From: a virus
Taxonomy: Duplodnaviria > Caudoviricetes
Strand: one strand, 5' to 3'
DNA: 64,000 bases
Virus record (IMG/VR): IMGVR_UViG_3300029288_000164
Location: 6,754 to 70,753 of that record
Shown here: positions 1 through 64,000 of the stretch, piece after piece
Layout of the letters: the number at the start of each line of letters is the position of its first letter
Position numbering within the stretch: the first letter of the stretch is position 1
Notes under the pieces: model-generated
The model's input: the letters and a program-made list of their open reading frames with translations, nothing else
The model's database searches: none
Told to the model about the DNA's origin: nothing
Translations under genes and position numbers: made by a program

Positions 1-718
1 CCCTTACGTTGATCCCATTAATGGCGTTGGTTACACGGTATTTGAGAATCGGGTACTTGTCTAAAATAGTTTGTGGAACCTCCCTGACAACAGAAAGAAC
101 CTCATTGTACTGGGCGGCTGAGATGATCCTGATGTCAGAAACACCAAGAGAATCAGCAAACTCGATTGTACCTTTTAGTTGAGGAACAGTTTCCGGTGTA
201 ACAACAACGCCAACCGTTAGATAAGTCAGTTTAGACAGTTGTGCAATATTGGAAACTACCTTGTCCCAAACGCCCGCAACCCCAGCCATCTTATCCCCGA
301 ACTGAGAACAACAAGCATCTAGCGAAATCGAAAAATCATTAACTCCGCAATCAATGAGTTCCTTGTATGTCTCAAGTGTTGCTGAACCATTGGTAGACAA
401 AGCGATTCTATCAATACCACGCCTTCTTGTGTATTCAACCAGTTTAGCAAGCCCTTTCCAACAAGTAGGCTCACCACCAGAAAAGCGGATGTTCTTCAAG
501 TGATGATCAGCAAACAAGCTGACAATGTATGTAGCTTCTGTTTGGCTTAAAGTCTTACGCAGATCATTACGTTGACCTCTGCAATAGGGGCACTTGAAAT
601 TGCAAGCATCCGTAAGTACAACTTCGCCACGCATTAGTCGTGAGGAAGATGAAGCTGTTTTGCATCTATCATCAGACAGGGTGTAGAAGCCAATTTGTTC
701 AAGCGGAATACGAGACAT
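1..718 (-). CDS. Radical SAM protein (3' end runs off the window)
   Basis: Manual translation from ATG 718 gives MSRIPLEQIGFY...DACNFKCPYC...IRFSGGEP...ALSTNG, i.e. the CxxxCxxC and GGEP motifs. The frame is open to position 1 and is absent from the ORF track. Confidence 0.9.
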   Translation of the reverse strand, partial: MSRIPLEQIGFYTLSDDRCKTASSSSRLMRGEVVLTDACNFKCPYCRGQRNDLRKTLSQTEATYIVSLFADHHLKNIRFSGGEPTCWKGLAKLVEYTRRRGIDRIALSTNGSATLETYKELIDCGVNDFSISLDACCSQFGDKMAGVAGVWDKVVSNIAQLSKLTYLTVGVVVTPETVPQLKGTIEFADSLGVSDIRIISAAQYNEVLSVVREVPQTILDKYPILKYRVTNAINGINVR

Positions 719-721
719 TGG

Positions 722-958
722 TTAATCTCCCTTAATCGACTTCATTGCAGATTCAGTAAATGCTTCTGGTTCCACATTAGCTTCTTTGGCCAGCTTCTTT
801 TGCTCCGATGTAGGATGACTAAACTGCTCTTGGCGACCCTTGTACCACTTTGCGAAGTCCTTGGCACATCTTCCACAAAGAATACGAAGAGGCTCTTGCT
901 GAACTACCCAGCCGGTAGCCAGATGAGCAGGGCCTTTGCACTGTACACAATTCAGCAT
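722..958 (-). CDS. Small Zn-finger-like hypothetical protein
   Basis: CxxC...CxxC; probable ATG at 958 overlaps the stop of the upstream ORF. Confidence 0.55.
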   Translation of the reverse strand: MLNCVQCKGPAHLATGWVVQQEPLRILCGRCAKDFAKWYKGRQEQFSHPTSEQKKLAKEANVEPEAFTESAMKSIKGD

Positions 959-1167
959 TGGGGTACGTACTTCCCTGACTTCCACATGTCGTCCCACCAA
1001 GGAACCTCAAAACGCCAAGCATTGAACATCTCGTCCCAAGACTTCCTGTGTTCGCAAGTAGTTGGGTGAGCTTGACCAGACTTTGCACCACATGAGCAAG
1101 GCCTTTCCATTTCCTGGTGCCTACGTGCCCAAGAAACAAACGTCTCGCTGTTTGACTGCTTGCCCAT
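952..1167 (-). CDS. Small hypothetical protein, probably leaderless
   Basis: ATG lies 7 nt downstream of a TATACT -10 box; CxC...C-x-H motif. Confidence 0.5.
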   Translation of the reverse strand: MGKQSNSETFVSWARRHQEMERPCSCGAKSGQAHPTTCEHRKSWDEMFNAWRFEVPWWDDMWKSGKYVPQC

Positions 1168-1174
1168 ACTTGGG

Positions 1175-1202
1175 AGTATATGCACGAAATGGGGGTTGTC
1201 AA
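1175..1202 (-). promoter_or_regulatory. Sigma70-type promoter TTGACA-N16-TATACT
   Basis: Near-consensus hexamers read directly from the sequence. Confidence 0.75.
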
Positions 1203-1211
1203 GGGGGAAAA

Positions 1212-2153
1212 TTAAACCCAGGTCTTTAACGTTTTGATCATAAAATCTTCAATCATCTCAAGGTAAGGCTTCTCCGGTAGCGAAGTCTGCTCAAATGCTC
1301 GTCTTGCTTCCTCAACTAGCTCGCCTGCCCATTCAAGTATTTCTTCAACTGTGTATGTACCATGTTTGATGTTTACAATATCCAGGGCATAGGGCAGTGG
1401 ATAAACCAACTTCCCATACTTCATCAAATCAATTCCTTCTTTGAGCAGGTGTATGAGATTACTAGCAAATTTCGTGTCAAAGCCATACTTCAGGAACAGT
1501 TCTTTACGACTAGTAGCCTTAGAAAGACGGTCTTCAATCATTCTCCTGGCCTTCTTCACATACACACTAGGCTCAAGATGTAGATCACCAATAAGGATAT
1601 GGTGACCCTTTTCTCCATCAAACTTCAAGCAATAGGAATCATTCTTGTATTCTCCAAGTACGGAATGATCATCCTTGTCAGCCAAGAAAACTAGAGCATC
1701 TTCCAATGCATGATAATTTTCTGGCTTGATTCGCATCTTATGGCGTTGTGCGTCAGCATACGCAACAAATCGATGATGTGCTGCCTTACTGGGAAATAGA
1801 TGCGCCTTGCTTAGAAGAGCTTTTCCAATGTCTGATTGGAAAATAATGTTCTCAGGATTGGCGAACAATAGATGCAAAATGTTAGGATTGTTCTGTGTTG
1901 CTAACTTAATGAACTTCCGGAACTCGTAGAAAGTGCAATCAACAGCATCAGCAGTATTTCTACCGGTTTCGTCCTTATCCTTAACATTCATTTCAACGAC
2001 TTCGCAATTAGCAAAGCCATAAAGCATCTGTGAAGTTGGCAAGAATATGCCAATCATGTCCAGATCACTTTCGGGGGTGTTAGTTCCGAAAAGATGGGAA
2101 CCACTGCGAATTTTTAGGATTAACCTATCTTCTGCAATTTCTTGGTAGTTCAT
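1212..2153 (-). CDS. DNA polymerase beta-like nucleotidyltransferase, RlaP (RNA-repair-associated) family
   Basis: GSHLFGTNTPESDLD (GS...DxD) motif, NPNILHLL, and a C-terminal ASNLIHLL helix typical of this family. Confidence 0.85.
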   Translation of the reverse strand: MNYQEIAEDRLILKIRSGSHLFGTNTPESDLDMIGIFLPTSQMLYGFANCEVVEMNVKDKDETGRNTADAVDCTFYEFRKFIKLATQNNPNILHLLFANPENIIFQSDIGKALLSKAHLFPSKAAHHRFVAYADAQRHKMRIKPENYHALEDALVFLADKDDHSVLGEYKNDSYCLKFDGEKGHHILIGDLHLEPSVYVKKARRMIEDRLSKATSRKELFLKYGFDTKFASNLIHLLKEGIDLMKYGKLVYPLPYALDIVNIKHGTYTVEEILEWAGELVEEARRAFEQTSLPEKPYLEMIEDFMIKTLKTWV

Positions 2154-2156
2154 TAC

Positions 2157-2363
2157 TTATTCCACCTTTGTCGGATGTTCGGTGTGATACGTGCAGATCC
2201 CGTTGGAGTGAATGGACCACTTCTCCTTGAAATCCGCGAGCCTCTTGACCTCATCGAAAAGCTCGTCGTAGATCTCCCGCGCTTCTTTCTCTTCCATGCA
2301 GAGATCCGAGTGGATGGGGTCTCCGTCCTTGTTCACGTACTCGATTTCCATCCAAATGTGCAT
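2157..2363 (-). CDS. Hypothetical protein
   Basis: AAGGAG RBS, 68 aa, downstream of a promoter. Confidence 0.55.
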   Translation of the reverse strand: MHIWMEIEYVNKDGDPIHSDLCMEEKEAREIYDELFDEVKRLADFKEKWSIHSNGICTYHTEHPTKVE

Positions 2364-2401
2364 GTTAACTCCTTTGTAAATAAACTTTGCCTACACCTGG
2401 C

Positions 2402-2429
2402 AGTATAGTTATGAAATTGGGTTTGTCAA
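2402..2429 (-). promoter_or_regulatory. Sigma70-type promoter TTGACA-N16-TATACT
   Basis: Near-consensus hexamers read directly from the sequence. Confidence 0.75.
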
Positions 2430-2444
2430 GGGGCAGGAAGAAAA

Positions 2445-2891
2445 TTACTCAACACCACCATCAGAGGGGTATACATCAACAAGTGTTACAACTGTAGGTG
2501 TAGTTTTTGGATCTTCGGCCTCGACAACAGGGGCAGCTATTTCTGGACCCTGATTACACCAAGTTTCAAATTCGCTAGATTTGAGTTTGACAAGAACAGC
2601 CATAGAACTTGCGGCGGCGGCTAGAACCCCCGTTGAAATACCAAAACCCCATTGTATTTGGTTATCCTTATCCTTGTCGCCCGTATTGATGCCTGCTGTT
2701 GTAACGCCCCCAGCACCCGCTAGGCCCGTGGCAAAAGCTATGCCCCATGAGAGGGCGTCCCGTTGGTCAAGTAGCCTCTGGCAGCGCTCTGTGCTCCAGG
2801 AATGAGTAAAACCTTTGGCATCTGTTACTGGGTGCCTTGCTGAAGCTGTTGAGCAACCCATTAGGAAAATTGCAAAAATGAAATATCGCAT
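2445..2891 (-). CDS. Putative lipoprotein / membrane protein
   Basis: MRYFIFAIFLMGC is a signal peptide II with lipobox; two further hydrophobic Gly/Ala segments. Start revised from 3038 to ATG 2891. Confidence 0.65.
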   Translation of the reverse strand: MRYFIFAIFLMGCSTASARHPVTDAKGFTHSWSTERCQRLLDQRDALSWGIAFATGLAGAGGVTTAGINTGDKDKDNQIQWGFGISTGVLAAAASSMAVLVKLKSSEFETWCNQGPEIAAPVVEAEDPKTTPTVVTLVDVYPSDGGVE

Positions 2892-2892
2892 A

Positions 2893-3258
2893 TTACTTCG
2901 CCTTCCTCTTCTTTGCTGCCTTTTTTGCTGTATTCTTTTTGATTTCCTTTTTCTCTTCTTCTGTAGCGTAAGGAAAGTCCGCAGCAACAGATACTTCAGT
3001 GTGGGTTTCTGTTCCAGGATTATTTTCTTCACCTTCACAGCATGTCCAAGTTCCTACACACATACTTGAAAATTCTTCGGCTTGCTGTTTCTCATATTCT
3101 TCTAGCTTTGAGCGCAGGAAGCTAGTAATTACATACATAACCCCTTGATCAATTTCATCTTTTGGCCAGAGCAAAGTTTCTAGAACATCTAGAATACGCT
3201 GAATTTCATGTGGATAGATTCTCATTGGTTGAATAATTGCCATGTAATTTACATTCAT
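2893..3258 (-). CDS. Hypothetical protein with Lys/Ala-rich tail
   Basis: GAGGT RBS before ATG 3258; C-terminus KKNTAKKAAKKRKAK. Confidence 0.6.
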   Translation of the reverse strand: MNVNYMAIIQPMRIYPHEIQRILDVLETLLWPKDEIDQGVMYVITSFLRSKLEEYEKQQAEEFSSMCVGTWTCCEGEENNPGTETHTEVSVAADFPYATEEEKKEIKKNTAKKAAKKRKAK

Positions 3259-3728
3259 CTTGACCTCTTTCTCAGTTCTGTTTTCAAAATCCTTACGCAA
3301 TCTATCGCGTCATTTTCTTGAAATCCTATCGCGTGCTCTGGCCGAACCCACCTATTTTGATGAGGACTTATATCAGTGTCATCATCCACTATAACATACG
3401 ATTCTATTTCTGTTTGATCCATTAACCATGTCGAAATTTCCTGTCCCCTGGTTAAATATAGAAATTCACCAGTTTCCGTATAGTCAACAGTTTTATCAAA
3501 AATCCTTTCCGAACAAGGCAACCCACATTCCTCAAGATGTTTTCTAAGTTCTTTAATACTTTGCCCAATTCTCCAAGTAGATGAAATTACTATCCTTGCA
3601 TCGGGCACAGATTCAAAAATACTTTCGAAATATCTTACGCAATCCGAGTTAAGTTGATTTTGATGAAATGATCTTGGAATAGGCGCAAGAACACCATCGA
3701 TATCCAAAAAAATTACTTTCATACACAA
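3255..3728 (-). CDS. HAD-family phosphatase, Swiss-Army-Knife RNA-repair type
   Basis: KVIFLDIDGVL, IVISSTWR, RGQEI and YVIVDDD match the HAD_SAK-type motifs. Confidence 0.85.
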   Translation of the reverse strand: MCMKVIFLDIDGVLAPIPRSFHQNQLNSDCVRYFESIFESVPDARIVISSTWRIGQSIKELRKHLEECGLPCSERIFDKTVDYTETGEFLYLTRGQEISTWLMDQTEIESYVIVDDDTDISPHQNRWVRPEHAIGFQENDAIDCVRILKTELRKRSR

Positions 3729-3948
3729 ATCAGCTTGTCTTTAACTTTTTTCGAAGATTGCTTAACGTACTTTCTGGTACTTCATTATAAAGTAAAAACC
3801 TAACAATGTTTTGGTACATCAATTCACTTTGCTTCGCTTCTCGATATAACTTCTTGAATTCTTCAAGTTCTTTTTGTAGAGTCTCTAATTTGTTTTCCAT
3901 TAAGCCTACCTCATTTTTTACCTCTCTGTGTTATTCCGCCATAATCTC

Positions 3949-3976
3949 AATCTAAGTACGAAATCCGTTTTGTCAA
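3949..3976 (-). promoter_or_regulatory. Sigma70-type promoter TTGACA-N16-TAGATT
   Basis: Hexamers read directly from the sequence. Confidence 0.6.
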
Positions 3977-4059
3977 GTGCAAAAATAACAACTTGACTTT
4001 ATGATATTCATCATTACTATGCTAAAATCAATTCTAACTTTTTCAACAAAGGAAAGCCC

Positions 4060-4443
4060 ATGAGTAAAGGAATTACGAACTTGACAGAAAAAAGATTAGC
4101 ACAAATTGCACCGGAAAAGACCACAGTTTATGTAGCATGGTTGGATACTTATAATGATAGTGGTTGGGGCTGGGGACTTGAGGAAGATAACCTGGAGTTC
4201 ATTTCTTACGATAGTAGTGAAAGATATGACCCGGAATTAGGGGATACAACCCCGGCTTATTTGGTGCGTGACCCCCGAATTGATGATGAGACTTTAAAGG
4301 GTATGATCAAGGAAGATGAGAATTTTCCGCAAGAATTGAAGAATAGCGTGGTTTTCGATATTAGCAGACAAGGATTACCGGAAAATCACCCATATGATGA
4401 TGAAAAATGGGACGTGGGCGAACCGGATGAGGGTGATTGGTAA
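4060..4443 (+). CDS. Acidic hypothetical protein
   Basis: AAGGA RBS; D/E-rich 127 aa. Confidence 0.65.
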   Translation: MSKGITNLTEKRLAQIAPEKTTVYVAWLDTYNDSGWGWGLEEDNLEFISYDSSERYDPELGDTTPAYLVRDPRIDDETLKGMIKEDENFPQELKNSVVFDISRQGLPENHPYDDEKWDVGEPDEGDW

Positions 4444-4843
4444 ATATTGTGCTTGTGGTTGAACTCAGACGATCTTGTACATTTCTGGATGCGATATATC
4501 CTGAAGGTTCCCTGTGCAGGATTGCTACTGAGGATGAGCGAGCATTGTTTATGAGTACGAAGACTGGACCACTTCAGTCAAGTGTGGAAGAGGCATTGAC
4601 CAAAGGCGGTTGCGTAGTTTATTTGCACGGACGGCTGAGACTCCTGGAGAGCGGATCATTTCAGATAATTAGTAGGAATCAAGGGTCTGTTTAATTCAAG
4701 TTAAATCTTTTTTATTCCCCTCTTTAAAGTCCCAACAAAATTTGTGTTTAAATCGGTATTAAGCGAAACCCTTGCGTGGGAATTGCGTAAGAAAATACTA
4801 AAGCGTTGGAGAACCTGGCGCTTAAAAGAAAAGGAAGAAACAA

Positions 4844-5722
4844 ATGGCAGAAACACTAGTGAAGGTAACTGGATCAACCTCAAGCGTTGTATCTCTCGCA
4901 AGTGGGTACAGGATTTCTGGGCAGTCTACAGTATATATTCCCATTAGCAAGGTACAGTTTGATGCCGCTCTTTGTGCGGATCTAGCTACCCATATTACAC
5001 ACGGGCACATTACTGTTGCCATTAACGGGGTAGCACAAACAGCTTCGGATATGACGAACCTTGTTGGTAGTCCAATTCCTTCTGAAACCAAAGAACATAC
5101 GGACTACCAAGAGTCAATTCTTAGTAGATTTGACAACTCGGCTGCTTTACCGGTTTCTCCCTCTGATGGGGACAGGCGTTGGGCGCTTTCGACCGCATTA
5201 GGCTGGACCGCCAATCGCATCTACGTATATTCTGCCGCAACTACTTCTTGGGAGGAAGTTGTTCCGACAATTGGTACACAAATTTACGTGGAAAATGAGC
5301 TTATGCTTTATCTCTGGAATGGTACTTCGCTCAACAGTTTCGCAGAGTCCACCCAAATTCGGTGTCGCATTACTGCCATAGATTTGAAAGCTTTGGCCGC
5401 TTACACGGGCGTCATCAATGGTATTTCTACTGACAGATTCGTCCCAACAAATCTAATCTTCCGGGTTACAGCAGTTGGTGGTGCCGCACTTAACGGAAAT
5501 TGTTCCGTAACATGTGGTATCGGCGTAGGAACCACAGAAATTTTGCCGATCACACAGCTCACTGGTCTAATTGGGTTGAACACTTCCTTCAGTATTCCAA
5601 TTGCTGGCCTCGTAAATACCGCTATTTTGGCGAACGCAACTTTGCACTGTTCAGTAACAACGGCGGATACTTCGGCCGGTACTGGGACTGGCGAGCTTTG
5701 GATTTTTGGATACTCAATCTAG
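4844..5722 (+). CDS. Virion-like protein with DUF2793-like segment and shared C-terminal domain (paralog 1 of 3)
   Basis: GDRRWALS...GWTANRIYVY...WEEVVP..G..IYVENE..LYLWNG resembles DUF2793; the C-terminal GTTEILPITQLTGL...ANATLH is shared with the next two genes. Confidence 0.65.
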   Translation: MAETLVKVTGSTSSVVSLASGYRISGQSTVYIPISKVQFDAALCADLATHITHGHITVAINGVAQTASDMTNLVGSPIPSETKEHTDYQESILSRFDNSAALPVSPSDGDRRWALSTALGWTANRIYVYSAATTSWEEVVPTIGTQIYVENELMLYLWNGTSLNSFAESTQIRCRITAIDLKALAAYTGVINGISTDRFVPTNLIFRVTAVGGAALNGNCSVTCGIGVGTTEILPITQLTGLIGLNTSFSIPIAGLVNTAILANATLHCSVTTADTSAGTGTGELWIFGYSI

Positions 5723-5768
5723 TTTTTAATTGAGTAGGAACTTTCCTACTTAAAAGGAGTTTGATAAA

Positions 5769-6626
5769 ATGTCATTCAGAATCAGTCCGACAGTCGTAAT
5801 TACTGGCGCACAAGCCACTGCAAACACAGATCATATTACAGCAAGTGGTGCAGCACACTCTTTGGTTAAGGATTCTACTGTTTCCTCAACCCACCTAAAT
5901 GTCAGTTTTGTAACTGGCGCACTCACCCAAGTAGATGCTGCACTTACTGGTGACGTGGCTAAGAAGTTCAAGCCTGAACGAGTACTTGTTACTTGTTCAG
6001 ATATTGACATTCCAGCATGGCTTGAAGGCGGGGTTGCTGCAACTACAGTAATTGCAACATGGAATGCGGTAACTGCGGCAGCGGTAGGCGAATTTGGTAT
6101 TACCATTAATGGTGTTGCACAAGACATTACGGGTTTGGATTTCGCTGCTTGTGCTGACATGGATGATGTCGCTGCTGTTATTGAAGCCGGTCTTGTTGCT
6201 GCTTTCGGTGCCGCCATTACTTGCACATGGAATACAAATCATTTCCGCATTACTTCTGCTGATACCAACCCTGCTACGTCATTAATTACGGTTACTCGCG
6301 CCGTAGCTGCTCCTGCTGCTACAGACATCAGCGGTGTTGGTGCTACCACATTCATGGATGGCGAAGTTGGTGTAGGTATTCCTCATCTTCCCCCAACTGG
6401 TTTGGCCGCTACTTTAACCGTAGGAACAACCCACGCAGGAACGGAAATTTTACCGGCAACCGTACTTACAGGTCTAATTGGTGAGGGCATGACTTTTGAA
6501 GTTGGTCTTACCGGCCTGTTCCCAAGTATTGCCGGGAATGCAACCCTTCATGCAACGGCCGTAGTTGGAGATGGGGTAGCGCTGGCGTATTCCGCACATG
6601 TAGTTGTAGAAGGAACACAAGCATAA
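5769..6626 (+). CDS. Virion-like protein carrying an inserted DUF3383-like sheath accessory module (paralog 2 of 3)
   Basis: Colinear with 6660..7136 except for a ~129-aa insert similar to an insert in tail sheath 1. Confidence 0.7.
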   Translation: MSFRISPTVVITGAQATANTDHITASGAAHSLVKDSTVSSTHLNVSFVTGALTQVDAALTGDVAKKFKPERVLVTCSDIDIPAWLEGGVAATTVIATWNAVTAAAVGEFGITINGVAQDITGLDFAACADMDDVAAVIEAGLVAAFGAAITCTWNTNHFRITSADTNPATSLITVTRAVAAPAATDISGVGATTFMDGEVGVGIPHLPPTGLAATLTVGTTHAGTEILPATVLTGLIGEGMTFEVGLTGLFPSIAGNATLHATAVVGDGVALAYSAHVVVEGTQA

Positions 6627-6659
6627 TCGCGTCTAATTCTGACGCAGGGAGAAAATAAA

Positions 6660-7136
6660 ATGGCCATCAGACTCAGCCCGACAGACGTATTAACCGCAAC
6701 AGCCTATAGTGCTTCTGTAACGCACAACACAGCAACGGGGGCCTCGCACTCACTTGTACTTGACAACACGGTCAAGGCAACTTGTGTCGGCGTAGATCTT
6801 CTAAGTGGCGTAAGCGAGGTTAGCGCCGCACTTAGTGGCAGTGCTTCCAAGAAGTTTAAGCCAAACCGCGCTATCATCACATGCACGGCGCAGACCGGAG
6901 CCGGGGCGACCGGGGACAGCCACGTACAAATCGGGACGGCAACAGCGGGAGCCCAGGTTATGGCCAGCACCCATCTAACCGCACTTCAAACGGTTGGCCA
7001 GTGCTTCATTGTAGACCTCACGGGCGTTTTTGCAAATATCGCAGGAAATGCCACCCTGTTTGCTCAGTGCGTAACTCCAGACGGTACCGGCACCACAATG
7101 ACGGCTGATGTAGTTATTGAAGGTACAGAAGTCTAA
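6660..7136 (+). CDS. Small beta-rich virion-like protein (paralog 3 of 3)
   Basis: SPT...HSLV.D.TV...KKFKP.R...IAGNATL is shared with 5769..6626. Confidence 0.7.
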   Translation: MAIRLSPTDVLTATAYSASVTHNTATGASHSLVLDNTVKATCVGVDLLSGVSEVSAALSGSASKKFKPNRAIITCTAQTGAGATGDSHVQIGTATAGAQVMASTHLTALQTVGQCFIVDLTGVFANIAGNATLFAQCVTPDGTGTTMTADVVIEGTEV

Positions 7137-7260
7137 TTTTTCACTTCCCTAGCTGATTTACCAAGTGTAAAAACAGTTCCGAATTCGTCCAGATAATTTC
7201 TTGGCGAATTCAGCCCTTAAACGTTTAACTTTCCTACAAAGCTCGTATTATACTTATGTT

Positions 7261-8427
7261 ATGGCAGAAGACAAACCACAGCCACAAAAATACCACTACG
7301 TCTACGAAATCACCAATATATACAACGGTATGCGTTATTTTGGTGCAAGAACAAGCAAAAATCTACCCCGAAACGATACAAAATATATGGGGTCATCCAA
7401 GTCATTAAAAAAAGCGATAAAAGAGGAAGGACTTTCTTGTTTCAGTAAATTAGTTTTGGCGGTATTTCCCACAAGAGAGAAATCACTTGCATACGAAGTT
7501 TTCTTGCATAAACGCTTCAATGTAGATAAAGATCCAGCCTTTTATAATAAAGCAAGACAAACATCAACAGGGTTTTCTTTTTCTGCTTCCGGTCCAGATC
7601 ATCCAAAGTATGGGACACACCCAAAAGGAAGAAAACTTACAGAAGAAGAAAAAGAGAAACTACGCCTATCGGCCATAAAAGCTAATACTGGGAAAAAGCG
7701 TTCCGAAGAGTCTAAACAAAAACAGAGTAACACCACAAAAGGGACACATATGGGGGAAAACCATCATATGTATGGAAAACACCCTAAAGAAAAGACACGA
7801 AAAAAGCTTAGTGAAAAAAGAAGAAAGAAAATAAGACCCCTTGAATTTCGAAAAAATATGAGCAAAGCCAGGTCTGGTGAAAAAAATCCACAATATGGCA
7901 AACCTCTTTCGCAAGAACATAGAGATAAAATTGGAAAAAGTCTTCTTACCAGAGATACATATATTTATGTTACCCCTATTGGAGAATTCTCAACTGCTTC
8001 TTCCGCAGCAAAAGCCTTACAGTGCTTTAGAGGAACGATTATTAAGAGGTGCAAACAGGAATTTGAAGGATATTCTTTAAAACTCGCCAGAAACATGAAA
8101 AAAGAAGAATTCGAAAATTTATATGAAAAAGGATTTTCAATTTTGGAAATTGAGAAAATAATAAATGTTCGCAATAATGTTTTATATAGGTGGAAGCATG
8201 AAAAAGAAGGAACCACACCTAATGGAGTAGGAATAAAACTAACGCCCACAAAAGTTTTAGAAATTAGATATTTGTATGATATTGGTGCTCCTATGGGAGT
8301 ATTAGAAAAAGAGTTTGATTTGGGAAGAACACAAATATACAGAATAGGAAAACGTCAAAACTGGACCCACATTCCCGAAGAACTCTCACCCATAGATCCC
8401 TCCTGGCAAAAAAACTACTGTTGTTAA
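7261..8427 (+). CDS. Free-standing GIY-YIG homing endonuclease with NUMOD3 repeats and C-terminal HTHs
   Basis: HYVYEITN..NGMRYFGAR, conserved E and YN residues, repeats such as HHMYGKHPKEKTRKKLSE and NPQYGKPLSQEHRDKIG. ATG 7261 preferred to TTG 7201. Confidence 0.88.
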   Translation: MAEDKPQPQKYHYVYEITNIYNGMRYFGARTSKNLPRNDTKYMGSSKSLKKAIKEEGLSCFSKLVLAVFPTREKSLAYEVFLHKRFNVDKDPAFYNKARQTSTGFSFSASGPDHPKYGTHPKGRKLTEEEKEKLRLSAIKANTGKKRSEESKQKQSNTTKGTHMGENHHMYGKHPKEKTRKKLSEKRRKKIRPLEFRKNMSKARSGEKNPQYGKPLSQEHRDKIGKSLLTRDTYIYVTPIGEFSTASSAAKALQCFRGTIIKRCKQEFEGYSLKLARNMKKEEFENLYEKGFSILEIEKIINVRNNVLYRWKHEKEGTTPNGVGIKLTPTKVLEIRYLYDIGAPMGVLEKEFDLGRTQIYRIGKRQNWTHIPEELSPIDPSWQKNYCC

Positions 8428-8582
8428 CTAATTTCATTTTCTTCTTGACTTCCTCAATCCCAGCATCTATAATCCCAAATTGCTAAGAATTTTCTTAGCT
8501 AGTTTCCCAATTTCGGGAAACACTGGAAATGAGCAAATTGTCTCATTCCAGAAAACACCCAAATATGGGTGGAGGTGACATT

Positions 8583-8987
8583 ATGGTATTTTCAAGTCTT
8601 ATTACACGCGATCCTATCTTCAATGCCCTTTTTTATGGATTCACGCAACCGGAATCGAAACCTCCTTGCGAATTCCTGCCCGTGTATGAAGATAATTCTA
8701 CACACCTAAAAGGTTGCCAAATAATTTATGCATTAGCAGGTTTCCGTAAAGAGGACTTGAAGATCTGGTCCAAGAAAGGAGTTCTCTATATTAATGGAGA
8801 CTCCAACAAAGAAGGTTCTCCAGTTTTCGGTAGTAAGTTTGCTTGTGCTTTCAAAAGAGAGTTCAATGTTTCCGAAAAGCTGGATTTAGCTCATTTGGAA
8901 GTCTCTTTCGAAAATGGTCTGCTAAAAATCTTCATTCCTACCAAGGCTGAAGTAGACACTGACAAAATCCTACACTTTGGCAACTAA
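8583..8987 (+). CDS. Small heat-shock protein (Hsp20 / alpha-crystallin)
   Basis: LAGFRKEDLKI...L.I.G...FKREF...SFENGLLKI; GGAGGTG RBS before ATG 8583. Confidence 0.8.
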   Translation: MVFSSLITRDPIFNALFYGFTQPESKPPCEFLPVYEDNSTHLKGCQIIYALAGFRKEDLKIWSKKGVLYINGDSNKEGSPVFGSKFACAFKREFNVSEKLDLAHLEVSFENGLLKIFIPTKAEVDTDKILHFGN

Positions 8988-9049
8988 TTCCACATTTCTT
9001 TAATCCTCCTACCAAATCTGTGCTTCAATATCCTTTGGAGGAATTCCAA

Positions 9050-9525
9050 ATGGCAAACGGCGACAAAGTTCTAGACATTTCTGAACGTGCTGCAACATTA
9101 AAAAAGCTGGGTTTAGTACCGCAGTTACGTTACTAATTCTCCTACTTTCTTCCCCCGGCTTTTATTCTTTCTTCCTTGACTCTACAAGCGAAGAAGCACG
9201 AATTGAAGCAATAAAGGCTCAAGCGGCATCCGATATTTCATACACATTACTAAAGGCAAAATCAGAAAGTCTTGAAGGACAAGTAGCAACTCTTCGTGGT
9301 GATGTTAAAGAGTTATCAACCTTCATTCGGGAAATGGCCATACAACAAGCCCAAGTCAACGCAGGACAGCGTTTAGGTGGAAGACGGGTCACAGCAGCCA
9401 ATGCCCCAGAACCGCCCTTAATGCCTGTTGTAGAGTCTTTAAAGAAGTCAGCGCCTCTTCCTGCCGATTTGGACCCATTAGTTCAGCTTCAAGTTAAAGA
9501 GACTTTGGAAGAGCAGCCTCTTTAA
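9050..9525 (+). CDS. Single-pass membrane / coiled-coil protein requiring a -1 frameshift at 9100-9106
   Basis: GGAGGA RBS and ATG 9050 give only 28 aa; the -1 frame is open from 9085 to 9525 and encodes a TM helix plus coiled coil; the junction reads TTA AAA AAG. Confidence 0.6.
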
Positions 9526-10592
9526 TGTTCTAGCAAGTCGCAAACGTATTCCAACCGTGATTCCCTCAACAATTCCTTAACCGTCTTCTCAGGATTTTTC
9601 CTCAATTGAAAAAGGATTCCTGAATATGGCAAATGTTTGACAGCTAATGCGTAATCTTTTTGAGCAATAATGGGTGAATATTTAGCGAATACATTAGCAA
9701 TCTCGTTGACAAGATTTTCGTACTTTTCCTTAACCTCTTCGTACTCTTTGGTGAATTCGGGAAAGTAGGAAAGAAATTCCGATCCTGCATTAAGTTGTAC
9801 TAACTCGATTATTCGTTTATGGCTGAACCCATCTTTCATATGTGCGATTGCCAAATACTGCGGTGACTTAATCTTTATACGATTGAACTCTTGATCTACA
9901 ACAACTACCCCTTCATTTGCTAATGGATTGAAATCTTTGACAAAATCAACAATCTCATCAAAAGTTTGCAGAGGGTAGGATTTTGCACATTCCCAGCCAT
10001 ACTCTTTAGCAATAGGTTCGGGAATCAGTTCGCAAAGTGTTTGGAGATCTCTTGCCCCATGTAGGACAATTCTTGACTCATTGTACACACAGACTATCCG
10101 ATTCAGCGGAGTAATCATTTCAAACATATAGCAAATATTGGTATTTGTTGGTAATTTATATCCAAGCTTTTCCCAGGTATCCCAAAATAACTTTGCGAAT
10201 GTTATTCCCGAATTATTTACCTCACCGGCAGCATCGGGTTTGCCGGAAGAGGAAATTTGCCAAGCATTATCATAGTAATGAAGAGTCATCAAACTCCCAT
10301 CTAATTTTTCCATTACCTTGGCAGTTGACCAATCAATTTCAGCAGCAAGGCCTTCGTGGGCATTCCAGAATTTTAGATAGGGGAACGATACAATATTCCA
10401 ATTCTTGCTTTCATCAAGAATAAGTCCACGGCATTCTTGAGAAATTCGTTCATTCATTGGGGTATCGATCCAATACTTAAAGAGAATAAGGTTGGGGTAC
10501 TTTCCATGACGGGTACATTTTATATTGTACTCTGATGTTAAGTCTTCCGGAGTCTTACCCGACCGAAGATATTTTTGGATAGCGAGTTCCAC
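9522..10592 (-). CDS. ATP-dependent RNA ligase, T4 Rnl1-like
   Basis: ECRGLIL...PYLKFWN, motif I EKLDGS, FEMI, EGVVV, IKIK. Confidence 0.92.
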   Translation of the reverse strand: MELAIQKYLRSGKTPEDLTSEYNIKCTRHGKYPNLILFKYWIDTPMNERISQECRGLILDESKNWNIVSFPYLKFWNAHEGLAAEIDWSTAKVMEKLDGSLMTLHYYDNAWQISSSGKPDAAGEVNNSGITFAKLFWDTWEKLGYKLPTNTNICYMFEMITPLNRIVCVYNESRIVLHGARDLQTLCELIPEPIAKEYGWECAKSYPLQTFDEIVDFVKDFNPLANEGVVVVDQEFNRIKIKSPQYLAIAHMKDGFSHKRIIELVQLNAGSEFLSYFPEFTKEYEEVKEKYENLVNEIANVFAKYSPIIAQKDYALAVKHLPYSGILFQLRKNPEKTVKELLRESRLEYVCDLLEH

Positions 10593-10594
10593 AG

Positions 10595-11800
10595 TTATCC
10601 CTTAATGGAAGCAATCGGATGAAGAGTCTTAATAATTCGAACAAGATCCTTTTGGTTGTTCATAACGACTTCGATATCCTTGTAAGCTCCGGGGGCCTCA
10701 TCCAGCTTGTCCTTATTTGTCATTCCATGAACAATACCTTCCATCTTTTTCTTCTCGCCCTCAAGGTCCAGTGTTCTAATAGCTTCCTTCCTGCCCATTC
10801 GTCTACCTGCCCCGTGTGAGCAAGACATGAAACTTTCTGGATTTCCTAGACCCTGAACAACATAGCTAGCTGTTCCCATAGATCCTGGGATAAGACCTGT
10901 AGTCTTCTCTGTTGCCTTGGTCGCACCCTTTCGATGAACCATTACGTTCTTTCCATAGTGATTTTCCATCTCTGCGTAATTGTGATGAATGTTTACCTGT
11001 TCTCCTAGTTCAATTCCAGAAAAACCATCATATTTTTTAACCATGTTCAAAACAACAGAAATACATTCTTGCATCATTCTTTGCCTATTTTCAGCGGCAA
11101 AATCTAGGGCCAAATTCATCCAATCCAAGTACTCCAAACCTTCCTTAGAGTCTGTAGGAAGGAAGCTAAGTCCCAAAGACGAATCAACAGAAGAATACCA
11201 ATACTCATTCAAGTTTTTAGCAATCTTTGTAAAATAATCACAAACCTTTTTGCCAAAGTTTCTGCTTCCTGAGTGCAAAAGAATACAAAGGTTATTTGTA
11301 TCGTCTTTACATAGCTCTACGAAGTGATTACCGCCGCCGAGTGTTCCGACCTGGAAATACCCACGCTCAATCTCGTTTAGAAGATCTCCTGAAAGATGTC
11401 CGTACTTTTCCAATGCAATATCCAAAGCAGCGCAGGGTTGCTTTGTTTTATGGTGCTCAAAACCGACTGGAACATTTCTCTTGATGTTTCCAAGAATACC
11501 TTTGATGAGTGGCCCAACAGTTCCAGTATCCTTGTACAAAAGATCAACAGGAATGTTTGTTGGTTGAAAAGCAACGCCACATCCAATATCGACGCCAACG
11601 GCACAAGGTAACACAACCCCCTCAGTTGCCACAATACTCCCGATTGGCACACCGAAACCAAAATGGGCATCTGGGGCAAGAACGACCCACTTATAAACAA
11701 AAGGAAGATTGGCCATATTCTTTGCCTGCTCTAATGCAGAATCTTCCAAATCGTCTAGCCACATCTTGATCGGCACTCGTTCTGTATTTACTACTTTCAT
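10595..11800 (-). CDS. rtcB: RtcB RNA 2',3'-cyclic phosphate / 5'-OH ligase
   Basis: PDAH, GVDIGCG, GTLGGGNHF, HSGSR, HHN, HRKGA, PGSMG, SHGAGR and DEAPGAYK are all present. Confidence 0.97.
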   Translation of the reverse strand: MKVVNTERVPIKMWLDDLEDSALEQAKNMANLPFVYKWVVLAPDAHFGFGVPIGSIVATEGVVLPCAVGVDIGCGVAFQPTNIPVDLLYKDTGTVGPLIKGILGNIKRNVPVGFEHHKTKQPCAALDIALEKYGHLSGDLLNEIERGYFQVGTLGGGNHFVELCKDDTNNLCILLHSGSRNFGKKVCDYFTKIAKNLNEYWYSSVDSSLGLSFLPTDSKEGLEYLDWMNLALDFAAENRQRMMQECISVVLNMVKKYDGFSGIELGEQVNIHHNYAEMENHYGKNVMVHRKGATKATEKTTGLIPGSMGTASYVVQGLGNPESFMSCSHGAGRRMGRKEAIRTLDLEGEKKKMEGIVHGMTNKDKLDEAPGAYKDIEVVMNNQKDLVRIIKTLHPIASIKG

Positions 11801-11853
11801 TTTTACAAACCTTTCGTATAATGTGATATACTAGTTCTCAAAAGGAGCAACCA

Positions 11854-12108
11854 ATGAAATATCTACTTCCTATTCTTTTTTTAATGGTTCTTTCTTGCCA
11901 GGAAGAATGTAAGTCGGGTGAGGACCGTTGTCAAGCTGATAACGTTCAGATTTGTAATTCGGAAGGCGATTGGTACACCGTTTTGGATTGTACCACTGTC
12001 ACGCCGGATTTGTGGGAATGCTGTGTAACTGGTGTAGAATATGAGACTATTGTGATGGCCGACTGCGTTCCGCTTGACAGTTGCGAAATTGATGGAGGTG
12101 TAGAATGA
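11854..12108 (+). CDS. Cys-rich lipoprotein
   Basis: MKYLLPILFLMVLSC lipobox; 8 Cys in the mature part; AAGGAG RBS. Confidence 0.7.
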   Translation: MKYLLPILFLMVLSCQEECKSGEDRCQADNVQICNSEGDWYTVLDCTTVTPDLWECCVTGVEYETIVMADCVPLDSCEIDGGVE

Positions 12109-12671
12109 ATCGTGCAAAGATTAGAGTGCATACAGAAGAATTGATAAGCATTAAAAACAAACTGGAAAAACGCTTCAACGTAAAAATTACCTCAAATAAA
12201 AATGAAGGAGAAATCGAAGCTGTTGCATCAATTCTAGATTTAATCGGTGTAAAGAACAAGGAAGAATTTCTGAAGGAAGTTGCTATTACCATTTATCGGC
12301 ATATCTATTTACCGTTTACTGTAGGAGAGCTGTCCGTAGATCCGCTAAAACAGCTCGAAATTATTGCCCATGAATTAGAACACGTTTTACAGTGGGAAAA
12401 AGACCCTCTGGCTTTTGGGATTAATTATCTGACTAAGCCAGAAAAACGTGCCGAAATGGAAACCAAAGCGCTCGGGGCAAATATGGAATGGGTTTGGAGA
12501 ACAACTGGCAAACTTTATGACGTGAAGTTGCTGAGTCAACATTTACGCTGGTACCGGATTTCCAGTAAGGACATAAAAGTCTCCGAAAAACATTTAGCAA
12601 TCCTGGCTAATATTCTCAAGCAAGGCGGGAATTACAGCATACCTGTTGAAGCCATTATGCAATTGATCTAG
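12105..12671 (+). CDS. Putative zincin metallopeptidase-domain protein
   Basis: IIAHELEHVLQW (HExxH) with a downstream AE; GGAGGT RBS. Confidence 0.6.
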   Translation: MNRAKIRVHTEELISIKNKLEKRFNVKITSNKNEGEIEAVASILDLIGVKNKEEFLKEVAITIYRHIYLPFTVGELSVDPLKQLEIIAHELEHVLQWEKDPLAFGINYLTKPEKRAEMETKALGANMEWVWRTTGKLYDVKLLSQHLRWYRISSKDIKVSEKHLAILANILKQGGNYSIPVEAIMQLI

Positions 12672-12714
12672 TCCTTCCTTAGCAAAAAATTTCAAAATTC
12701 TTTTGTCCTGCCCC

Positions 12715-12742
12715 TTGACACCGGGGAAATTGTGCTTATATT
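12715..12742 (+). promoter_or_regulatory. Sigma70-type promoter TTGACA-N16-TATATT
   Basis: Hexamers read directly; 5' flank CCTGCCCC is identical to the promoter at 2402-2429. Confidence 0.75.
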
Positions 12743-12764
12743 GCTAGGTAGGAGGACAGAGAAA

Positions 12765-13436
12765 ATGACAACGATTCACCACGCAAGTTTGAACCCCCGT
12801 TATTCGATGTTTGGTGTTTCTCTGTGCTCCATTAAGGAAGGCCAGAATACGACCACGGATAAGGAGAAGGTAACTTGCCTTCGTTGTGCCAAGATCCTGG
12901 GAATCACCCCGGCAGCGAAGCCCGAGTCGAAGAACGTTACTGGAACCTGCGCGTGCTGCTTCTCTAACCAGAAGACGCAAACCAAGACGGCCAGTTCCTC
13001 TGGGACGATGTTTCACCACGGTTATCAGAGGCCAGGTAACGGCTACATCGAAGGAGCTTGCCCCGGCCATGACTTCCTTCCTTACGAGAAGTCTTGTGAA
13101 GGCACCAAGTACATGCTGGAGCGTGCCAAGTCCGCTCTGGAGAACACGATTGCCCACATTGAGCACCTGAAGACGACGGATAAGGTTACTACGTATGTCG
13201 TCACAGGCCATGAAGGTGTTTTTGGTAAGAGGGTTGAGAAGGGCGTTTTCGTCACGCTGGTCAAGGGTGAGGCTCCGGTTACTGTTGAGCGGCCCCGGTA
13301 CTGCCCCTCTTCGATTACCCTGACTTTTGAGGAAGTTCGCGACGAGCAACTTTCTGAACAGGAAACTCGCAAGAGCCACATCGAATATGACATCAAGTTT
13401 TACGAGAAGAAAATTGCCGAGTGGAAGGAGAACTAA
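12765..13436 (+). CDS. Zn-binding hypothetical phage protein
   Basis: VTCLRC, GTCACC, HHGYQRPG..GAC motifs; GGAGG RBS; GC-richer codon use than neighbours. Confidence 0.7.
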   Translation: MTTIHHASLNPRYSMFGVSLCSIKEGQNTTTDKEKVTCLRCAKILGITPAAKPESKNVTGTCACCFSNQKTQTKTASSSGTMFHHGYQRPGNGYIEGACPGHDFLPYEKSCEGTKYMLERAKSALENTIAHIEHLKTTDKVTTYVVTGHEGVFGKRVEKGVFVTLVKGEAPVTVERPRYCPSSITLTFEEVRDEQLSEQETRKSHIEYDIKFYEKKIAEWKEN

Positions 13437-13437
13437 A

Positions 13438-13725
13438 ATGTCCCAAATTCTAAGAGCACATGAACTACGAGCCAAGTTGGAGGAAGGAATCAACCACAGG
13501 AGCGCCCAACGTAATGGGGGTTGCCTATCCCATGAGAATTTCCAGTGGGACATGGAGACGTGGAGGCAGCGTTTCCGGGTAGAGGGCCTTTACTCCGCTC
13601 TTTCCATGATTGTTGAACCTCTTCTTGCTGTTGCTGATATGTCTGCCGATGAGGACACAAACAAGATGCTCACCGCCCTTTATGCCAAAATTCAGGATGA
13701 TCTTCTGAGTGGGAAGATTGGGTAA
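13438..13725 (+). CDS. Hypothetical protein
   Basis: AAGGAG RBS and ATG at 13438. Confidence 0.6.
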   Translation: MSQILRAHELRAKLEEGINHRSAQRNGGCLSHENFQWDMETWRQRFRVEGLYSALSMIVEPLLAVADMSADEDTNKMLTALYAKIQDDLLSGKIG

Positions 13726-13736
13726 GGAGAACTAAA

Positions 13737-13967
13737 ATGGGAACCGCACTAGATTTCGTAATGGATATGGATGAAGCAACATGTCACCAGATCATCAAGG
13801 AGTACCACCAGTTTGAAGAAGAGGGTTCTATTGGTGACTGTATTCTTCGTGAAAAAGGAGAGGAGTTCGCAACATCTCTTGGTGCCCCAAACGGTCCCTA
13901 CATCATCACATGGATGGGCGAACTTTACAAAAATTGTTTGCTGAGATTTTACAGAAAGAATTACTAA
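13737..13967 (+). CDS. Hypothetical protein
   Basis: AAGGAG RBS; 76 aa. Confidence 0.6.
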   Translation: MGTALDFVMDMDEATCHQIIKEYHQFEEEGSIGDCILREKGEEFATSLGAPNGPYIITWMGELYKNCLLRFYRKNY

Positions 13968-13974
13968 TAGTTAC

Positions 13975-14047
13975 GGACCTGTAGCTCAAGTAGAAGAGTC
14001 CCGAACTTTTAATTCGGTGGTTCCGCGTGCAAGTCGCGGCAGGTTCA
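13975..14047 (+). tRNA. tRNA-Lys, anticodon UUU, CCA not encoded
   Basis: Acceptor GGACCTG/CAGGTTC, D stem GCTC/GAGT, anticodon arm CCGAA-CT TTT AA-TTCGG, T arm CCGCG-TGCAAGT-CGCGG, discriminator A followed by CAA. Confidence 0.9.
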
Positions 14048-14075
14048 CAAAAGTTAATATATACAAGGAGTTACA

Positions 14076-14798
14076 ATGACAGACCACGAAAAAATCCTCG
14101 ACAAGATCCGTAAGCTAAAATCATTAGCCAATCCCGACAATAATACCAGCGAACACGAAATCGCTAGTGCTTTGGAAATCGCTCGCAAATTGATGCTTGA
14201 ACACGGGATCAATGAAGCTGAAGCTACGGTGCAACTTCAGGACAATGAGCCTGGAAATGGGGTTGACACAGTTATTGAAACAAAGAATAGACAAATTTGG
14301 ATCTCTATCCTTGCAGCAGCAATGGATACTTATTTCGACTGCAAACACTTTTTGAGAACTGGCGGGAAAAGGAATCTTTCATTCTGTTTTTATGGCCCCA
14401 AAGATCAGGCAGAAATCGCCAGCTATTGTTTCTCATCTGTTTACAACCAAGTCTGGAACCTTAGCAATGCATACAAGCCCTCTGGTGTCGTTTTCTACAG
14501 CCCCAGAGACTTCTCCCGTATCGCCAAGAGGGAATATCGGGAAGGGCTGTCAAACGGCCTCCTAGAGCGTTGTAGGGCTATCAAGGAAGAAGAGCAACGA
14601 TCTGCTAATGCTTCCAAAATAACTGCGCTAGCTATTCGTTCTGACAAGGTAGCTGACGAGTGGTTAGCGAAGCATGTTGGAAAGCTTCGCACTATGCCCT
14701 CAAGTTCTAAACGATCAACTCTTGGTGGTGGGGATTTTGCTAATGGTATGCGTGATTCGGAACGGCTAACATTGGCTAAGGCAGCGTTAAAGGCCTAG
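14076..14798 (+). CDS. DUF2786-domain protein
   Basis: N-terminal EKILDKIRKLKSLA...EHEIASALEIARKLMLEHGI. Confidence 0.8.
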   Translation: MTDHEKILDKIRKLKSLANPDNNTSEHEIASALEIARKLMLEHGINEAEATVQLQDNEPGNGVDTVIETKNRQIWISILAAAMDTYFDCKHFLRTGGKRNLSFCFYGPKDQAEIASYCFSSVYNQVWNLSNAYKPSGVVFYSPRDFSRIAKREYREGLSNGLLERCRAIKEEEQRSANASKITALAIRSDKVADEWLAKHVGKLRTMPSSSKRSTLGGGDFANGMRDSERLTLAKAALKA

Positions 14799-15154
14799 TT
14801 AATCAACAGCACCTCTTCGATCTGCTCGCCTTCAACTAATTCTCCATCATTCTCAAAGTAATATTTGTCAAGTCCTTCTTTGCTAATAATTACGGAAATT
14901 TTACCAATGTTGGGAACCCGGAACTCGTGGAATTTTTCTGAAACCACAACTTCCAAATCTTCTGGAAAAAGGTTGAGCAGGGTTTGTAGTTCAGAAACTA
15001 TCATGGAACCATTATACGAGAGTTCAGTAGATCTTCTAATTCTTTAAGTAGAGCAAAAGTATCTTCAAGTCTGCCAACAGTAAGATGTTTGCAATCACCT
15101 GCGTAAATACCTTCAACAGCTTCGTACATCAAGTCACGAATTGTTTGTACTAAC

Positions 15155-15532
15155 TTAATCTCTTTCTGCATAGGCTTCCCGTTTTCTTTTTCCCCGGCCC
15201 CAATTGCTCAACCTTCTTTTTCTAAGAGTTACAATATCCGCTTGAGTAAATCCCGGCATTGGGGTATTTTCTGGAGTATAAGCACTTTCCGATTGCTTAA
15301 GGAAGTCTACAGCATGTTGGGGTGGATCTGGAGGAATGACGCAATCACGGCAAACGAATTGTTGTTTATACCAAGTCAATCTACCCTTTTTGCCACAGCC
15401 GGGAGTTTGGCAAAGGCCTCGGTACGTTTTTTCAATCATTTTGGTAAGCCCAGTTGTGGCTGTGTCCATACCTTTGCTTGGCTCTGAATTGCTTGATAGC
15501 AAATCGATCAACTGCTTTACGAACCTCAACAA
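15155..15532 (-). CDS. Zn-finger hypothetical protein (tandem paralog)
   Basis: GLCQTPGC...VCRDC; start uncertain. Confidence 0.55.
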   Translation of the reverse strand: MLRFVKQLIDLLSSNSEPSKGMDTATTGLTKMIEKTYRGLCQTPGCGKKGRLTWYKQQFVCRDCVIPPDPPQHAVDFLKQSESAYTPENTPMPGFTQADIVTLRKRRLSNWGRGKRKREAYAERD

Positions 15533-15740
15533 TGTCTCCGTATTCTAAACTAGGTAGTGGGACATTTTCTGGTAGATTGGCGTTTTCTTGTTGAAACAGA
15601 TAAGTAGTAGCGTCTTGTTCTTTATATTGTGGATTCAAACAAGTTGGGCAAAGATACTTTCCTTTATAACGATTGAGCTTTCCTACTTGATGACACCCTT
15701 CGTTTTCACATAAACCTTTTTTGATTACTTGCTGTCGCAC
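15432..15740 (-). CDS. Zn-finger hypothetical protein (tandem paralog)
   Basis: GLCENEGC...LCPTC. Confidence 0.6.
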   Translation of the reverse strand: MRQQVIKKGLCENEGCHQVGKLNRYKGKYLCPTCLNPQYKEQDATTYLFQQENANLPENVPLPSLEYGDIVEVRKAVDRFAIKQFRAKQRYGHSHNWAYQND

Positions 15741-16186
15741 GAAATTTCTTCTTTCTTTAATTCAGCCAAATCTTCTTCGGTTAATCCTTCATTTTTTGCC
15801 CATGTGTCTAACTTTGTTTGGGAATTAACAATTTCTCGCACAGCTTTGAAAATATCCTTCTTTACATTTTTGATACCGCGCTTTGCTTTGTTGCGCTGTT
15901 TACGTTCTTCACGTTCGATGTTAGTTTTGATCCTCATTGTCTACTATTTTCCCAAGGATAGACAACGATTTCTTCACCTAGCTTGATGTCTTTGATTTTC
16001 TTGAGATCAGAAAGTCTTACGTAAAGCGAAGTGCCTTTTAGCTTTTGTCCACGATCTTCACGTAGGATTATTCCGTCTTCTGGTGCTGCTTCGGTGGCAT
16101 GGGAAAAGAAATCCAAGGAACGATTGATACTGTCGCCCTTTTTCACACGTCTGATGAAAATGGGATTAACAGGGGCTTTCAAAATT

Positions 16187-16621
16187 TCAGACATTGTGAA
16201 AAGCCTTCCTAAATTGGGCTTCTGGAACGAATTCGAAATCGTCGAAAATCTGAACAATGTAAGTATCGCTTTTTAGGACCTCTAGCGTGCCCGTAGAGGT
16301 CCGATAGGTACATGGGTCACCTTCGTACTTGATTGCCTTGAAACTTCCCTTGTGTCTATAGGTACGCTCGTTCCCTGGGCCTTCCGGACCATTAGGAACT
16401 TCCTCATACATATTGTGGAATTGTGACGGCTCGTAGTAGTTCCTGGTCTTTCCCTCTCTGACAACGTAGCCAATCCCCGTAAACTGAACTTGCCCGCTGA
16501 AATTGTCACAAACAACGGCTTCTCCCGGTGCAGTTGGGCGAGCATCAACAGTTCCGCACTTCTTGACTTCAAAAGCATTCCCAAATAGTTCCTTCAAGTC
16601 TTCCTTAGATTTACGGATCAT
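16187..16621 (-). CDS. Hypothetical protein
   Basis: 144-aa ORF in a tightly packed minus-strand operon. Confidence 0.6.
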   Translation of the reverse strand: MIRKSKEDLKELFGNAFEVKKCGTVDARPTAPGEAVVCDNFSGQVQFTGIGYVVREGKTRNYYEPSQFHNMYEEVPNGPEGPGNERTYRHKGSFKAIKYEGDPCTYRTSTGTLEVLKSDTYIVQIFDDFEFVPEAQFRKAFHNV

Positions 16622-17196
16622 TATTTCTTACCTTTCTTGGTCTTCTTGGTGGGCTTCTTTGAAACCTTCTTCTTTGGTTTTGCCTTGGGTTTCGATTTGT
16701 AAGTCTTATTACAATCCGAACAAGGACAACCATCATAAGGGTCTGGGGCAAAAAGATTTTGTGAATGCAGGATATTTTCTATTTCAACAGGAGAAAGGCG
16801 TGGATGCATCAGTATCAGTTCTTCCCACTCTTCTTTACTTATTTCCCTCCATTTTTCAGACTTTGGGCTTGGCACAGGCAGTATCATACCATTCTGCGTA
16901 ATAATATCTTCTACCTGTTCATATGTCAAATGTGGGTTAGCATCTACCAACTCTTGAAATTCTTTCTGCGACAATCTTGTCAGTTCTTCGCAAGGGTCAT
17001 AATCCTCACAAGGCTCAACATCACCACTTTCCTCAATCACCCAGTAACAAGTGGCAATCCTGTCCCGTGTTTCGTTCAGCCTGCGTTGTCCATCAGAAAG
17101 CTGTGACTTGATCTCCTTTTCCTGCACTTTAAGTTGCTGAATCAAATCAGTAATTGTTTTTCTAGTCCTGACCGTCATTTGAATTCCTTTCTGCAT
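16621..17196 (-). CDS. Hypothetical protein with coiled coil and Lys-rich tail
   Basis: N-terminal coiled coil, two short internal repeats, CPCSDC, KPKAKPKKKVSKK. Confidence 0.6.
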   Translation of the reverse strand: MQKGIQMTVRTRKTITDLIQQLKVQEKEIKSQLSDGQRRLNETRDRIATCYWVIEESGDVEPCEDYDPCEELTRLSQKEFQELVDANPHLTYEQVEDIITQNGMILPVPSPKSEKWREISKEEWEELILMHPRLSPVEIENILHSQNLFAPDPYDGCPCSDCNKTYKSKPKAKPKKKVSKKPTKKTKKGKK

Positions 17197-17530
17197 ATGG
17201 TGTACTTTCCAAAAACTCTATCAACTCCGATGTTTCCTTAATCAGTTGAATAGTTTCCCGCAAATCGGAAATTTTGATATGGAATTCGCAACCATCGCCA
17301 ATTCCCCCTTGTAAAGCGAGTTTGGCTGTACCTGCGGAAAGATGCGCGATAAGGACTTCGCGGAACATTTGGAGAATTCCTACACTGTGGTACTCTCCTG
17401 CCTCAAGATAGTTTATCAATTCTGCGTAAGTAAAGCCTTCGATTTCCGACTTTACGCCGTTCTCATCAAAAATCTCTTTCTTTTCAAAGTTTAGAATACC
17501 CTGAAGATAATCTAGCTTTTTTTGATCCAT
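17162..17530 (-). CDS. Hypothetical protein
   Basis: GGAGG RBS; follows the promoter at 17566-17593. Confidence 0.6.
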   Translation of the reverse strand: MDQKKLDYLQGILNFEKKEIFDENGVKSEIEGFTYAELINYLEAGEYHSVGILQMFREVLIAHLSAGTAKLALQGGIGDGCEFHIKISDLRETIQLIKETSELIEFLESTPYAERNSNDGQD

Positions 17531-17565
17531 GTTTCCTCCACAGAGAAGATACGATACTTGGCAAC

Positions 17566-17593
17566 AATGTAAGGCTTAGTTTTAGGAAGTCAA
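17566..17593 (-). promoter_or_regulatory. Sigma70-type promoter TTGACT-N16-TACATT
   Basis: Hexamers read directly; C-rich 5' flank like the other copies. Confidence 0.6.
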
Positions 17594-17603
17594 GGGGGTA
17601 GGA

Positions 17604-18032
17604 CTAAATTTCCCGGCGACGTGAGGACAAGAGGTGCTGATCCCATGTTTCGTACATCTCATCTTCGTCGTTAAACGATTCAACATTTACCGCGCCATTC
17701 CTGCGATCTGTGCTGAGAATCACACCAAAATCGCTATGGAGATAGTGGGCAACAGAGCCTACATGGATTTCTGCCTCTGGGGTTTCCTGGCTAAGTGCTT
17801 CTACCAGTCGTTGGGTTTCCTCGTCATCGTAGTCAAACCCTCCCGTATCCTCTTCATAGCTTTCGTCATCGGCTACTTTATCGAATACGCCACTAGTGCC
17901 AATTCCATATGCTCTTGCTTCAGGCGGCACTTCTCTAACATGTGCAGCAATTCTCGAAAATGAATCGTCTGTCACGCCCGTGTAAAGATTGTTAAAATCT
18001 GGAAAATCTGGTCTAAGTTTAATGTTGGCCAT
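17604..18032 (-). CDS. Acidic hypothetical protein with DDSFSRIA motif
   Basis: Very D/E-rich; AAGG RBS. Confidence 0.65.
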   Translation of the reverse strand: MANIKLRPDFPDFNNLYTGVTDDSFSRIAAHVREVPPEARAYGIGTSGVFDKVADDESYEEDTGGFDYDDEETQRLVEALSQETPEAEIHVGSVAHYLHSDFGVILSTDRRNGAVNVESFNDEDEMYETWDQHLLSSRRREI

Positions 18033-18711
18033 TGTCGTTCCCTTTGTCTATCGGCTTGTCCGTAGCCGCTTCAAATTCGGCTTCCTTCAATCCCGGAAGT
18101 TGTTTCCGTTCTTCTTCCCAAGGCTTTGTCAACTCTGTCTCTTCCGTCCATTCGCGCAATTCTTTCAACTTACGCTGTCTATACAATTTCTGTTTTGCTC
18201 TATTGTCCAATATACGTCGTCTTTGTTCGTTAACTGTTAATGTCCCGTCCTTTTTCCGCTTCGTATCAATTTTCTTGACCTTCTCAACAATATCGAAATC
18301 AAACTTTGCTTTCCATTCTTCTAGTTCTTCTTGATATTGTTCCTTGAAGTCGAAATACAATGCAATCGCTTTTTCGACATCAATACCTCGCTCCTTGGCA
18401 GTCAGCATGTACATCGCTACCGCCTCTTCACCAGGATTCTCGTCCGTGTATACTGTAACCGCTCCAACAAGGTCTGTCAAGTGGGTCTGCGAAATTAATC
18501 TGGCAACGTCTTTCCTACTTAGTAAACCGTAACCAACTGACTCTTCAAGTAAACTATTAACTGTTTCAAATAAATCGCTTTGCTTTAGCCAACCCTTTTT
18601 AACCCAGGTTGCTAATCGTCTAGCCTGTTCGCCAATGTTATTATCCCAGCGGGTAAGTGAATTGAGAACGTAATTGGCTTCTTTGAGATTATGTAACTGG
18701 ATCTTTCTCAT
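18019..18711 (-). CDS. Hypothetical helical protein
   Basis: Long ORF; ATG 18711 overlaps the upstream stop. Confidence 0.65.
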   Translation of the reverse strand: MRKIQLHNLKEANYVLNSLTRWDNNIGEQARRLATWVKKGWLKQSDLFETVNSLLEESVGYGLLSRKDVARLISQTHLTDLVGAVTVYTDENPGEEAVAMYMLTAKERGIDVEKAIALYFDFKEQYQEELEEWKAKFDFDIVEKVKKIDTKRKKDGTLTVNEQRRRILDNRAKQKLYRQRKLKELREWTEETELTKPWEEERKQLPGLKEAEFEAATDKPIDKGNDNGQH

Positions 18712-19220
18712 TTGACCCAAGGAATAGGAATGGATTCGAAATTGGAATCATTATCCAGTAATGTATACAAATCACCGGGAGAAGTAGATGCTGGATCTAA
18801 ATGTGCTGTCCAAGGTATCTCAGCTTCTTTGAGAAATGTGGTAACTGCTTCAGAACAAAATAGCTCACCCTTTTTATGAATTGGATTTAAAATTTTCTTT
18901 TTAAATAAACGCCATACAGATAGTTTGCAAAGGAAACCGAGAATACCAAGGAAGTCGTATTTGGAGCCAACAATTGCACGAACTTTTGGCAACGCGAATG
19001 AAATATCCTTGTTGTATTCAAAGCAAACCAATTTCTCATATTCAATAGTTTCGGCAGGAACAAGAATGATCCCGCGTTGATCTACTTCCATTGCCCAAAA
19101 TCCTGTCCACTCTGAATCGGGATAAGCAAGGAAAGCATGGTTGACATCTGATTGGGTAAGTTTCCTAATTGCTTTTCCAACAACACCATGACCAGCCGAT
19201 AAACAAATTACAACACGCAT
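18708..19220 (-). CDS. Permuted papain-like NlpC/P60 amidase (YaeF/YiiX type)
   Basis: NHAFL precedes GSKYD and LFCSE, i.e. the His-before-Cys permuted order. Confidence 0.8.
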   Translation of the reverse strand: MRVVICLSAGHGVVGKAIRKLTQSDVNHAFLAYPDSEWTGFWAMEVDQRGIILVPAETIEYEKLVCFEYNKDISFALPKVRAIVGSKYDFLGILGFLCKLSVWRLFKKKILNPIHKKGELFCSEAVTTFLKEAEIPWTAHLDPASTSPGDLYTLLDNDSNFESIPIPWVK

Positions 19221-19223
19221 TGG

Positions 19224-19964
19224 TTACCTCTTGCTGGAAAACTCAATGTTGATTTCTGTTGGCTGTGCTGATTCATGTGCTAGAGAAGGTGCCGAGTAAT
19301 AGACAGTGCTTTGCTGTGTACCTTCTCGATTGAAGGACACGACTCTTTCCTTGTGCTCATGGCCACAAAGAAAATAATCAATGTACCCTTCACAAGCACG
19401 TAGCAATTCTTCCGCGTCTTTCAATTCCAATGCCCAGCGTTCTTCGAAAGGCGTGTGGTGCATACAGACTAGCGAAATCTTTTTGTCCTTCTTGCATTGA
19501 AGACCGAATTTCTTTATTGCTCTGCGATTCCACCAACCAACATTGCCTTTTGCAAAATCAAATGGGGTATATGTTTTTAGATTTGAATCAATAGGAAGAA
19601 TTCGCAAATCATAAAATTCATTGCGTGGGAAGTTCAGTAATGACGCAAAAACTTTGAAGCGTTTTACACATTCTTTATTGTAGAACAAACCACTCGCACC
19701 CAGGTCATGATTTCCGGGGACTACGATAATCCTGTTGGTAAATGGTGTAAGCAGCTTCAGCGCATTAGCATATTGGACTTCGGAGCCATCGTCTGTAATA
19801 TCTCCGGTACAAACTATAAAATCAACAGGGCCAAGCTTCTGAGACAATGTGTAGAGCTTGGACTCTACCTGATAATTGTGCTTCATGTCTGAGCGTACAT
19901 GCAAATCGCTAATATGGAAAATTTTCATGGTATGTTCTCCTATCTTTCCGATAGGGTAATTCAA
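19224..19964 (-). CDS. Calcineurin-like metallophosphoesterase (CpdA/Icc-like)
   Basis: HISDLH, GDITD, PGNHD, HH, GHEH. Confidence 0.9.
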   Translation of the reverse strand: MNYPIGKIGEHTMKIFHISDLHVRSDMKHNYQVESKLYTLSQKLGPVDFIVCTGDITDDGSEVQYANALKLLTPFTNRIIVVPGNHDLGASGLFYNKECVKRFKVFASLLNFPRNEFYDLRILPIDSNLKTYTPFDFAKGNVGWWNRRAIKKFGLQCKKDKKISLVCMHHTPFEERWALELKDAEELLRACEGYIDYFLCGHEHKERVVSFNREGTQQSTVYYSAPSLAHESAQPTEINIEFSSKR

Positions 19965-19979
19965 AAGGGGTTGGAGGAT

Positions 19980-20723
19980 TTAACGTTCCCTCTTTGCTTT
20001 GAATGGGAAGGAAGTTTGACGAGGATCTATAACTTCTGGTTTTGGCTCTGTATCTTCTTCTTCAAACTCATCTTCTTCTACCAAAGCAAAGCCTAACTCT
20101 TTTGCGGCTTCTTGAATAGAACTTTCTTCAACCCACTGTCCCCCAGTTTCATTGTCGTGCTCACCAAAAGCCTCCTGGTTATGTTTCCATAACCACGTAA
20201 ATACTTGCTTTGCCCAATCTTCCGGAGCTTCATCGCTAACAACACTATAACCCTCAGATTCAATATTTTCTATTGTGGCATCATACTCTGTCTGACTTAT
20301 TTCATCATCATTCAAAACAGGATAACCCGACAGTGAAGCTGCACTATCCTTCAAAATCGAACCCGCAGGAGTTAGCTTACCTGCATTATCAAAAACACGC
20401 ACAGCATACTCACCGCCTTGAACATGAACAAAATTTTCCTCTCCTGTATTTTTCAATTCCCTCATAATACTTTTCATATTTGACATAGATATATAATCTG
20501 TATATTTTTTCTCAACCCCCTCAATCATAACCCACTGGTCCATTTCTTCGGGGGCAATGTCTGTGTAGCTATTCAGTTGCAGGGGCACATTTTCTGGAGA
20601 ATAATAAAGGCCAACATCCGAAAGGTCTTGACGAAATTCCTTGATTTGTGAACTCAGATCAGTATTTTCAAGAATTTGTGCCATTCTTTCGAACGCTTTA
20701 TCTTGCAAACCCAATTTTATCAT
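19980..20723 (-). CDS. Acidic hypothetical protein with DKAFERMA motif
   Basis: GGAGG RBS before MIKLGL; D/E-rich. Confidence 0.65.
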   Translation of the reverse strand: MIKLGLQDKAFERMAQILENTDLSSQIKEFRQDLSDVGLYYSPENVPLQLNSYTDIAPEEMDQWVMIEGVEKKYTDYISMSNMKSIMRELKNTGEENFVHVQGGEYAVRVFDNAGKLTPAGSILKDSAASLSGYPVLNDDEISQTEYDATIENIESEGYSVVSDEAPEDWAKQVFTWLWKHNQEAFGEHDNETGGQWVEESSIQEAAKELGFALVEEDEFEEEDTEPKPEVIDPRQTSFPFKAKRER

Positions 20724-20776
20724 TTTTTCCTCCAAAATGGTTACCCAAGTACTTTACGACAAAACTTGTTGGTTTG

Positions 20777-21949
20777 CTAAAGCGGGGAGAAAGATTTTCG
20801 AACGAAATCAATTACCGCACTAAACTTGCGGTTTGTCACTAGCCTAGGAGGGGTATCCAATTGCTTGGTTTCTCTCCCAATAGCCGCAACAATAGGCCAA
20901 TTGATAGTGGCCCTGCGTGCGATGTTCACCGCCCCAACATGATCAGCATGGTCGGTGTAACCGCACGACTTGCAACAGAACTCCGCTTGGCTTCGCCTGT
21001 TCCCCTTATTGATATAGTCACACTTCGGGCAAGTTATGCTGGTGTTATAGGCGGAAACAATACCTACGGGAACACCAGATAACCGCGCCTTGTATTCAAT
21101 AAAGGTGCGAAGCTGATAAAAACCCCAATTTCTTTTGCTTGCTCTTTGGTCTTTTCTAACCGTTCCCCGGTTGTTAATCCCCTTGAGGTCTTCAAGAGCG
21201 ATCCCACGACCGGTGCCTTTGGCCTTAGAAACAAGAGTCTTTGAAATGGTGTGGTTTGTATCGGCTCTAAAACGTTTTTCCTTTCCCGACAGCTTCTTGA
21301 GTTTCTTTTTAGACGATTTGGTTCCTACAGACTTAAGTTCAAATCTGAGTCGAGACTGTTTTTTCCGAACTTTCTCAACCTTGTCCCCGCTGTGCTTGTC
21401 CCCATCCGAGTCAACAGCGAGATTCCTAATGCCAAGATCAACTCCCATCCATTCCTTGGGGGTTATCTGGGCTTCTTCGGGGACTTCGACGGTAACGTAA
21501 AGGTACCACTTGCCTTTTTTGAGAACAAGATCCGACTGGCCCCTTTTTCCCTCAAGACGGGAGCGAAAATAATCTCCGACTACAAAAGGCATTTTTATTC
21601 TTCCGTCGAGAGTAAGGACAGAAATTTGATCAATAGCCTTAAAGCTATACATCCAATGGTCATATGCAATCGCACTATGTTTTTTAAATTTTGGCTGAAC
21701 TTTTTTGTTTCGTTTATATGCAGTACTAACTTTTCCTATAGCACGTATGGTCATTTCGGAAGAAAGGCCAAATTTTTCCCGCATAATTCGATAATAAGAA
21801 TGTTGTAGTGTTATTTTATTCGCAGTTTTGTCTTTAAATGCTTGTAGAGCTAACCAGTTACACGCCTCTGTTATTTTCTCCATCGTAGCTAGAAGCAAAC
21901 GCGCTTGTTCTACCGTAGGACATAATTTTGTTTTTATCACCAGTATCAT
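20777..21949 (-). mobile_element. tnpB: IS200/IS605-family TnpB RNA-guided endonuclease (copy 1), no tnpA in window
   Basis: N-terminal HTH, GVDLG, IALEDL, CPKC...CKSC ribbon, HADHVGAVNI; 9-bp hairpin at 21950-21974 and a CCGCA/TGCGG hairpin at about 20815-20831. Confidence 0.92.
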
Positions 21950-22394
21950 AACTTAGAGTATAACTCTCTAAGTTTAGGAAACCTAAAGCCTCACAAATTA
22001 AATTTGTATATTGCAAAGCAAATAAATAAAAACACGATGCACCGCGAAAAACAGCTTTTTTAATTAGAAATTGATGAAGAGGTTTTTTTGTGCCTTAATT
22101 TTGTTTTTGCAGCGCTGAGAAAGATCCTCATCCTTCCCTTCGGTCAGGATTCGGATCTTATCTAATTCCCATGTTATAACTTCTTATTCTTATTCCTAGA
22201 TCCTAATTCTCTAGAATTCTAAATTCATACGCGCGTAATGATCTTCCTTATACAGAGATTAGTTAGTGTATACGATAGATTTATTAATTGTTAGCCGATG
22301 GAATTTAGTAGTTTTGGTTGTTTAAAGCAGGAGAAAAAATAATTTAGAAATTTTCTGCAAAGTATCGTATAGTGCTAACTGGAGGTAAATTTTT

Positions 22395-23207
22395 ATGCTG
22401 AAGCCTTTGACCACAGAAGACCTAGCAAAAGCAGGGAATGTTAACTCTTGCCGCATATGTGCCATGATGTTCAGCAATTTAAAGCTCTGGAGTGATATTC
22501 ACGAAAAAGTATTGATGTCCGATGAATCAGTTATGGGCACTTCGAAATGGCTTAATAACCAGCTAAAAGAACTTGGTGATGAAAACAAAATTTCTCCCGA
22601 TGAATCCAAGCCAATCCACTACAACATTGCACGGGAACACTTCAACAAGCACGTCGTAACCGTAGAGATTTTTCAGCGTTTGTTGAAGAGTGCGATTAGA
22701 TTCCAAACCAACAATGCCGATGAAGATACACTAATTTTTCACCAAGACCTAAGAGAAAGATTTGGATTAACCCATGACGTCGTTGATGAGTTTATCCAGC
22801 TACGTGAACTTGTCAAATCCGCAGAGGACCGTATTGCTCAAATGGATGCTCGATTGAAGACCCAAGAATCAAAGCCTGGTTACATGGTTGACTTTGGTCA
22901 GATCTGCACTTACCAAAAATTAGTAACCGAGAATTTGAAAAATAGAAAAGAATTAATCTCAATGCAAAATTCCATTGAAGTAGCTGGCAAAGCAGTTGAG
23001 ACAGCTATCGTAATGGTGGCTAAAGCTGTGATGAACGAAGCAGCGCAAGTAGCTGAAGAAGCTGCTGCACACGTTAGCAGGGAACATCCAGGTTCATTGG
23101 CCGTTGAGGAAGTGAACAATCTAATTCGGTCAAGATTGGGTGATGGATTAAAGTCAATTATTCAAGATGCACATTTGGTTGTGTTACGTCAGTATGGAAT
23201 AAAGTAG
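22395..23207 (+). CDS. Candidate terminase small subunit
   Basis: CxxC...HxxxH N-terminal module followed by long helices; first gene of the plus-strand block leading to TerL. Assignment is largely positional. Confidence 0.45.
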   Translation: MLKPLTTEDLAKAGNVNSCRICAMMFSNLKLWSDIHEKVLMSDESVMGTSKWLNNQLKELGDENKISPDESKPIHYNIAREHFNKHVVTVEIFQRLLKSAIRFQTNNADEDTLIFHQDLRERFGLTHDVVDEFIQLRELVKSAEDRIAQMDARLKTQESKPGYMVDFGQICTYQKLVTENLKNRKELISMQNSIEVAGKAVETAIVMVAKAVMNEAAQVAEEAAAHVSREHPGSLAVEEVNNLIRSRLGDGLKSIIQDAHLVVLRQYGIK

Positions 23208-23215
23208 GAGATGCA

Positions 23216-23581
23216 ATGGAAAAAGATTTTACAATTGATACAAGTGGTTTTGCGAGTTTAGCAATTAATAGTCCTCCACCAGAGTTTTTAATCACTATTG
23301 TTGGCGAGGATGAAAAGAATCCGATTGCAGTGATTAAACCAGATGGAACAGTAATTGTCAATAGGCTAGGCGCAGACGAGGAAGCCGCCAAGATATTTTG
23401 GAATGCAATTCGGGTGTATGGCAAAAGCCTTGTGCAACAACGGGATGAGGCAATTGAACGAGCAGTGAAGGCAGAAAATCATCTAGACAAGTTGAGACTA
23501 GAGAAAGCCGCTGTACATGCCGAGAATGAAGATTTGCGGGAAGCCTTGATGGTAGCAAGAGGTTTGGTGGTTCCTGTATGA
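23216..23581 (+). CDS. Hypothetical protein
   Basis: AGGAG RBS; C-terminal coiled coil. Confidence 0.6.
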   Translation: MEKDFTIDTSGFASLAINSPPPEFLITIVGEDEKNPIAVIKPDGTVIVNRLGADEEAAKIFWNAIRVYGKSLVQQRDEAIERAVKAENHLDKLRLEKAAVHAENEDLREALMVARGLVVPV

Positions 23582-24068
23582 CCGACAATCGTCCAATCCC
23601 CAAGTTTTTTGGCAATGATAAGCTCCTGCGGGATGAGCAATATCGCGTAATGGGCCGTGTAATTCTTAAAGATGCTACGGTAAAAGTTGGCGAAAAAATT
23701 GCTGTAGTTTTGCTAACTGTCCCACGGCAATATATGGGTGATGTGCGTGGCAAAACATTTTTTATTGATGGCATTAAATATAGAGTACCAAGTGATTTAC
23801 CGGACCAAAAAATAGGAGGAAATGTACTACAGGTTTTTTGTAATAATTTTTGGTTAGAACCGGCATAGGAGAAATTTATGCTATACTTAGTTGGACAATG
23901 GGTAGACAATGAACCTTGGGGATTTCAAGGTATTTTTTCAACTAAAGAAAAAGCAATAGAAGCTTGCAGGTCAGAGGAATATTTTATTTATCCAGTAGAG
24001 TTAGATGTTAATTTACCAGACGAAAATACTCTAATGCTCGCGGAAGAAGGATTCGAGTATCCTAAAGC

Positions 24069-26282
24069 ATGAGTCTCAAAGAAATAAATACTTTTATCGA
24101 TGAAGTCTCTAAGAAAGGCTCATCAATTGACTTGGATAAAGAAAGGCGCTATCTTTCTAACCTTGCACCTAATATCGTTGAATGGGTGACGGGTACGGAT
24201 TTCTGGAATGTCCCATCTACTTTCGAGTTCTACCGACAATACCAAATCCTCAGAGATGTTTTCAATCTTCGTTGTCGTATTTGCAATTCCGCCGATCCAG
24301 AAGCTGTTGATTGCTGGGAAAAATCCAGGACATATTTAGAGTCAGAAACTTTGCTCATATGGTCCGAACAATACCAAGACTTCGTTTGCCCAAAATGCGG
24401 AACAACTCAAAAGGAATTCTTCAAAGACGGCTTGATGATTCCGTTCAATGAGATTATCATTATCGCTGGAATGAGATCTGGCAAGTCTTATCTTGGTGGA
24501 CACATTGGAGGTTACCTAGAACATTTCAATAGTGCATTAGCTGTCCGTGGAAAGAACTATCTCCAACGATATTTGAAGCAGGAAAAAGCAGAAACATTTG
24601 AAGTTACATTCGCTGCTTCAACTGCCACACAAGCAAAGGAAACGATTTACGCAAAGTACCGGGGTATGAGAAATAATTCTCCCTGGATTAATCGATACAT
24701 GACTTGGGTAAAAGCTCAGGAGAAGATGCAGATTGGTCACGGGAAAGACAACTGGGCATACAAAGTAAACGATGATGTAATACATGATGAATGGGCACAA
24801 GTAAGGTACAATAGAGTTGCCAGTGACTCGGCTGGTGTAGCAGGTAAAACAAGAATATTGTCTGGTCTTGATGAATGGGCTAGGTTGAAGGACACTGAAG
24901 GTACGCAATCAGCACAGGAGCTTTATCGCGTTCTTAACCAAAGCTTGATGACTGTTAGAGCAGCTTCAGAAACATCTGGGCTTCCTCCATTTTTTGGAAT
25001 GATGATAAATGTTACATCACCTATTGCTCAAGATGACCCAGCAATGCTTACTTATAACCAAGCTGCTGATGGTACGCTTAAGAAAGTTTTTGGTTGGAAA
25101 GGCCCCACTTGGAAGTTTAATCCAAAATTTACCAGAGAATTTTTTCAACCAGAATATGACAAAGATCCAGTAGGTGCGGAAAGAGATTTCGGCGCAAATC
25201 CGCCAAATGCCGCAACACCTTACGTAGATGACCCAATTCGTTTTTGGTCATGTATTGAGTGGGATCGCGAACCTATTGCGAAATTCTCTGAAAATTACAT
25301 GACTGATAAAACTGGGAAATCCTATATTGGTTTGGACGTGGACCAGTGCAAACTAGATTCGCAAAACACCTATTATCTGTTTGGCGATGCTGGGTTGACA
25401 TGGGACGCTTTTGCCTTGGTTTGTGCTCATTCGGAATGGGTTGAGCGCAAGGATGTAATTCCAGAAGGTGCCATAGAGAAAATTGATAATCCCAAGGGTC
25501 CAGTTCCTCCTCATATCAGATCAGGCAGAATTGAGCCAGAACTTGACGTACTTTGGCCAGAGGATCTTGGTACATATGTTGTACCAAATGTTGGCCCAGA
25601 TGGTCCAATGACTGACTATAGATTTGCTCAAAGTGGTAGGGTACTTCCTGCTGATGGAGTTGGCCAGCATTACGGAATGATGCAATGTACGGTTATTGAT
25701 TTTGCGGTAAGGATTGTGCCAACGGTTGCTAGAGAGATTTGGTTTGCTTCTATTCTTGACATCATAACTGTACTCAGTAAAAGAATAAGAATCGGGTCAG
25801 TTTATTTTGACCATTGGGGGTCGCAAAGTGCCATTCAACAAATCCGAGATTCTGGCATTCAAGCTGACCAAATGACATTGCGGGCAGAACATTTTATGTC
25901 GTTTCTAAAAGGTGCATACAACGGGAATGTAAAGATGCTTCCTCCGCGTGAAGAAGACCATGTTTCAATTACAAAGACGGGGGCATTGGTATTGGGGACT
26001 GCACAAGAAGTAATGGCAGGGGAAACAATAGCACTGGTGGAGCTAATGCGTTTAAGCCGCTCTGCCAACCTCAACAAGTTTGTGAATCCGAACAAGGGTA
26101 CAGTACGTGGGCGGGACTCGGACGACGTTGCTAGGTGCATTGTGGGCGTTCACAGCTTGATCCAGGATTTACACGTTGATGAGTTAGCTAATACAAAGAA
26201 ACGTAGGGCGATTAGAAAGAGACAAACTGCTGATGAAGATATTGTCAGTGGATCAATTTTTCAGAGCAAAAAAAGTTGGTAG
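24069..26282 (+). CDS. terL: Terminase large subunit
   Basis: Walker A GMRSGKS, Walker B LSGLDEW, nuclease FGDAG and SDDVA, YFDHW; includes Zn-ribbon and nuclease-domain insertions. Confidence 0.9.
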   Translation: MSLKEINTFIDEVSKKGSSIDLDKERRYLSNLAPNIVEWVTGTDFWNVPSTFEFYRQYQILRDVFNLRCRICNSADPEAVDCWEKSRTYLESETLLIWSEQYQDFVCPKCGTTQKEFFKDGLMIPFNEIIIIAGMRSGKSYLGGHIGGYLEHFNSALAVRGKNYLQRYLKQEKAETFEVTFAASTATQAKETIYAKYRGMRNNSPWINRYMTWVKAQEKMQIGHGKDNWAYKVNDDVIHDEWAQVRYNRVASDSAGVAGKTRILSGLDEWARLKDTEGTQSAQELYRVLNQSLMTVRAASETSGLPPFFGMMINVTSPIAQDDPAMLTYNQAADGTLKKVFGWKGPTWKFNPKFTREFFQPEYDKDPVGAERDFGANPPNAATPYVDDPIRFWSCIEWDREPIAKFSENYMTDKTGKSYIGLDVDQCKLDSQNTYYLFGDAGLTWDAFALVCAHSEWVERKDVIPEGAIEKIDNPKGPVPPHIRSGRIEPELDVLWPEDLGTYVVPNVGPDGPMTDYRFAQSGRVLPADGVGQHYGMMQCTVIDFAVRIVPTVAREIWFASILDIITVLSKRIRIGSVYFDHWGSQSAIQQIRDSGIQADQMTLRAEHFMSFLKGAYNGNVKMLPPREEDHVSITKTGALVLGTAQEVMAGETIALVELMRLSRSANLNKFVNPNKGTVRGRDSDDVARCIVGVHSLIQDLHVDELANTKKRRAIRKRQTADEDIVSGSIFQSKKSW

Positions 26283-26652
26283 GCTACTTAGGAACGGAGA
26301 CGGGGACAACGCGGTAACTCTTGTATCCATAGACCACAGTCTTAATTCCGTGTAGGACTGCTTCGGTCATGGAATCAAGGACATGGCTTTCAATCCATCC
26401 GTTTTCTGTTTCCAGATCAACCCTGTATTTCGTAACCATTTTCAAATCCTCATGTTGTTATGTAAATTGTTTTCTAGCTGCTCAAGGAATTCTTCTGTCT
26501 GATACCTTGTAAACCCTATTTTGTATTGTAGATAGTCAAGTGCTGTAAGATAGCTAAAGAGTTGTCCATCAATTTGGTAATCCCACCCTCCATCGTTTCT
26601 GACAATTATTTTGTCCAAGTTACTTCCCTTTTGTTCTCTGTCCCTACCTAGG

Positions 26653-26680
26653 AATATAACCACTGCAAAAGGCTTGTCAA
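26653..26680 (-). promoter_or_regulatory. Sigma70-type promoter TTGACA-N16-TATATT
   Basis: Hexamers read directly from the sequence. Confidence 0.7.
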
Positions 26681-26697
26681 GTGGCAAAAAGAAGAAT

Positions 26698-27141
26698 TTA
26701 GTAATTATGTAGGATTTTCAACGCTTTTTCGTACCTGTGGCGAATGTCCTGCTCTTCTGGTGGAAGTGAGTCAATTCTACGCAGGTTGTCATTGAGATCT
26801 GCAATTTTCAGTTCTATTGCAATTTCATTTTTACTATCACGAATTTTCTCAATGAATTCGCTATAAGTTGGGCGATTTTCCGTACCAGGAGCAGGACGAG
26901 AAAGCAAGGAAACAGCTTCAACAACAGTAGGTGAAAAACCTTCACTGAGAAGTTGTTCAGTACTCACCCCACAATCCTCGATAACGTCATGGAGAAGTCC
27001 TGCCTGTGCGTATTCCTCCCCATATTCAATAACGCTGTAAGCTACTCGAATAGGGTGAAAAATGTAAGGATTCCCACTCCTGTCTTTTTGACCAGCATGT
27101 TTGGTGATTGCATAAATCATGGTTTGTTCTAAAGTTTTCAT
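26698..27141 (-). CDS. HD-domain hydrolase, RelA/SpoT-Mesh1-like
   Basis: HAGQKDRSGNPYIFHP, GLLHDVIED, KIADLNDN. Confidence 0.9.
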   Translation of the reverse strand: MKTLEQTMIYAITKHAGQKDRSGNPYIFHPIRVAYSVIEYGEEYAQAGLLHDVIEDCGVSTEQLLSEGFSPTVVEAVSLLSRPAPGTENRPTYSEFIEKIRDSKNEIAIELKIADLNDNLRRIDSLPPEEQDIRHRYEKALKILHNY

Positions 27142-27147
27142 GTTTTG

Positions 27148-27175
27148 AATCTAAGTCTTTTTTGGGGTTTGTCAA
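27148..27175 (-). promoter_or_regulatory. Sigma70-type promoter TTGACA-N16-TAGATT, leaderless configuration
   Basis: The -10 box lies 6 nt from the HD-gene ATG; no RBS is present. Confidence 0.65.
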
Positions 27176-27253
27176 GAGAAGAAAAAATCGACAAGGTTTA
27201 GTCCACCAACTAAAAGTATGTTCTAATAAAGCGAAAGTGGAGGAATATATCCA

Positions 27254-28186
27254 ATGCCGATAAGTCTTGATGATGCAGTTGAGAGAGCCAAATTGATGGC
27301 AGATACCAGCGGATTACTGGCGCAAGAATCCTACAATTTACTTCTTAATGCGCTAGATGAAGAAGATCGTTATGGATTCACGATGTCTTTGGTAGATCAC
27401 GGCATAATCTCAAAGCAAGGTTCAACGGACAAGGTAAGAGAATTGCTGGGTAAACCAAAAACAGCCATCAATATAACCCATGAATTAACATCCGAAACAT
27501 ATTTAAACAATAAATTTGCTAATATTGCTCGTAAGCTCACGGGACAGTACGAAATTGATGAGCAAGGAAATCCAATAATTTCCTACGGGGGCAATAATGA
27601 ACAGCCCCCTTTTCAGGATAGTGAAGCGCCAGTTGATCAATCGGCAGTAAACAATCTTCGGTCAACATTAGAAAATTTCGGCATTTCTATCGATTACCAA
27701 GGAAATGTTAGTTTTTACAAATCTTCCGTACCAGGAATATACACGGATAGACTTCCACAGTCGATGCCTTTGGACAGTGCTTTGGCATATTATAGGCAAG
27801 TTTCTGCTATTGCTCAAAAAGAAGCTGATAAATCTACAAAAATTTTGGATAATCTTGCTAAGTTAAGCGCTCAAGAAAACGACATTTCCTCCATTCTTGA
27901 GGATCTGAAATCTGTCAAGTTTAGTCAGCAATCGAAATCGGACTTTATTGTAAGTATTTCTAAAAATTTGGAAAGTTTGGTATCAACTCTTTCATCAGAT
28001 GCAAACGCCAAAATGGTTGAATACATAGAACAATTAGAAGATAATTTTGAACAATATAAATTTGACCAAGAAGCAAAACGCGATCAATACGATATAGTAG
28101 CTGATGTCCTAGATGAGCTAGTTGATGCAAAGGAAAATCATCCAGAACTTTACAAGGCAGTGATTACAGGACTTGGTGGACTATGA
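27254..28186 (+). CDS. Acidic hypothetical protein
   Basis: GGAGG RBS; 310 aa. Confidence 0.7.
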   Translation: MPISLDDAVERAKLMADTSGLLAQESYNLLLNALDEEDRYGFTMSLVDHGIISKQGSTDKVRELLGKPKTAINITHELTSETYLNNKFANIARKLTGQYEIDEQGNPIISYGGNNEQPPFQDSEAPVDQSAVNNLRSTLENFGISIDYQGNVSFYKSSVPGIYTDRLPQSMPLDSALAYYRQVSAIAQKEADKSTKILDNLAKLSAQENDISSILEDLKSVKFSQQSKSDFIVSISKNLESLVSTLSSDANAKMVEYIEQLEDNFEQYKFDQEAKRDQYDIVADVLDELVDAKENHPELYKAVITGLGGL

Positions 28187-28680
28187 TGATGAAAAGCATA
28201 ACGGATCTTTCATTATCCAGAATTGCTGGTGGTATTGGCATGATTAAAGACGCTCAAATGGTAACGGATGAAAATGGTCAAGTTGTATATTTCGACCCAA
28301 ATACGATGGAACTCAATGAAGACGGAAATGCTGTTCCCAAAGGTACAGCAGTTGAACAAGGCCAGCAGGAAATCAAACCTGAGCCACCTAGAACGCCCCC
28401 AGATGAGGTTCCAGAGGTTCAGCCAGAGGTAGAGCCAGAGACAGGTACAGGGCTCCCAGTAATGATTCCTGTTGAGTCTAGTAATGTCTCCTCTTTTGGT
28501 TATGACGATGAAAAGCAAATCCTTTATGTGAGTTTCCTAAGCAAGAACAATGGGGCGGATCGTTTGTACAGCTATTACGATGTTGAGCCCGATGTGTACA
28601 CCGCCTTCATGGAAAGTACATCAAAAGGCGATTTTGTCTGGAAATACTTGAGAAATCGTTACAACTACGCCAGACTGTAA
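28183..28680 (+). CDS. KTSC-domain protein with acidic N-terminal region
   Basis: VESSNVSSFGYD...ILYVSF...YSYYDV...FMESTSKGDF...LRNRY. Confidence 0.85.
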   Translation: MMMKSITDLSLSRIAGGIGMIKDAQMVTDENGQVVYFDPNTMELNEDGNAVPKGTAVEQGQQEIKPEPPRTPPDEVPEVQPEVEPETGTGLPVMIPVESSNVSSFGYDDEKQILYVSFLSKNNGADRLYSYYDVEPDVYTAFMESTSKGDFVWKYLRNRYNYARL

Positions 28681-28749
28681 GATTAGTCCTCTCCTTTAAT
28701 ACCCCAACAGTTTTTCCTTTATACTAAATCCCGACAGGAGTATTGAATC

Positions 28750-29406
28750 ATGACTACTAACTGGGGACCCATCGTTTTTCCAACGGCACTCGATACATTT
28801 GCCCCTTTAATGATCGATAATGTTGACGAAGTAATTGCTAATCACCCAAATTCTCTTGCGGGTGCGATCCTAGCATTAGAAAATAAATTAAACATAGATA
28901 ATGACCCTATTATTGGCACAGGGGGTCTGCAATTCGATTCAACAGGTAATCCAGCAAATCCTGGTGCAGTAGGTGAGCCAACTTTATGGATAGATAATCT
29001 GTCACCAACTACGCTATGGTTTACCGATGATTTGGGAACAGATTATGACCTACTTGCAGGTGTCGGATTCGGTATTGGCACATCTTACATAAAAGGCGTC
29101 CCAATTGCCCTTGGTGATCTTGTCCATGTTTCTGCCGCTGATACAGTAATTCTTGCTGATGCTATTGTAGGTGATCTTGCTCATGGAATGGTAATAGCCG
29201 ATCACGGACCAACAGTTGATATTGTCTATACGGGTAGAGAAATCGTGAATCCTGCGTGGGTACTTGTTCCGGGTACGATGTATTATTTGGACACAGCAGG
29301 AGGATTTGCAACAGCTCCCCCAGTTGGTTGGACAGTTCAGCAAGAAATTGGCTTTGCACGGGATACAACAACAATGGTATTCCGGCCAACTTTGACAACT
29401 ACATAA
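28750..29406 (+). CDS. Putative virion structural protein (fibre / decoration-like)
   Basis: FPTALD N-terminus and a C-terminal GDLV..S...LADA...PG..YYL...G...AP...IGFA module seen in phage structural proteins. Confidence 0.55.
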   Translation: MTTNWGPIVFPTALDTFAPLMIDNVDEVIANHPNSLAGAILALENKLNIDNDPIIGTGGLQFDSTGNPANPGAVGEPTLWIDNLSPTTLWFTDDLGTDYDLLAGVGFGIGTSYIKGVPIALGDLVHVSAADTVILADAIVGDLAHGMVIADHGPTVDIVYTGREIVNPAWVLVPGTMYYLDTAGGFATAPPVGWTVQQEIGFARDTTTMVFRPTLTTT

Positions 29407-29781
29407 ATGAAAAGTTTTAAAATAAATTTCAAAGATATTCCAACTGCTCTTTTGAAAGAAAAAGAGGGGATGCTTGTACTAACATTAGATATTCCTTCAT
29501 TGATGGGAAGAAAAAGGTTTTATTTAAAGGATGGGGATGAAGTTCAAGCAATAGATAAAATTATGGAAATGTCTTTGGAAAGCTATGAGTGTCCAAAACT
29601 CCCGGTTACTAGAATTTCCAAGGAACAAAAAGAAAAATATGAAACTTCTGTATCGAATTTGAAATTTAATAAAGATGGAAATTTGAGAAAAGGTCAAGTG
29701 GAACCCCAATTGATTCCACAACCAGTTTTTTATGATGTTGCAGATGTCAAAGGTAAAAAACCCTTTACTGAGGTGTTTTAA
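29407..29781 (+). CDS. Hypothetical protein
   Basis: Abuts both neighbours; 124 aa. Confidence 0.55.
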   Translation: MKSFKINFKDIPTALLKEKEGMLVLTLDIPSLMGRKRFYLKDGDEVQAIDKIMEMSLESYECPKLPVTRISKEQKEKYETSVSNLKFNKDGNLRKGQVEPQLIPQPVFYDVADVKGKKPFTEVF

Positions 29782-32700
29782 TGGCCGATGTAAAAGCATT
29801 AGTACGTCCCTCTGGTCAAGTCCGCGATTCTTTGGATGCGGATAAGCTCCTTATTGGCGGTATTGATTATGGTATTGCTGGTGGTACGCTAACTCTTGGG
29901 ACAGTCAATGCCACAGCTTTGTCAATTGGTTCTCCAGGTGTTGTTGCCACCGTATTGGGTGATTTGAGCGTTAACGGGATATTTACAATTGTCGATGGTG
30001 GATCGATGATTGGTGATGGAGATATTACTCTTGGTGGTGGGGATGGGGACACAATTACATTAGGGGGTTCTTGGGTAACAGCAGACGATATAGTTAATAT
30101 AGGAACCGTGAATGGGATTCATAATACAACAGTAAATTTGCGTTGTAATATGGGTGTTTTGCAGGATAAGCGTATTAATTTTGATAGAACGGCAGATTCA
30201 GAAGGCGCTTTGTTGTTGCCTGATACTAAGGATGCTCCTGTTGGTTTGGCAATGGGTATGGTTCGTGTTAATGGTGCAGGTTTTCTTCAATATTATAATG
30301 GTGCTGCTTGGGTAACCGTAGTTTCAACGGCTTATACTTTGGACGATGCTTATGATGCTGGTGGTGCGGGAGTTGGGCGGTCCATTACGGCGGATAGCGG
30401 GGCGGTGGACATTAGTGTTCCCGTGGCGGTCAACGGCACGGCCCTGGCTTTGCACCAGTTGATGCCTGCGGCAACGGCCAACGTGATGACGATCGAGAAC
30501 CTGGGGGCTGGCGGGGCCAGTTTGGAGTTGTTAGGTACTCGTCGTCTTATTCAGACTACGGCTGCGGATATGACAGTTGGACTTACATCGAATGATGCCA
30601 ATCCTTATACATTGCACATCACGGCGGCCAATGCCGGGGCGGGGACTGCGGGTATCGGAATCCTAGCCAAGAACACTCTCGGCATCGAGTCCAGCGCGGG
30701 GAAGACAGTGATCCATGGGTATAACGACGCTGGGACAGCCATCGAGATTGATTCGACTCTTAACGCGGGTGGTATTCTAATTGGGTGCAACGCCACTACG
30801 AGCCAGATTGGTTTGGGCACGAACGGCGCGCGCAGTATCTACGTCGGGAGCACGGTGGCGTCGTCGTTGCAACTAGTGTCGTTGCAGACCATGTTGCAGG
30901 TGACGGCCAACGATGCTCTTGCTAGAACCCTCACAATTTCATCAACCAACGTCGGGGCGGGAACTGCAATTCTAAATATTGATGCCGATGATGCGATCAC
31001 AATGGACTCGGCTGTGGCCGGGATTTCGTTGGATGCCGTGACCGCTTCTAATTTCACAGTGTCAGCAGGCGTGCTCACTCTTGCCGGTGTTTATGGCATA
31101 GAGCTGTTGACGGACGCGAATGATGCCTTGGCTCGTGCAATGACAATTCGTGCCACCAATGTTGGAGTTGGGACATCGATTATCAACATTGATGCAAAGA
31201 ACACGATAACTATTGATGCGGGTGATGGCATTTCTATTGACGCTGGTGGGGCCTCGAATTTCTCGACGTCAGCCGGTGCGCTCACATTGGAAGGTGTCGG
31301 AGTCGATGTGAACTCGACAGGTGCCGTGACCATCGATTCTACTGCTGGGACAATTGGCATTGGCACTGGCGCAGATAACTTTGCGGTGAATATAGGTACG
31401 GCAGGGGACCGCACTGTGAAGTTGGGTAGCGGGACAGGCGTCTCGGCCACGACTATTTATTCCGGTACTGGCGCACAGACGTTCACGGCTGGAGGCGCAT
31501 GGGATGTCAACGCGACTGGCGCAGTAACACTCGATTCAACAGGCGGCACGATAGGACTCGGTACAGGAGCGGATAACTTCGCTGTTAATATTGGAACCGC
31601 TGGAGACAGAACTGTAAAACTTGGAAGTGGTACCGGGGTTTCCGCAACGACAATCTATTCCGGAACCGGGGCCATGACGTTCACTGCCGGTGGTATTTGG
31701 GACGTCAATGCCACGGGCGCCGCAACAATCAGCGGAGACACGATTGCGATAACGGGCACTGGTCTTAGTGGAAACATGCAAATCCAGATGACGGCCAATG
31801 TCGCGGCCCTCCGGGATTTGCAGATTGATGTCGAGAACACGAATGCCTTGGGGGCACGGATTACGTTCAGCGACAGTTGGCAGAAGGACTCGGCAGGGGC
31901 TGGCGGATATTCCGTTGCCATGCCTTACGCCACTACTGCTGTCGAATGGACTTCATTTAAAACGAACTTTGGTGACGGTACGAGTTTGATCGCTGCGACT
32001 AATGCTTGCTCTCCAACATCGATAGGTCTTGCTGGTCTTACTCCCGGTCGTGTCGTTATTGTTGGTGCTGGTCCGGTGTTGGCCGATGACGCGGATCTGA
32101 CTTTCAACGGAACGGATTTGAACGTTAATGGCAAGCTCACACTCAACAGCACGACAGTCGCTTGGTATCCATCTGCGCTTGTTACGGGAACACTCATCTA
32201 TGGTAATGGAGCTGCTGGGATTGCTGTCGGTGGTGATACAAACACAATCGTTGGTATTGAGGCAGGAAATTCACTTACGACAGCGCAGGACAACACTTTT
32301 GTTGGTTATCGCGCTGGCTTTACAATGGCGACGGGTACGAATCGCCATGTTGTTGCTGTTGGAAGTTATGCTGGATATACCACTACAGGATTAGGGGATT
32401 GTTGTATTGGATATGGTGCAGGTCAGCGGCATAACGGGTCTTATGGAACGTTCCTTGGTTATTTAGCAGGATATGGAGCGGCTGGTTATAATGCTGGGAA
32501 TGTCGTGGTTGTCGGTTACAGGGCCGGATATAGTCTCGGTGCTGGTGCAAGTTACAACGTGTACATTGGATCTGATTGTGGGTATAACGCTACAACTGGA
32601 GTTAGTAATCTTTTCGCGGGGCAAGAAGCAGGGAAAGGTGCTGGAGCATATACCGGTGCCGACTACAACGTCTGTTTAGGCTACCGCGCAGGATACGTGC

Positions 32701-35036
32701 TCGGGGATGACGCCGATTCCAACGTCATGCTCGGTCCACTGGCAGGATCGAAGCACACAACAGGCGACAATCAACTCTACATAGCCAATTCCGCAAACAC
32801 CTCGCTCATCTACGGTGATTTCTCGGGGAACAAACTCGGCCTGTGCTGGGACACCAGTGCGGCGGCTCCAACTCTGCCAACGTATGACCTATCTCTTTGG
32901 GGATCTGCTGCCCGTGAATTAGGTGTAATGCGCCATGCAACGGCGGATACGGCAGGCAACTCGCTAACGCTTCGTGGTGGCGGTGCAACGGTAGGGGCTA
33001 CGAACAAGGCCGGTGGAAATCTCAATCACTATCCTGGTGTCAGTACAGGCAGTGGTACATCAGACACCGTGTTCTATGCTTATCCGGGGATCGCTGCGGC
33101 AGCGGTGGATAACGCTCCAGTAGAAGGTGCGAGAGTTACATATCAAGGGGTCACGGTTCCCGAAGGCTTGTACTACCGCTACGGCGCAGGCATTCTCGCA
33201 TATGCCCAAACGGCGTTGCACAATTATTATTTCGGCAGTGCGGGGAACCTGACGACGACTGGCGAGAAAAATACTGTTGGCGGAGACAGCGCGGGGATTG
33301 CACTGGCCGCACTTGCTCACGGAAACACAATGTGGGGTGCTTCGGCTGGTTACAACTCCAGCACCGGCACCTACAACGTCTTCGTTGGAATGGAAGCTGG
33401 GTATGGGAGCGGTGGTGTTTACGACGGTTCCAACTACAATGTCGCAGTCGGTTACCGGGCCGGTTACGACATTGGTGCAGCGGCGTTGAACAACACGCTG
33501 ATCGGTGCCCACTCCGGTCAGAATCTTACTACTGGAGATCTGAATGTCTTTGTTGGTAGTTCGTCCGGAACTGCTGCGACGACGCTATCTTACACGACAG
33601 CCGTTGGAGCGTCTGCATTATTTTCAACAACGGGGGTATCGAATACAGCATTGGGTTATCTTGCTGGGTATTATAACCAAACTGGGGTTTGTAATGTATT
33701 TTTGGGTTATCAGGCCGGATACGGTTCCGCAGGCGTTGTGTACGATGGTTCAAGTTACAACACTTTCGTGGGCTATCGAGCCGGTTACGACATTGGCGCA
33801 GCGGCGTTGAACAACTCACTATTCGGTGCCTACGCGGGTGAAAATCTGACGACTGGGGATGGCTGCGTACTGCTTGGATACCAAGCGGGCTCTGCACTCA
33901 CGACTGAATCCAACAAGTTGTACATTGCCAATTCCAATGCCGGGGTTGGCTCCGTGCTGATGGTTGGCGACTTCTCTACCGGGCACATAGGATTTGGTAC
34001 TGCGGCGGCGACTTCTGTTATCGACATTGAGCACCTGGGTGCTGTGACCTCCGACGTTGATTTCTTGGAGTTGACGAACACGGCTAACCAGGACGGCGGC
34101 GCTGGCGGGATGATAAACACCCGCACGTCGATTCTTTGGAACCAGTGGTACTACGACGGTGTTACCCCAGCAGTGGCCGATGCCGCGAAAATTACTATTG
34201 GTACGGAGACGGATTGGACGTCTGTTGCCGGGACGCAAGATGCGTACATGTCGCTCTGTACGGCGTTGGATGGCACGGTGGCCGAGAGATGGCGCATTGC
34301 TTCTACGGGCGCGCTGAGCAATACAGGCGCGCTTGGGACCGCATACATACATCTCAAGGCGGGAGGGTCTACTGCAAATACTGCCCCACTTATGTTCACA
34401 GATGGCAGCACCTTGGCGACTATCCAGCGCGGTGCCATCGAGATGTACAAGTCTGCACTGTGGTTTCAACCCTGTGCCACGTTGATCAAACAGCATATGG
34501 ACGGAACGATTTTCAGTCAGACAACGGCGGTGACGGTTGCCAATACGGCCGTGGCAACTACGTTGATGGGTGCGGGTCGTGGCGGTGACGGTGCCGCGCC
34601 ACTCGATCTCCCGGCGGATTTCTGGACCCTTGCAGGGAAGACGGTTCATGTTTCTGCTCGCGGTTTCCTCAGTGCTACTGGCGGTGGCGCACCCACGGTT
34701 ATTTTCCACGTCGTGTTGGAAGATGCGGACACTACGAAGGTCGTAGTCGCTGCTGCGGCACTTGGTGTTGTTGGAAGAACGAATATGGGTTGGGAGATCG
34801 AAACGGATATTACTTGCTACTCTACCGGGGCCGCAGGAAACTTCTGGGGTCAGGGATTTGCCAAGATCGCGTCCAGCACTACTGCCGCCGACGTGTTGCA
34901 GATGGTGAACACGGCTGTTACCGCCAACATCGATACGACAAACGCCACAACGCTTGATGTGAAAGTCACCTGGAGTGATGCAGACGCCGGAAACACTGCC
35001 ACTTGTACGAATCTGACGGTCAAAGTTAGTGACTAA
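29781..35036 (+). CDS. Long fibre / adhesin-like virion protein (1751 aa)
   Basis: G/A/T-rich; 66-aa tandem repeat; many N-x-x-(V/F)-G-Y-x-A-G repeats of the trimeric adhesin-head type. Confidence 0.85.
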   Translation: MADVKALVRPSGQVRDSLDADKLLIGGIDYGIAGGTLTLGTVNATALSIGSPGVVATVLGDLSVNGIFTIVDGGSMIGDGDITLGGGDGDTITLGGSWVTADDIVNIGTVNGIHNTTVNLRCNMGVLQDKRINFDRTADSEGALLLPDTKDAPVGLAMGMVRVNGAGFLQYYNGAAWVTVVSTAYTLDDAYDAGGAGVGRSITADSGAVDISVPVAVNGTALALHQLMPAATANVMTIENLGAGGASLELLGTRRLIQTTAADMTVGLTSNDANPYTLHITAANAGAGTAGIGILAKNTLGIESSAGKTVIHGYNDAGTAIEIDSTLNAGGILIGCNATTSQIGLGTNGARSIYVGSTVASSLQLVSLQTMLQVTANDALARTLTISSTNVGAGTAILNIDADDAITMDSAVAGISLDAVTASNFTVSAGVLTLAGVYGIELLTDANDALARAMTIRATNVGVGTSIINIDAKNTITIDAGDGISIDAGGASNFSTSAGALTLEGVGVDVNSTGAVTIDSTAGTIGIGTGADNFAVNIGTAGDRTVKLGSGTGVSATTIYSGTGAQTFTAGGAWDVNATGAVTLDSTGGTIGLGTGADNFAVNIGTAGDRTVKLGSGTGVSATTIYSGTGAMTFTAGGIWDVNATGAATISGDTIAITGTGLSGNMQIQMTANVAALRDLQIDVENTNALGARITFSDSWQKDSAGAGGYSVAMPYATTAVEWTSFKTNFGDGTSLIAATNACSPTSIGLAGLTPGRVVIVGAGPVLADDADLTFNGTDLNVNGKLTLNSTTVAWYPSALVTGTLIYGNGAAGIAVGGDTNTIVGIEAGNSLTTAQDNTFVGYRAGFTMATGTNRHVVAVGSYAGYTTTGLGDCCIGYGAGQRHNGSYGTFLGYLAGYGAAGYNAGNVVVVGYRAGYSLGAGASYNVYIGSDCGYNATTGVSNLFAGQEAGKGAGAYTGADYNVCLGYRAGYVLGDDADSNVMLGPLAGSKHTTGDNQLYIANSANTSLIYGDFSGNKLGLCWDTSAAAPTLPTYDLSLWGSAARELGVMRHATADTAGNSLTLRGGGATVGATNKAGGNLNHYPGVSTGSGTSDTVFYAYPGIAAAAVDNAPVEGARVTYQGVTVPEGLYYRYGAGILAYAQTALHNYYFGSAGNLTTTGEKNTVGGDSAGIALAALAHGNTMWGASAGYNSSTGTYNVFVGMEAGYGSGGVYDGSNYNVAVGYRAGYDIGAAALNNTLIGAHSGQNLTTGDLNVFVGSSSGTAATTLSYTTAVGASALFSTTGVSNTALGYLAGYYNQTGVCNVFLGYQAGYGSAGVVYDGSSYNTFVGYRAGYDIGAAALNNSLFGAYAGENLTTGDGCVLLGYQAGSALTTESNKLYIANSNAGVGSVLMVGDFSTGHIGFGTAAATSVIDIEHLGAVTSDVDFLELTNTANQDGGAGGMINTRTSILWNQWYYDGVTPAVADAAKITIGTETDWTSVAGTQDAYMSLCTALDGTVAERWRIASTGALSNTGALGTAYIHLKAGGSTANTAPLMFTDGSTLATIQRGAIEMYKSALWFQPCATLIKQHMDGTIFSQTTAVTVANTAVATTLMGAGRGGDGAAPLDLPADFWTLAGKTVHVSARGFLSATGGGAPTVIFHVVLEDADTTKVVVAAAALGVVGRTNMGWEIETDITCYSTGAAGNFWGQGFAKIASSTTAADVLQMVNTAVTANIDTTNATTLDVKVTWSDADAGNTATCTNLTVKVSD

Positions 35037-35052
35037 AAGGAAGGAAAATAAT

Positions 35053-35523
35053 ATGCCCCCTAAATCAGCACAACGCTTACTCTGTGAAGAAGTTACTGGA
35101 ACTATCCCTGTTGATCATCCTTGTGCCAGATGGTTTTCTTCTATTGAAAGATCTGTTATTGAACTTTCACATCAAGTTGAAAATGTTGCGTTAGATGTCA
35201 AGGATCTAGCCACAAAAGTAATTTCTCAAGAAGCTATGATGAAAATGTGGAAAGAAGAGTTTTTCCCCCAGGTTAAATCTTTACCTGATAAAATTGATGA
35301 AGAAATTGAGGATCATAAAGAAAACTGTCTTGCCCACCGTAGAGCACAGTTACAAGCAGAAGATATTACAAATACTGGCATAAAACTTCCTAGTAGGATG
35401 CCAAAAGAAGATAAGAAAGGCTTTTCTATACCAAAAATAGTTATCTATATTGGTGTAGTGGTAGGAACGGCTATCGCAATAGGCGGTTATGTTTTAGCTT
35501 ATCTTTTTGAGAAGCTTAACTAA
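35053..35523 (+). CDS. Membrane-anchored hypothetical protein (possibly holin-like)
   Basis: Coiled coil plus C-terminal TM helix IVIYIGVVVGTAIAIGGYVLAYL. Confidence 0.55.
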   Translation: MPPKSAQRLLCEEVTGTIPVDHPCARWFSSIERSVIELSHQVENVALDVKDLATKVISQEAMMKMWKEEFFPQVKSLPDKIDEEIEDHKENCLAHRRAQLQAEDITNTGIKLPSRMPKEDKKGFSIPKIVIYIGVVVGTAIAIGGYVLAYLFEKLN

Positions 35524-35588
35524 AGTTTCTCGTAATATAAAGCAAAGGTGTAGAATTTCTCTCACCAAAACACGAAAGGTTTATTAAA

Positions 35589-36107
35589 ATGAAATTCACA
35601 AAAGCACAAATTTTGAACTTTGAGCCATTTCTTGCCCGTTTTGTTGGTTTTTCAAAGGATGGCAAATTTATGGCTAATGTTAGTGATGGAGGCCTTTCTT
35701 GGGGTTTTGGCCGTAATGCTGTAATTTTCAAGAATGTCTTTAAAACAATTCATGAAGAACTGGAACTTACTGAACCTTCTGAAGAAATGAAGAAGTATGA
35801 CGAAGCACGGGTAGCTTATCTTACTGAAAATGATAAGTTGAGTGATGAGGAAAAGACAGTAAAGGTGGATGCACTAATTGAGGAATTCAAGGTTAGAGAA
35901 GAACTTAATGAACGGGTAGCAAAGATTAATGAAATCCTGAATGAAGAGGTTGAGGTAAAGGCTTTCAGAATTAATCGAAATAAAGTGAGTGGTATGCGTG
36001 ATGGTGATGATCCTAGCAAATGTGTACTGACCGCAAGGGATAGTGCATATTTGCAGGATTTGGGGCTTTTGTATGATCCGAGTGATGAAGTAGTGGAAAA
36101 AGAGTAA
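35589..36107 (+). CDS. Hypothetical protein (possible fibre chaperone)
   Basis: Helical 172 aa directly after the fibre; positional inference only. Confidence 0.55.
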   Translation: MKFTKAQILNFEPFLARFVGFSKDGKFMANVSDGGLSWGFGRNAVIFKNVFKTIHEELELTEPSEEMKKYDEARVAYLTENDKLSDEEKTVKVDALIEEFKVREELNERVAKINEILNEEVEVKAFRINRNKVSGMRDGDDPSKCVLTARDSAYLQDLGLLYDPSDEVVEKE

Positions 36108-36316
36108 GTAGTTTATTGGTTAAGGTTTGCCGGTGGTTGGTAAGGTGCGGGGTTTGGTGTAGTACATAAAGGAACAATAGCGAAATGTGGGAAAAGACTA
36201 AGCGGAGTTTAGACGAATCGATGCCACGGCTTGTGACTTCCAACAGGGATTATCAACAGCGGGAGTTGATGAAGTCTGTTCTCCCTAAAGGTTGTAATTT
36301 GATGGAAGGCGGTAAC

Positions 36317-39142
36317 ATGGGGAGAAAGACAGGGGCGACTTTTGGGCAGAGTTTGCCGGGGGGAGTTTCGGCAATGGGTGGAACTACGGGAAGTGGGTCA
36401 ACAGCGACCCACCTAACCAGGCCCTACGATCCCGAGGTGGAGTCAATTGACCGCCAGTTCTACCCACAGGACAGACTTACTGCAAATCGATATTGGAGGC
36501 TTTTTCACAAATACGATCCAGTTTTTGGCTCTGCAATTGATCTTTTTTGTGAGTTGGTTATTAGTGATTTTGAATTGATCATTGAGGATGATCCAACGAA
36601 GTCAATTAAGGATTCATTGGAGTATATGAATCAGGCTGTTAATATTCAAGATAAACTGAAGCATATTATTAGAGAGTTTCTTGTTATTGGGGAAGCTTTT
36701 CCACATTTATTTTTCAGCGAATCGTCAAATATGTGGGATTACTGTGCAATGCATAACCCCGATTTCATATCGGTAGCCGATATACCTGTGGTTAACTGTG
36801 ATCCGATTATTAACTTTATGCCTGATATGAAATTGAAAACTATGTTATCTGATGGATCACCTGAATCTAGGGAGTTCCGTGGGAAGTTGCCCCCTGAATT
36901 TGTGGCGAAAGTTTTAGCTGGGCAAAAGATTAGATTGAATCCCGTTAACTGTTCTTTTATTGCGAGGAAACTTCATTCGTATGACGATAGAGGCACTTCC
37001 CTCGCATCACGAATGTTTCGTATATGGATGGTTGAGGATGCTTTGTATAATAGCACCCTTGCTACATATCGTAGAGCCGCAAACCCCTTAAAAGTCGCGA
37101 AGTTAGGGGACCAAAGTAGCGGATGGTTGCCGAGTCCAGCGGTTGAATCTAAGTTGGCCGATCTTCTAGCACGGGCGGAAACTGACCCACAATGTTTTGT
37201 TCCTGAGACACTGGTTACCAAAGCAGACGGAACACAGTTAGCCATTGGAGATCTTAATGTTGGGGACAGTCTTTTGGATAAGGATGGAAATTCTTGTATT
37301 GTGGAAGCTTTGCAGGAAGAGTTTTCGAATGATTTGATTAATCTCAAAGTAATTGGATCACCCCTTATTAAATGTACCCCGCAGCATAAATGGGATATTT
37401 GGGGAGGGCCAAGAAAACTTTGTAGATCGAATCGCGCCCCTGCAAATCTTCGGAAGCTGGTTCTTTTTAAAACTTGGAACCCTTATCAAAGGTTGGAAGC
37501 TAAAGATATTGTGTCTGGTGACTATTTAATGATTCCTAGAAAATTTGAGGAAGTTGTGCCTTTAGATGTTTCTCCCGAGAAGGCCCGTCTTTTAGGTTAT
37601 TATGCCGCAGAAGGCTATACACGTTTTAGGTATGGGCAAAAGAAGCAGCAGCATGGTTTTGGCTTGTGCTTTTCTTTGCAAGAGAAAGATAAAGAGGTGA
37701 AGGATTGTGTTGAGATTATAACTGCCTTGTGCGGGTCTTCTCCTTCTCTTCGGTGCAGAGAAGAGGTGCATAGTTGTGAAGTTCAAGCCCTTAATTCAAG
37801 TTTTGATAGTTTGGCCCATTGGTTGGAGGATAATGCGGGGTTTGGTTCTCATACAAAAGAATTGTCTCCTGAAGTTATGAAATGGCCCTTGTCTTTAAAA
37901 TATGAATTTATGAGGGGTTATTTGGCTGGAGACGGTTCTTGCACTAAAATTAATGGGGATGTGAAGAATAGGTATGTTTCTGTTTGTTCAGTTTCTTTAA
38001 ATTTAATGAATCAGGTAAAATTGATTTTAGCACAATTGGGAACGTATGCTGCACTTCAAACAAAAATTAATCCAGAGGGTTCTTTTGGTGTGGGAAAGCC
38101 CTATTATCGTTTAGATTTTTGGGGGGATGTTGCTGCCACTTTTGCTAAAGATGTTTGGGGTTTTGAAGTAGAAACAAAACATGTGGGTTCTGGGGGTAAT
38201 TGGTGGAGGGATGAAAATTATATTTATATTTTAGTTAGATCGGTAACTCCTATAAAACTTGATGAACCGCAGAAGGTTATTAATATGATGGTAAGTGGGG
38301 ATCACTCATATCTTACGAATTGCATAGGTACCAGAAATTCTTGGTTAATTTGGAATTATGGCATCAACTTTGAGGCCTTCGGAGTTGCGGAGCGCAGTTC
38401 TACAATTGGAAAAGAGCAGAACAATATTAATGATGTAAAGTTCTTGGCGCTTGGGATAGCCAAAGGGGTATTATCGGGGGATCAGACTTTCGCGGCAGTT
38501 AAATCCGGTCTTCAAGTGTTCCTCCGTAGGCTTCTTTCACTGAGACAATTTATTGAGGCTATTTGGATTTATCCAAAATACTTCCGACCTATTTGTGAGA
38601 TTAATGAATGGGTGAAAGCAATTCCTTCTGAGGTCACACATAGATACAGGGTAAAGAGAACTGCACAAGAAATAAAGGATCAGAAACTGCTCCTGTTACC
38701 AAAATTGCAATGGAAAAACCGTCTTGACCCCTCTATTGATTCAGAGATCTTGAATGCTCTGAATCTTCTCAAGTCCTCGTTTGGGTACAAGGTTTCTAAA
38801 TCCACCTTGGATTCATTTACGGGCCTTGATTGGCAATCTGAGACGAGGAAATCAGTTTCGGAATGGAAGCAAGAACAAGAGACAGTTGATACACTTCTCG
38901 GTGCAACGCTCAAAGAGAAGTACAATGAACAGAACGCTCCTAAAGCCGCAGCGCCACCGGGAGCCCCCGGTTCTGGGGCCAAGCCCCCCGCAGCAGGGGG
39001 TAAGCCTCCTGGGCCTGGAAGCGGAGCTGGGTCGTTTCCTCCAGGGGTTTCTAAGGGTGAGGGCGAAGCTGCTCCTGGATCTTCTTTGAGCATGACTCCG
39101 GAAAATCCGGCTAGTGGCGGGACTAAACAAACAATTGAGTAA
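36317..39142 (+). CDS. Portal protein containing an intein
   Basis: YDPVFGSAIDLF, IIREFLVIGEAF; position upstream of the head genes; Pro/Gly-rich tail. ORF opens at 36185; ATG 36317 has an RBS. Confidence 0.8.
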   Translation: MGRKTGATFGQSLPGGVSAMGGTTGSGSTATHLTRPYDPEVESIDRQFYPQDRLTANRYWRLFHKYDPVFGSAIDLFCELVISDFELIIEDDPTKSIKDSLEYMNQAVNIQDKLKHIIREFLVIGEAFPHLFFSESSNMWDYCAMHNPDFISVADIPVVNCDPIINFMPDMKLKTMLSDGSPESREFRGKLPPEFVAKVLAGQKIRLNPVNCSFIARKLHSYDDRGTSLASRMFRIWMVEDALYNSTLATYRRAANPLKVAKLGDQSSGWLPSPAVESKLADLLARAETDPQCFVPETLVTKADGTQLAIGDLNVGDSLLDKDGNSCIVEALQEEFSNDLINLKVIGSPLIKCTPQHKWDIWGGPRKLCRSNRAPANLRKLVLFKTWNPYQRLEAKDIVSGDYLMIPRKFEEVVPLDVSPEKARLLGYYAAEGYTRFRYGQKKQQHGFGLCFSLQEKDKEVKDCVEIITALCGSSPSLRCREEVHSCEVQALNSSFDSLAHWLEDNAGFGSHTKELSPEVMKWPLSLKYEFMRGYLAGDGSCTKINGDVKNRYVSVCSVSLNLMNQVKLILAQLGTYAALQTKINPEGSFGVGKPYYRLDFWGDVAATFAKDVWGFEVETKHVGSGGNWWRDENYIYILVRSVTPIKLDEPQKVINMMVSGDHSYLTNCIGTRNSWLIWNYGINFEAFGVAERSSTIGKEQNNINDVKFLALGIAKGVLSGDQTFAAVKSGLQVFLRRLLSLRQFIEAIWIYPKYFRPICEINEWVKAIPSEVTHRYRVKRTAQEIKDQKLLLLPKLQWKNRLDPSIDSEILNALNLLKSSFGYKVSKSTLDSFTGLDWQSETRKSVSEWKQEQETVDTLLGATLKEKYNEQNAPKAAAPPGAPGSGAKPPAAGGKPPGPGSGAGSFPPGVSKGEGEAAPGSSLSMTPENPASGGTKQTIE
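37193..38338 (+). mobile_element. Intein with LAGLIDADG endonuclease (382 aa)
   Basis: Begins CFVPETLV, contains LLGYYAAEG and FMRGYLAGDGS, ends HSYLTNCIGTRN followed by Ser+1. Confidence 0.92.
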
Positions 39143-39192
39143 TCTTACACGAAATTCTCGTTCTCTCGTAATATACACTCAAGGGTTTAATA

Positions 39193-40254
39193 ATGTCTAA
39201 TCAAAATTTCGACACCTTCTTTGTGGGAGATGGTTCTGCGGCTTTGGCAGGTTTAGCAAATCCTACAGATTTTGTTTCCCAACTCAGCCAACTTTTCTCA
39301 ACTACTTCGAAAAGCGAAGCCATTTTCGAGATCGAGAACGATTTGGCTAATATCTCTAATAATCCTCTTCTCACTTCCCTCCTCACCCGGAACCCAAAAT
39401 CTCTAGCAAAGTGCCCCTCTTCCTCCATCGCTAAAATCTTCTTAACGACCAAGAAATCCTCCTACAGCACCTTCAACTATCTAGATCTCCTAGCGGAACA
39501 AGTTGGCAATGTCCCTATTAAAGAGGAAGATTTAATTGTAACCGAATCCGACCAATATATTATCGAATATCTCAAGAAAAACAGGATTAGCAAGGTTTCG
39601 GTAGAGAATGTCGCAAGGTTAATAGCCTTCCAGGACATGGGAATTAGTCAAGTTCGCTATTTTGACGAATGCATGTGTCCAATTTGCAAAGTCTACTCTG
39701 GCAAGATTTTTGACATAGATTTCGTAATGCAGCAGGTAATGGCCGGGGAATATCTAACCCATCCCGGAACAGGCAGCTATAGTCCTGTAATTTATAGGGA
39801 ATCATATACAGGGCCGCTAACACAAGCAGAGAATTTCAACATAGATTTGCTAACATCTCACGAAATTGAATTTGTTAATGTTCCTATAGAGTTAAGACAT
39901 CAAGTTACGATGGTTTTGCCAATAATTCTTAATCCATGCGATAAAGATGTGGTAATGTGCGGTAATTCAATTAACAGAGTTGAATTCGTAAATATGAGCA
40001 CATATTTGAAGGAGCAAAAGGATATTGATGGAATTGTGGTATACCAGGAAAATGATACCTTATATGTACACAACTCATATGTCGGGCATATGGGGCCAAT
40101 AGAGTTTGCTGAAGAATGGGTAAAGTCGCAAGTTACGGAAAAGGTGGATATAAAGAAATTGAGAAAATGTGATACGTATTTTATTAAGGGTAAGAAAGTG
40201 GCAAAATTTGAAGGTTTCTACTATGACTTGGAAACCGGGGAAAAGGTGCAATAG
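39193..40254 (+). CDS. Possible MuF-like minor head protein
   Basis: D-ECMCPIC...GKIF...HP resembles the MuF Cys/His motif; directly after the portal. Confidence 0.45.
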   Translation: MSNQNFDTFFVGDGSAALAGLANPTDFVSQLSQLFSTTSKSEAIFEIENDLANISNNPLLTSLLTRNPKSLAKCPSSSIAKIFLTTKKSSYSTFNYLDLLAEQVGNVPIKEEDLIVTESDQYIIEYLKKNRISKVSVENVARLIAFQDMGISQVRYFDECMCPICKVYSGKIFDIDFVMQQVMAGEYLTHPGTGSYSPVIYRESYTGPLTQAENFNIDLLTSHEIEFVNVPIELRHQVTMVLPIILNPCDKDVVMCGNSINRVEFVNMSTYLKEQKDIDGIVVYQENDTLYVHNSYVGHMGPIEFAEEWVKSQVTEKVDIKKLRKCDTYFIKGKKVAKFEGFYYDLETGEKVQ

Positions 40255-40676
40255 TGTCAAAGAAAATTGAAGTTCAGAAAACGGAAGTAGTTAGCATTAA
40301 GTTGCGTATTAAAGGTAAGGAAATTGATTTGTCACTTGATGAAGCCAGGGAACTCAAGGACGCATTAGGTAAAGTGTTTGCTGAACCTGTTACCATTAAG
40401 GAATACGTACCATATTATCCTTATCTTCCGTATGAGCCTTACAAGCCTTATGAACCCTGGATTCAACCTTATATTACTTGGACATTGGGGACAGGGGGCA
40501 CATCACAAGAAATTCAGTTTGGCCCAAATACGACAAGTGGAACGCTAACTGTAGGTAATGCTCCAGAGGCAATGGTAGAGGGTTACGAAAACATTATCCG
40601 TCAATATTGTTCAGGTCCAACAGATGCGACTTGTGATCTGCAAGGTTGTTATACAATTAATGTAGGAGGTAATTGA
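40254..40676 (+). CDS. Hypothetical protein
   Basis: Overlapping start; PYYPYLPYEPY low-complexity segment. Confidence 0.55.
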   Translation: MSKKIEVQKTEVVSIKLRIKGKEIDLSLDEARELKDALGKVFAEPVTIKEYVPYYPYLPYEPYKPYEPWIQPYITWTLGTGGTSQEIQFGPNTTSGTLTVGNAPEAMVEGYENIIRQYCSGPTDATCDLQGCYTINVGGN

Positions 40677-40809
40677 AAATGGTATTCCATAAAATCGGTG
40701 ATGCAGAACCCATTACGAAACCCTTGGCACCAGAGGATTTCAAGAAGCTTAATGGAGAGATTAACAAACCAACGCCCATCAAGATTCCGGAAAAGAAGGA
40801 TAGTTCAAA

Positions 40810-41145
40810 GTGAGATATTTTTGCATCTCCGAAGTAAAAGATGAAGTACCTGTTGCTGTGGTTTTTCATGACTACAAAGATGGCTCATGTATTTGCCGCT
40901 CAAAAAAAGAGTCATTTTTCAAGAGTTTTGAATTACTTCGCACACTTTCATGGACAAAAACCAGTAAGGAAGTGTTTGGCAATGGTGGTGCATTACGGCT
41001 GGTTTCTATGAGTGCAAATGATTACGAATGGGTGGACTCGGTTCTCTCTTCCTGCTTAGGGGGGTTTTGGGAAATTGTTAAAGAAGGCTCTTGTGTCAAT
41101 GACGAAAGTTCGATAGATGAGGTAGTGGGGGGGTTTTTGAAATGA
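40810..41145 (+). CDS. Hypothetical protein
   Basis: In-operon ORF of 111 aa. Confidence 0.55.
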   Translation: MRYFCISEVKDEVPVAVVFHDYKDGSCICRSKKESFFKSFELLRTLSWTKTSKEVFGNGGALRLVSMSANDYEWVDSVLSSCLGGFWEIVKEGSCVNDESSIDEVVGGFLK

Positions 41146-41588
41146 ATCCCTTACGTAAAGACAGCTTGATTGTTTGGCCATATGAATCTTGTCGTTGTTG
41201 TGGGGAACGAAATGTAATAGGTTTTTTAGTGATGGATGAAGTTTGGCTGGCTGTTACGGGGGACGAAGATACAATTTGGTGTCCTGCATGTTTTGATCGG
41301 GAAGCTCAGAGAAACGAGATTAAGTATAACTTTTTAGGGCTGTTTCCCGTTTCTTGGTGGATGATTGAGGAGGAGGAAAAACCCCGTGAATTGAGTGCTG
41401 CTACGAGAAAGCATCATGAAAGACTTGCCGATGAATTGCTCAGATCCGGGAAAGACGAACTCGACATTACCGAGCACCCCACCTATGATGAGTTTGAGTT
41501 CAGTCCAGAAGCCAAGAAAGTTTTCGAAAAGTGGGCAGATGAACTTATCAAGTCAGGAAAAGAAGTTATCTACCCCCTCGGCAAATAA
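41142..41588 (+). CDS. Zn-finger hypothetical protein
   Basis: CRCC...CPAC; two short C-terminal repeats ADEL(L/I)(R/K)SGK. Confidence 0.6.
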   Translation: MNPLRKDSLIVWPYESCRCCGERNVIGFLVMDEVWLAVTGDEDTIWCPACFDREAQRNEIKYNFLGLFPVSWWMIEEEEKPRELSAATRKHHERLADELLRSGKDELDITEHPTYDEFEFSPEAKKVFEKWADELIKSGKEVIYPLGK

Positions 41589-41845
41589 ATTTTATAGGTT
41601 TTGCGCTTTACCCGCTTGACTTTTCCTTTTAAAGACTTACCTTGTGTTTGTAGGTTTGGTAAATTTCTAACAAAGGGGTAACAAAATGAAGAAATCAGAT
41701 TTTGATGCTGTTGTAAGAACAATGTCAACAGAATTCCAGGAAGAGATGGCTTTGCCCCAAAATCCCCCATTCCTCCCCAATTATGAGTCAATATTTTAAT
41801 AAAAAGTCAGACGCAAAGTATATCGGTCTGGGCGATGTAAATGTT

Positions 41846-42140
41846 CTATGGGGCAGGTTCTAGAGGGGCCGTAAAAACAGCGGCGGTTTCTTGCGCTCCC
41901 TTTTTGATGTCCACGATATCCGCCCGTTTGCGAGGACCGCTTCCGTATTCCAACTCACACTCATCCCCGATTTTCATTTCTGGTGGAATGTTCGCAACGG
42001 CAAGCCTTAGCACAGGGCCTTTTAATGGGTGGTCAACATTGCCAACCCTGATGGTTGGGCCGTTTGAAAATAGTTGTGACTGTACGGAACCCAGAACCGG
42101 ATAGCTTTTTTTCTCCCCAGACTAAGCTGATGACATTCAT
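41846..42140 (-). pseudogene. Small gene interrupted by one extra A in an A7 run (or a +1 frameshift gene)
   Basis: AGGA RBS and ATG 42140 give MNVISLVWGEK; the protein-like frame SYPVLGSVQ...TAPLEPAP continues +1 after T7 at 42106-42112. Confidence 0.5.
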
Positions 42141-42311
42141 TTCAAATCCTTTCCTATAATGGACACTACGAAATGTAGCACCACGAAACAGATAAGCACA
42201 TTGGGGAATCCGTCAAGTGGCCATGGACCTTCTGTCCCTCGCGTTGCTGCCTCTTTAGACCACCGAAAAAAGCAATGATATCTTCAAGCTGTCAAAGGGG
42301 GACAGGAAGAA

Positions 42312-42728
42312 GTGGATATCGTAAAGCGAAAAATGGTAGACGGTTCTCAGGCGGTCGCCAAGAAAACCAGATCAACCAACGGAAGGGTTGCTATGCCAAG
42401 CAATCTCGGGTTCCACTATTTGTTGGTTCTCAATGTTGATCTAGGAAAATGGTGTGAAAGATATTGTCTTGAGCCTTATTGGGGTGAATGCGCCGATTGT
42501 GATGCCAAGTTGTACGTGGACCAACCCTTTATTAGTAAGAAAAGAAGAGGCTTGATATCTAGGCCCTGCTCATGCGGAAGCAGACATGTACCTTTTTCAT
42601 TTATTGATCTTGGGTATGATGAAGTAAATCTCAATTACCTGGGAAAAGCAGTTGGAAGTTCCACTTCTCAAGTTTCTCAAGAAATGCTTTCGAAAAAGCG
42701 CCCGAAGCTAAGGCTTGTTGACAAATAG
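42312..42728 (+). CDS. Zn-ribbon hypothetical protein
   Basis: CADC...CSCG; start uncertain. Confidence 0.5.
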   Translation: MDIVKRKMVDGSQAVAKKTRSTNGRVAMPSNLGFHYLLVLNVDLGKWCERYCLEPYWGECADCDAKLYVDQPFISKKRRGLISRPCSCGSRHVPFSFIDLGYDEVNLNYLGKAVGSSTSQVSQEMLSKKRPKLRLVDK

Positions 42729-43176
42729 GATCAACAAATTTAATTCCAGGCAAATGTCTTCGAACATAGTATCTGCCTGGCTTATAGTTGACGAAAAGAT
42801 TTCTGTCCGGATCTTGCTCCTTTCTCACTCTGTCCATTAGATTAAGTACGAACTTGGACAGTATTCGGGCTTCTTCTTTGGGGTCATCAATTTTATATCT
42901 GGTAAATTTTACTTTGTTGATACTGCCCCTTTCAATAAGATAAACGATATCAATTCCAGCACCAGAGATTGCTCCCTCCAGAGTATTCTGATCCTTCTTG
43001 TGGATAATTTGAATGTGCTTCAGAACGGCCTCTGTTTTGCATTTTCCGTCTATGATCGGTACCTGTTTTGATTTTCTCAAATGCATGTTCTCGTACTTAG
43101 CGTCCATGTAAGTGGAGAGGTGATCAAACAGTTCATTGAATTCTGCTGGTTGTAAGATAATCTGCGAACCACTCAT
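42631..43176 (-). CDS. Hypothetical protein
   Basis: AAGGAG RBS; 181 aa. Confidence 0.6.
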   Translation of the reverse strand: MSGSQIILQPAEFNELFDHLSTYMDAKYENMHLRKSKQVPIIDGKCKTEAVLKHIQIIHKKDQNTLEGAISGAGIDIVYLIERGSINKVKFTRYKIDDPKEEARILSKFVLNLMDRVRKEQDPDRNLFVNYKPGRYYVRRHLPGIKFVDPICQQALASGAFSKAFLEKLEKWNFQLLFPGN

Positions 43177-43228
43177 TGTACTGCTCCTTCTCTTAGTGCC
43201 ATAGAAACCGCCCAGGCCCTATGGATAA

Positions 43229-43618
43229 TTATGCAACGGTACCATTTGTAATCACCGAAGGAAGTGCTATTTCTCTGACAAAGGCGAAATCTACTACTTC
43301 TCGGATGGTATTGCAGCCGTCCGATTATACAATGCTCTGGACGGTTCCGAAGACTCAGATGCTTGGCTATTACTTGGGCCAGATGGGCAACCCATTGCGG
43401 ATATTACGCAACCCGAAGCCGATGAAGCGTATACTTGGCAATACTATCAAGCAATCGAGGACTTCCAAAACGACCCTGACAAAGACATGATTAGAGATTA
43501 TCCCTCAGAAGAAGACCTAGCACAATTTGATATTGCAACAGGCACAGTGGATGGAGATGAGAACATTTTCGAAGATCAGAAAATGAAGCCCAATCAAGAA
43601 TCATTGCCCCCTCTTTAG
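43229..43618 (+). pseudogene. Start-less open frame paralogous to 43675..44106
   Basis: GEIYYFSDGIAAVRLYNA...WLLLGPDG aligns with DVYYFSDDMVMVATNNA...WLVRVYNPDG; no start codon near the 5' end. Confidence 0.5.
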
Positions 43619-43674
43619 AATCCCGACAATTCCTTTCCTATACTTGCCTTTGAGACTAGCAACGGAGGTATTTC

Positions 43675-44106
43675 ATGCGTTTAAGCATTGGTGATAGCGG
43701 GATTAGCAGAATTGCTCAAGCGATACAGCAACAACAAGGCCTGCAAATAGTAGATGCTTCTCCAGAGGGCGAGGATGACGTTTACTATTTCTCTGACGAT
43801 ATGGTCATGGTTGCGACCAATAATGCTTGGGATGATCCGGACATAGGACAGGTGTGGCTAGTACGGGTCTACAATCCGGATGGGTCATGGAATATGGAGC
43901 CAGAATCCTATCTTGAGCATTTGCAACAACAGGATAGCGCCGGTACAGTCCCTAAAAGGGAAGAGGCTATTTCCACAGATTCAGAATGGATTAGTAAGTT
44001 CAGGTCGGAAATTCCAGAAGTGAAGAGGCAATATGATGAGGATAAGAAAGAGCAGCATGAACAAGAAGGCGAAAAACTAGACCAACCTGAGAACGTGCGT
44101 TTCTAA
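43675..44106 (+). CDS. Acidic hypothetical protein with DSGISRIA motif
   Basis: GGAGGT RBS. Confidence 0.7.
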   Translation: MRLSIGDSGISRIAQAIQQQQGLQIVDASPEGEDDVYYFSDDMVMVATNNAWDDPDIGQVWLVRVYNPDGSWNMEPESYLEHLQQQDSAGTVPKREEAISTDSEWISKFRSEIPEVKRQYDEDKKEQHEQEGEKLDQPENVRF

Positions 44107-44582
44107 TTACTTGGAGGACCTTCTCTCAAATATTGATCAATTGGATCTGGTTCGCTGGGAGTCTTAGGATACTCAAGTTCGGCGGGTTTTTCCTTGGTAG
44201 ATGATTTTGCTTTGGACTTCTTCTTGGTTACCTTTTTCTTTATTTCAGAACTGCCCTTTTCGATTTCTGGCACTTGTGTTGGGTTTGAACTTAATGCTGG
44301 GCAACAACGTTCATCACCGGGACATCCCTTGCCTTGTGTCTCTGTGTATGTTGCCCTGGAAAGGCAATGCTTCCATTTTGCGCCAGCAGTTTCCTTGTTC
44401 ATGCATTTGTAATCACCCCAATTGCCAATCACGCGGGGTTCGCTGGGAGAATAGAAGGCGTTTCCACAATCGGTAGTTCTATCCAAGTCAAATCTGTCCC
44501 AATTGAGAAGGAATATTAGATCAGCCAAAAGAAACATCACCCCAAGCGTGAAACTTATATAGGGGGACAAAGCCCCAAACAA
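44103..44582 (-). CDS. Membrane-anchored Cys-containing protein
   Basis: N-terminal hydrophobic helix, 6 Cys, Lys-rich linker. Confidence 0.5.
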   Translation of the reverse strand: MFGALSPYISFTLGVMFLLADLIFLLNWDRFDLDRTTDCGNAFYSPSEPRVIGNWGDYKCMNKETAGAKWKHCLSRATYTETQGKGCPGDERCCPALSSNPTQVPEIEKGSSEIKKKVTKKKSKAKSSTKEKPAELEYPKTPSEPDPIDQYLREGPPSN

Positions 44583-44728
44583 GGAACCACCAACTCCGCG
44601 TTGTCCGCGCTATCCTGGCACTGGCTTGCGGAGATCTCCATGCCGTCGATCCCGTTGCCGCCGCCGCCGTTGTCACACCCGACCAGCACGAACAGGCCCA
44701 GCCCCAGGGCAATCCCCCGCTTGTTCAT
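44555..44728 (-). CDS. Small lipoprotein
   Basis: GGAGG RBS; MNKRGIALGLGLFVLVGC lipobox. Confidence 0.6.
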   Translation of the reverse strand: MNKRGIALGLGLFVLVGCDNGGGGNGIDGMEISASQCQDSADNAELVVPCLGLCPPI

Positions 44729-44876
44729 GGAAAACCTCCGATTTCTGCGAATTTCAGAGATCATCCGCCCATGATGGAATCTTGTCAAGCACAGCCCGCC
44801 TTTGTCACAGGTGTACCCGTTGACAATTTCTTGGGTTCTGCGAGGCTGATTTAAACAATTCACAAGGGGGCTAAAG

Positions 44877-45116
44877 ATGGGGCTCATGAAATCACAAATA
44901 GATATTGTTCAGGCTTATGCAAGCAAAAACATCAAAGCGTGCCACAATTGCAAAAGAACTCTATTATCTGTGGGGGATGTTGTTCCAGCAAGCACACATG
45001 TCCCTGGTGCAGCGCAGCTTTCTGGGAAGAACGTCACAATGGTTCAAATTGTATGTATGGATTGTGGGTATGTTCATTTGTTCTCAACTCTCTGCGTAGG
45101 AATTCCAGAAGTCTAA
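44877..45116 (+). CDS. Zn-ribbon hypothetical protein
   Basis: CHNC...CMDCG. Confidence 0.55.
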   Translation: MGLMKSQIDIVQAYASKNIKACHNCKRTLLSVGDVVPASTHVPGAAQLSGKNVTMVQIVCMDCGYVHLFSTLCVGIPEV

Positions 45117-45649
45117 TAATTTGGATTTGGTCCTGGTAGGTGTATCCAATTTTTGAAATCCTCTTCTACAACGGGCACCCATTTGTAGTTACCCGGCTCC
45201 CCAATCCTTTTCTTCATCCACATTGGATAGTTGTATTTGGGTTTTTCCTTCTCGTTTTTGGGATCTTCCAAAACCTCTTCTTTTATTTCTTCATTGAGTT
45301 GTTCGTCCATTTTCGTTTCCTCCTCGTATCCTTATTGTACGATAGAAAGAGTCGGAGAATTAAAGGGACAGAGAGAAGGGAAGGCGGGAAGATTGACTAA
45401 AAATGTAGCCACAACGGAATTGGCTAATTTTGAGTCAAGCTGGGGGTGGACTAGGGAATTTTGGGTCAAGTGGGTATTTTGAGGCAAAGCCATGCCAACG
45501 ACTGAAGATCTCACTCTTATGGGCAAATTGTTAGAGTCTACGGGTATGTCCGGTTTTTCTTTCTAGCTAACAGCTCGCCTTTCCTTCCTATCTTATTTAC
45601 ATATTTAACCTTCCTCTTTAGGAAATACAAACGGATTAAATCTATAATC

Positions 45650-46582
45650 GTGCTTGAATACTGCAAAGGTATAAAAGCATTGTTCCATAAAACCGCAAAA
45701 GCTGAGATTCTAGGAATTTCCACGGCCCAAAAGACTTGGGAAAAAACCGCTAGTGGTAAATTTGCCAGTTTCTTTATGGACCAGGGAAACTCACTTAATG
45801 TTGAAGCTGCTTTAGATGCGGTAGCTGACACCTACAAAATCAGTAGAGATCCTTCCAACTACCTTTTTATTCCTGCCAGAGCTAACAGTGCTGATAGACC
45901 AAATGAAAACCAAGATGGCTGGAAAAGGGAAGAACTGCTAAGGTTCGACCCCATTATCGGGCGCAGGATTTACAGTACCTACACACTGAAGCCACACTTT
46001 GTAAATCACAACGCATCTCGTTATCAACTGGCTCGCGGTGTTTTGCTGGATGCTCACTACAATGATGCTAATCCGTTTACTAATGATGAGCGACGTGAAT
46101 CAATTAAGAAAGCAACCGGCAGAGATTTCGACAATGATGAATTCGTCGAAGTTCTAATTGCTGTAGATACGACTAAAGATCCCAATTTGGCAGAAGCATA
46201 TAAGAATGGTTCGGTTTACAGATTCTCTATGGGTTGTGACGTAGAGGCGACCGAATGCTCTGCGTGCGGTAATGTTGCGTCCACTGTTCTCCAGTTTTGC
46301 CCATGTGTTCGCGCAAAGCATTCGCGCAAAGCAGTAAAGTGGGCGGATGGCAGTATGCGCCCAGCATTTGAGTGGTGTGTTGGGACAAGATTCGCGGAAC
46401 TTAGCGCAGTTGATGATCCCGCTGATAAAGACGCTGAGATTCAAGAGGGCTTGCTAGGTCTTGTAAATAGCAAGGTATCTGCGCTTCAGATGAAACAGGA
46501 TTTGTCTAGTTTTGTGATTAAGAATGCCGGAAATATTCCAGCCAGTCTTGCGCCATTATTTGAGCGTTTGCTGACTGACTAA
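45650..46582 (+). CDS. Prohead (capsid maturation) protease
   Basis: PNENQD, FVNHN, FSMGC, Zn insertion CSAC...CPC, ELSAVDDPAD; upstream of scaffold and capsid genes. Confidence 0.85.
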   Translation: MLEYCKGIKALFHKTAKAEILGISTAQKTWEKTASGKFASFFMDQGNSLNVEAALDAVADTYKISRDPSNYLFIPARANSADRPNENQDGWKREELLRFDPIIGRRIYSTYTLKPHFVNHNASRYQLARGVLLDAHYNDANPFTNDERRESIKKATGRDFDNDEFVEVLIAVDTTKDPNLAEAYKNGSVYRFSMGCDVEATECSACGNVASTVLQFCPCVRAKHSRKAVKWADGSMRPAFEWCVGTRFAELSAVDDPADKDAEIQEGLLGLVNSKVSALQMKQDLSSFVIKNAGNIPASLAPLFERLLTD

Positions 46583-46592
46583 AGGAGCACTC

Positions 46593-48572
46593 ATGGACCC
46601 GAAACTTTCTCTATTCGAAACGGTTAAGAAGCTACATGAAGCGGGTACAGTGAAGCTCAGTACGTCAGAGCTTAATGAGATTTCCCGGCAAACGGCTGAT
46701 CTCATTAATCGTTCAATCAGGAACAAGAAAGCTGCCAAGATGCCAGAAGGTTTTGAAGATATTCTTGGGCAGTTGTCGGATAGCAATCCAGAGGAAGCTT
46801 ACAAGGTCGTATTGGAATTCCTCAAGGATAAGGGAATTGTGAAAGATACTGGGGAAGACAAAGAAATGCCCGGTATGGATATGGGTATGGACAAGCCGGA
46901 TATGGGGATGGATATGGGTAAGAAGCCTGACATGGGTATGGATAAGCCCATGAAGGACGAAATGTCTGGTATGGATAAGGATATGGATAAGGAGCCCAAG
47001 GAAGATAAGCCCGGTAAGGACAAGGAAGACAAAGATTTCCCCGGTAAGGATCTTCCCGGCAAGGATAAAGGCGGTTTCCCAGGCAAGGGCAAGGAAGACG
47101 GCAAGGGCAAGGGTCCATTTGGTGGCAAGGGCAAGGGCAAGGATGAGGAAAAAGGCGAATCCAAGGACCATGAAGAGTCTGAATCTCCAAAGGAAGAGAA
47201 GGAAGAGCACGAAGACAAAGGTGGAATGGAAAAGGAAATGCCTTTTGGTAAGGGTGCTCAGGCTGAAGTTGAACCAGATCTGAAGGACGAAGCTGACGAA
47301 GATAATGAAAAAGGTAAGGGCCGGTTGAAGGAACTCCAGAAGAAGGTTGAGGCTACTCCAGCTACTACTTCTGTTGAGTCGATGGGCATGATGGAAGAGA
47401 AGAAGGGTTCATACAAGGTTCTTATTACGGCAGAGCGGAATATTGTTGCCCAGCAGGTTGGCAAGGGGCCGCTATTCCATGCAATTCCAAGTCCTGAATA
47501 CAAGCGCAATCCAACAGCGCTGAAGGCTCTTGCTAACCAGATTATGGGGCTTCTAATGTATCAGGGACCAAAGGCTGCTGCGGCAAAATGCGGCGCTGTT
47601 CTACTTGCTGGTGTTGATGATGATGTTCAGACAACTGGCGATATGGAAATTGGCAAGAATACCAAGAGTGTTACGGATGACGCAACTACAGTAGATGTAG
47701 AAGGGGTTGCTGCTCCCGCAACTTCGACTCTTGATGATCCAGATAATGATACCCAGGAAGATCCAGAGAAGGTTAATCCAACAAATCGTGAAGGTATGCT
47801 GAGTGCTTATCGCGCTTCTAAGGGTGTTGCTAAGTATGAAGTAATCAAGCGGGCGGATACCTCGATTGATGATCCGGAAACAGTTAATGCAGAAAAGCCG
47901 GAAGAACCCCCAAAGAAGGTTACGGAAGGCGCTGAGAATGAGACTGAGGAAGATCCAGCAGAGCCCAAGACAGATACGACTGAGGGTGGCGAGGTTGACT
48001 TCCAGAGCGTTGAAGCCAGTTACCGTAAGCTCTATTCGTCTAGGGCTAAGAAGGCCACTGAAGAGGCTATTAACGCCTTTACAGACAAGTTTATGTCCAG
48101 CATTAGGATCGCATCTTCAAGGATGCGGCTAAACCAGGATGCTCACCCCTTCAAGATTGCTGCTGCCGATGTTCTTCTCAGCGATGAAGTAGAATTTACC
48201 GATGGTGATAAGTTCTGCCCAATGGATGCCAGAACAGCAAGTGAATTGATTGAACTTATTGCGTCAGAAGGTCATGACGCATTCGTTAATCATCTATTGG
48301 AGCGTTCAGCAGCACTTATGGAAAAGGACGCAAGCTATTTGAAGGATGTTGAGTCAGATCTGAAGACACTTGTTCCAGTATCTATTGATGCTAGTGGCAA
48401 GACAGCCGGTGTTAGGAAGAATTCAAGCCTTCGTGAGAGGGCAGTTGATGGTTCATTGTCTGAAACCAGGGCTCCAGTTCCGCGCCCTGAACGGAATAAC
48501 AAAGGAATAGAGATTCGCAATGCGTTTAGCGGGAACAAGCTAGGTCGTAGACTTAGTTCGCTACAAGGATAA
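46593..48572 (+). CDS. Scaffold-like head protein with low-complexity repeats
   Basis: M/D/K/G/P repeats and acidic ~16-aa repeats; lies between protease and capsid genes. Confidence 0.7.
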   Translation: MDPKLSLFETVKKLHEAGTVKLSTSELNEISRQTADLINRSIRNKKAAKMPEGFEDILGQLSDSNPEEAYKVVLEFLKDKGIVKDTGEDKEMPGMDMGMDKPDMGMDMGKKPDMGMDKPMKDEMSGMDKDMDKEPKEDKPGKDKEDKDFPGKDLPGKDKGGFPGKGKEDGKGKGPFGGKGKGKDEEKGESKDHEESESPKEEKEEHEDKGGMEKEMPFGKGAQAEVEPDLKDEADEDNEKGKGRLKELQKKVEATPATTSVESMGMMEEKKGSYKVLITAERNIVAQQVGKGPLFHAIPSPEYKRNPTALKALANQIMGLLMYQGPKAAAAKCGAVLLAGVDDDVQTTGDMEIGKNTKSVTDDATTVDVEGVAAPATSTLDDPDNDTQEDPEKVNPTNREGMLSAYRASKGVAKYEVIKRADTSIDDPETVNAEKPEEPPKKVTEGAENETEEDPAEPKTDTTEGGEVDFQSVEASYRKLYSSRAKKATEEAINAFTDKFMSSIRIASSRMRLNQDAHPFKIAAADVLLSDEVEFTDGDKFCPMDARTASELIELIASEGHDAFVNHLLERSAALMEKDASYLKDVESDLKTLVPVSIDASGKTAGVRKNSSLRERAVDGSLSETRAPVPRPERNNKGIEIRNAFSGNKLGRRLSSLQG

Positions 48573-48608
48573 GTGCATTGAAGTCTCTGAATCGAAAGGA
48601 GGGTCGCA

Positions 48609-49400
48609 ATGGCTGACCCGCGCATGAGTGCATTCCAGATCTCTAGCCGAGCAATCGGTATTGATCGGAAGCGAAGTGTCCTGAAGTCAGATCCAGGCTG
48701 GTATGTAGCCGATCCGACAACGACATTCCGCGCTGGTATGCTTGTTAGCTTGGATGCTAATGAGCGTGTCACCCGGTGTGTTGGAACCGACGTACTTGGT
48801 TTTTCGCTGTATAACAATACAACGACCGAGTATGCAACTGTTACTGGTGAATACGTCCAGCTCAATGGCGTAGTTGCCACTAACCTCAAGCACGCCAACC
48901 TGTTTTGGCCGCTAACTCCAGCGGTTCAGGGTCTTGGCGTCCGTGTTGCTGCTGCCTTGACTGGTGGTGCATATACGGAATCAACGGGCGTTAACAACGA
49001 CTATTTGATGTCCTACGTCAATGGTACGATTACACGCATCGCTGGTGGCGCAATCGCAGACGGTGGTTATGTGTATGTAAATTACATGTACCCACTCACG
49101 GAAGCCGACCTTGATTTCGAAGGCAGGAACTTCTGGAACCTGACTAACGACGTCAATGTCTCTGATGGCAAGTGTGCAATCGCTACAGATGCCACCACCA
49201 TCTTCACCACGGCATATGACACCCATCAGACCTTTACCGTTAACCAGCTACTCTATGCTGGGACCACGGCTCAGGGCTGTGAAGGGCTTGTCACCACGAC
49301 AAGCACTGGTGCAAATGCTCACATCGGGCGCGTTGTGCAGATCCCCACGGCTGCTGATCCGTGGCTTGGCCTACGTTTCGTTAACGTAGCGATTCTATAA
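48609..49400 (+). CDS. Head decoration / minor capsid protein
   Basis: Beta-rich; directly before the major capsid gene; host-like high-expression codon use. Confidence 0.6.
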   Translation: MADPRMSAFQISSRAIGIDRKRSVLKSDPGWYVADPTTTFRAGMLVSLDANERVTRCVGTDVLGFSLYNNTTTEYATVTGEYVQLNGVVATNLKHANLFWPLTPAVQGLGVRVAAALTGGAYTESTGVNNDYLMSYVNGTITRIAGGAIADGGYVYVNYMYPLTEADLDFEGRNFWNLTNDVNVSDGKCAIATDATTIFTTAYDTHQTFTVNQLLYAGTTAQGCEGLVTTTSTGANAHIGRVVQIPTAADPWLGLRFVNVAIL

Positions 49401-49412
49401 GGGAGGTGCGTT

Positions 49413-50612
49413 ATGAGTACATCTAATCCATACCGGAAACTAGCCGCTCAGAAGCGCCCCGCAGCCCCACAGACTGCCAAGCGTTCAGGAGTAGAAGTAG
49501 CCCCGAAGACTCGCCTTGCTTCCAAGCGGGATGAGTCTCTGTTCGAAGCCAGTGGTAAATTTAACCCACAGAGTTATGACCACGGCAAGACCGCAGGCAC
49601 CAATCGCCGGATGTTCGACAAGAAGGGCGAACTCAATGCTGTAGACCGCAAGGATGCAATGGTTCAGATTAGTCACCTCCTCAATGAAGTGACCAAGAAG
49701 AACGCAGGCAACCTCCAGATGCGTAAGGCCACTGATGAGTCAAAGATCACCAAGGAAGCCCGTAGGGACATCCTTGCTGCGGCTCTCTCCGGTTCAACTG
49801 ATTCAGAGGGTTTCCGTGTTGTAGGGCAGGAACTAGCGCTTCCAATTAAGGCGATTCTTGATTACGAGGGTTTTGCTCGTAAGATTTATCGCGTCCGCAA
49901 GCTAGCTCAGGCTGAACTGTTCCGTATTCCACTCGACATTCGTTCGACTGCATGGGTAATTGGTCAGGATGGTCAGACTCCCGAGAGCCGCATTAAGACC
50001 AAGTGGATTACCCCGAGCGAATTCAAGATCACGTCGTTCCCGAGCGTTGATATCATGGACATATATCACTACAATTTTGATGTGCTTGATAGAGCACAGG
50101 ATACAGCACGTCAGGAAATCGAACTCGCGGAAGACAAGGCGGGTCTTGCTCTAATCGACCGCGCTTCCACAGTTGAGAATGACGCCGTTCTATTTGGTAC
50201 CCTCGGTGTTTCCGCTTTCGAAGACATCCGGTATCAGGTTGAGCGTCACCGGTTGATCGTAGAGAACTTCATGATCAATCGTCAGGAACTCAGTGACATC
50301 GTAAAGACCATGAGCACCCAGGTTGACATGGTTACCGAGCGCGAGTTGCTGTTGGCCGGTTACATCGGCACGTTCATGAACGCACAAATTCTCACCGCCG
50401 CAGGCACGGGCGTTGAGGAAGTAGTTCCCGCAGGCACCGTTTACGCGGTAACTGGCGCAGACTATATGGGCGAAATGGGCGTTCGTGTTGAGCTGTTCTC
50501 AGAGTCCTACAACAAATACGCCATGCAGGAAACCGTTAAGGGCTTCGCATTCTGTGAAATCCTTGGCTTTGGTATTCCGAATTCGCGTGCTTGTGCGAAG
50601 GGGACCAAATAG
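49413..50612 (+). CDS. Major capsid protein (HK97 fold)
   Basis: GQELALPIK...LDYEGFARKI, backbone helix FDVLDRAQDTARQEIELAED, C-terminal GFGIPN; size and position. Confidence 0.88.
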   Translation: MSTSNPYRKLAAQKRPAAPQTAKRSGVEVAPKTRLASKRDESLFEASGKFNPQSYDHGKTAGTNRRMFDKKGELNAVDRKDAMVQISHLLNEVTKKNAGNLQMRKATDESKITKEARRDILAAALSGSTDSEGFRVVGQELALPIKAILDYEGFARKIYRVRKLAQAELFRIPLDIRSTAWVIGQDGQTPESRIKTKWITPSEFKITSFPSVDIMDIYHYNFDVLDRAQDTARQEIELAEDKAGLALIDRASTVENDAVLFGTLGVSAFEDIRYQVERHRLIVENFMINRQELSDIVKTMSTQVDMVTERELLLAGYIGTFMNAQILTAAGTGVEEVVPAGTVYAVTGADYMGEMGVRVELFSESYNKYAMQETVKGFAFCEILGFGIPNSRACAKGTK

Positions 50613-50622
50613 TTGATGGTTG

Positions 50623-50673
50623 GCCGGTAGGTGGTTTAGGCCACCTACCGGCATTACCTACCTGAAAAGGTAG
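50623..50673 (+). promoter_or_regulatory. Double-hairpin RNA element after the capsid gene
   Basis: 12-bp stem GCCGGTAGGTGG/CCACCTACCGGC, then CTACCT-GAAA-AGGTAG; no U-tract. Confidence 0.7.
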
Positions 50674-50676
50674 AGC

Positions 50677-51510
50677 TTGGGCGAAAACCCTGTCGTGGAT
50701 GAAAAGCATACTAGAATTTCTGTTGTTGATGAACGCAATTGCTTTCTATCATACACACATCCCGCTAGGGCTCGTAAGTTATTAAAAGACGGAGAGGCCG
50801 AAGTGTTTTCGACTTCCCCTTTTACAATCCGTTTGAAACGGAGATCCCTGGAGGGTACAATGACTGCAATCACTAATTTCACTGAATATTTCAAGGAAGA
50901 GCGCGACATCTATGTTCAGAATAAGTCTGACCGGCTTATTTCGCTAGAATTCCAAGTGTCGGGAGATCGCAAGGAATCACACCGGTTGGCTAGGACACTT
51001 GATCCGGTCAATCTGACTCAGTACATTCCTTTCAACGCTATCAAGAATAGCACAGATCTCAGGAATCTGTCAAATCGCCAGCCACCGGCAATTGTTTTCC
51101 TTTCTGAAGAGGAATACAAGGCTTATTTCCAGCAGAAGGCGGCAGCGCACCAGACTACAATTGATGAGGAAATTTCTCGTTCCAATGAGAAGCATCGTTC
51201 AGTTGTAAACCGGACTGCCTTCAAGCCGATGGAAAAGATGACGTTGGCAGAAGCCGAGAAGGAACTGACCAAGCCTACGCCCCTGGAAGAGCAACTAACT
51301 CCTCGTGTAGTTGGGCTATGCTCCAAGGTTGGTGCGGATATTAAGGAAGCCGAGATGCTTCCTGCCCGCGATTTCATTGAGGAGCTAGAAGCTATCGAAA
51401 AGACGCTAACTCCTGCCGATCTTGAATTCATTCTAGTTAATGGTTATCACAAATCGGTCAAAAAGTGGGCACAAAAGCGTCTTGAGGGCGGTTCTGCTAA
51501 AGAAGAATAA
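50677..51510 (+). CDS. PLMP/RRXRR-domain fusion to a hypothetical head-module protein
   Basis: ISVVDE...THPARARKLLKDGEAEV....PFTIRLK matches the IscB N-terminal domain; in-frame internal ATG 50860 has a GGAGGG RBS. Confidence 0.75.
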   Translation: MGENPVVDEKHTRISVVDERNCFLSYTHPARARKLLKDGEAEVFSTSPFTIRLKRRSLEGTMTAITNFTEYFKEERDIYVQNKSDRLISLEFQVSGDRKESHRLARTLDPVNLTQYIPFNAIKNSTDLRNLSNRQPPAIVFLSEEEYKAYFQQKAAAHQTTIDEEISRSNEKHRSVVNRTAFKPMEKMTLAEAEKELTKPTPLEEQLTPRVVGLCSKVGADIKEAEMLPARDFIEELEAIEKTLTPADLEFILVNGYHKSVKKWAQKRLEGGSAKEE

Positions 51511-51590
51511 CCCACAATAAAGTCCCACAGTTTAGTCTTCCAAACAATTTTATCGTACAATGCTCATATAGTTAGCAAAGGCCAAAAACC

Positions 51591-52049
51591 ATGCAATATT
51601 CTGAAAAAGTTCACGAAATCTTCATTATTGGAAAAGTAGGCGCATCTACTAAATTATGGTTTCAACCCAGTGGCGAACCAATTGAAAATTTCACTGTTGC
51701 CGTTAATTCCAAAGGTGTCCCAATGCCTGGTGGTTTCACCATTGATTGGGAAATTCTATATGGGGGTAATTGGTTAACGGGTGTGCCATATTCAGACACT
51801 GCTACACATTCTGGTGGTCGCGTAATTTCCTCTGGCTCTTTTGCTCTTGGTTTAGAAGTGGCTGAAATCATCTATAACGGCCCACTAATTCTTCCGACAA
51901 ATCGCCGTAAAACTGTTTACAAATCTGACGGATCTCCCAACAAAACTGGTTGGGGCGGCTTCCCATTACTAGCCAGATTCACCAATAACGACATTGACGA
52001 CGTAACTTTAGTGGTAACTTTCATTACAAAATCTTTGTCCCTTTATTAG
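51591..52049 (+). CDS. Virion-like protein (tandem paralog)
   Basis: MQY..., PSGEP, YGG, D..TH.GG and GGFP are shared with the next gene; both are 152 aa. Confidence 0.65.
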   Translation: MQYSEKVHEIFIIGKVGASTKLWFQPSGEPIENFTVAVNSKGVPMPGGFTIDWEILYGGNWLTGVPYSDTATHSGGRVISSGSFALGLEVAEIIYNGPLILPTNRRKTVYKSDGSPNKTGWGGFPLLARFTNNDIDDVTLVVTFITKSLSLY

Positions 52050-52135
52050 CGAAAATTTATACAAGCCCTTTAAGAGTCCCAACGAATTTTAAGGTAGACT
52101 AAACTAAGGAAAATTCTAAGGAGGAAATCTCTCAA

Positions 52136-52594
52136 ATGCAATATATCGAAACTACGAAAGAAGTGACAATGACGGCTGCTGGCGGATTAGCGCCCGTAGT
52201 TCGTGTATGGATGGACCCCAGTGGCGAACCTTTCCGGGATATTAATATTTCAGTTAGCTCATCCGGTGGAGCTTTGCCTGCTGGTGGAGTTACCTGGGCT
52301 GTATATTATGGAGGTGCATTTACTGGCCCACTTTATGTAGATACTTCAACACATACCGGTGGAATTCTTCAAGCAACTAACCTTTTTGCTGGTGCTGCTG
52401 AAGTTGCTACAGTAATTCACACAGATACCGACATTTTCCCTTCCAATCTTCGCCAAAGAAATATCCATGTAGAAACTGCCCATACTCTCAAGGGCTATGG
52501 CGGATTTCCTATTGTTCTCGAATTGACAAATAATGCTGCTGTTGCTGTTACTCTAATTGCATCTCTGGTTGCTCGTACAGTTTCAATTCCATAA
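52136..52594 (+). CDS. Virion-like protein (tandem paralog)
   Basis: Same motifs as 51591..52049; AAGGAGG RBS. Confidence 0.65.
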   Translation: MQYIETTKEVTMTAAGGLAPVVRVWMDPSGEPFRDINISVSSSGGALPAGGVTWAVYYGGAFTGPLYVDTSTHTGGILQATNLFAGAAEVATVIHTDTDIFPSNLRQRNIHVETAHTLKGYGGFPIVLELTNNAAVAVTLIASLVARTVSIP

Positions 52595-52802
52595 TGGAAA
52601 GGAAAATTCCCATGCTCAACTCAATCATTCTCGGTTTCAAAAAGGTATTTGGAAAAGACACGACTTGCAGACTTCCTTCTAAAGATGATTGTCCCTTTTC
52701 ACACAGGTTTGCGAATATTGATAATGAGTTGGAAAAAATTGGTAGTAAACTTGGGGAGCTTCAGCAAGAAATTGGTAAGCTTCTAGATAGGGAGTAAACA
52801 AA

Positions 52803-53189
52803 ATGGCAACTGACACTTTAACTATTGCAGGAACATTCACATATGACGAAGCTCCTGGGGGTCCGGAAGTTTCTGGTATTCTAGGGTCACCAGTAATTAC
52901 GCCAACTTCTACAACGGGGCCAACTCTAGATTACAATGAATCAATTGGCAATGTTGCGGTTCTTGCTCCTGCTGCAATTTACATTATCAATTTCGGATCA
53001 TTAGCTGAAGCGGATTGGCTATACATTGGAACGGATCAGCCAGTAACAGTTAAATTGAACGGCAGTGTTGATACAATTAGTTTGATTGCTGGTGGATTCA
53101 TTGCTATTTACAAAGGATCAATCACTGCGGCAACTATTACTTGTGGTCCTGTTGGCGCAAAGGTGAAATATCTTCTGTTAGGTGATTAA
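52803..53189 (+). CDS. Small beta-rich virion-like protein
   Basis: GGGAG RBS; composition and position. Confidence 0.6.
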   Translation: MATDTLTIAGTFTYDEAPGGPEVSGILGSPVITPTSTTGPTLDYNESIGNVAVLAPAAIYIINFGSLAEADWLYIGTDQPVTVKLNGSVDTISLIAGGFIAIYKGSITAATITCGPVGAKVKYLLLGD

Positions 53190-53203
53190 CATTTAGGCAT
53201 GGG

Positions 53204-54412
53204 TTGATGGCTAAATTATACAGAACTTGTAAGGTAAAGTTGGGGAAATCTCCTAAACAGGAGAAAAAGCTCAAAACTACTTTGGAGTTATTACGGCAGT
53301 TATATAATGCTGCTTTGCAACAGCGGCGCGAAGCTTGGGTGAAACAGCACGTATCCTTAACGGAATATGATCAACATGCAGAGCTGACTAAGGTGAGAGC
53401 AGACGATATAGAGTTTAGAAACATTCCCGTTGAGACTGCGAGACTTACATCATTGCATCGACTTGCCTTAGCTTTTCAGAAGTTTTTTAATAGATTGAAA
53501 CGTGGGGAGAAGCCGGGGTATCCTAGATATAAAGGGGTTGATCGGTTTAATACTTTATTTTATGGTCGAACTGGCTGGAAGATAGATGGAAAAAAACTTA
53601 TTTTGGTTAATGGTAAAGACCCTATAGTGCTAAGAATGAGAAATAGTATTTATTTAGCGGGTAAAATAGTTGGGTTTAAGTTAGTAGAGCGGGCAGGGCG
53701 TTGGTGGGCGCATTTTCAAATTGAGATGGGGGATATTCCGGAAAAAGGGGAAGCAAAAAATAGTGTTGGTATTGATGTTGGTATTAAAACTTTTGCAACA
53801 TTGTCAGATGGATCTGAGGTTGAGCATCCCCATTTTCTAGTTAACGCTTCTGCCAAACTTAAAGAGGGGCAGAGAAATTTGTCTAGAAAGACAAAAGGCT
53901 CAAATAATAGGAAGAAGGCACAGGAACGTCTCGCTCGATTAAATGAGAATATAGTAAATCAACGAAAGAACTTTATAAATCAGGTTGTTTCGGATTTAGT
54001 AAAAACGTATGACGGTTTTGTAGTGGAGGCGCTGGATATAAGAAGGATGATGTCTACGAATAGCGCTCCCTCAGGTTTGGGTAAGTTTGGTCTTCCCGGT
54101 TTAAAGAGGGGGATTATAGATTCGTCTTGGGGTGCATTTGCTCTTCATCTGGTCAGTAAAGCGGAAGAAGCTGGCTGTCCGGTTGTTTGCGTAAATCCTA
54201 GAGGAACTTCACAGATGTGTTCCGGATGCGGGACAACAGTAAAGAAAGATCTTGGTTCTAGAATGCATGATTGCCCTGTTTGTGGTTTGTTGCTAGACAG
54301 GGATTTAAATGCGGCCAAGAATATTTTTGCTTTAGGAAAAAACAACCTGGGGCACAGGTTGACGACTGATAGTACAGCTTTTAGCTGTGCCGTTGGCGCG
54401 GAGGCTTTTTGA
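53204..54412 (+). mobile_element. tnpB: IS200/IS605-family TnpB (copy 2)
   Basis: LYNAALQQRR, GIDVG, VVEAL, CSGC...CPVC, DRDLNAAKNI. Confidence 0.93.
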
Positions 54413-54497
54413 TAATGAAGAGTTATGCCCAGAACATGATCGAGTTACAAAAATCACCTTTTGGTGTGACTATATTGGGTTTTGTTAAGGGGGAACT

Positions 54498-55409
54498 ATG
54501 CTTATAAAATCCGGAGTTGAGGTTCCTTCTGTCGCTCAGATGATCGAATTGGTTCGTGAGAATGCTCATAGACGCATTGATGTAACTATTTTAGACTCTA
54601 ATGGGAATCCGGCTGATATTGTTGAAGAGAAAATGTCAACTGGTGATCCAAGAGGTGAATTGGATCTTGAAATAACGGATATTTCTGGAACTGTTGTCTA
54701 TTCAGAAAGCTATTGGCCAAAATCCAATCCACCTAAGACACGGATTAAGCATTCGGCCATTGGTGCTTATTACCTTAACTATGGCGCTGAAGCTAATGAA
54801 ACAACTCCAACAGGGACTTACCTATTCAATTGGCACGCAAGAATTACAGATACTTCTGAGGACATGTATCGAACACAGGTTGTCGAAGTAGTTTCTCCAA
54901 GGGTTCTGTCATTATTGCCAAGATTCCGTCTTATGATTGATAAAACGGTTAAAAGGATTATGCCGGAAAAGGATTGTTTTCTTGGATATACTGATGGGAT
55001 GCTCATTTGTTATTTGACAATGGGCTTGCACATGTTGAACGAGTATGAGCCCTATCCAATGTGGTATTCAATTGAGAATTACCCGTTGGAATACCATAGT
55101 GATATCCTGATGAAAGCGGCTTTGTATGTTGGGGTAATTTCTCAGACAATGTTTGCAATTGATACAGATGTTCCTTCATTTAGTGATCAGGGACATTCAT
55201 TTGTACTTCAACATGCTACGCCACTTGCCGCAATGGCGCAGAATTTGCGAAATGAGTTGGATAAGCTGATTCCAATATTCAAGCTCAAGTTTGTGGAATC
55301 TGGTACGGTATCTATAGAACTTCGAATGAACAGTGCATATTACGCGATGCTGAGTTCTGCTCCTGGTGGTTCATTGTTCAGGAATTTCTGGCTGTCTACG
55401 CCGAACTAA
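54498..55409 (+). CDS. Putative head-tail adaptor / neck protein
   Basis: Beta-rich N-terminal domain and helical C-terminal connector-like domain; position after the capsid genes. Confidence 0.55.
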   Translation: MLIKSGVEVPSVAQMIELVRENAHRRIDVTILDSNGNPADIVEEKMSTGDPRGELDLEITDISGTVVYSESYWPKSNPPKTRIKHSAIGAYYLNYGAEANETTPTGTYLFNWHARITDTSEDMYRTQVVEVVSPRVLSLLPRFRLMIDKTVKRIMPEKDCFLGYTDGMLICYLTMGLHMLNEYEPYPMWYSIENYPLEYHSDILMKAALYVGVISQTMFAIDTDVPSFSDQGHSFVLQHATPLAAMAQNLRNELDKLIPIFKLKFVESGTVSIELRMNSAYYAMLSSAPGGSLFRNFWLSTPN

Positions 55410-55582
55410 TGAAAACCACGCTTAAAATAGATTTACAAAAGCTTGAGAAAATGGACAACATTAAATTCTTCAGATTACTAGATGAAAGTCGTTGGCAAAA
55501 GCTGATTAATACTATGAAAGACGCAGCGAACAATAAATCCATTGAAGAATTGATGACAGAATTGGTAGAGGATGGGAAGTAA
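55409..55582 (+). CDS. Small hypothetical protein
   Basis: 57 aa; TAATG overlaps at both ends indicate translational coupling. Confidence 0.55.
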   Translation: MKTTLKIDLQKLEKMDNIKFFRLLDESRWQKLINTMKDAANNKSIEELMTELVEDGK

Positions 55583-56604
55583 TGGGCTGGAGTGACGCCA
55601 CAGGATGTAATGGAAACGGAAGTACGGCTGCGGGCTACTGGGGACGCGATATATACCGTAGAGTCCTTGCTGAAGAAGAACAAGCTCGCCAACGCTCTTT
55701 GCTAATGGATGAAATACGTGCTGGCGGTATTCGCTCGTACCTATGGCAACCCGTGAAAACTGGGGACAAATGCGCTTGCTACAAAGAAAGCAATCAGCAA
55801 GCGGATCGCAAATGCTATAGTTGTCATGGAATAGGCTTAGTTCCTGGATTTAAGAAATTCGGGTTTAATACTCTTTGGCTATCAGCTTCAGATACTACAG
55901 CAACTCTTATTGATACTGAGGCAACGATAGGTTTCAAATCCTCGGATGTGCAAATTAGCGATGGGTATCTAATGGGTGAAATAGTTTCCCCAGATTTTAC
56001 TTTTTCTAGAACAGCTTTTGGATCATTTTGGGAAACTGATGTTCACTATACAATAAGGGACTCAGCAAATTCAGATGTTGTGGTTAAATATTCGCTGAAT
56101 GCTGGTCATACTTGGGCAGATATTTCAACATTGGCTACGGTTAATCCTGTTAGTGGTACAATAAGGTTCAAGGCAATTCTTACGCGGGATACAGTAGATA
56201 TTCTCAGCCCCTTTTTTGATATTGTCCGTGCAAGGTATGCGACGATTCCTTTAGAGAATGAAGTAATTGCTGGCGAGTATAGGCAAGGTCCATTTATCCT
56301 TGCAATGCGCGATATTCCATTTAGGCAGGTTAAGAAGCAAGACTGGGGAGATTTGCCAGTTAGTGGGAATGAGCATTTTTGGAGCGCGGGTTTGGCAGAC
56401 TTTGACCCTTCAATTACCAGAGGTTCATTGGACGAATTGATAACTGGCTCTTGCTTTATCGAATTCATGGATGGTGCGGTTGCGGGCACAAGACATGTAA
56501 TAACCAGTTGGCAAAATTCTGATCCTTTCTCGTATATTTTAGTGTCGCAGACTTTTACAACAAGGGTTGCGGATACGGTAGGTCCGTATTCTTTGGTTTG
56601 GTAG
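55582..56604 (+). CDS. Neck / head-closure-like protein
   Basis: KCAC...CYSCHGIG Zn motif of the kind seen in myovirus neck proteins; position. Confidence 0.6.
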   Translation: MGWSDATGCNGNGSTAAGYWGRDIYRRVLAEEEQARQRSLLMDEIRAGGIRSYLWQPVKTGDKCACYKESNQQADRKCYSCHGIGLVPGFKKFGFNTLWLSASDTTATLIDTEATIGFKSSDVQISDGYLMGEIVSPDFTFSRTAFGSFWETDVHYTIRDSANSDVVVKYSLNAGHTWADISTLATVNPVSGTIRFKAILTRDTVDILSPFFDIVRARYATIPLENEVIAGEYRQGPFILAMRDIPFRQVKKQDWGDLPVSGNEHFWSAGLADFDPSITRGSLDELITGSCFIEFMDGAVAGTRHVITSWQNSDPFSYILVSQTFTTRVADTVGPYSLVW

Positions 56605-56646
56605 GAGCGGGCGTTATCCTTTTGAGAAAAACGTGGAAATAAGGAT

Positions 56647-57852
56647 ATGTTTAGGACAAGTAAAGTTAAGTTAGGGCGATCTTATAAGCAGGAAGCTTTA
56701 CTTCTTTCTGTGCTGGAATCTTGTAGGCAGCTTTACAATGCAGCCTTACAGCAAAGGCGGGAGGCTTATAGTAGACAGAAAGTTTCTGTTTCTCTTTATG
56801 AACAGTATGGGGATTTAACTGACCTTCGTGCGGATGATCCAGAGTTTAAACTTTTGCCGAGTGAGATGACGAGATTAACCTCTCTCCGCAGGTTGGATCT
56901 TGCCTATGTTAGTTTCTACAGAAGATCAAAAGCAGGAAAAAACCCAGGTTTTCCGAGATTTAAGGGTAAGGGTAGATTTGACACGCTGATTTCTGGTCTT
57001 GGGGGCTGGAAGATTGAAGGAAAGAAGTTAATTATCAAAGCAGGTCCAACACCTATTGTTCTGACTATGAGGAACAAGATTCACAGGGACGGGGAAATCA
57101 AAGGTCTTCGAATCGTCAAGCGCCAAAATCGCTGGTGGGCGGATTTTCGGATTGATGTTGGTCCTGCTCCTGCTGTCAAAGCTCCTAGGAATGAGGTTGG
57201 GATCGATGTTGGTTTGAGGACCTTTGCTAAAATGTCCGATGGGAAAGATATAGATCATCCCCATTTTCTAAAGAAAGTTCTTCCCCAGGTAAAAGAAGCT
57301 CAAAGAGATTTAAGTTCCAAGAAAAAAGGATCAAACAATAGGAAAAAGTCCAAGCAAGTTCTTTCGCGCATCAGCGCGAAAGTTGCTAATAAGCGCAAAG
57401 ATTTTATATTTCAAACTGTTGCTGCTCTAGCTAAAGAATATGATGGTTTTAAAGTTGAGAAATTGAACATTGTTGGGATGCTGGCTTCAACACGTCCAGC
57501 CCCAGAAGGGATGACAGAGAAAAACACCCGTTCTATGAGACGAAACATAATGGATGCTTCCTGGGGGATGTTTATAGCTCAACTGAAAAATAAAGCGGAA
57601 GAAGCTGGTTTTCCGGTTGTGCTAGTTAACCCAAAGGGCACAAGTCAGCACTGTTCGGATTGCGGTACCCTAGTGCGTAAGGCACTAAATATTCGCATTC
57701 ATGAGTGTCCTGTGTGTGGCTTGGTTATGGACAGAGATGAGAATTCAGCCAGGAACATCTTACAAGTTGAAAACGACCTGGGGTGCAGGTCGGTGCCTAA
57801 AGATACAGGCACGGAGGTTACATGTCAAGATGAGAACCACACCCGATGGTGA
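56647..57852 (+). mobile_element. tnpB: IS200/IS605-family TnpB (copy 3)
   Basis: LYNAALQQRR, GIDVG, KVEKL, CSDC...CPVC, DRDENSARNI. Confidence 0.93.
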
Positions 57853-57889
57853 TACGAAACGTAGTGCGGAATTTTAATAGGTAGACAAA

Positions 57890-59053
57890 ATGTCCAGAGA
57901 AGACCTTACAGAGAGACAATACATAGAAACTGCCCCCTATGACAGCACAGATCCGCCAAGGTTTGGGCAGCTTATTGAGACGGCCAAAGACGCATTTATG
58001 ACGGAATTGCGGTCATATTTCCAATATATTTCGACAGATGCAGCATATAAATTGAGCGAGATTCCCACAATAAACAAATACAGTCGTGGAACTACTGCTC
58101 CCGGTATTGCTGAAGGAGATCTCGAAACCATTACGAAAGTAATGATGTCGTATGCGGATACTTCAGATAAATTTCCAATGATTGCTATTACTTCAGCAAC
58201 CTCGCGCGAGAAGCGTCTAGGCATTGGAAATAATTTCGTGGATCATGTACAAGATCCCCCGCGTGTAGAAGGTACAAAAGCTGGTCCTTTTGCTTTGACC
58301 GATGGTTGGACACTCACCCTGACAACTGTTCCACGGGGCTTGGTTGAAAATACAACAACTTCAACCATTACTTTTAGTAGTATATTATTTGCCACAATAG
58401 GAGCAGCTACAATAGATGCTGTAGTTTTGGCAATAAATGCACAAGCACTTTACTATACCGCTTCTGCGACCGTAGATGGCTATCTGAGGCTCACGGCTGG
58501 GGGGCCTTGTGCAGAGGGCACCCCCAACATTATAACCATTACAGGGGGCACTGCGGCTTGTTTAACGGCATTTGGGTTAACTGTTGGGCAAACGGACACA
58601 TATCTTAATACCGCAAGACCGCCAAAGAACAGATATGGCACTATGGCGGAAATGACCATAAATATTGATGTAATTACTGACGATTTAAATGAACGTGGGG
58701 AGATGAGCGACCTTGTTCAGACATTTTTTGGTTTCTGGATGGAAAAAAGGCGTTTTCAGTTTTTGGGTAGGTCCTATTTTGACGACGCAGTGACACCTGC
58801 TGAGTGGTACCACATAATTTTCAAGGGTGAATTTAGCTGGTCTGGGGAGATAAATGTTCCCCGGTTAGGTGGGGAGCTTTACGATTATATCTATGCGAAT
58901 CGTGGTTCTATCCCAATTTTGATAGCGGATTACATTGATAGGCCATTGACTACGGTTCCTATTTTCTTGAATAGCACGGATGTTGTGTGGACTACATCAT
59001 TGCCCGATGGGGATTATGGGGTGTTGAGTAAGAATTTCAAAAGAATTGGCTAG
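57890..59053 (+). CDS. Tail completion / terminator-like protein with inserted accessory domain
   Basis: FPMIAIT...INIDV motifs; directly before the sheath; internal segment resembles sheath accessory domains. Confidence 0.55.
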   Translation: MSREDLTERQYIETAPYDSTDPPRFGQLIETAKDAFMTELRSYFQYISTDAAYKLSEIPTINKYSRGTTAPGIAEGDLETITKVMMSYADTSDKFPMIAITSATSREKRLGIGNNFVDHVQDPPRVEGTKAGPFALTDGWTLTLTTVPRGLVENTTTSTITFSSILFATIGAATIDAVVLAINAQALYYTASATVDGYLRLTAGGPCAEGTPNIITITGGTAACLTAFGLTVGQTDTYLNTARPPKNRYGTMAEMTINIDVITDDLNERGEMSDLVQTFFGFWMEKRRFQFLGRSYFDDAVTPAEWYHIIFKGEFSWSGEINVPRLGGELYDYIYANRGSIPILIADYIDRPLTTVPIFLNSTDVVWTTSLPDGDYGVLSKNFKRIG

Positions 59054-59111
59054 GGTCTTCAATGGGCCAACTTTTTTGATGTTATACTGTTTTGAAATGT
59101 AGGAGGTCTAA

Positions 59112-61961
59112 ATGACTATTGCAATCAGCACATATACAGATCCAGGGGTTTACCAAGCAGAGGTAATTGAGCCGGGTTCTGTTTCTACTAATTTTGAAAG
59201 AACCCCTTGTGTCGTAGCCATTGCGCCACGTACAAGGCGTGTAACGAATGAATCTATCGTTCGTGGCAAGGTTTTTGCTGAGACGGTAGCAGGTTGGTCA
59301 GGTTCTACGCCATACAGAGCAATATTGACTTATACTTCGAACCGCGATAGAAATAACGCAATTCTTTACCAAAATGGAAATGCTCTTGGCTTAGGAGATT
59401 GGTCGTTTATTCCTGCTACAATCAACAATTCAGCAACTCCTGGGACACCGGTTAATACGACTGTTACAACGATTCCTGCTTATTTGTTGGGCGGTAACGG
59501 GGCAACGGCTGTTCTTTTAACTTGGACCGTTGTTGGCGACGGTGAATTTACTATTTCTATTGATGGTGTTGTCTATAACGTTCTTGGGCTGAACTTTGGT
59601 GCTTGCGCGAATATGAATGATGTGGCGACGGTTATTCAAGTTGGTATTCGGGCTTTGACACCAACCCACTTGGAAACTTGTACATGGTCTGTGGATCATT
59701 TTATTGTTTCTTCAGTAAGTGTTGATCCGTTTGTTTCCGATGTTAGTGTGACTTCGGCTGTTCCTGCTGGTGCGGGTACCGATATTTCCGGTGCTGGCGG
59801 CACAGCTTTCATGGATTCCGATGTTGGTAATGGTACGGAAATGCCTCCGGTGTCCAGCGGCACTCGGTATTTCACTCTGTCTTTGGATGGAAAGAAAGCA
59901 CTTGCTGTAGCTTTGACAAGCGGCATTTCAACCCCGCTTACTACTATTGCGACGGACATCAATACAGCTTTGAACGCCAGCCCAATTTATGGTGCAACAT
60001 ATGCTACTGTTGCGAGTACCTACGCTACAACGAACCCGAACGACACATTGAAATTGACGTCGCCCACAACAACGTCCGCTTCTGATATTAAGATTTTCCT
60101 TTCTCCTCTTACGGATGGGGCTTCCGTAATTTCTAGTGGTTCTTGGGTTCCATCAGCCACTACTGGGATTCAGCCAAATTCTACGGTTGAAATAATTGAT
60201 GCTTCTTACATTTCGGGGGCTACGTATACAATTGAGTATGTAACGGTTGAAACGGTTGAAGATCCATTAGCGGATACAACTGTAACTGACACCCTTAGCA
60301 ATATCGTGGTCACGGGAAGTTATCCAGGTTCTTCTTCATTTGTGAAAAATCAGGACTACGAAAACGGAGCTACCGTTACAATTGACTGGAATGTGGCTGC
60401 TTATTATCATGCTGCTAATGTGACAGCAACGGTGGCTGGTCCTTATACACCCGTTCTAAATATTAGTGACCGGATTACTTTCTCTCTTAACGGGTTGGCG
60501 GCAATTACAGTTACTTTTACGGCGGGTGTTGGTGTAACGGCGGCTACTTTGGCTGCGGAAATCAATGCCGCTCTAGCCGCAAGTTCTACATATGGTCCAG
60601 AATATGCTTGGACGGCTTCAAATAATGCGGGGTCTTTGAAGTGGGAAGTTAGAACACCTTTCCAGAGCTTCCCTGTAGAGCGCGGATATGACACTTCAAT
60701 TATTTTCTATACCAACACCAGGAACGCATTTTCTCTATTTTTTGGTGCAACAACTCTTCCGTATGAAATTCGTGGCGCGGCATTACGGCCCTCTTTTGGT
60801 GATTCTTATTACTGCACCTACGATTACAACAGGCCAGCATCTAACTATTTAACTCCTTGGTTGGTGTATAACCCGGCAGAGCTTTATGGTTATTGTTCAC
60901 CTTTGACGGTGTTGAATTATACACGGAACAAGCTGGCGATTGCTGGCGGCATTGCATTTGAAAACAGTGCATCCTCTTTGTGGCTGCAACAGATTAACGA
61001 TTCAACGGTTCCTGGTACTCCAACTAGCACACAGATTCACACAGCAATTGATTCTTGCGAACAAAAGTCGGGAATTACCGATATCGTTGTCATTGATACT
61101 TCAACGGATACTGCGGTTTATTTGATGACCCATGTTGCTGACCAATCTTCTATGTTAAACAAGCATTATAGGCGCGGTTGGTTTGGGATGGCTAGAAGCA
61201 CGGCGGTAGGTGATCCGGACACGGCAAATACGTTGGTGTATCGGGCAACCAGGACGCTACAACCGGGAAATACCTCTCCAGGACGTGGCAGGCTCATTCT
61301 AGTGGCCCCATCAACGGTGACTAGGACGGTTACTTTGGATGATGGCAGAGAGATTGATGTGGAAGTAGATGGGTCATATGTGGCTACCGCGATTATGGCT
61401 CTTTATACCAGTTTACCTTCACCTTCAGATGTTTTGATTAACAAGACAATCACCGGGTTCAAAATTGATGATTTTGAGACATATTTAACTGAAGAACGAC
61501 ATACTTTGGCAGGTAATGGCGTTTGTGTAGTTACCGAAGACGCAGGAAGGTTAATTCTTCTTGATCCTCTTACGACAGAAGCCGGTGGTGGCAAGGTTGT
61601 TTCGTTTGAGGAGCCAGCTTCTTCGGCGCAGAAAGATGCTGTAACTTCAACAGTTGATACTTTGCTATACAACAATGTGGTTGGTGTTGTCCCGGATGAT
61701 CTTGCCGATTTTATCACAGATATTAAAAAGTGGATAATGTTGGCAATTATCGCAAATATCAATAATGGGACAATTGGGCCTTACAAGAATACTGATGGTT
61801 CTTCCAGGGATATTGACCCAAAAACGGACATTCAAGTGTTCCAGTCTTCAACAGACCCAAGGACGTATTTGTTCAAGTATTGGTATAACCTGAAGTATCC
61901 GGCAAAGAGATTCTTCGGTGAATACTCAGTGGATAATCCATTTTGGGCACCTGCTGCTTAA
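59112..61961 (+). CDS. Contractile tail sheath protein 1
   Basis: YTDPGVY N-terminus; C-terminal YLFKYWYNLKYPAKR; DUF3383-like accessory domains. Confidence 0.85.
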   Translation: MTIAISTYTDPGVYQAEVIEPGSVSTNFERTPCVVAIAPRTRRVTNESIVRGKVFAETVAGWSGSTPYRAILTYTSNRDRNNAILYQNGNALGLGDWSFIPATINNSATPGTPVNTTVTTIPAYLLGGNGATAVLLTWTVVGDGEFTISIDGVVYNVLGLNFGACANMNDVATVIQVGIRALTPTHLETCTWSVDHFIVSSVSVDPFVSDVSVTSAVPAGAGTDISGAGGTAFMDSDVGNGTEMPPVSSGTRYFTLSLDGKKALAVALTSGISTPLTTIATDINTALNASPIYGATYATVASTYATTNPNDTLKLTSPTTTSASDIKIFLSPLTDGASVISSGSWVPSATTGIQPNSTVEIIDASYISGATYTIEYVTVETVEDPLADTTVTDTLSNIVVTGSYPGSSSFVKNQDYENGATVTIDWNVAAYYHAANVTATVAGPYTPVLNISDRITFSLNGLAAITVTFTAGVGVTAATLAAEINAALAASSTYGPEYAWTASNNAGSLKWEVRTPFQSFPVERGYDTSIIFYTNTRNAFSLFFGATTLPYEIRGAALRPSFGDSYYCTYDYNRPASNYLTPWLVYNPAELYGYCSPLTVLNYTRNKLAIAGGIAFENSASSLWLQQINDSTVPGTPTSTQIHTAIDSCEQKSGITDIVVIDTSTDTAVYLMTHVADQSSMLNKHYRRGWFGMARSTAVGDPDTANTLVYRATRTLQPGNTSPGRGRLILVAPSTVTRTVTLDDGREIDVEVDGSYVATAIMALYTSLPSPSDVLINKTITGFKIDDFETYLTEERHTLAGNGVCVVTEDAGRLILLDPLTTEAGGGKVVSFEEPASSAQKDAVTSTVDTLLYNNVVGVVPDDLADFITDIKKWIMLAIIANINNGTIGPYKNTDGSSRDIDPKTDIQVFQSSTDPRTYLFKYWYNLKYPAKRFFGEYSVDNPFWAPAA

Positions 61962-62042
61962 GTCTTTGGTGATTTAATTTGTGTCCCTTTAAGAAACCTA
62001 CACAAGTTGGCTTATGATTAAGTGCAAGTAGGAGGATTTTAA

Positions 62043-64000
62043 ATGACAATAGCAATTAGTGTTTATACCGATCCTGGTGTATATATTTCTGAGGTAATCG
62101 AGCCGGGTTCGGTTTCTGTTGTTTCAGAAAGAACCGGCTGCGTTGTAGCAATTGCTCCCCGTACTCGTAGGGTTACAAATGAGGCGGTTGTTCGTGGGAA
62201 GGTCTATGCCGAGACGGTAGCAGGTTGGTCCGCTGTTACTCCTTTTAGGTCGAATGTTGTAAATACATCAAACAGGGACCGTAATAATGCTGTTCTTTAT
62301 ATGAACGGAAACGCTCTTGGTTTGGGGGATTGGTCGTTTGCTCCTGCGATGATTGCTGGTGCTGCGGGAACACCTGTTACTACGGACGGCACACACCACA
62401 GTTTTACTGTTTCTTTGGATGGAAAAAAGGCTCTTACAATTGCTATTACCCCCGGTGTTATTCCCCTTACGCAAGTTGCTACGGAGATTAATGCTGCTCT
62501 TGCGGCCAGTCCTCTGTATGGTGCTACATATAATGCGGTTGCAACAACTTTTGCAACCTTGGCACCAAATGATACGTTGAGGTTAACTTCTCCGACAACC
62601 GGTACGGCTTCAGATATTAAGATTTTTGTTTCTTTGGACCATGATTGTGCTTCCATTATTTCTAATGCATCGTGGGCACCTTCTGCAACGGCCGGTGTTC
62701 AGCCCAATTCAATTGTAGAAGTAATTGATGCGGTTTATTCTTCAACGGCAACTTACACAATTGAATACGTGACTGTCGAGACGGTTGAAGATCCATTAGC
62801 GGAAACTTCTGCAACTGATACTCTCTCTAACATTATCCTTACTGGAAGTTATCCAGGTTCTTCATCTTATACGAAAAATCAGGATTATGAGAATGGCGCT
62901 ACTACTACAATTGATTGGAATGTAGCTGCATATTATCATGCTGCAAATGTGACTGCAACAGTAATCCAAAACTATACTTTCGTTGCTGGTGTTAGCGACC
63001 AATTGAATTTCTCAATTAATGGTCTTACTCCAATTACAGTTGTTTTTGCTCCTGGTGCTACTACTGCGGCGGCGACTGCCATTATTATTAATGCAGCTTT
63101 GGCCGGTAGTGCTGTTTATGGTCCTGAGTATGCTTGGACAGCATCAGATTCTGGTGGCTATTTGAAGATGGAAGTTAGAACGCCTTTCCAGAGCTTCCCT
63201 GTTGAGCGGGGCTATGCTACTTCTCTTGTTTTCTATGCTGTGGCACAGAATGCTTTCTCACTGTTCTTTGGGGCGACTACCCAACCCTACGAAATTCGTG
63301 GCGCTGCGTCTCGGCCTGCTTTTGGCACATCATATTATTGTACATACGATTACAATCGGCCAGCAGATGATTACATTATTCCAACAAAGGTGTATAATCC
63401 AACGCAGCTTTATGCCTATTGTTCCCCGTTGACTATTGGAAATTATACCCGGAACAAGTTGGCAATTGCAGGTGAGATTGCTTTTGAAAATAATGCTCCT
63501 GCTTTGTGGTTGCAGCAAATCGACGATTCAACTGTTCCAGGTACACCAACGATTTCGCAAATTCATGCCGCAATTGATTCTTGTGAGCAGAAGTCTGGAA
63601 TTACAGATGTAGTTGTTATTGATACGTCAACGGATACAGCAGTTTATTTGATGACTCACGTTGCGGATCAGTCGAGTATGTTGAATAAGCATTATAGGCG
63701 TGGTTGGTTCGGGATGTCAAGGGGTACAGCGGTTGGCGATCCCGATACGGCAGATACATTTGTATATCGTGCTACGCGGACGCTACAGCCGGGGAATACC
63801 TCTCCTGGTCGTGGCAGGCTCATTCTGGTGGCTCCGTCTGAGGCAGAGCGTACTTTGACGCTTGAGGATGGGCGTGAAGTCGATGTAGACCTTGACGGGA
63901 CATACATTGCCGCAGCGGTTATGGCTCTGTACACGTCGCTTCCAAGTCCGTCTGATGTACTGATTAACAAGCTAATCACGGGCTTCCAAATTGACACTTT
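62043..64000 (+). CDS. Contractile tail sheath protein 2 (3' end runs off the window)
   Basis: Manual translation MTIAISVYTDPGVYISEVIEPG... is open to the window end and colinear with sheath 1; absent from the ORF track. Confidence 0.88.
   Translation, partial: MTIAISVYTDPGVYISEVIEPGSVSVVSERTGCVVAIAPRTRRVTNEAVVRGKVYAETVAGWSAVTPFRSNVVNTSNRDRNNAVLYMNGNALGLGDWSFAPAMIAGAAGTPVTTDGTHHSFTVSLDGKKALTIAITPGVIPLTQVATEINAALAASPLYGATYNAVATTFATLAPNDTLRLTSPTTGTASDIKIFVSLDHDCASIISNASWAPSATAGVQPNSIVEVIDAVYSSTATYTIEYVTVETVEDPLAETSATDTLSNIILTGSYPGSSSYTKNQDYENGATTTIDWNVAAYYHAANVTATVIQNYTFVAGVSDQLNFSINGLTPITVVFAPGATTAAATAIIINAALAGSAVYGPEYAWTASDSGGYLKMEVRTPFQSFPVERGYATSLVFYAVAQNAFSLFFGATTQPYEIRGAASRPAFGTSYYCTYDYNRPADDYIIPTKVYNPTQLYAYCSPLTIGNYTRNKLAIAGEIAFENNAPALWLQQIDDSTVPGTPTISQIHAAIDSCEQKSGITDVVVIDTSTDTAVYLMTHVADQSSMLNKHYRRGWFGMSRGTAVGDPDTADTFVYRATRTLQPGNTSPGRGRLILVAPSEAERTLTLEDGREVDVDLDGTYIAAAVMALYTSLPSPSDVLINKLITGFQIDT

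Follow-up and report, generated by a model that had tools for sequence, protein, structure and literature searches.

When PrrC cuts tRNA-Lys in cells infected by bacteriophage T4, the phage enzyme Pnk heals the ends and Rnl1 seals them. Rnl1-type ligases join a 3′-OH to a 5′-phosphate end, and RtcB ligases a 3′-phosphate or 2′,3′-cyclic phosphate end to a 5′-OH end. Repair of PrrC-cut tRNA-Lys by T4 Pnk and Rnl1 was described by Amitsur et al. 1987 (cited in PMC12409363). AriB and P2-OLD leave 3′-OH/5′-phosphate ends, and T4 Rnl1 could close a single OLD nick without prior healing (PMC12409363, PMC12445682). It is the UUU isoacceptor of tRNA-Lys that AriB cleaves, and phage T5 neutralises this PARIS effector with a tRNA-Lys(UUU) of its own, which rescues infection (PMC12409363; see also PMC11464382). 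Among tRNA-cutting defences, two end chemistries are known that are incompatible with each other. RlaP extends an RNA 3′-OH by 1-2 nt, yielding a product that RtcB cannot join and 5′-phosphate ligases can (10.64898/2025.12.29.696909). Mixed sets of RtcB, Rnl1 and Rnl2 ligases with RlaP and standalone SAK-HAD phosphatases occur in phages, where they are read as counter-defence (PMC7824862); Burkholderia phages BcepSaruman and BcepSauron, for example, carry RtcB, Rnl1 and Rnl2 (Iyer et al. 2021, PMC7824862).

RNA-repair genes of the contig

The window, that is, the whole stretch of DNA analysed here (64,000 nt), makes up most of a 70,753-bp viral contig that is rated ~40% complete and stems from an uncultured tailed phage with a large genome of about 175 kb. 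Gene content was read from 87 ORFs across the entire contig, which were compared to Pfam and PHROGs. A first-pass annotation had placed an Rnl1-like gene beside a co-oriented RtcB gene, a tRNA-Lys(UUU) 2.2 kb away, and an RlaP-type nucleotidyltransferase and a SAK-type HAD phosphatase farther left, and had seen no polynucleotide kinase in the window. The ligase pair was confirmed by ORFs and Pfam/PHROGs matches, the tRNA by ARAGORN and Rfam and the two left-hand genes by their family scores, while the lack of a kinase was found to extend to the entire contig. The link it drew between the RlaP and SAK-HAD families and RNA ligases agrees with published surveys, which tie both to phage RNA repair.

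Two ligase genes form a predicted bicistron

9522..10592, minus strand: Rnl1-type (T4 RnlA family) ATP-dependent RNA ligase, second gene of the bicistron (PF09511, phrog_562)
10595..11800, minus strand: RtcB-type RNA ligase, first gene of the bicistron (PF01139, 344 bits, E 1.9e-102)
11906..11934, minus strand: candidate sigma-70-like promoter upstream of RtcB, TTGACA-17-TACATT (10/12 matches)

Alignment of the first gene product to P. horikoshii RtcB revealed that the D-x-x-C, N-H, H-S-G, H-R-K-G and C-H-G-A-G-R positions are kept. D71, C74, N158, H159, H176, H289 and H329 (window numbering) align to active-site positions, presumably the metal-binding Asp/Cys/His residues and the GMP-accepting His, and these positions are invariant across 24 homologs. 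By Pfam threshold and active-site residues alike, the protein belongs to the RtcB family; the copies of two relatives, L089 and L084, are 94% and 81% identical to it.

The second gene product matched PF09511 with 60.1 bits (cut-off, 28.3) and phrog_562 with an E-value of 1.1e-43, whereas its score against the NCBIfam equivalog TIGR02308 (54.6 bits) fell below the cut-off of 242.25, and it is thus a member of the family and not a T4 RnlA equivalog. The match to the T4 sequence itself is weak (phmmer E 6.6e-08). The K-x-D-G, E-G-x-V and K-I-K motifs align to T4 Rnl1 chains 2c5u, 9do4 and 5tt6, and the nucleotidyltransferase residues K96, D98, G99, E227, G228, K240 and K242 are invariant among 25 Rnl1 homologs. 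In the AF2 model (pLDDT 90.5), residues 244-353 are all-helical. The top three Foldseek hits in the PDB were T4 Rnl1, with 368-380 aligned columns and a best E-value of 1.6e-16; the TM-scores of 0.48-0.52, accompanied by a high rmsd, are probably low because of domain orientation. The predicted structure accordingly has the full-length Rnl1 fold, helical C-terminal domain included. From its family membership, the enzyme is predicted to seal 3′-OH/5′-phosphate nicks, such as those in tRNA anticodon loops.

T4 gp63 has a second, non-catalytic role in tail-fibre attachment. Given that phrog_562 is annotated as 'RNA ligase and tail fiber protein attachment catalyst' and that genes of tail type (DUF3383, DUF2793) are found 3-5 kb farther left, the protein might be mainly an attachment factor and its adjacency to RtcB incidental. 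We consider this highly improbable, as the ligase motifs are unchanged even in cellular cyanobacterial homologs paired with Pnkp, and as the gene's predicted translational coupling is with a second RNA ligase gene rather than with genes for tail proteins.

The two genes share one orientation, RtcB first and Rnl1 second, with 2 bp between them, the GTG start codon of Rnl1 lying 2 bp past the RtcB stop. This junction, AAGGGrTAr-CT-GTG, is kept in L084 and L089, and we predict from it a translationally coupled bicistron. The closest named virus, Rctr197k, yielded neither ligase (a positive control backed the Rnl1 search). In a further relative, L085, the 162 bp upstream of Rnl1 contain no RtcB, so that the pair is not obligatory. 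Two more relatives probably carry both ligases on a single contig, judging from identical longest-contig sizes (172,260 and 19,967 bp). Among 160 other viral loci, 80 centred on Rnl1 and 80 on RtcB, not one showed the two genes side by side. The promoter candidate ahead of RtcB is a weak one, since the regional total of promoter-like sites does not exceed the shuffled expectation.

No polynucleotide kinase in the available sequence

Neither Pfam nor PHROGs revealed a polynucleotide kinase among the 87 ORFs of the 70,753-bp contig. A Walker-A scan of its six frames gave the terminase as the sole in-gene match, and tblastn with two Pnkp probes (E<=10) returned no kinase (best E 0.24). Kinase genes were also absent within 10 kb of the ligase pair in L084 and L089. 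Joint encoding of Pnk and Rnl1, as in T4-type heal-and-seal repair, was thus not seen in the 70.7 kb at hand; as these are rated at no more than ~40% of the genome, the negative result applies to the contig and not to the genome as a whole. Pnkp adjoins members of this Rnl1 clade in 71/80 cyanobacterial, 28/80 metagenome and 11/80 viral loci, and in 68/80 cyanobacterial loci it lies ~160 bp downstream of the cellular Rnl1. With Pnkp as the clade's normal neighbour, the remaining 60% of the genome could well encode a kinase, in which case a kinase-free reading would be unnecessary.

These observations bear on a rival reading, classic heal-and-seal repair of the T4 type plus a back-up ligase, in which Pnk or Pnkp would be encoded in the missing 60% and Rnl1 and RtcB would act redundantly on the same cyclic-phosphate/5′-OH breaks. 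Besides the habits of the clade and the incompleteness of the contig, the presence of a SAK-HAD 3′-phosphatase, sensible mainly in a healing pathway, speaks for it. Yet a kinase is missing from the 70.7 kb and from the surroundings of the pair in both relatives, and the usual Pnkp slot directly downstream of Rnl1 is occupied by an unrelated small convergent ORF. On balance, we regard such a system as possible but somewhat unlikely.

Candidate accessory genes

2..718, minus strand: radical SAM enzyme in the RlaP operon (PF04055; full gene, contig 6485-7471)
1212..2153, minus strand: RlaP-family Pol-beta nucleotidyltransferase (PF10127, 68.6 bits; phrog_388, 3.1e-55; G-S...D-L-D motif)
3255..3728, minus strand: standalone SAK-type HAD phosphatase, candidate RNA 3′-phosphatase (PF18143, HAD_SAK_2, 93.8 bits)
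19224..19964, minus strand: calcineurin-like metallophosphoesterase (PF00149, 82.9 bits; all metal-binding motifs present)

The RlaP-family protein exceeded the PF10127 cut-off of 23 bits over profile positions 19-142 of 249, and phrog_388 spans its full length; core motif and family score place it in the family. The HAD protein covered its whole profile (1-139/139; cut-off, 27.5 bits) and has motif I, D-I-D-G-V, near the N-terminus, as expected of a SAK-HAD member. Both genes belong to a separate operon 6-8 kb from the ligases (7.4 kb in the case of RlaP), with an unrelated lipoprotein-like gene between the two, and structural-type genes and a homing endonuclease separate them from the pair. 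RlaP homologs of 88% and 71% identity share their longest-contig sizes with one homolog of Rnl1 and one of RtcB, which suggests, if indirectly, that RlaP accompanies the ligases in relatives. In L089, neither RlaP nor HAD was found within 10 kb of the pair.

The metallophosphoesterase, 95% identical in L089, shows weak similarity to cyclic-nucleotide phosphodiesterases and is possibly a cyclic-phosphate or 3′-phosphate esterase; a tie to the repair kit is speculative. The radical SAM enzyme is a possible accessory, a 51% identical homolog lying inside the RtcB operon of another genome (L277) and RtcB and/or RlaP lying within 8 kb in 5 of 21 loci of its family.

The tRNA-Lys(UUU) cassette

12715..12742, plus strand: sigma-70-like promoter heading the tRNA-Lys cassette, TTGACA-16-TATATT (11/12 matches)
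12765-13436, 13438-13725 and 13737-13967, plus strand: three small ORFs between promoter and tRNA, missing from L089
13975..14048, plus strand: tRNA-Lys(UUU) with unusual D and T loops and no encoded CCA (ARAGORN; Rfam, 53.7 bits)

The single tRNA of the contig, called tRNA-Lys(ttt) by ARAGORN and Rfam in agreement, lies on the strand opposite the ligases, 2.2 kb from the RtcB start. It is kept at the locus in L089, the one close relative with a readable interval, where the same 28-nt promoter string is found 50 nt upstream of an intron-split tRNA-Lys. The first of the small ORFs (12765-13436) belongs to a phage family without an assigned function, a 16-nt string of RBS, stop and start is repeated at both junctions of the three, and contigs from other samples skip portions of 12765..13967.

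Cyanobacterial tRNA-Leu(UAA) genes carry a group I intron in the anticodon loop, and Azoarcus tRNA-Ile reportedly does too (PMC13168695). The L089 tRNA-Lys is split in the anticodon, after position 34, by a ~204-nt candidate group I intron, which matched the full RF00028 model (1-253) with an E-value of 2.3e-11 and 48.9 bits, the gathering score being 50, and obeys the rule that the nucleotide ahead of the 5′ splice site is U and the last one of the intron G. After its removal in silico, ARAGORN called a tRNA-Lys(ttt) that forms a clean cloverleaf and is 58/74 identical to the intron-free window copy. Default tRNA finders miss this split gene; phage tRNAs can thus be undercounted by standard finders.

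The anticodon loop of the window tRNA is the standard C-U-U-U-U-A-A. Positions 36-41 read U-A-A-U-U-C, as against U-A-A-U-C/A (slash, cut) at the AriB site of E. coli, which may not be the host, so that the two differ at positions 40 and 41. Of the Lys codons, 52% are AAA, and plain codon supply could therefore explain the tRNA. A broader version of this explanation, in which the ligases mend stress- or toxin-cut host rRNA, mRNA and tRNA and the tRNA aids AAA/AAG decoding, draws on the heavy use of both codons (636 AAA and 580 AAG of 19,410), on cellular homologs of both ligases that occur without phage context, and on the fact that this host has no known defence trigger or nuclease. We nonetheless find general maintenance decidedly unlikely: the lone tRNA has the very specificity that several defence nucleases attack, its anticodon stem departs from the AriB site, and published analyses take such phage sets as counter-defence (PMC7824862).

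Proposed function of the locus

With moderate confidence, we read the locus as an accessory RNA-repair and tRNA-supply unit that counters tRNA cutting, the RtcB-Rnl1 bicistron and the tRNA-Lys(UUU) unit standing back to back. The genes are present, their motifs intact, and their order and its conservation observed; from family membership we infer the enzyme activities, and with them substrates and a counter-defence purpose. In the proposed scheme, RtcB and Rnl1 would be expressed leftward and tRNA-Lys(UUU) rightward from its own promoter. RtcB would directly join the 2′,3′-cyclic phosphate or 3′-phosphate and 5′-OH ends made by metal-independent anticodon nucleases, and Rnl1 the 3′-OH/5′-phosphate breaks left by metal-dependent (Toprim-type) tRNases, for which a kinase would be unneeded. 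Rnl1 might also accept 3′-OH ends that SAK-HAD dephosphorylates and RlaP extends. The phage tRNA would provide a new copy, divergent in sequence, of a species hit by several defence nucleases.

Of the layered counter-defence suggested at first pass, the parts are all present with intact motifs, the pair recurs in relatives and tRNA-Lys is kept in L089; the heal-then-seal arm, however, has no kinase in the available 40%, RlaP and HAD sit in another operon, and the Rnl1 of L085 comes without an RtcB gene ahead of it. The other option raised at first pass, Rnl1 acting on breaks of a different kind, has gained published backing, in that Toprim tRNases leave 3′-OH/5′-phosphate ends and T4 Rnl1 sealed such a nick unaided (PMC12409363, PMC12445682).

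A more specific proposal, which we put forward only tentatively and think rather improbable in full, is a kinase-independent two-ligase operon dedicated to tRNA-Lys(UUU), RtcB answering metal-independent cuts, Rnl1 answering Toprim-/PIN-type (PARIS-like) cuts and serving as outlet for RlaP-rebuilt ends; in intron-bearing relatives, Rnl1 could also rescue abortive-splicing halves with 3′-OH/5′-phosphate ends. If one small operon covers both chemistries, phages would be seen to answer with matched ligases and not with a single repair route, and if Rnl1 is the outlet for RlaP 3′-OH ends, the RlaP/RtcB end-incompatibility puzzle of the 2025 RlaP preprint would be resolved. The locus would then offer a compact system in which to ask whether an Rnl1-type ligase alone can reverse Toprim-type tRNA cuts in vivo, and which ligase takes the 3′-OH ends of RlaP.

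Comparison with known systems

Like T4, this phage has an Rnl1-family ligase with tRNA-Lys(UUU) at stake, and T4 also has an RlaP member, NrdC.11 (10.64898/2025.12.29.696909); unlike T4, its contig is without Pnk, places RtcB immediately upstream of Rnl1 and supplies its own tRNA-Lys. Jumbo-phage sets share RtcB, Rnl1 and RlaP, standalone SAK-HAD, calcineurin-like and HD enzymes and the counter-defence rationale, but in BcepSauron RtcB and Rnl1 are 153 kb apart and here they form one bicistron. Cyanobacterial Rnl1-Pnkp pairs belong to the same clade (43-52% identity, C-terminal region conserved); they differ in having Pnkp downstream, and tblastn with the window proteins found no RtcB, RlaP or SAK-HAD within 10 kb. 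Pseudomonas RtcB-RlaP-RtcA operons combine RtcB and RlaP of the same predicted activities in one genome (10.64898/2025.12.29.696909), whereas RlaP here lies in a separate operon, a 5′-phosphate ligase is present and RtcA/RtcR were not found. The window tRNA-Lys shares C41 with that of T5, both anticodon stems being unlike the E. coli cleavage site, but keeps U39 (A39 in T5) and is linked to ligases. The candidate intron of L089 resembles those of bacterial tRNAs in lying in the anticodon loop and keeping the U/G rule, and differs in residing in a phage tRNA-Lys(UUU) gene. The kinds of parts and the mixed sets are already published, and the bicistronic arrangement beside tRNA-Lys is unusual among them.

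Source phage and gene content

The window spans bases 6754-70753 of a 70,753-bp contig that CheckV estimates to be ~40% complete. The genes of the contig include those for a terminase, portal, protease, major head protein and sheath-like proteins, and it belongs to a tailed phage of roughly 175 kb. Among named viruses, the closest to it is the 197-kb Virus Rctr197k, with which it shares 59% identity in the major head protein and 34% in the terminase. No cultured phage matched the ligase locus by megablast, and single-protein searches of IMG/VR returned no close Rnl1 relatives. Host assignment failed: the named cellular kin of Rnl1 are mostly cyanobacterial, the few of RtcB Clostridia-type, and the nearest named virus is from a bioreactor enrichment.

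The two ligases, RlaP nucleotidyltransferase, HAD phosphatase and tRNA located by the first-pass annotation were all recovered at their positions by ORF calling, family matches, ARAGORN and Rfam. They are listed here together with a neighbouring radical SAM gene.

Features of the RNA-repair region (window coordinates unless stated otherwise)
2-718 (full gene, contig 6485-7471), minus strand: radical SAM protein of the RlaP operon
1212-2153, minus strand: RlaP nucleotidyltransferase (68.6 bits)
3255-3728, minus strand: SAK-type HAD phosphatase, full-length HAD_SAK_2 match (93.8 bits)
9522-10592, minus strand: Rnl1-type ligase (PF09511, 60.1 bits against a cut-off of 28.3; phrog_562, 1.1e-43)
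10595-11800, minus strand: RtcB (PF01139, E 1.9e-102)
13975-14048, plus strand: tRNA-Lys(UUU), the sole tRNA of the window by ARAGORN and by Rfam

The catalytic signatures are intact. The metal-binding and histidine positions of RtcB align to those of the P. horikoshii enzyme and are invariant in 24 homologs; the K-x-D-G, E-G-x-V and K-I-K motifs of the Rnl1-type ligase align to T4 Rnl1 and are invariant in 25 homologs; and the D-x-D of the HAD phosphatase, the G-S...D-L-D of RlaP and the motifs of a calcineurin-like phosphoesterase (19224..19964, minus strand) are readable by eye. In searches with an AlphaFold model of the Rnl1-type ligase (pLDDT 90.5), T4 Rnl1 came out as the best fold match along the whole protein (E 1.6e-16), with the ligase domains of archaeal Rnl3 and fungal Trl1 behind it. 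The protein scored 54.6 bits against a cut-off of 242 for the NCBIfam T4 RnlA equivalog. These matches identify it as a member of the Rnl1 family and not as the T4 orthologue. A predicted RtcB-Rnl1 complex (score 0.00, mark 0.32) speaks neither for nor against binding.

RlaP and the HAD phosphatase lie in a leftward operon of their own, 6-8 kb left of the ligase pair and with a lipoprotein-like gene between them. PDB sequence searches with the two proteins yielded nothing useful, and in L089, a metagenomic relative, neither gene turned up in the 10-kb flanks of the pair. RlaP probably accompanies the ligases at the level of the genome, since its homologs of 88% and 71% identity report longest contigs of 53,221 and 40,243 bp, the same figures as an Rnl1 and an RtcB homolog of the lineage.

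The radical SAM protein has a homolog (51% identity; L277:12113-13093) in a tight RtcB operon on a 215-kb contig of an unrelated phage, where an RlaP gene is also present. Among 21 loci of this family, RtcB occurred in 3 and was the sole neighbour found in more than two, with RtcB and/or RlaP present in only 5. Judged by its gene neighbourhoods, the protein may be a new RNA-repair-associated enzyme. The leftward gene string that contains the radical SAM and RlaP genes also includes, outside the window (contig 5057-5524, minus strand), a phrog_652 protein (2.6e-39) with a weak match to NADAR/YbiA-type N-glycosidases (TIGR02464, E 9e-4).

Elsewhere on the contig, a small standalone HD domain protein (26698-27141, minus strand) resembling the SpoT/RelA hydrolase domain (TIGR00691, 3.9e-21) is a candidate alarmone hydrolase. 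The 985-aa portal protein (36185-39142, plus strand) carries a LAGLIDADG domain at residues ~573-632, flanked on both sides by portal-like stretches and suggestive of an intein or a homing endonuclease insertion. An IS605 OrfB-type TnpB gene and an adjoining 251-aa ORF (19980-21949, minus strand) are missing in L089, where the interval measures ~0.6 kb as against ~2 kb here, and look like a recent insertion; two further TnpB genes (53204-54412 and 56647-57852) lie amid the structural genes.

The ligase pair is mostly conserved within the lineage

In L089, most of whose genes are 91-99% identical to those of the window at the protein level, and in a second metagenomic relative, L084, RtcB likewise directly precedes a co-oriented Rnl1. 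The junction is common to the three phages and consists of AAGGG, the RtcB stop codon, two bases and a GTG, which suggests that the two genes are translationally coupled. Two more relatives probably hold both ligases on one contig, as judged indirectly from matching longest-contig figures: an RtcB homolog (84%) and an Rnl1 homolog (60%) both report 172,260 bp, and a second such pair of homologs both report 19,967 bp.

In L085, a third relative, the 162 bp upstream of Rnl1 (65%) are AT-rich, unrelated sequence with no RtcB, so that the pair occupies the visible upstream flank in two of three close relatives and is wanting in the third. Rctr197k encodes neither RtcB nor Rnl1, the Rnl1 family search having been validated on 5/5 positives. 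Overall, the pair is for the most part a conserved unit of the lineage.

Its two members differ in their divergence from L089, Rnl1 being 64% identical, with differences spread over the whole protein, and RtcB 94%; this contrast reflects mosaicism. A free-standing GIY-YIG/NUMOD3 homing endonuclease (7201-8427, plus strand), 1.1 kb from Rnl1 and at the edge of the break in synteny with L089, may be one of the causes of this mosaicism near Rnl1. The contigs available from four other DNA sequencing runs are fragmentary. One contig of run X3 jumps an RtcB-sized 1200 bp, a weak hint, and stretches of Rnl1 within 9783-10426 have no cover at a likeness of at least 85% in runs X3-X5, which proves nothing.

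RtcB-Rnl1 adjacency is rare elsewhere, and the usual kinase neighbour is missing

Outside the lineage, adjacency of the two ligases is rare. No RtcB was found near Rnl1 (flanks of up to 10 kb) in 80 IMG/VR loci of Rnl1 relatives; when 48 of these were searched over the whole record, a single one held RtcB, ~24 kb from its Rnl1, and none of the 11 among them rated at least 90% complete contained it. Conversely, 80 RtcB-centred loci yielded within 10 kb one Rnl1-type gene (27% identity, 2.8 kb away), four RlaP genes, and neither Pnkp nor SAK-HAD. Among 80 metagenome loci the ligases adjoined solely in L084 and L089, with RtcB ~4 kb away in another locus (L132), and 80 bacterial genome loci held no RtcB. 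Of five Rnl1-bearing phage records checked, only that of Burkholderia phage BcepSauron, which is cited in the literature for both ligases, contained RtcB; the two genes lie 153 kb apart in that phage, whereas they adjoin here.

Cellular relatives of the Rnl1-type ligase are overwhelmingly cyanobacterial (43-52% identity), and a gene for a bifunctional polynucleotide kinase-phosphatase of Pnkp type (AAA_33 + HAD_PNKP) follows Rnl1 on the same strand, ~160 bp downstream, in 68 of 80 cellular, mostly cyanobacterial, loci (71 of the 80 by tblastn). In the phage, a small ORF (9334-9525) in convergent orientation takes this position. RtcB has few named relatives (~53%), and these are Clostridia-type. 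The combination of Rnl1 kin that are cyanobacterial and usually accompanied by Pnkp with RtcB kin of Clostridia type argues that the pair was assembled within the phage lineage.

The first-pass annotation saw no polynucleotide kinase in the window, and this was borne out over the full contig, with ~60% of the genome lying outside it. Pfam and PHROGs searches found no such kinase among the contig's 87 ORFs, in a contig scan the terminase was the only real gene with a Walker A motif, and cyanobacterial and viral Pnkp probes gave a best tblastn E value of 0.24. ORFs considered as hidden kinases were rejected, that at 2445-3038 being lipoprotein-like or of unknown type and the others having no Walker A. 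The main competing explanation is that a Pnkp is encoded beyond the contig, completing a T4-type heal-and-seal set in which RtcB would be a spare; with a contig that covers ~40% of the genome and the habitual company of Pnkp in cellular loci on one side, and the loss of that neighbour from its usual place on the other, we consider this rather unlikely, if deserving of attention.

The neighbouring tRNA-Lys(UUU) is split by a predicted intron in a relative

The tRNA gene closes a cassette that opens with a predicted promoter (12715..12742, plus strand) followed by three small ORFs (12765..13967, plus strand), of which that at 12765-13436 belongs to a phage family of unknown function. The notion that this tRNA-bearing 1.3 kb is a strain-specific insert absent from L089 was ruled out by the finding there of a split tRNA gene:

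L089:7521-7798, minus strand of the locus: split tRNA-Lys(UUU), predicted group I intron between positions 34 and 35

L089 harbors the identical 28-nt promoter string, followed by 50 nt, a 34-nt 5' tRNA half, 204 nt and a 40-nt 3' half. The 204-nt insert matches the whole of the Rfam group I intron model (48.9 bits, just under the gathering score of 50; E 2.3e-11), with a U ending the 5' exon and a G ending the putative intron. Removal of this insert by coordinates leaves a 74-nt tRNA-Lys(UUU) that is accepted by ARAGORN and identical to the window tRNA at 58/74 positions. The split gene was missed by default ARAGORN and by Rfam at the gathering score, and ARAGORN in intron mode found the arms and mis-set the borders. 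Literature searches turned up no phage tRNA-Lys gene with a reported group I intron, which is not proof of absence.

Because L089 has the same promoter string and then the split tRNA-Lys(UUU), the promoter-tRNA unit is conserved next to the ligase genes, as read in this one close relative; in L084, synteny stops short of the interval. Compared to L089, the window copy has the three ORFs between promoter and tRNA, and no intron. The ORFs are joined by a 16-nt string (ribosome-binding site, stop, start) that is identical at 13425-13440 and 13724-13739. One contig from another run (X4) jumps precisely the 299 bp from one copy to the other, and the cassette shows different partial deletions in further runs. 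In such contigs, joints with sides of 24-49 nt jump all or part of the cassette; they are weak hints.

The window tRNA has a standard anticodon loop, discriminator A and no encoded CCA. In both phages the T-loop reads U-G-C-A-A-(G/A)-U, with G in place of the near-universal U55, and the D-loop has no usual G-G pair, the deviation of both loops being conserved between the two. Positions 36-41 read U-A-A-U-U-C in the window tRNA, as against U-A-A-U-C|A at the AriB site of E. coli tRNA-Lys, and PMC12409363 reports that an A41-to-C change inhibits AriB cleavage of tRNA-Lys. This difference is only suggestive, the comparison being with the E. coli tRNA. The tRNA could instead serve codon supply, AAA accounting for 52% of Lys codons in the phage.

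A possible kinase-free repair scheme and its relation to known systems

As described in PMC7824862, RtcB joins 3'-P or 2',3'-cyclic-P to 5'-OH ends, Rnl1-type ATP-grasp ligases need 3'-OH and 5'-P, and SAK-HAD proteins are proposed 3'-phosphatases. A preprint (10.64898/2025.12.29.696909) states that RlaP extends RNA 3'-OH ends by one or two nucleotides and, per its authors, that the product is unusable by RtcB and usable by 5'-P ligases. Cleavage by the Toprim tRNases AriB and P2-OLD yields 3'-OH/5'-P ends, and T4 Rnl1 or Rnl2 sealed a single nick made by OLD without a healing step, according to PMC12409363 and PMC12445682. Putting these family chemistries and Toprim end types together, we lean slightly towards a joint reading in which the bicistron would cover both end chemistries with no kinase needed, Rnl1 would also be an outlet for 3' ends processed by the HAD phosphatase and RlaP, and the phage tRNA-Lys gene would replace or out-compete cut host tRNA. 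The layered counter-defence against host tRNA nucleases proposed in the first-pass annotation is reasonable and only partly supported: the genes, their order and their conservation are established, and the activities, inferred from family membership and published work, are predictions, like the substrates and the purpose.

RNA-repair kits of this kind are already known; Iyer et al. 2021 (PMC7824862) describe phages with mixed ligase sets that also encode RlaP and standalone SAK-HAD phosphatases. New here is the conserved, apparently coupled RtcB-Rnl1 bicistron, with the reservation that related gene orders are possibly already contained in Burroughs and Aravind 2016 or in the supplement of the RlaP preprint. 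Also new are an Rnl1 gene that lacks the Pnkp neighbour customary in its clade and, linked to it, a putatively promoter-driven tRNA-Lys(UUU) that occurs in an intron-free form and in one with a predicted group I intron.

Follow-up and report, generated by a model that had tools for sequence, protein, structure and literature searches.

A nuclease-free IscB/IsrB-type PLMP domain and omegaRNA-like hairpins in a head-module gene of large tailed phages

Introduction

IscB is a transposon nuclease ancestral to Cas9, and the large omegaRNA of IscB and IsrB, 200-400 nt in length with a 5' guide, lies upstream of the ORF. The PLMP motif of IscB touches both RuvC and the RNA. In a large, tailed, uncultured phage, a PLMP domain is encoded directly behind the major capsid gene, in a frame that holds no nuclease and is preceded by RNA hairpins. 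What does this domain do in such a place, and do the hairpins belong to it? The locus was analysed within a window of 64,000 nt, the whole stretch of DNA under study, and compared with a family of 47 homologous proteins and 88 related loci. The answer that we favour, and regard as probable, is that large tailed phages have domesticated a part of an OMEGA system, the PLMP domain with the 3'-terminal omegaRNA hairpins, in a gene with two nested products and autoregulation through a PLMP-hairpin contact.

Results

Organization of the locus

A check of the letters found every feature named in the original prediction in its place (Table 1). The gene lies within a head module comprising a protease, a scaffold-like protein and the capsid protein, whose CAKGTK terminus is common to most relatives, and its position after the capsid gene is fixed in most of them. 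The long-form start follows the capsid stop at a distance of just 65-83 nt. Of the two candidate starts, GTG 50695 is used by the gene caller for product P0001 (271 aa), and GTG-GAT at the long-form start is retained in the relatives L036 and L037. A TnpB is encoded at 53204-54412 of the same window, pointing to OMEGA elements carried by phages of this kind, and full IscBs are encoded on other phage contigs.

Table 1 Features of the capsid-PLMP region (positions within the window)
Feature	Position	Strand	Details
Capsid gene, major capsid protein	49413..50612	+	phrog_2522 major head protein, E 2.3e-53; C-terminal end ...CAKGTK, then stop
HP1, G+C-rich hairpin past capsid stop	50623..50652	+	13 bp; 12 Watson-Crick pairs and one G-U; pair probabilities 0.90-1.0
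HP2 with flanks	50653..50675	+	AUUAC-C UACCU-GAAA-AGGUA G-AG; stem 50658-50663 / 50668-50673
Whole open frame, long isoform (PLMP-linker-CTD)	50677..51510	+	277 or 271 aa
Candidate long-isoform starts	50677..50697	+	TTG 50677 and GTG 50695, same frame
HP3, second of tandem pair	50679..50690	+	GGG-CGAAAA-CCC; pair probability ~0.76
PLMP domain coding region	50713..50847	+	RISVV...RLKRRS; beta-beta-alpha-beta-beta; Pfam, AF2, VIA, PDB profile, dN/dS
Internal Shine-Dalgarno and ATG, nested short-isoform start	50850..50862	+	GGAGGG 50850-50855; ATG 50860-50862
Conserved C-terminal protein, short isoform	50860..51510	+	216 aa; phrog_17686

A PLMP domain without a nuclease

The frame opens with a genuine PLMP domain of the IscB/IsrB type. 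Pfam analysis revealed a match of PF14239 (RRXRR) to residues 15-57 of the 277-aa frame, with 38.1 bits (E 1.9e-9) against a cut-off of 25 bits, covering only positions 2-44 of the 174 in the profile. The AF2 model of the domain has a pLDDT of 88-95, and its comparison using VIA with residues 1-50 of IscB/IsrB gave Z-scores of 6.5-8.0 and an rmsd of 1.5-2.2 Å over 47-49 aa. Among PDB chains, the family profile matches IscB/IsrB only (TbaIscB, E 5.7e-14). The position of the PLMP motif of IscB is occupied by FLSY here, and by (F/I)LSY in the phage family.

Neither RuvC, with its DPG/RuvC-I motif, nor a bridge helix was found after PLMP in the 61-aa extension or by Pfam; the C-terminal 216 aa showed no RuvC-like or HNH fold and no Pfam match, and no HNH was detected by Pfam in the frame. 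An apparent match to the 'HNH endonuclease' family phrog_2214 involves only its positions 6-49, which are the PLMP part. The 70.7-kb record contains the gene only once, which, with the fixed position after the capsid gene, does not fit a mobile IS200/IS605 context with TnpA, transposon ends and multiple copies. The HMM comparison proposed for the 61-aa extension, the fold and the search for RuvC and HNH thus bear out the original prediction of a nuclease-free PLMP domain in which FLSY replaces PLMP.

Conservation of PLMP in related phages

The PLMP region is in frame and free of stops in about 70 of the 88 phage loci, at 27-98% identity, and its dN/dS of 0.03-0.24 indicates that PLMP here is not a decaying remnant and is under purifying selection. 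The expectation that related phages would keep PLMP in frame after the capsid gene was thus correct. Loss or interruption, which had been named as the sign of a decaying IscB, does occur in some relatives: a sister clade has no PLMP, and PLMP is broken in L071. In the sister clade HP2 and HP3 are missing too, and the gene starts at the same internal ATG. Some relatives (L032-34, P0057) carry tandem PLMP duplications. In L069 PLMP forms a separate small ORF, so its fusion to the C-terminal protein is not essential.

The internal start and the C-terminal protein

The ATG at 50860 is kept in 46/46 distinct PLMP loci, and a Shine-Dalgarno sequence precedes it in 42 of these 46, compared with 14.6% at control codons. 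Because this ribosome-binding site and ATG are conserved, and the ATG starts the gene of the PLMP-less clade, two isoforms are likely, as had been suggested from the GGAGGG; judged from the conserved signals, a nested short isoform from ATG 50860 is very likely. Public gene calls include both 271-aa and 216-aa forms.

The C-terminal protein matches phrog_17686, of unknown function, in 30/47 family members, and BFVD contains structural relatives of ~210 aa from the jumbo phages PaBG, Motura, BcepSaruman and phiRSL1. Searches of Pfam and PHROG gave no informative match for this part, and the Atlas search yielded unnamed viral clusters only. Against PDB folds, the middle domain reached Z-scores of at most 5.2 and the C-terminus gave non-specific helical matches. 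A weak ribbon-helix-helix-like beta-alpha-alpha stretch in this part is a lead only.

Structure and covariation of the leader hairpins

The folding of the leader is more stable than that of 200/200 shuffled sequences (z = -4.0). The predicted long hairpin behind the capsid gene and the GAAA-tetraloop hairpin are both present, the second with a 6-bp stem whose 3' arm, together with GAG, forms a Shine-Dalgarno-like stretch. HP3 is additional to these. Covariation was computed on an unfitted MAFFT alignment of 13 leaders. For HP2 and HP3 together, compensatory changes were observed in 8/9 pairs, and the HP3 helix shows them in 4/4 pairs; 96.6% of alignment cells are paired, falling to 38-52% when the alignment is slid, and 0/500 shuffles scored as high. 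Both hairpins are present only where PLMP is present.

HP1 is a generic post-capsid hairpin, outside the PLMP module: its sequence varies freely, and a similar long hairpin is also found in the PLMP-less clade. The anticipated conservation of covarying hairpins thus applies to HP2 and HP3, and not to the sequence of HP1. HP1 was also considered as an intrinsic terminator and rejected, as it is followed by CATTACC with no T tract, and no terminator-like site was found in 50300-51700. With a comparable hairpin in phages that lack PLMP, the suggested tuning of read-through finds no support in these results.

Likeness to the terminal hairpin of omegaRNA

The region 50653-50675 has the form UUACC-stem-GNRA-like loop-stem-GAG, lies directly 5' of the PLMP ORF and overlaps the Shine-Dalgarno sequence. 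The 3'-terminal hairpin or hairpins of IscB/IsrB omegaRNA share this form and this position, including the overlap. HP2 and HP3 thus look like the terminal omegaRNA element to which PLMP is bound in IscB/IsrB. The tandem terminal hairpins SL7/SL8 of the IsrB RNA are held by the PLMP domain, which is also in contact with the Shine-Dalgarno sequence (PMC9581776), and the terminal hairpins of IscB are likewise recognised by PLMP (PMC9640706).

A simple motif, 'AC + hairpin + AG', was found upstream of 28/48 phage PLMP ORFs and 44/72 IscB ORFs, with a background of 4-5% of tiles; ~40% of PLMP leaders have no strict motif within 130 nt, and leaders of the long type have it further upstream. Two models were used, R1 trained on phage leaders and R2 built only from IscB omegaRNA hairpins. 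R1 matched each locus once, in every case ahead of the PLMP ORF, and gave no significant match on IscB loci. Since R1 is too specific to the type-A sequence, R2 and the motif count were used for the comparison. R2 ranked 50652-50678 first in the 64-kb window, a match that is weak alone (12.4 bits, E 0.48), and it matched the leader sites of L030 (E 0.002), L019 and L036. Phage-borne IscBs have near-identical hairpins.

The likeness is confined to the terminal hairpin. Only this part of omegaRNA is present, with no large omegaRNA bearing a 5' guide, and scanning the region, the leader by itself and a leader of the long type against Rfam yielded chance-level matches only, with no HEARO at E <= 10.

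A second hairpin site in relatives

Among five complete relatives, three contain a second R1 match, 11-14 kb downstream. In each case an orthologous gene, tail-assembly-chaperone-like and without PLMP, starts 0-3 nt behind the match; GTG 50695, 4 nt past HP3, is placed like the starts at these sites. R1 did not find a second site in the 64-kb window; the record, about 40% complete, breaks off in the sheath genes and does not include the tail-assembly-chaperone-like gene. A second copy before a gene without PLMP fits a trans-acting RNA binder.

Discussion

Proposed mechanism

Our preferred reading is that the PLMP domain and the 3'-terminal omegaRNA hairpins to which it binds form a part of an OMEGA (IscB/IsrB) system that large tailed phages probably domesticated, PLMP having become the 5' module of a conserved gene in the head region. 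This gene would give two nested products, a long one carrying PLMP, from GTG 50695 or TTG 50677, and a short one from the ancestral Shine-Dalgarno sequence and ATG 50860. PLMP of the long form would bind HP2 and HP3; as these carry or abut the long-form Shine-Dalgarno sequence and start, bound PLMP would limit its own translation. Both the binding and the regulation are suggested by the placement and conservation of the hairpins and by the binding of PLMP in IscB/IsrB. A role of the PLMP-hairpin contact in expression was suggested for IsrB by Hirano et al. (PMC9581776). The long-form ATG of many type-A relatives comes ~25 nt past HP3, and occlusion of the start would therefore be indirect there. 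Other points also weigh against this reading: FLSY replaces a motif that in IscB touches RNA as well as RuvC, PLMP is unfused in L069, ~40% of PLMP leaders lack the strict motif within 130 nt, and R1 has no significant match on IscB loci while the R2 match in this window is weak alone.

In the relatives with a second site, PLMP may also limit the tail-assembly-chaperone-like gene through the hairpin copy at its start codon. A bolder possibility, which we put forward tentatively, is that the long isoform acts as a trans-acting repressor with omegaRNA-derived operators before its own and the tail-assembly-chaperone genes, and that the contact in IscB is itself one of expression control. If so, a head-module product would meter the synthesis of a tail-assembly protein, and a phage late-gene regulon would have been built from a piece of the Cas9-ancestor RNP.

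Alternative explanations

A minority of the copies of a head-associated protein might instead carry PLMP as an adaptor that is structural or binds protein or DNA; it could, for instance, mark a special vertex or attach to packaged DNA. The hairpins would then be independent cis elements that serve mRNA stability, processing or translation efficiency and are unbound by PLMP. The head-module setting fits this, nested long and short forms are a common route to minor virion variants, the beta-alpha-alpha stretch in the C-terminal part is weakly ribbon-helix-helix-like, and the contacts of the PLMP domain in IsrB extend to protein as well, with large interfaces to RuvC and TI (PMC9581776). We nevertheless consider an adaptor unlikely, given that HP2 and HP3 are confined to loci with PLMP and look like the RNA element bound by PLMP in IscB, that a second copy of the hairpins precedes a PLMP-less gene, and that PLMP is free-standing in L069. 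A function on the ribosome or in general initiation, with no specific RNA site, is suggested by the resemblance of the PLMP fold to the N-terminal domain of IF3 (PMC9581776) and by weak Foldseek matches to IF3-N (6o6d, 6neq). Matches to the PLMP of IscB/IsrB are, however, far stronger in both sequence and fold, and a hairpin site that is both linked and conserved points to a specific target, making an IF3-like factor very improbable.

As CCUACC is common to HP1 and HP2, the leader could pair in alternative ways that expose or hide the long-form ribosome-binding site, acting as a protein-independent switch, and the mutually exclusive folds originally predicted have a real basis in complementarities within the window. 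When enforced, however, these folds reach -25.8 and -24.5 kcal/mol against -41.6, a cost of 16-17 kcal/mol with pair probabilities of ~0, which makes them thermodynamically irrelevant, and HP1 is the first to form during transcription. Nor are they conserved: in L036 and L037, the closest relatives, HP1 has a different sequence that is not complementary to HP2, and HP1 varies freely whereas HP2 and HP3 covary. The fold-switch was rejected, and a switch of this kind is highly improbable. Finally, IscB could once have inserted behind the capsid gene, ahead of the next gene, and left a functionless remnant, fused in frame by chance; such phages do carry OMEGA elements (the TnpB and full IscBs noted above), and PLMP is broken in L071. 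Against this stand the stop-free frame across some 70 divergent loci, the low dN/dS, the covariation of HP2/HP3 and the tandem duplications of PLMP, and we regard decay as scarcely credible.

Implications

Our literature search found no description of PLMP-only or phage PLMP proteins; its coverage was incomplete and absence is not proven. If the domestication of an OMEGA part is correct, it would be the first described exaptation of the IscB/IsrB PLMP alone with its cognate RNA hairpin, free of the nuclease, and PLMP with the terminal hairpin would be a separable protein-RNA module. This bears on OMEGA/Cas9 evolution, in particular on the purpose of PLMP and on why Cas9 lost it. At ~45 aa and ~40 nt, the two are a candidate for a very small natural RNA-protein pair that is directly testable. 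The profile search also returned numerous further PLMP proteins that lack a nuclease, with the domain single or in tandem, so the module may be widespread; P0048, P0049 and P0054 are free-standing small PLMP proteins, and some may be fragments.

Comparison with known systems

By sequence and predicted fold, the phage domain is the same as the PLMP domain of IscB/IsrB (PDB 9K30, 9K2Z, 9NVU, 8DMB, 7XHT; N-terminal part of PF14239). Unlike IscB/IsrB, the phage protein has no RuvC, bridge helix, HNH or TI domain and is joined to an unrelated phage protein, and its locus has no guide, large omegaRNA scaffold or Rfam HEARO match. In contrast to a mobile IS, phage PLMP is vertically conserved in its phage lineage. 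IshB (PLMP + HNH), other reduced OMEGA proteins and the TldR-type nuclease-dead TnpBs likewise represent the reduction or exaptation of an RNA-guided nuclease towards a non-cutting function. However, IshB retains HNH, which the phage protein lacks, and TldRs retain the whole RNA-guided DNA-binding core and the guide, whereas the phage retains only an RNA-hairpin-binding domain of ~45 aa and its hairpin. The proposed logic, in which a protein binds a hairpin near a ribosome-binding site and limits its own gene and one further gene, is that of the MS2 coat protein-replicase hairpin, T4 RegA and gp32, and ribosomal-protein autoregulation; the PLMP fold and its RNA are unrelated to these, and both binding and repression here are putative. 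The gene arrangement recalls lambda C/Nu3, T7 gene 4A/4B and phiX174 A/A*, nested genes of phage morphogenesis in which an in-frame internal Shine-Dalgarno sequence and ATG likewise give a shorter product with a common C-terminus, whereas the additional N-terminus of the phage PLMP gene would be an acquired foreign RNA-binding domain.

Genomic setting of the PLMP gene

The window derives from a 70.7-kb IMG/VR phage record that is about 40% complete, and the PLMP region lies within its head module. The scaffold-like 659-aa protein is without a family match, and the two 152-aa paralogues gave neither PHROG nor Pfam matches.

Coordinates of the PLMP gene, its leader hairpins and neighbouring genes in the window
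Feature	Position	Strand	Remarks
Maturation protease	45650-46582		Head module
659-aa protein	46593-48572	+	Between protease and capsid genes; long acidic low-complexity DMGM/KD-rich repeats, scaffold-like
263-aa protein			Head module; listed between scaffold-like protein and capsid protein
Major capsid protein gene	49413-50612		
HP1	50623-50652		13-bp hairpin, 3' of capsid stop
HP2	50658-50673		6 bp, GAAA loop
HP3	50679-50690		Third, small hairpin
Open frame (long isoform)	TTG 50677 (or GTG 50695) to 51510		
PLMP domain	50713-50847	+	Part of long isoform
Internal start	GGAGGG 50850-50855, ATG 50860		Short isoform 50860-51510
152-aa paralogue	51591-52049	+	Directly behind PLMP gene
152-aa paralogue	52136-52594	+	Neighbour of the preceding paralogue
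TnpB	53204-54412	+	OrfB_IS605, Cas12f1-like TNB and HTH; looks intact; inside virion gene block

Identity of the PLMP domain and its C-terminal partner

Residues 15-57 align to positions 2-44 only of the Pfam RRXRR profile (PF14239), scoring 38 bits (cut-off 25 bits). The AlphaFold model (pLDDT 89), built from 47 homologues, contains a beta-beta-alpha-beta-beta domain, for which the best structural matches are all IscB or IsrB PLMP domains. Superposition with 9K30 gave a Z-score of 8.0 and an rmsd of 1.9 Å across 49 residues at 43% identity, and 9K2Z, 9NVU, 8DMB and 9LIQ were further matches. A profile search seeded with 38 phage PLMP sequences matched only IscB/IsrB chains in the PDB, and basal family members retain the sequence L-x-P-(C/T/S)-x-P-A-R-A-R, near the IscB consensus. 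Downstream of the domain, nothing in the 50677-51510 frame resembles RuvC, the bridge helix or HNH. The original prediction of a PLMP domain holds, as does its description as nuclease-free.

The 216-aa C-terminal protein has its structural relatives in jumbo phages, among uncharacterised proteins some 210 aa long. Its beta-alpha-alpha stretch at 51085-51219 (short-isoform residues 76-120) bears a weak likeness to ribbon-helix-helix DNA-binding domains, with many such matches at Z 3.5-4.7.

A PLMP profile search returned 2874 representative proteins at E <= 0.001, among them many of 52-130 aa that comprise PLMP alone, some possibly as fragments. Other matches are small proteins unrelated to the phage protein that consist only of two or three PLMP copies (two in P0064, three in P0054). 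A literature search turned up no description of PLMP proteins that lack a nuclease or come from phages.

Conservation of the fusion and its nested start

The protein collection held 47 homologues of the PLMP-bearing protein, and 88 related loci were identified on viral and metagenome contigs, some within complete genomes of 158-212 kb. In about 70 loci PLMP runs in frame and without a stop into the downstream protein, and its codons show dN/dS of 0.03-0.24 in the 13 pairs where this was computable, which argues strongly against a decaying IscB remnant. Two tandem PLMP copies on one phage protein occur in three loci (L032-L034) and in the homologue P0057. In L069 (1501-1771) a stop frees PLMP as a 66-aa ORF and the downstream gene has its own SD and ATG, while in L071 PLMP is broken by a deletion and frameshift in its codons. 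A sister clade (L031, L077-L090) is without any PLMP.

All 46 distinct PLMP-bearing loci have a methionine at the domain boundary, preceded by GGAG, GAGG or AGGA in 42 of them, compared with a 14.6% rate at control codons within those genes. The internal ribosome-binding site and ATG of the original prediction are therefore conserved across relatives. In the PLMP-less clade the boundary methionine is the start codon, and 13 of 14 members have an SD, so the ancestral RBS and start were kept inside the fused frame. Their retention is best explained by continued use, although expression of the short isoform is a prediction from sequence. A sigma-70-like hexamer pair, TTGAAA-17-TACAAT (10/12), lies at 50833-50861 (+) and ends at the internal ATG; the number of such pairs in the region is not above shuffle expectation.

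Leader hairpins upstream of the PLMP gene

The leader forms three hairpins, with a folding energy of -43.7 kcal/mol (z = -4.0). HP1 is a generic post-capsid hairpin, since its sequence varies freely and PLMP-less phages also have a comparable long hairpin behind the capsid gene; no T tract follows HP1. HP2 and HP3 are absent from the PLMP-less clade. In an unfitted MAFFT alignment of 13 leaders, 96.6% of HP2/HP3 cells were paired, compared with 38-52% with slid partners, and eight of nine pairs showed compensatory changes; none of 500 shuffles reached the observed values. R1, a covariance model built from the phage leaders, found exactly one site per locus, always ahead of the PLMP ORF, and in the window matched only 50651-50696.

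The leader had also been proposed to switch between mutually exclusive folds. The complementarities are present, but the alternative pairings lie 16-17 kcal/mol above the HP1+HP2+HP3 fold with pair probabilities near zero, and in the closest relatives HP1 differs in sequence and lacks such complementarity. Switching was thus rejected.

Another subclade (L012, L019-L024, L055-L062, L072) carries a different leader of about 190 nt ahead of the PLMP gene (e.g. L020:3790-3979), which contains five or six hairpins; 27 of its pairs covary. In the first hairpin, the invariant loop UUCCACC could pair with an invariant AAGGUGG adjoining a later hairpin, possibly as a nexus-like pseudoknot; in L062 both sides are altered (CAACC/GGUUG). 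In L029 an insertion of about 530 nt (1095-1640) separates the capsid and PLMP genes, and a stretch of it ending ...GGTTCGAATCC...CCACCA resembles a tRNA 3' half.

A second hairpin site and a proposed mechanism

The primary R1 site was found in all five complete relatives. In three of them (G003, G004 and G002; loci L188, L190 and L192, respectively) R1 has a second match, 11-14 kb beyond the PLMP gene; across the three, E values per genome are 0.0024, 0.37 and 0.6. The second sites end 0-3 nt ahead of the start codons of a set of orthologues, whose products of 177-190 aa have acidic tails and gave no Pfam or PHROG matches. These genes follow two tail-tube-like paralogues and are themselves followed by an overlapping alternate-frame ORF, the arrangement known from tail assembly chaperones. 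No homologue was found in the window, and the record ends in sheath genes.

The PLMP domain and nested start are conserved, and the tandem hairpins covary, are linked to PLMP and resemble the element bound by PLMP in IscB and IsrB. In our proposed mechanism, the long isoform would bind the HP2/HP3 tandem hairpins, which contain or adjoin the SD and start of this isoform, and would so limit its own translation. In relatives, it may also limit translation of the putative tail chaperone gene.

Likeness to the omegaRNA 3' end

The tandem hairpins SL7/SL8 at the 3' end of the IsrB RNA, within which the nuclease gene's Shine-Dalgarno lies, are bound by the IsrB PLMP domain, and a role in expression was suggested (Hirano et al., PMC9581776). 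The terminal hairpins of the IscB RNA are likewise recognised by PLMP (Kato et al., PMC9640706). The leader RNA had no Rfam match. For comparison, IscB loci were collected from bacteria (80) and from phages (12). An "AC + hairpin + AG" motif, defined on the phage alignment before any IscB locus had been inspected, lies no more than 130 nt ahead of 28 of 48 phage PLMP ORFs and of 44 of 72 IscB ORFs, compared with 4-5% of background tiles. R2, a covariance model trained on IscB hairpins only, ranked 50652-50678 first in the whole window on both strands, albeit weakly (12.4 bits, E 0.48), and across 270 kb of phage loci leader sites made up three of its four best matches (L030, E 0.002). With moderate to good confidence, these sequence comparisons suggest that the phage hairpins stem from the omegaRNA 3' end. 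In IscB loci the last hairpin before the ORF has the form (A/G)UUACC-stem-GNRA-stem-GAG(G), and that of locus L171, GTTACCTAC-GAAA-GTAGAGGCT, is like the HP2 region of the window, ATTACCTACCT-GAAA-AGGTAGAGCT.
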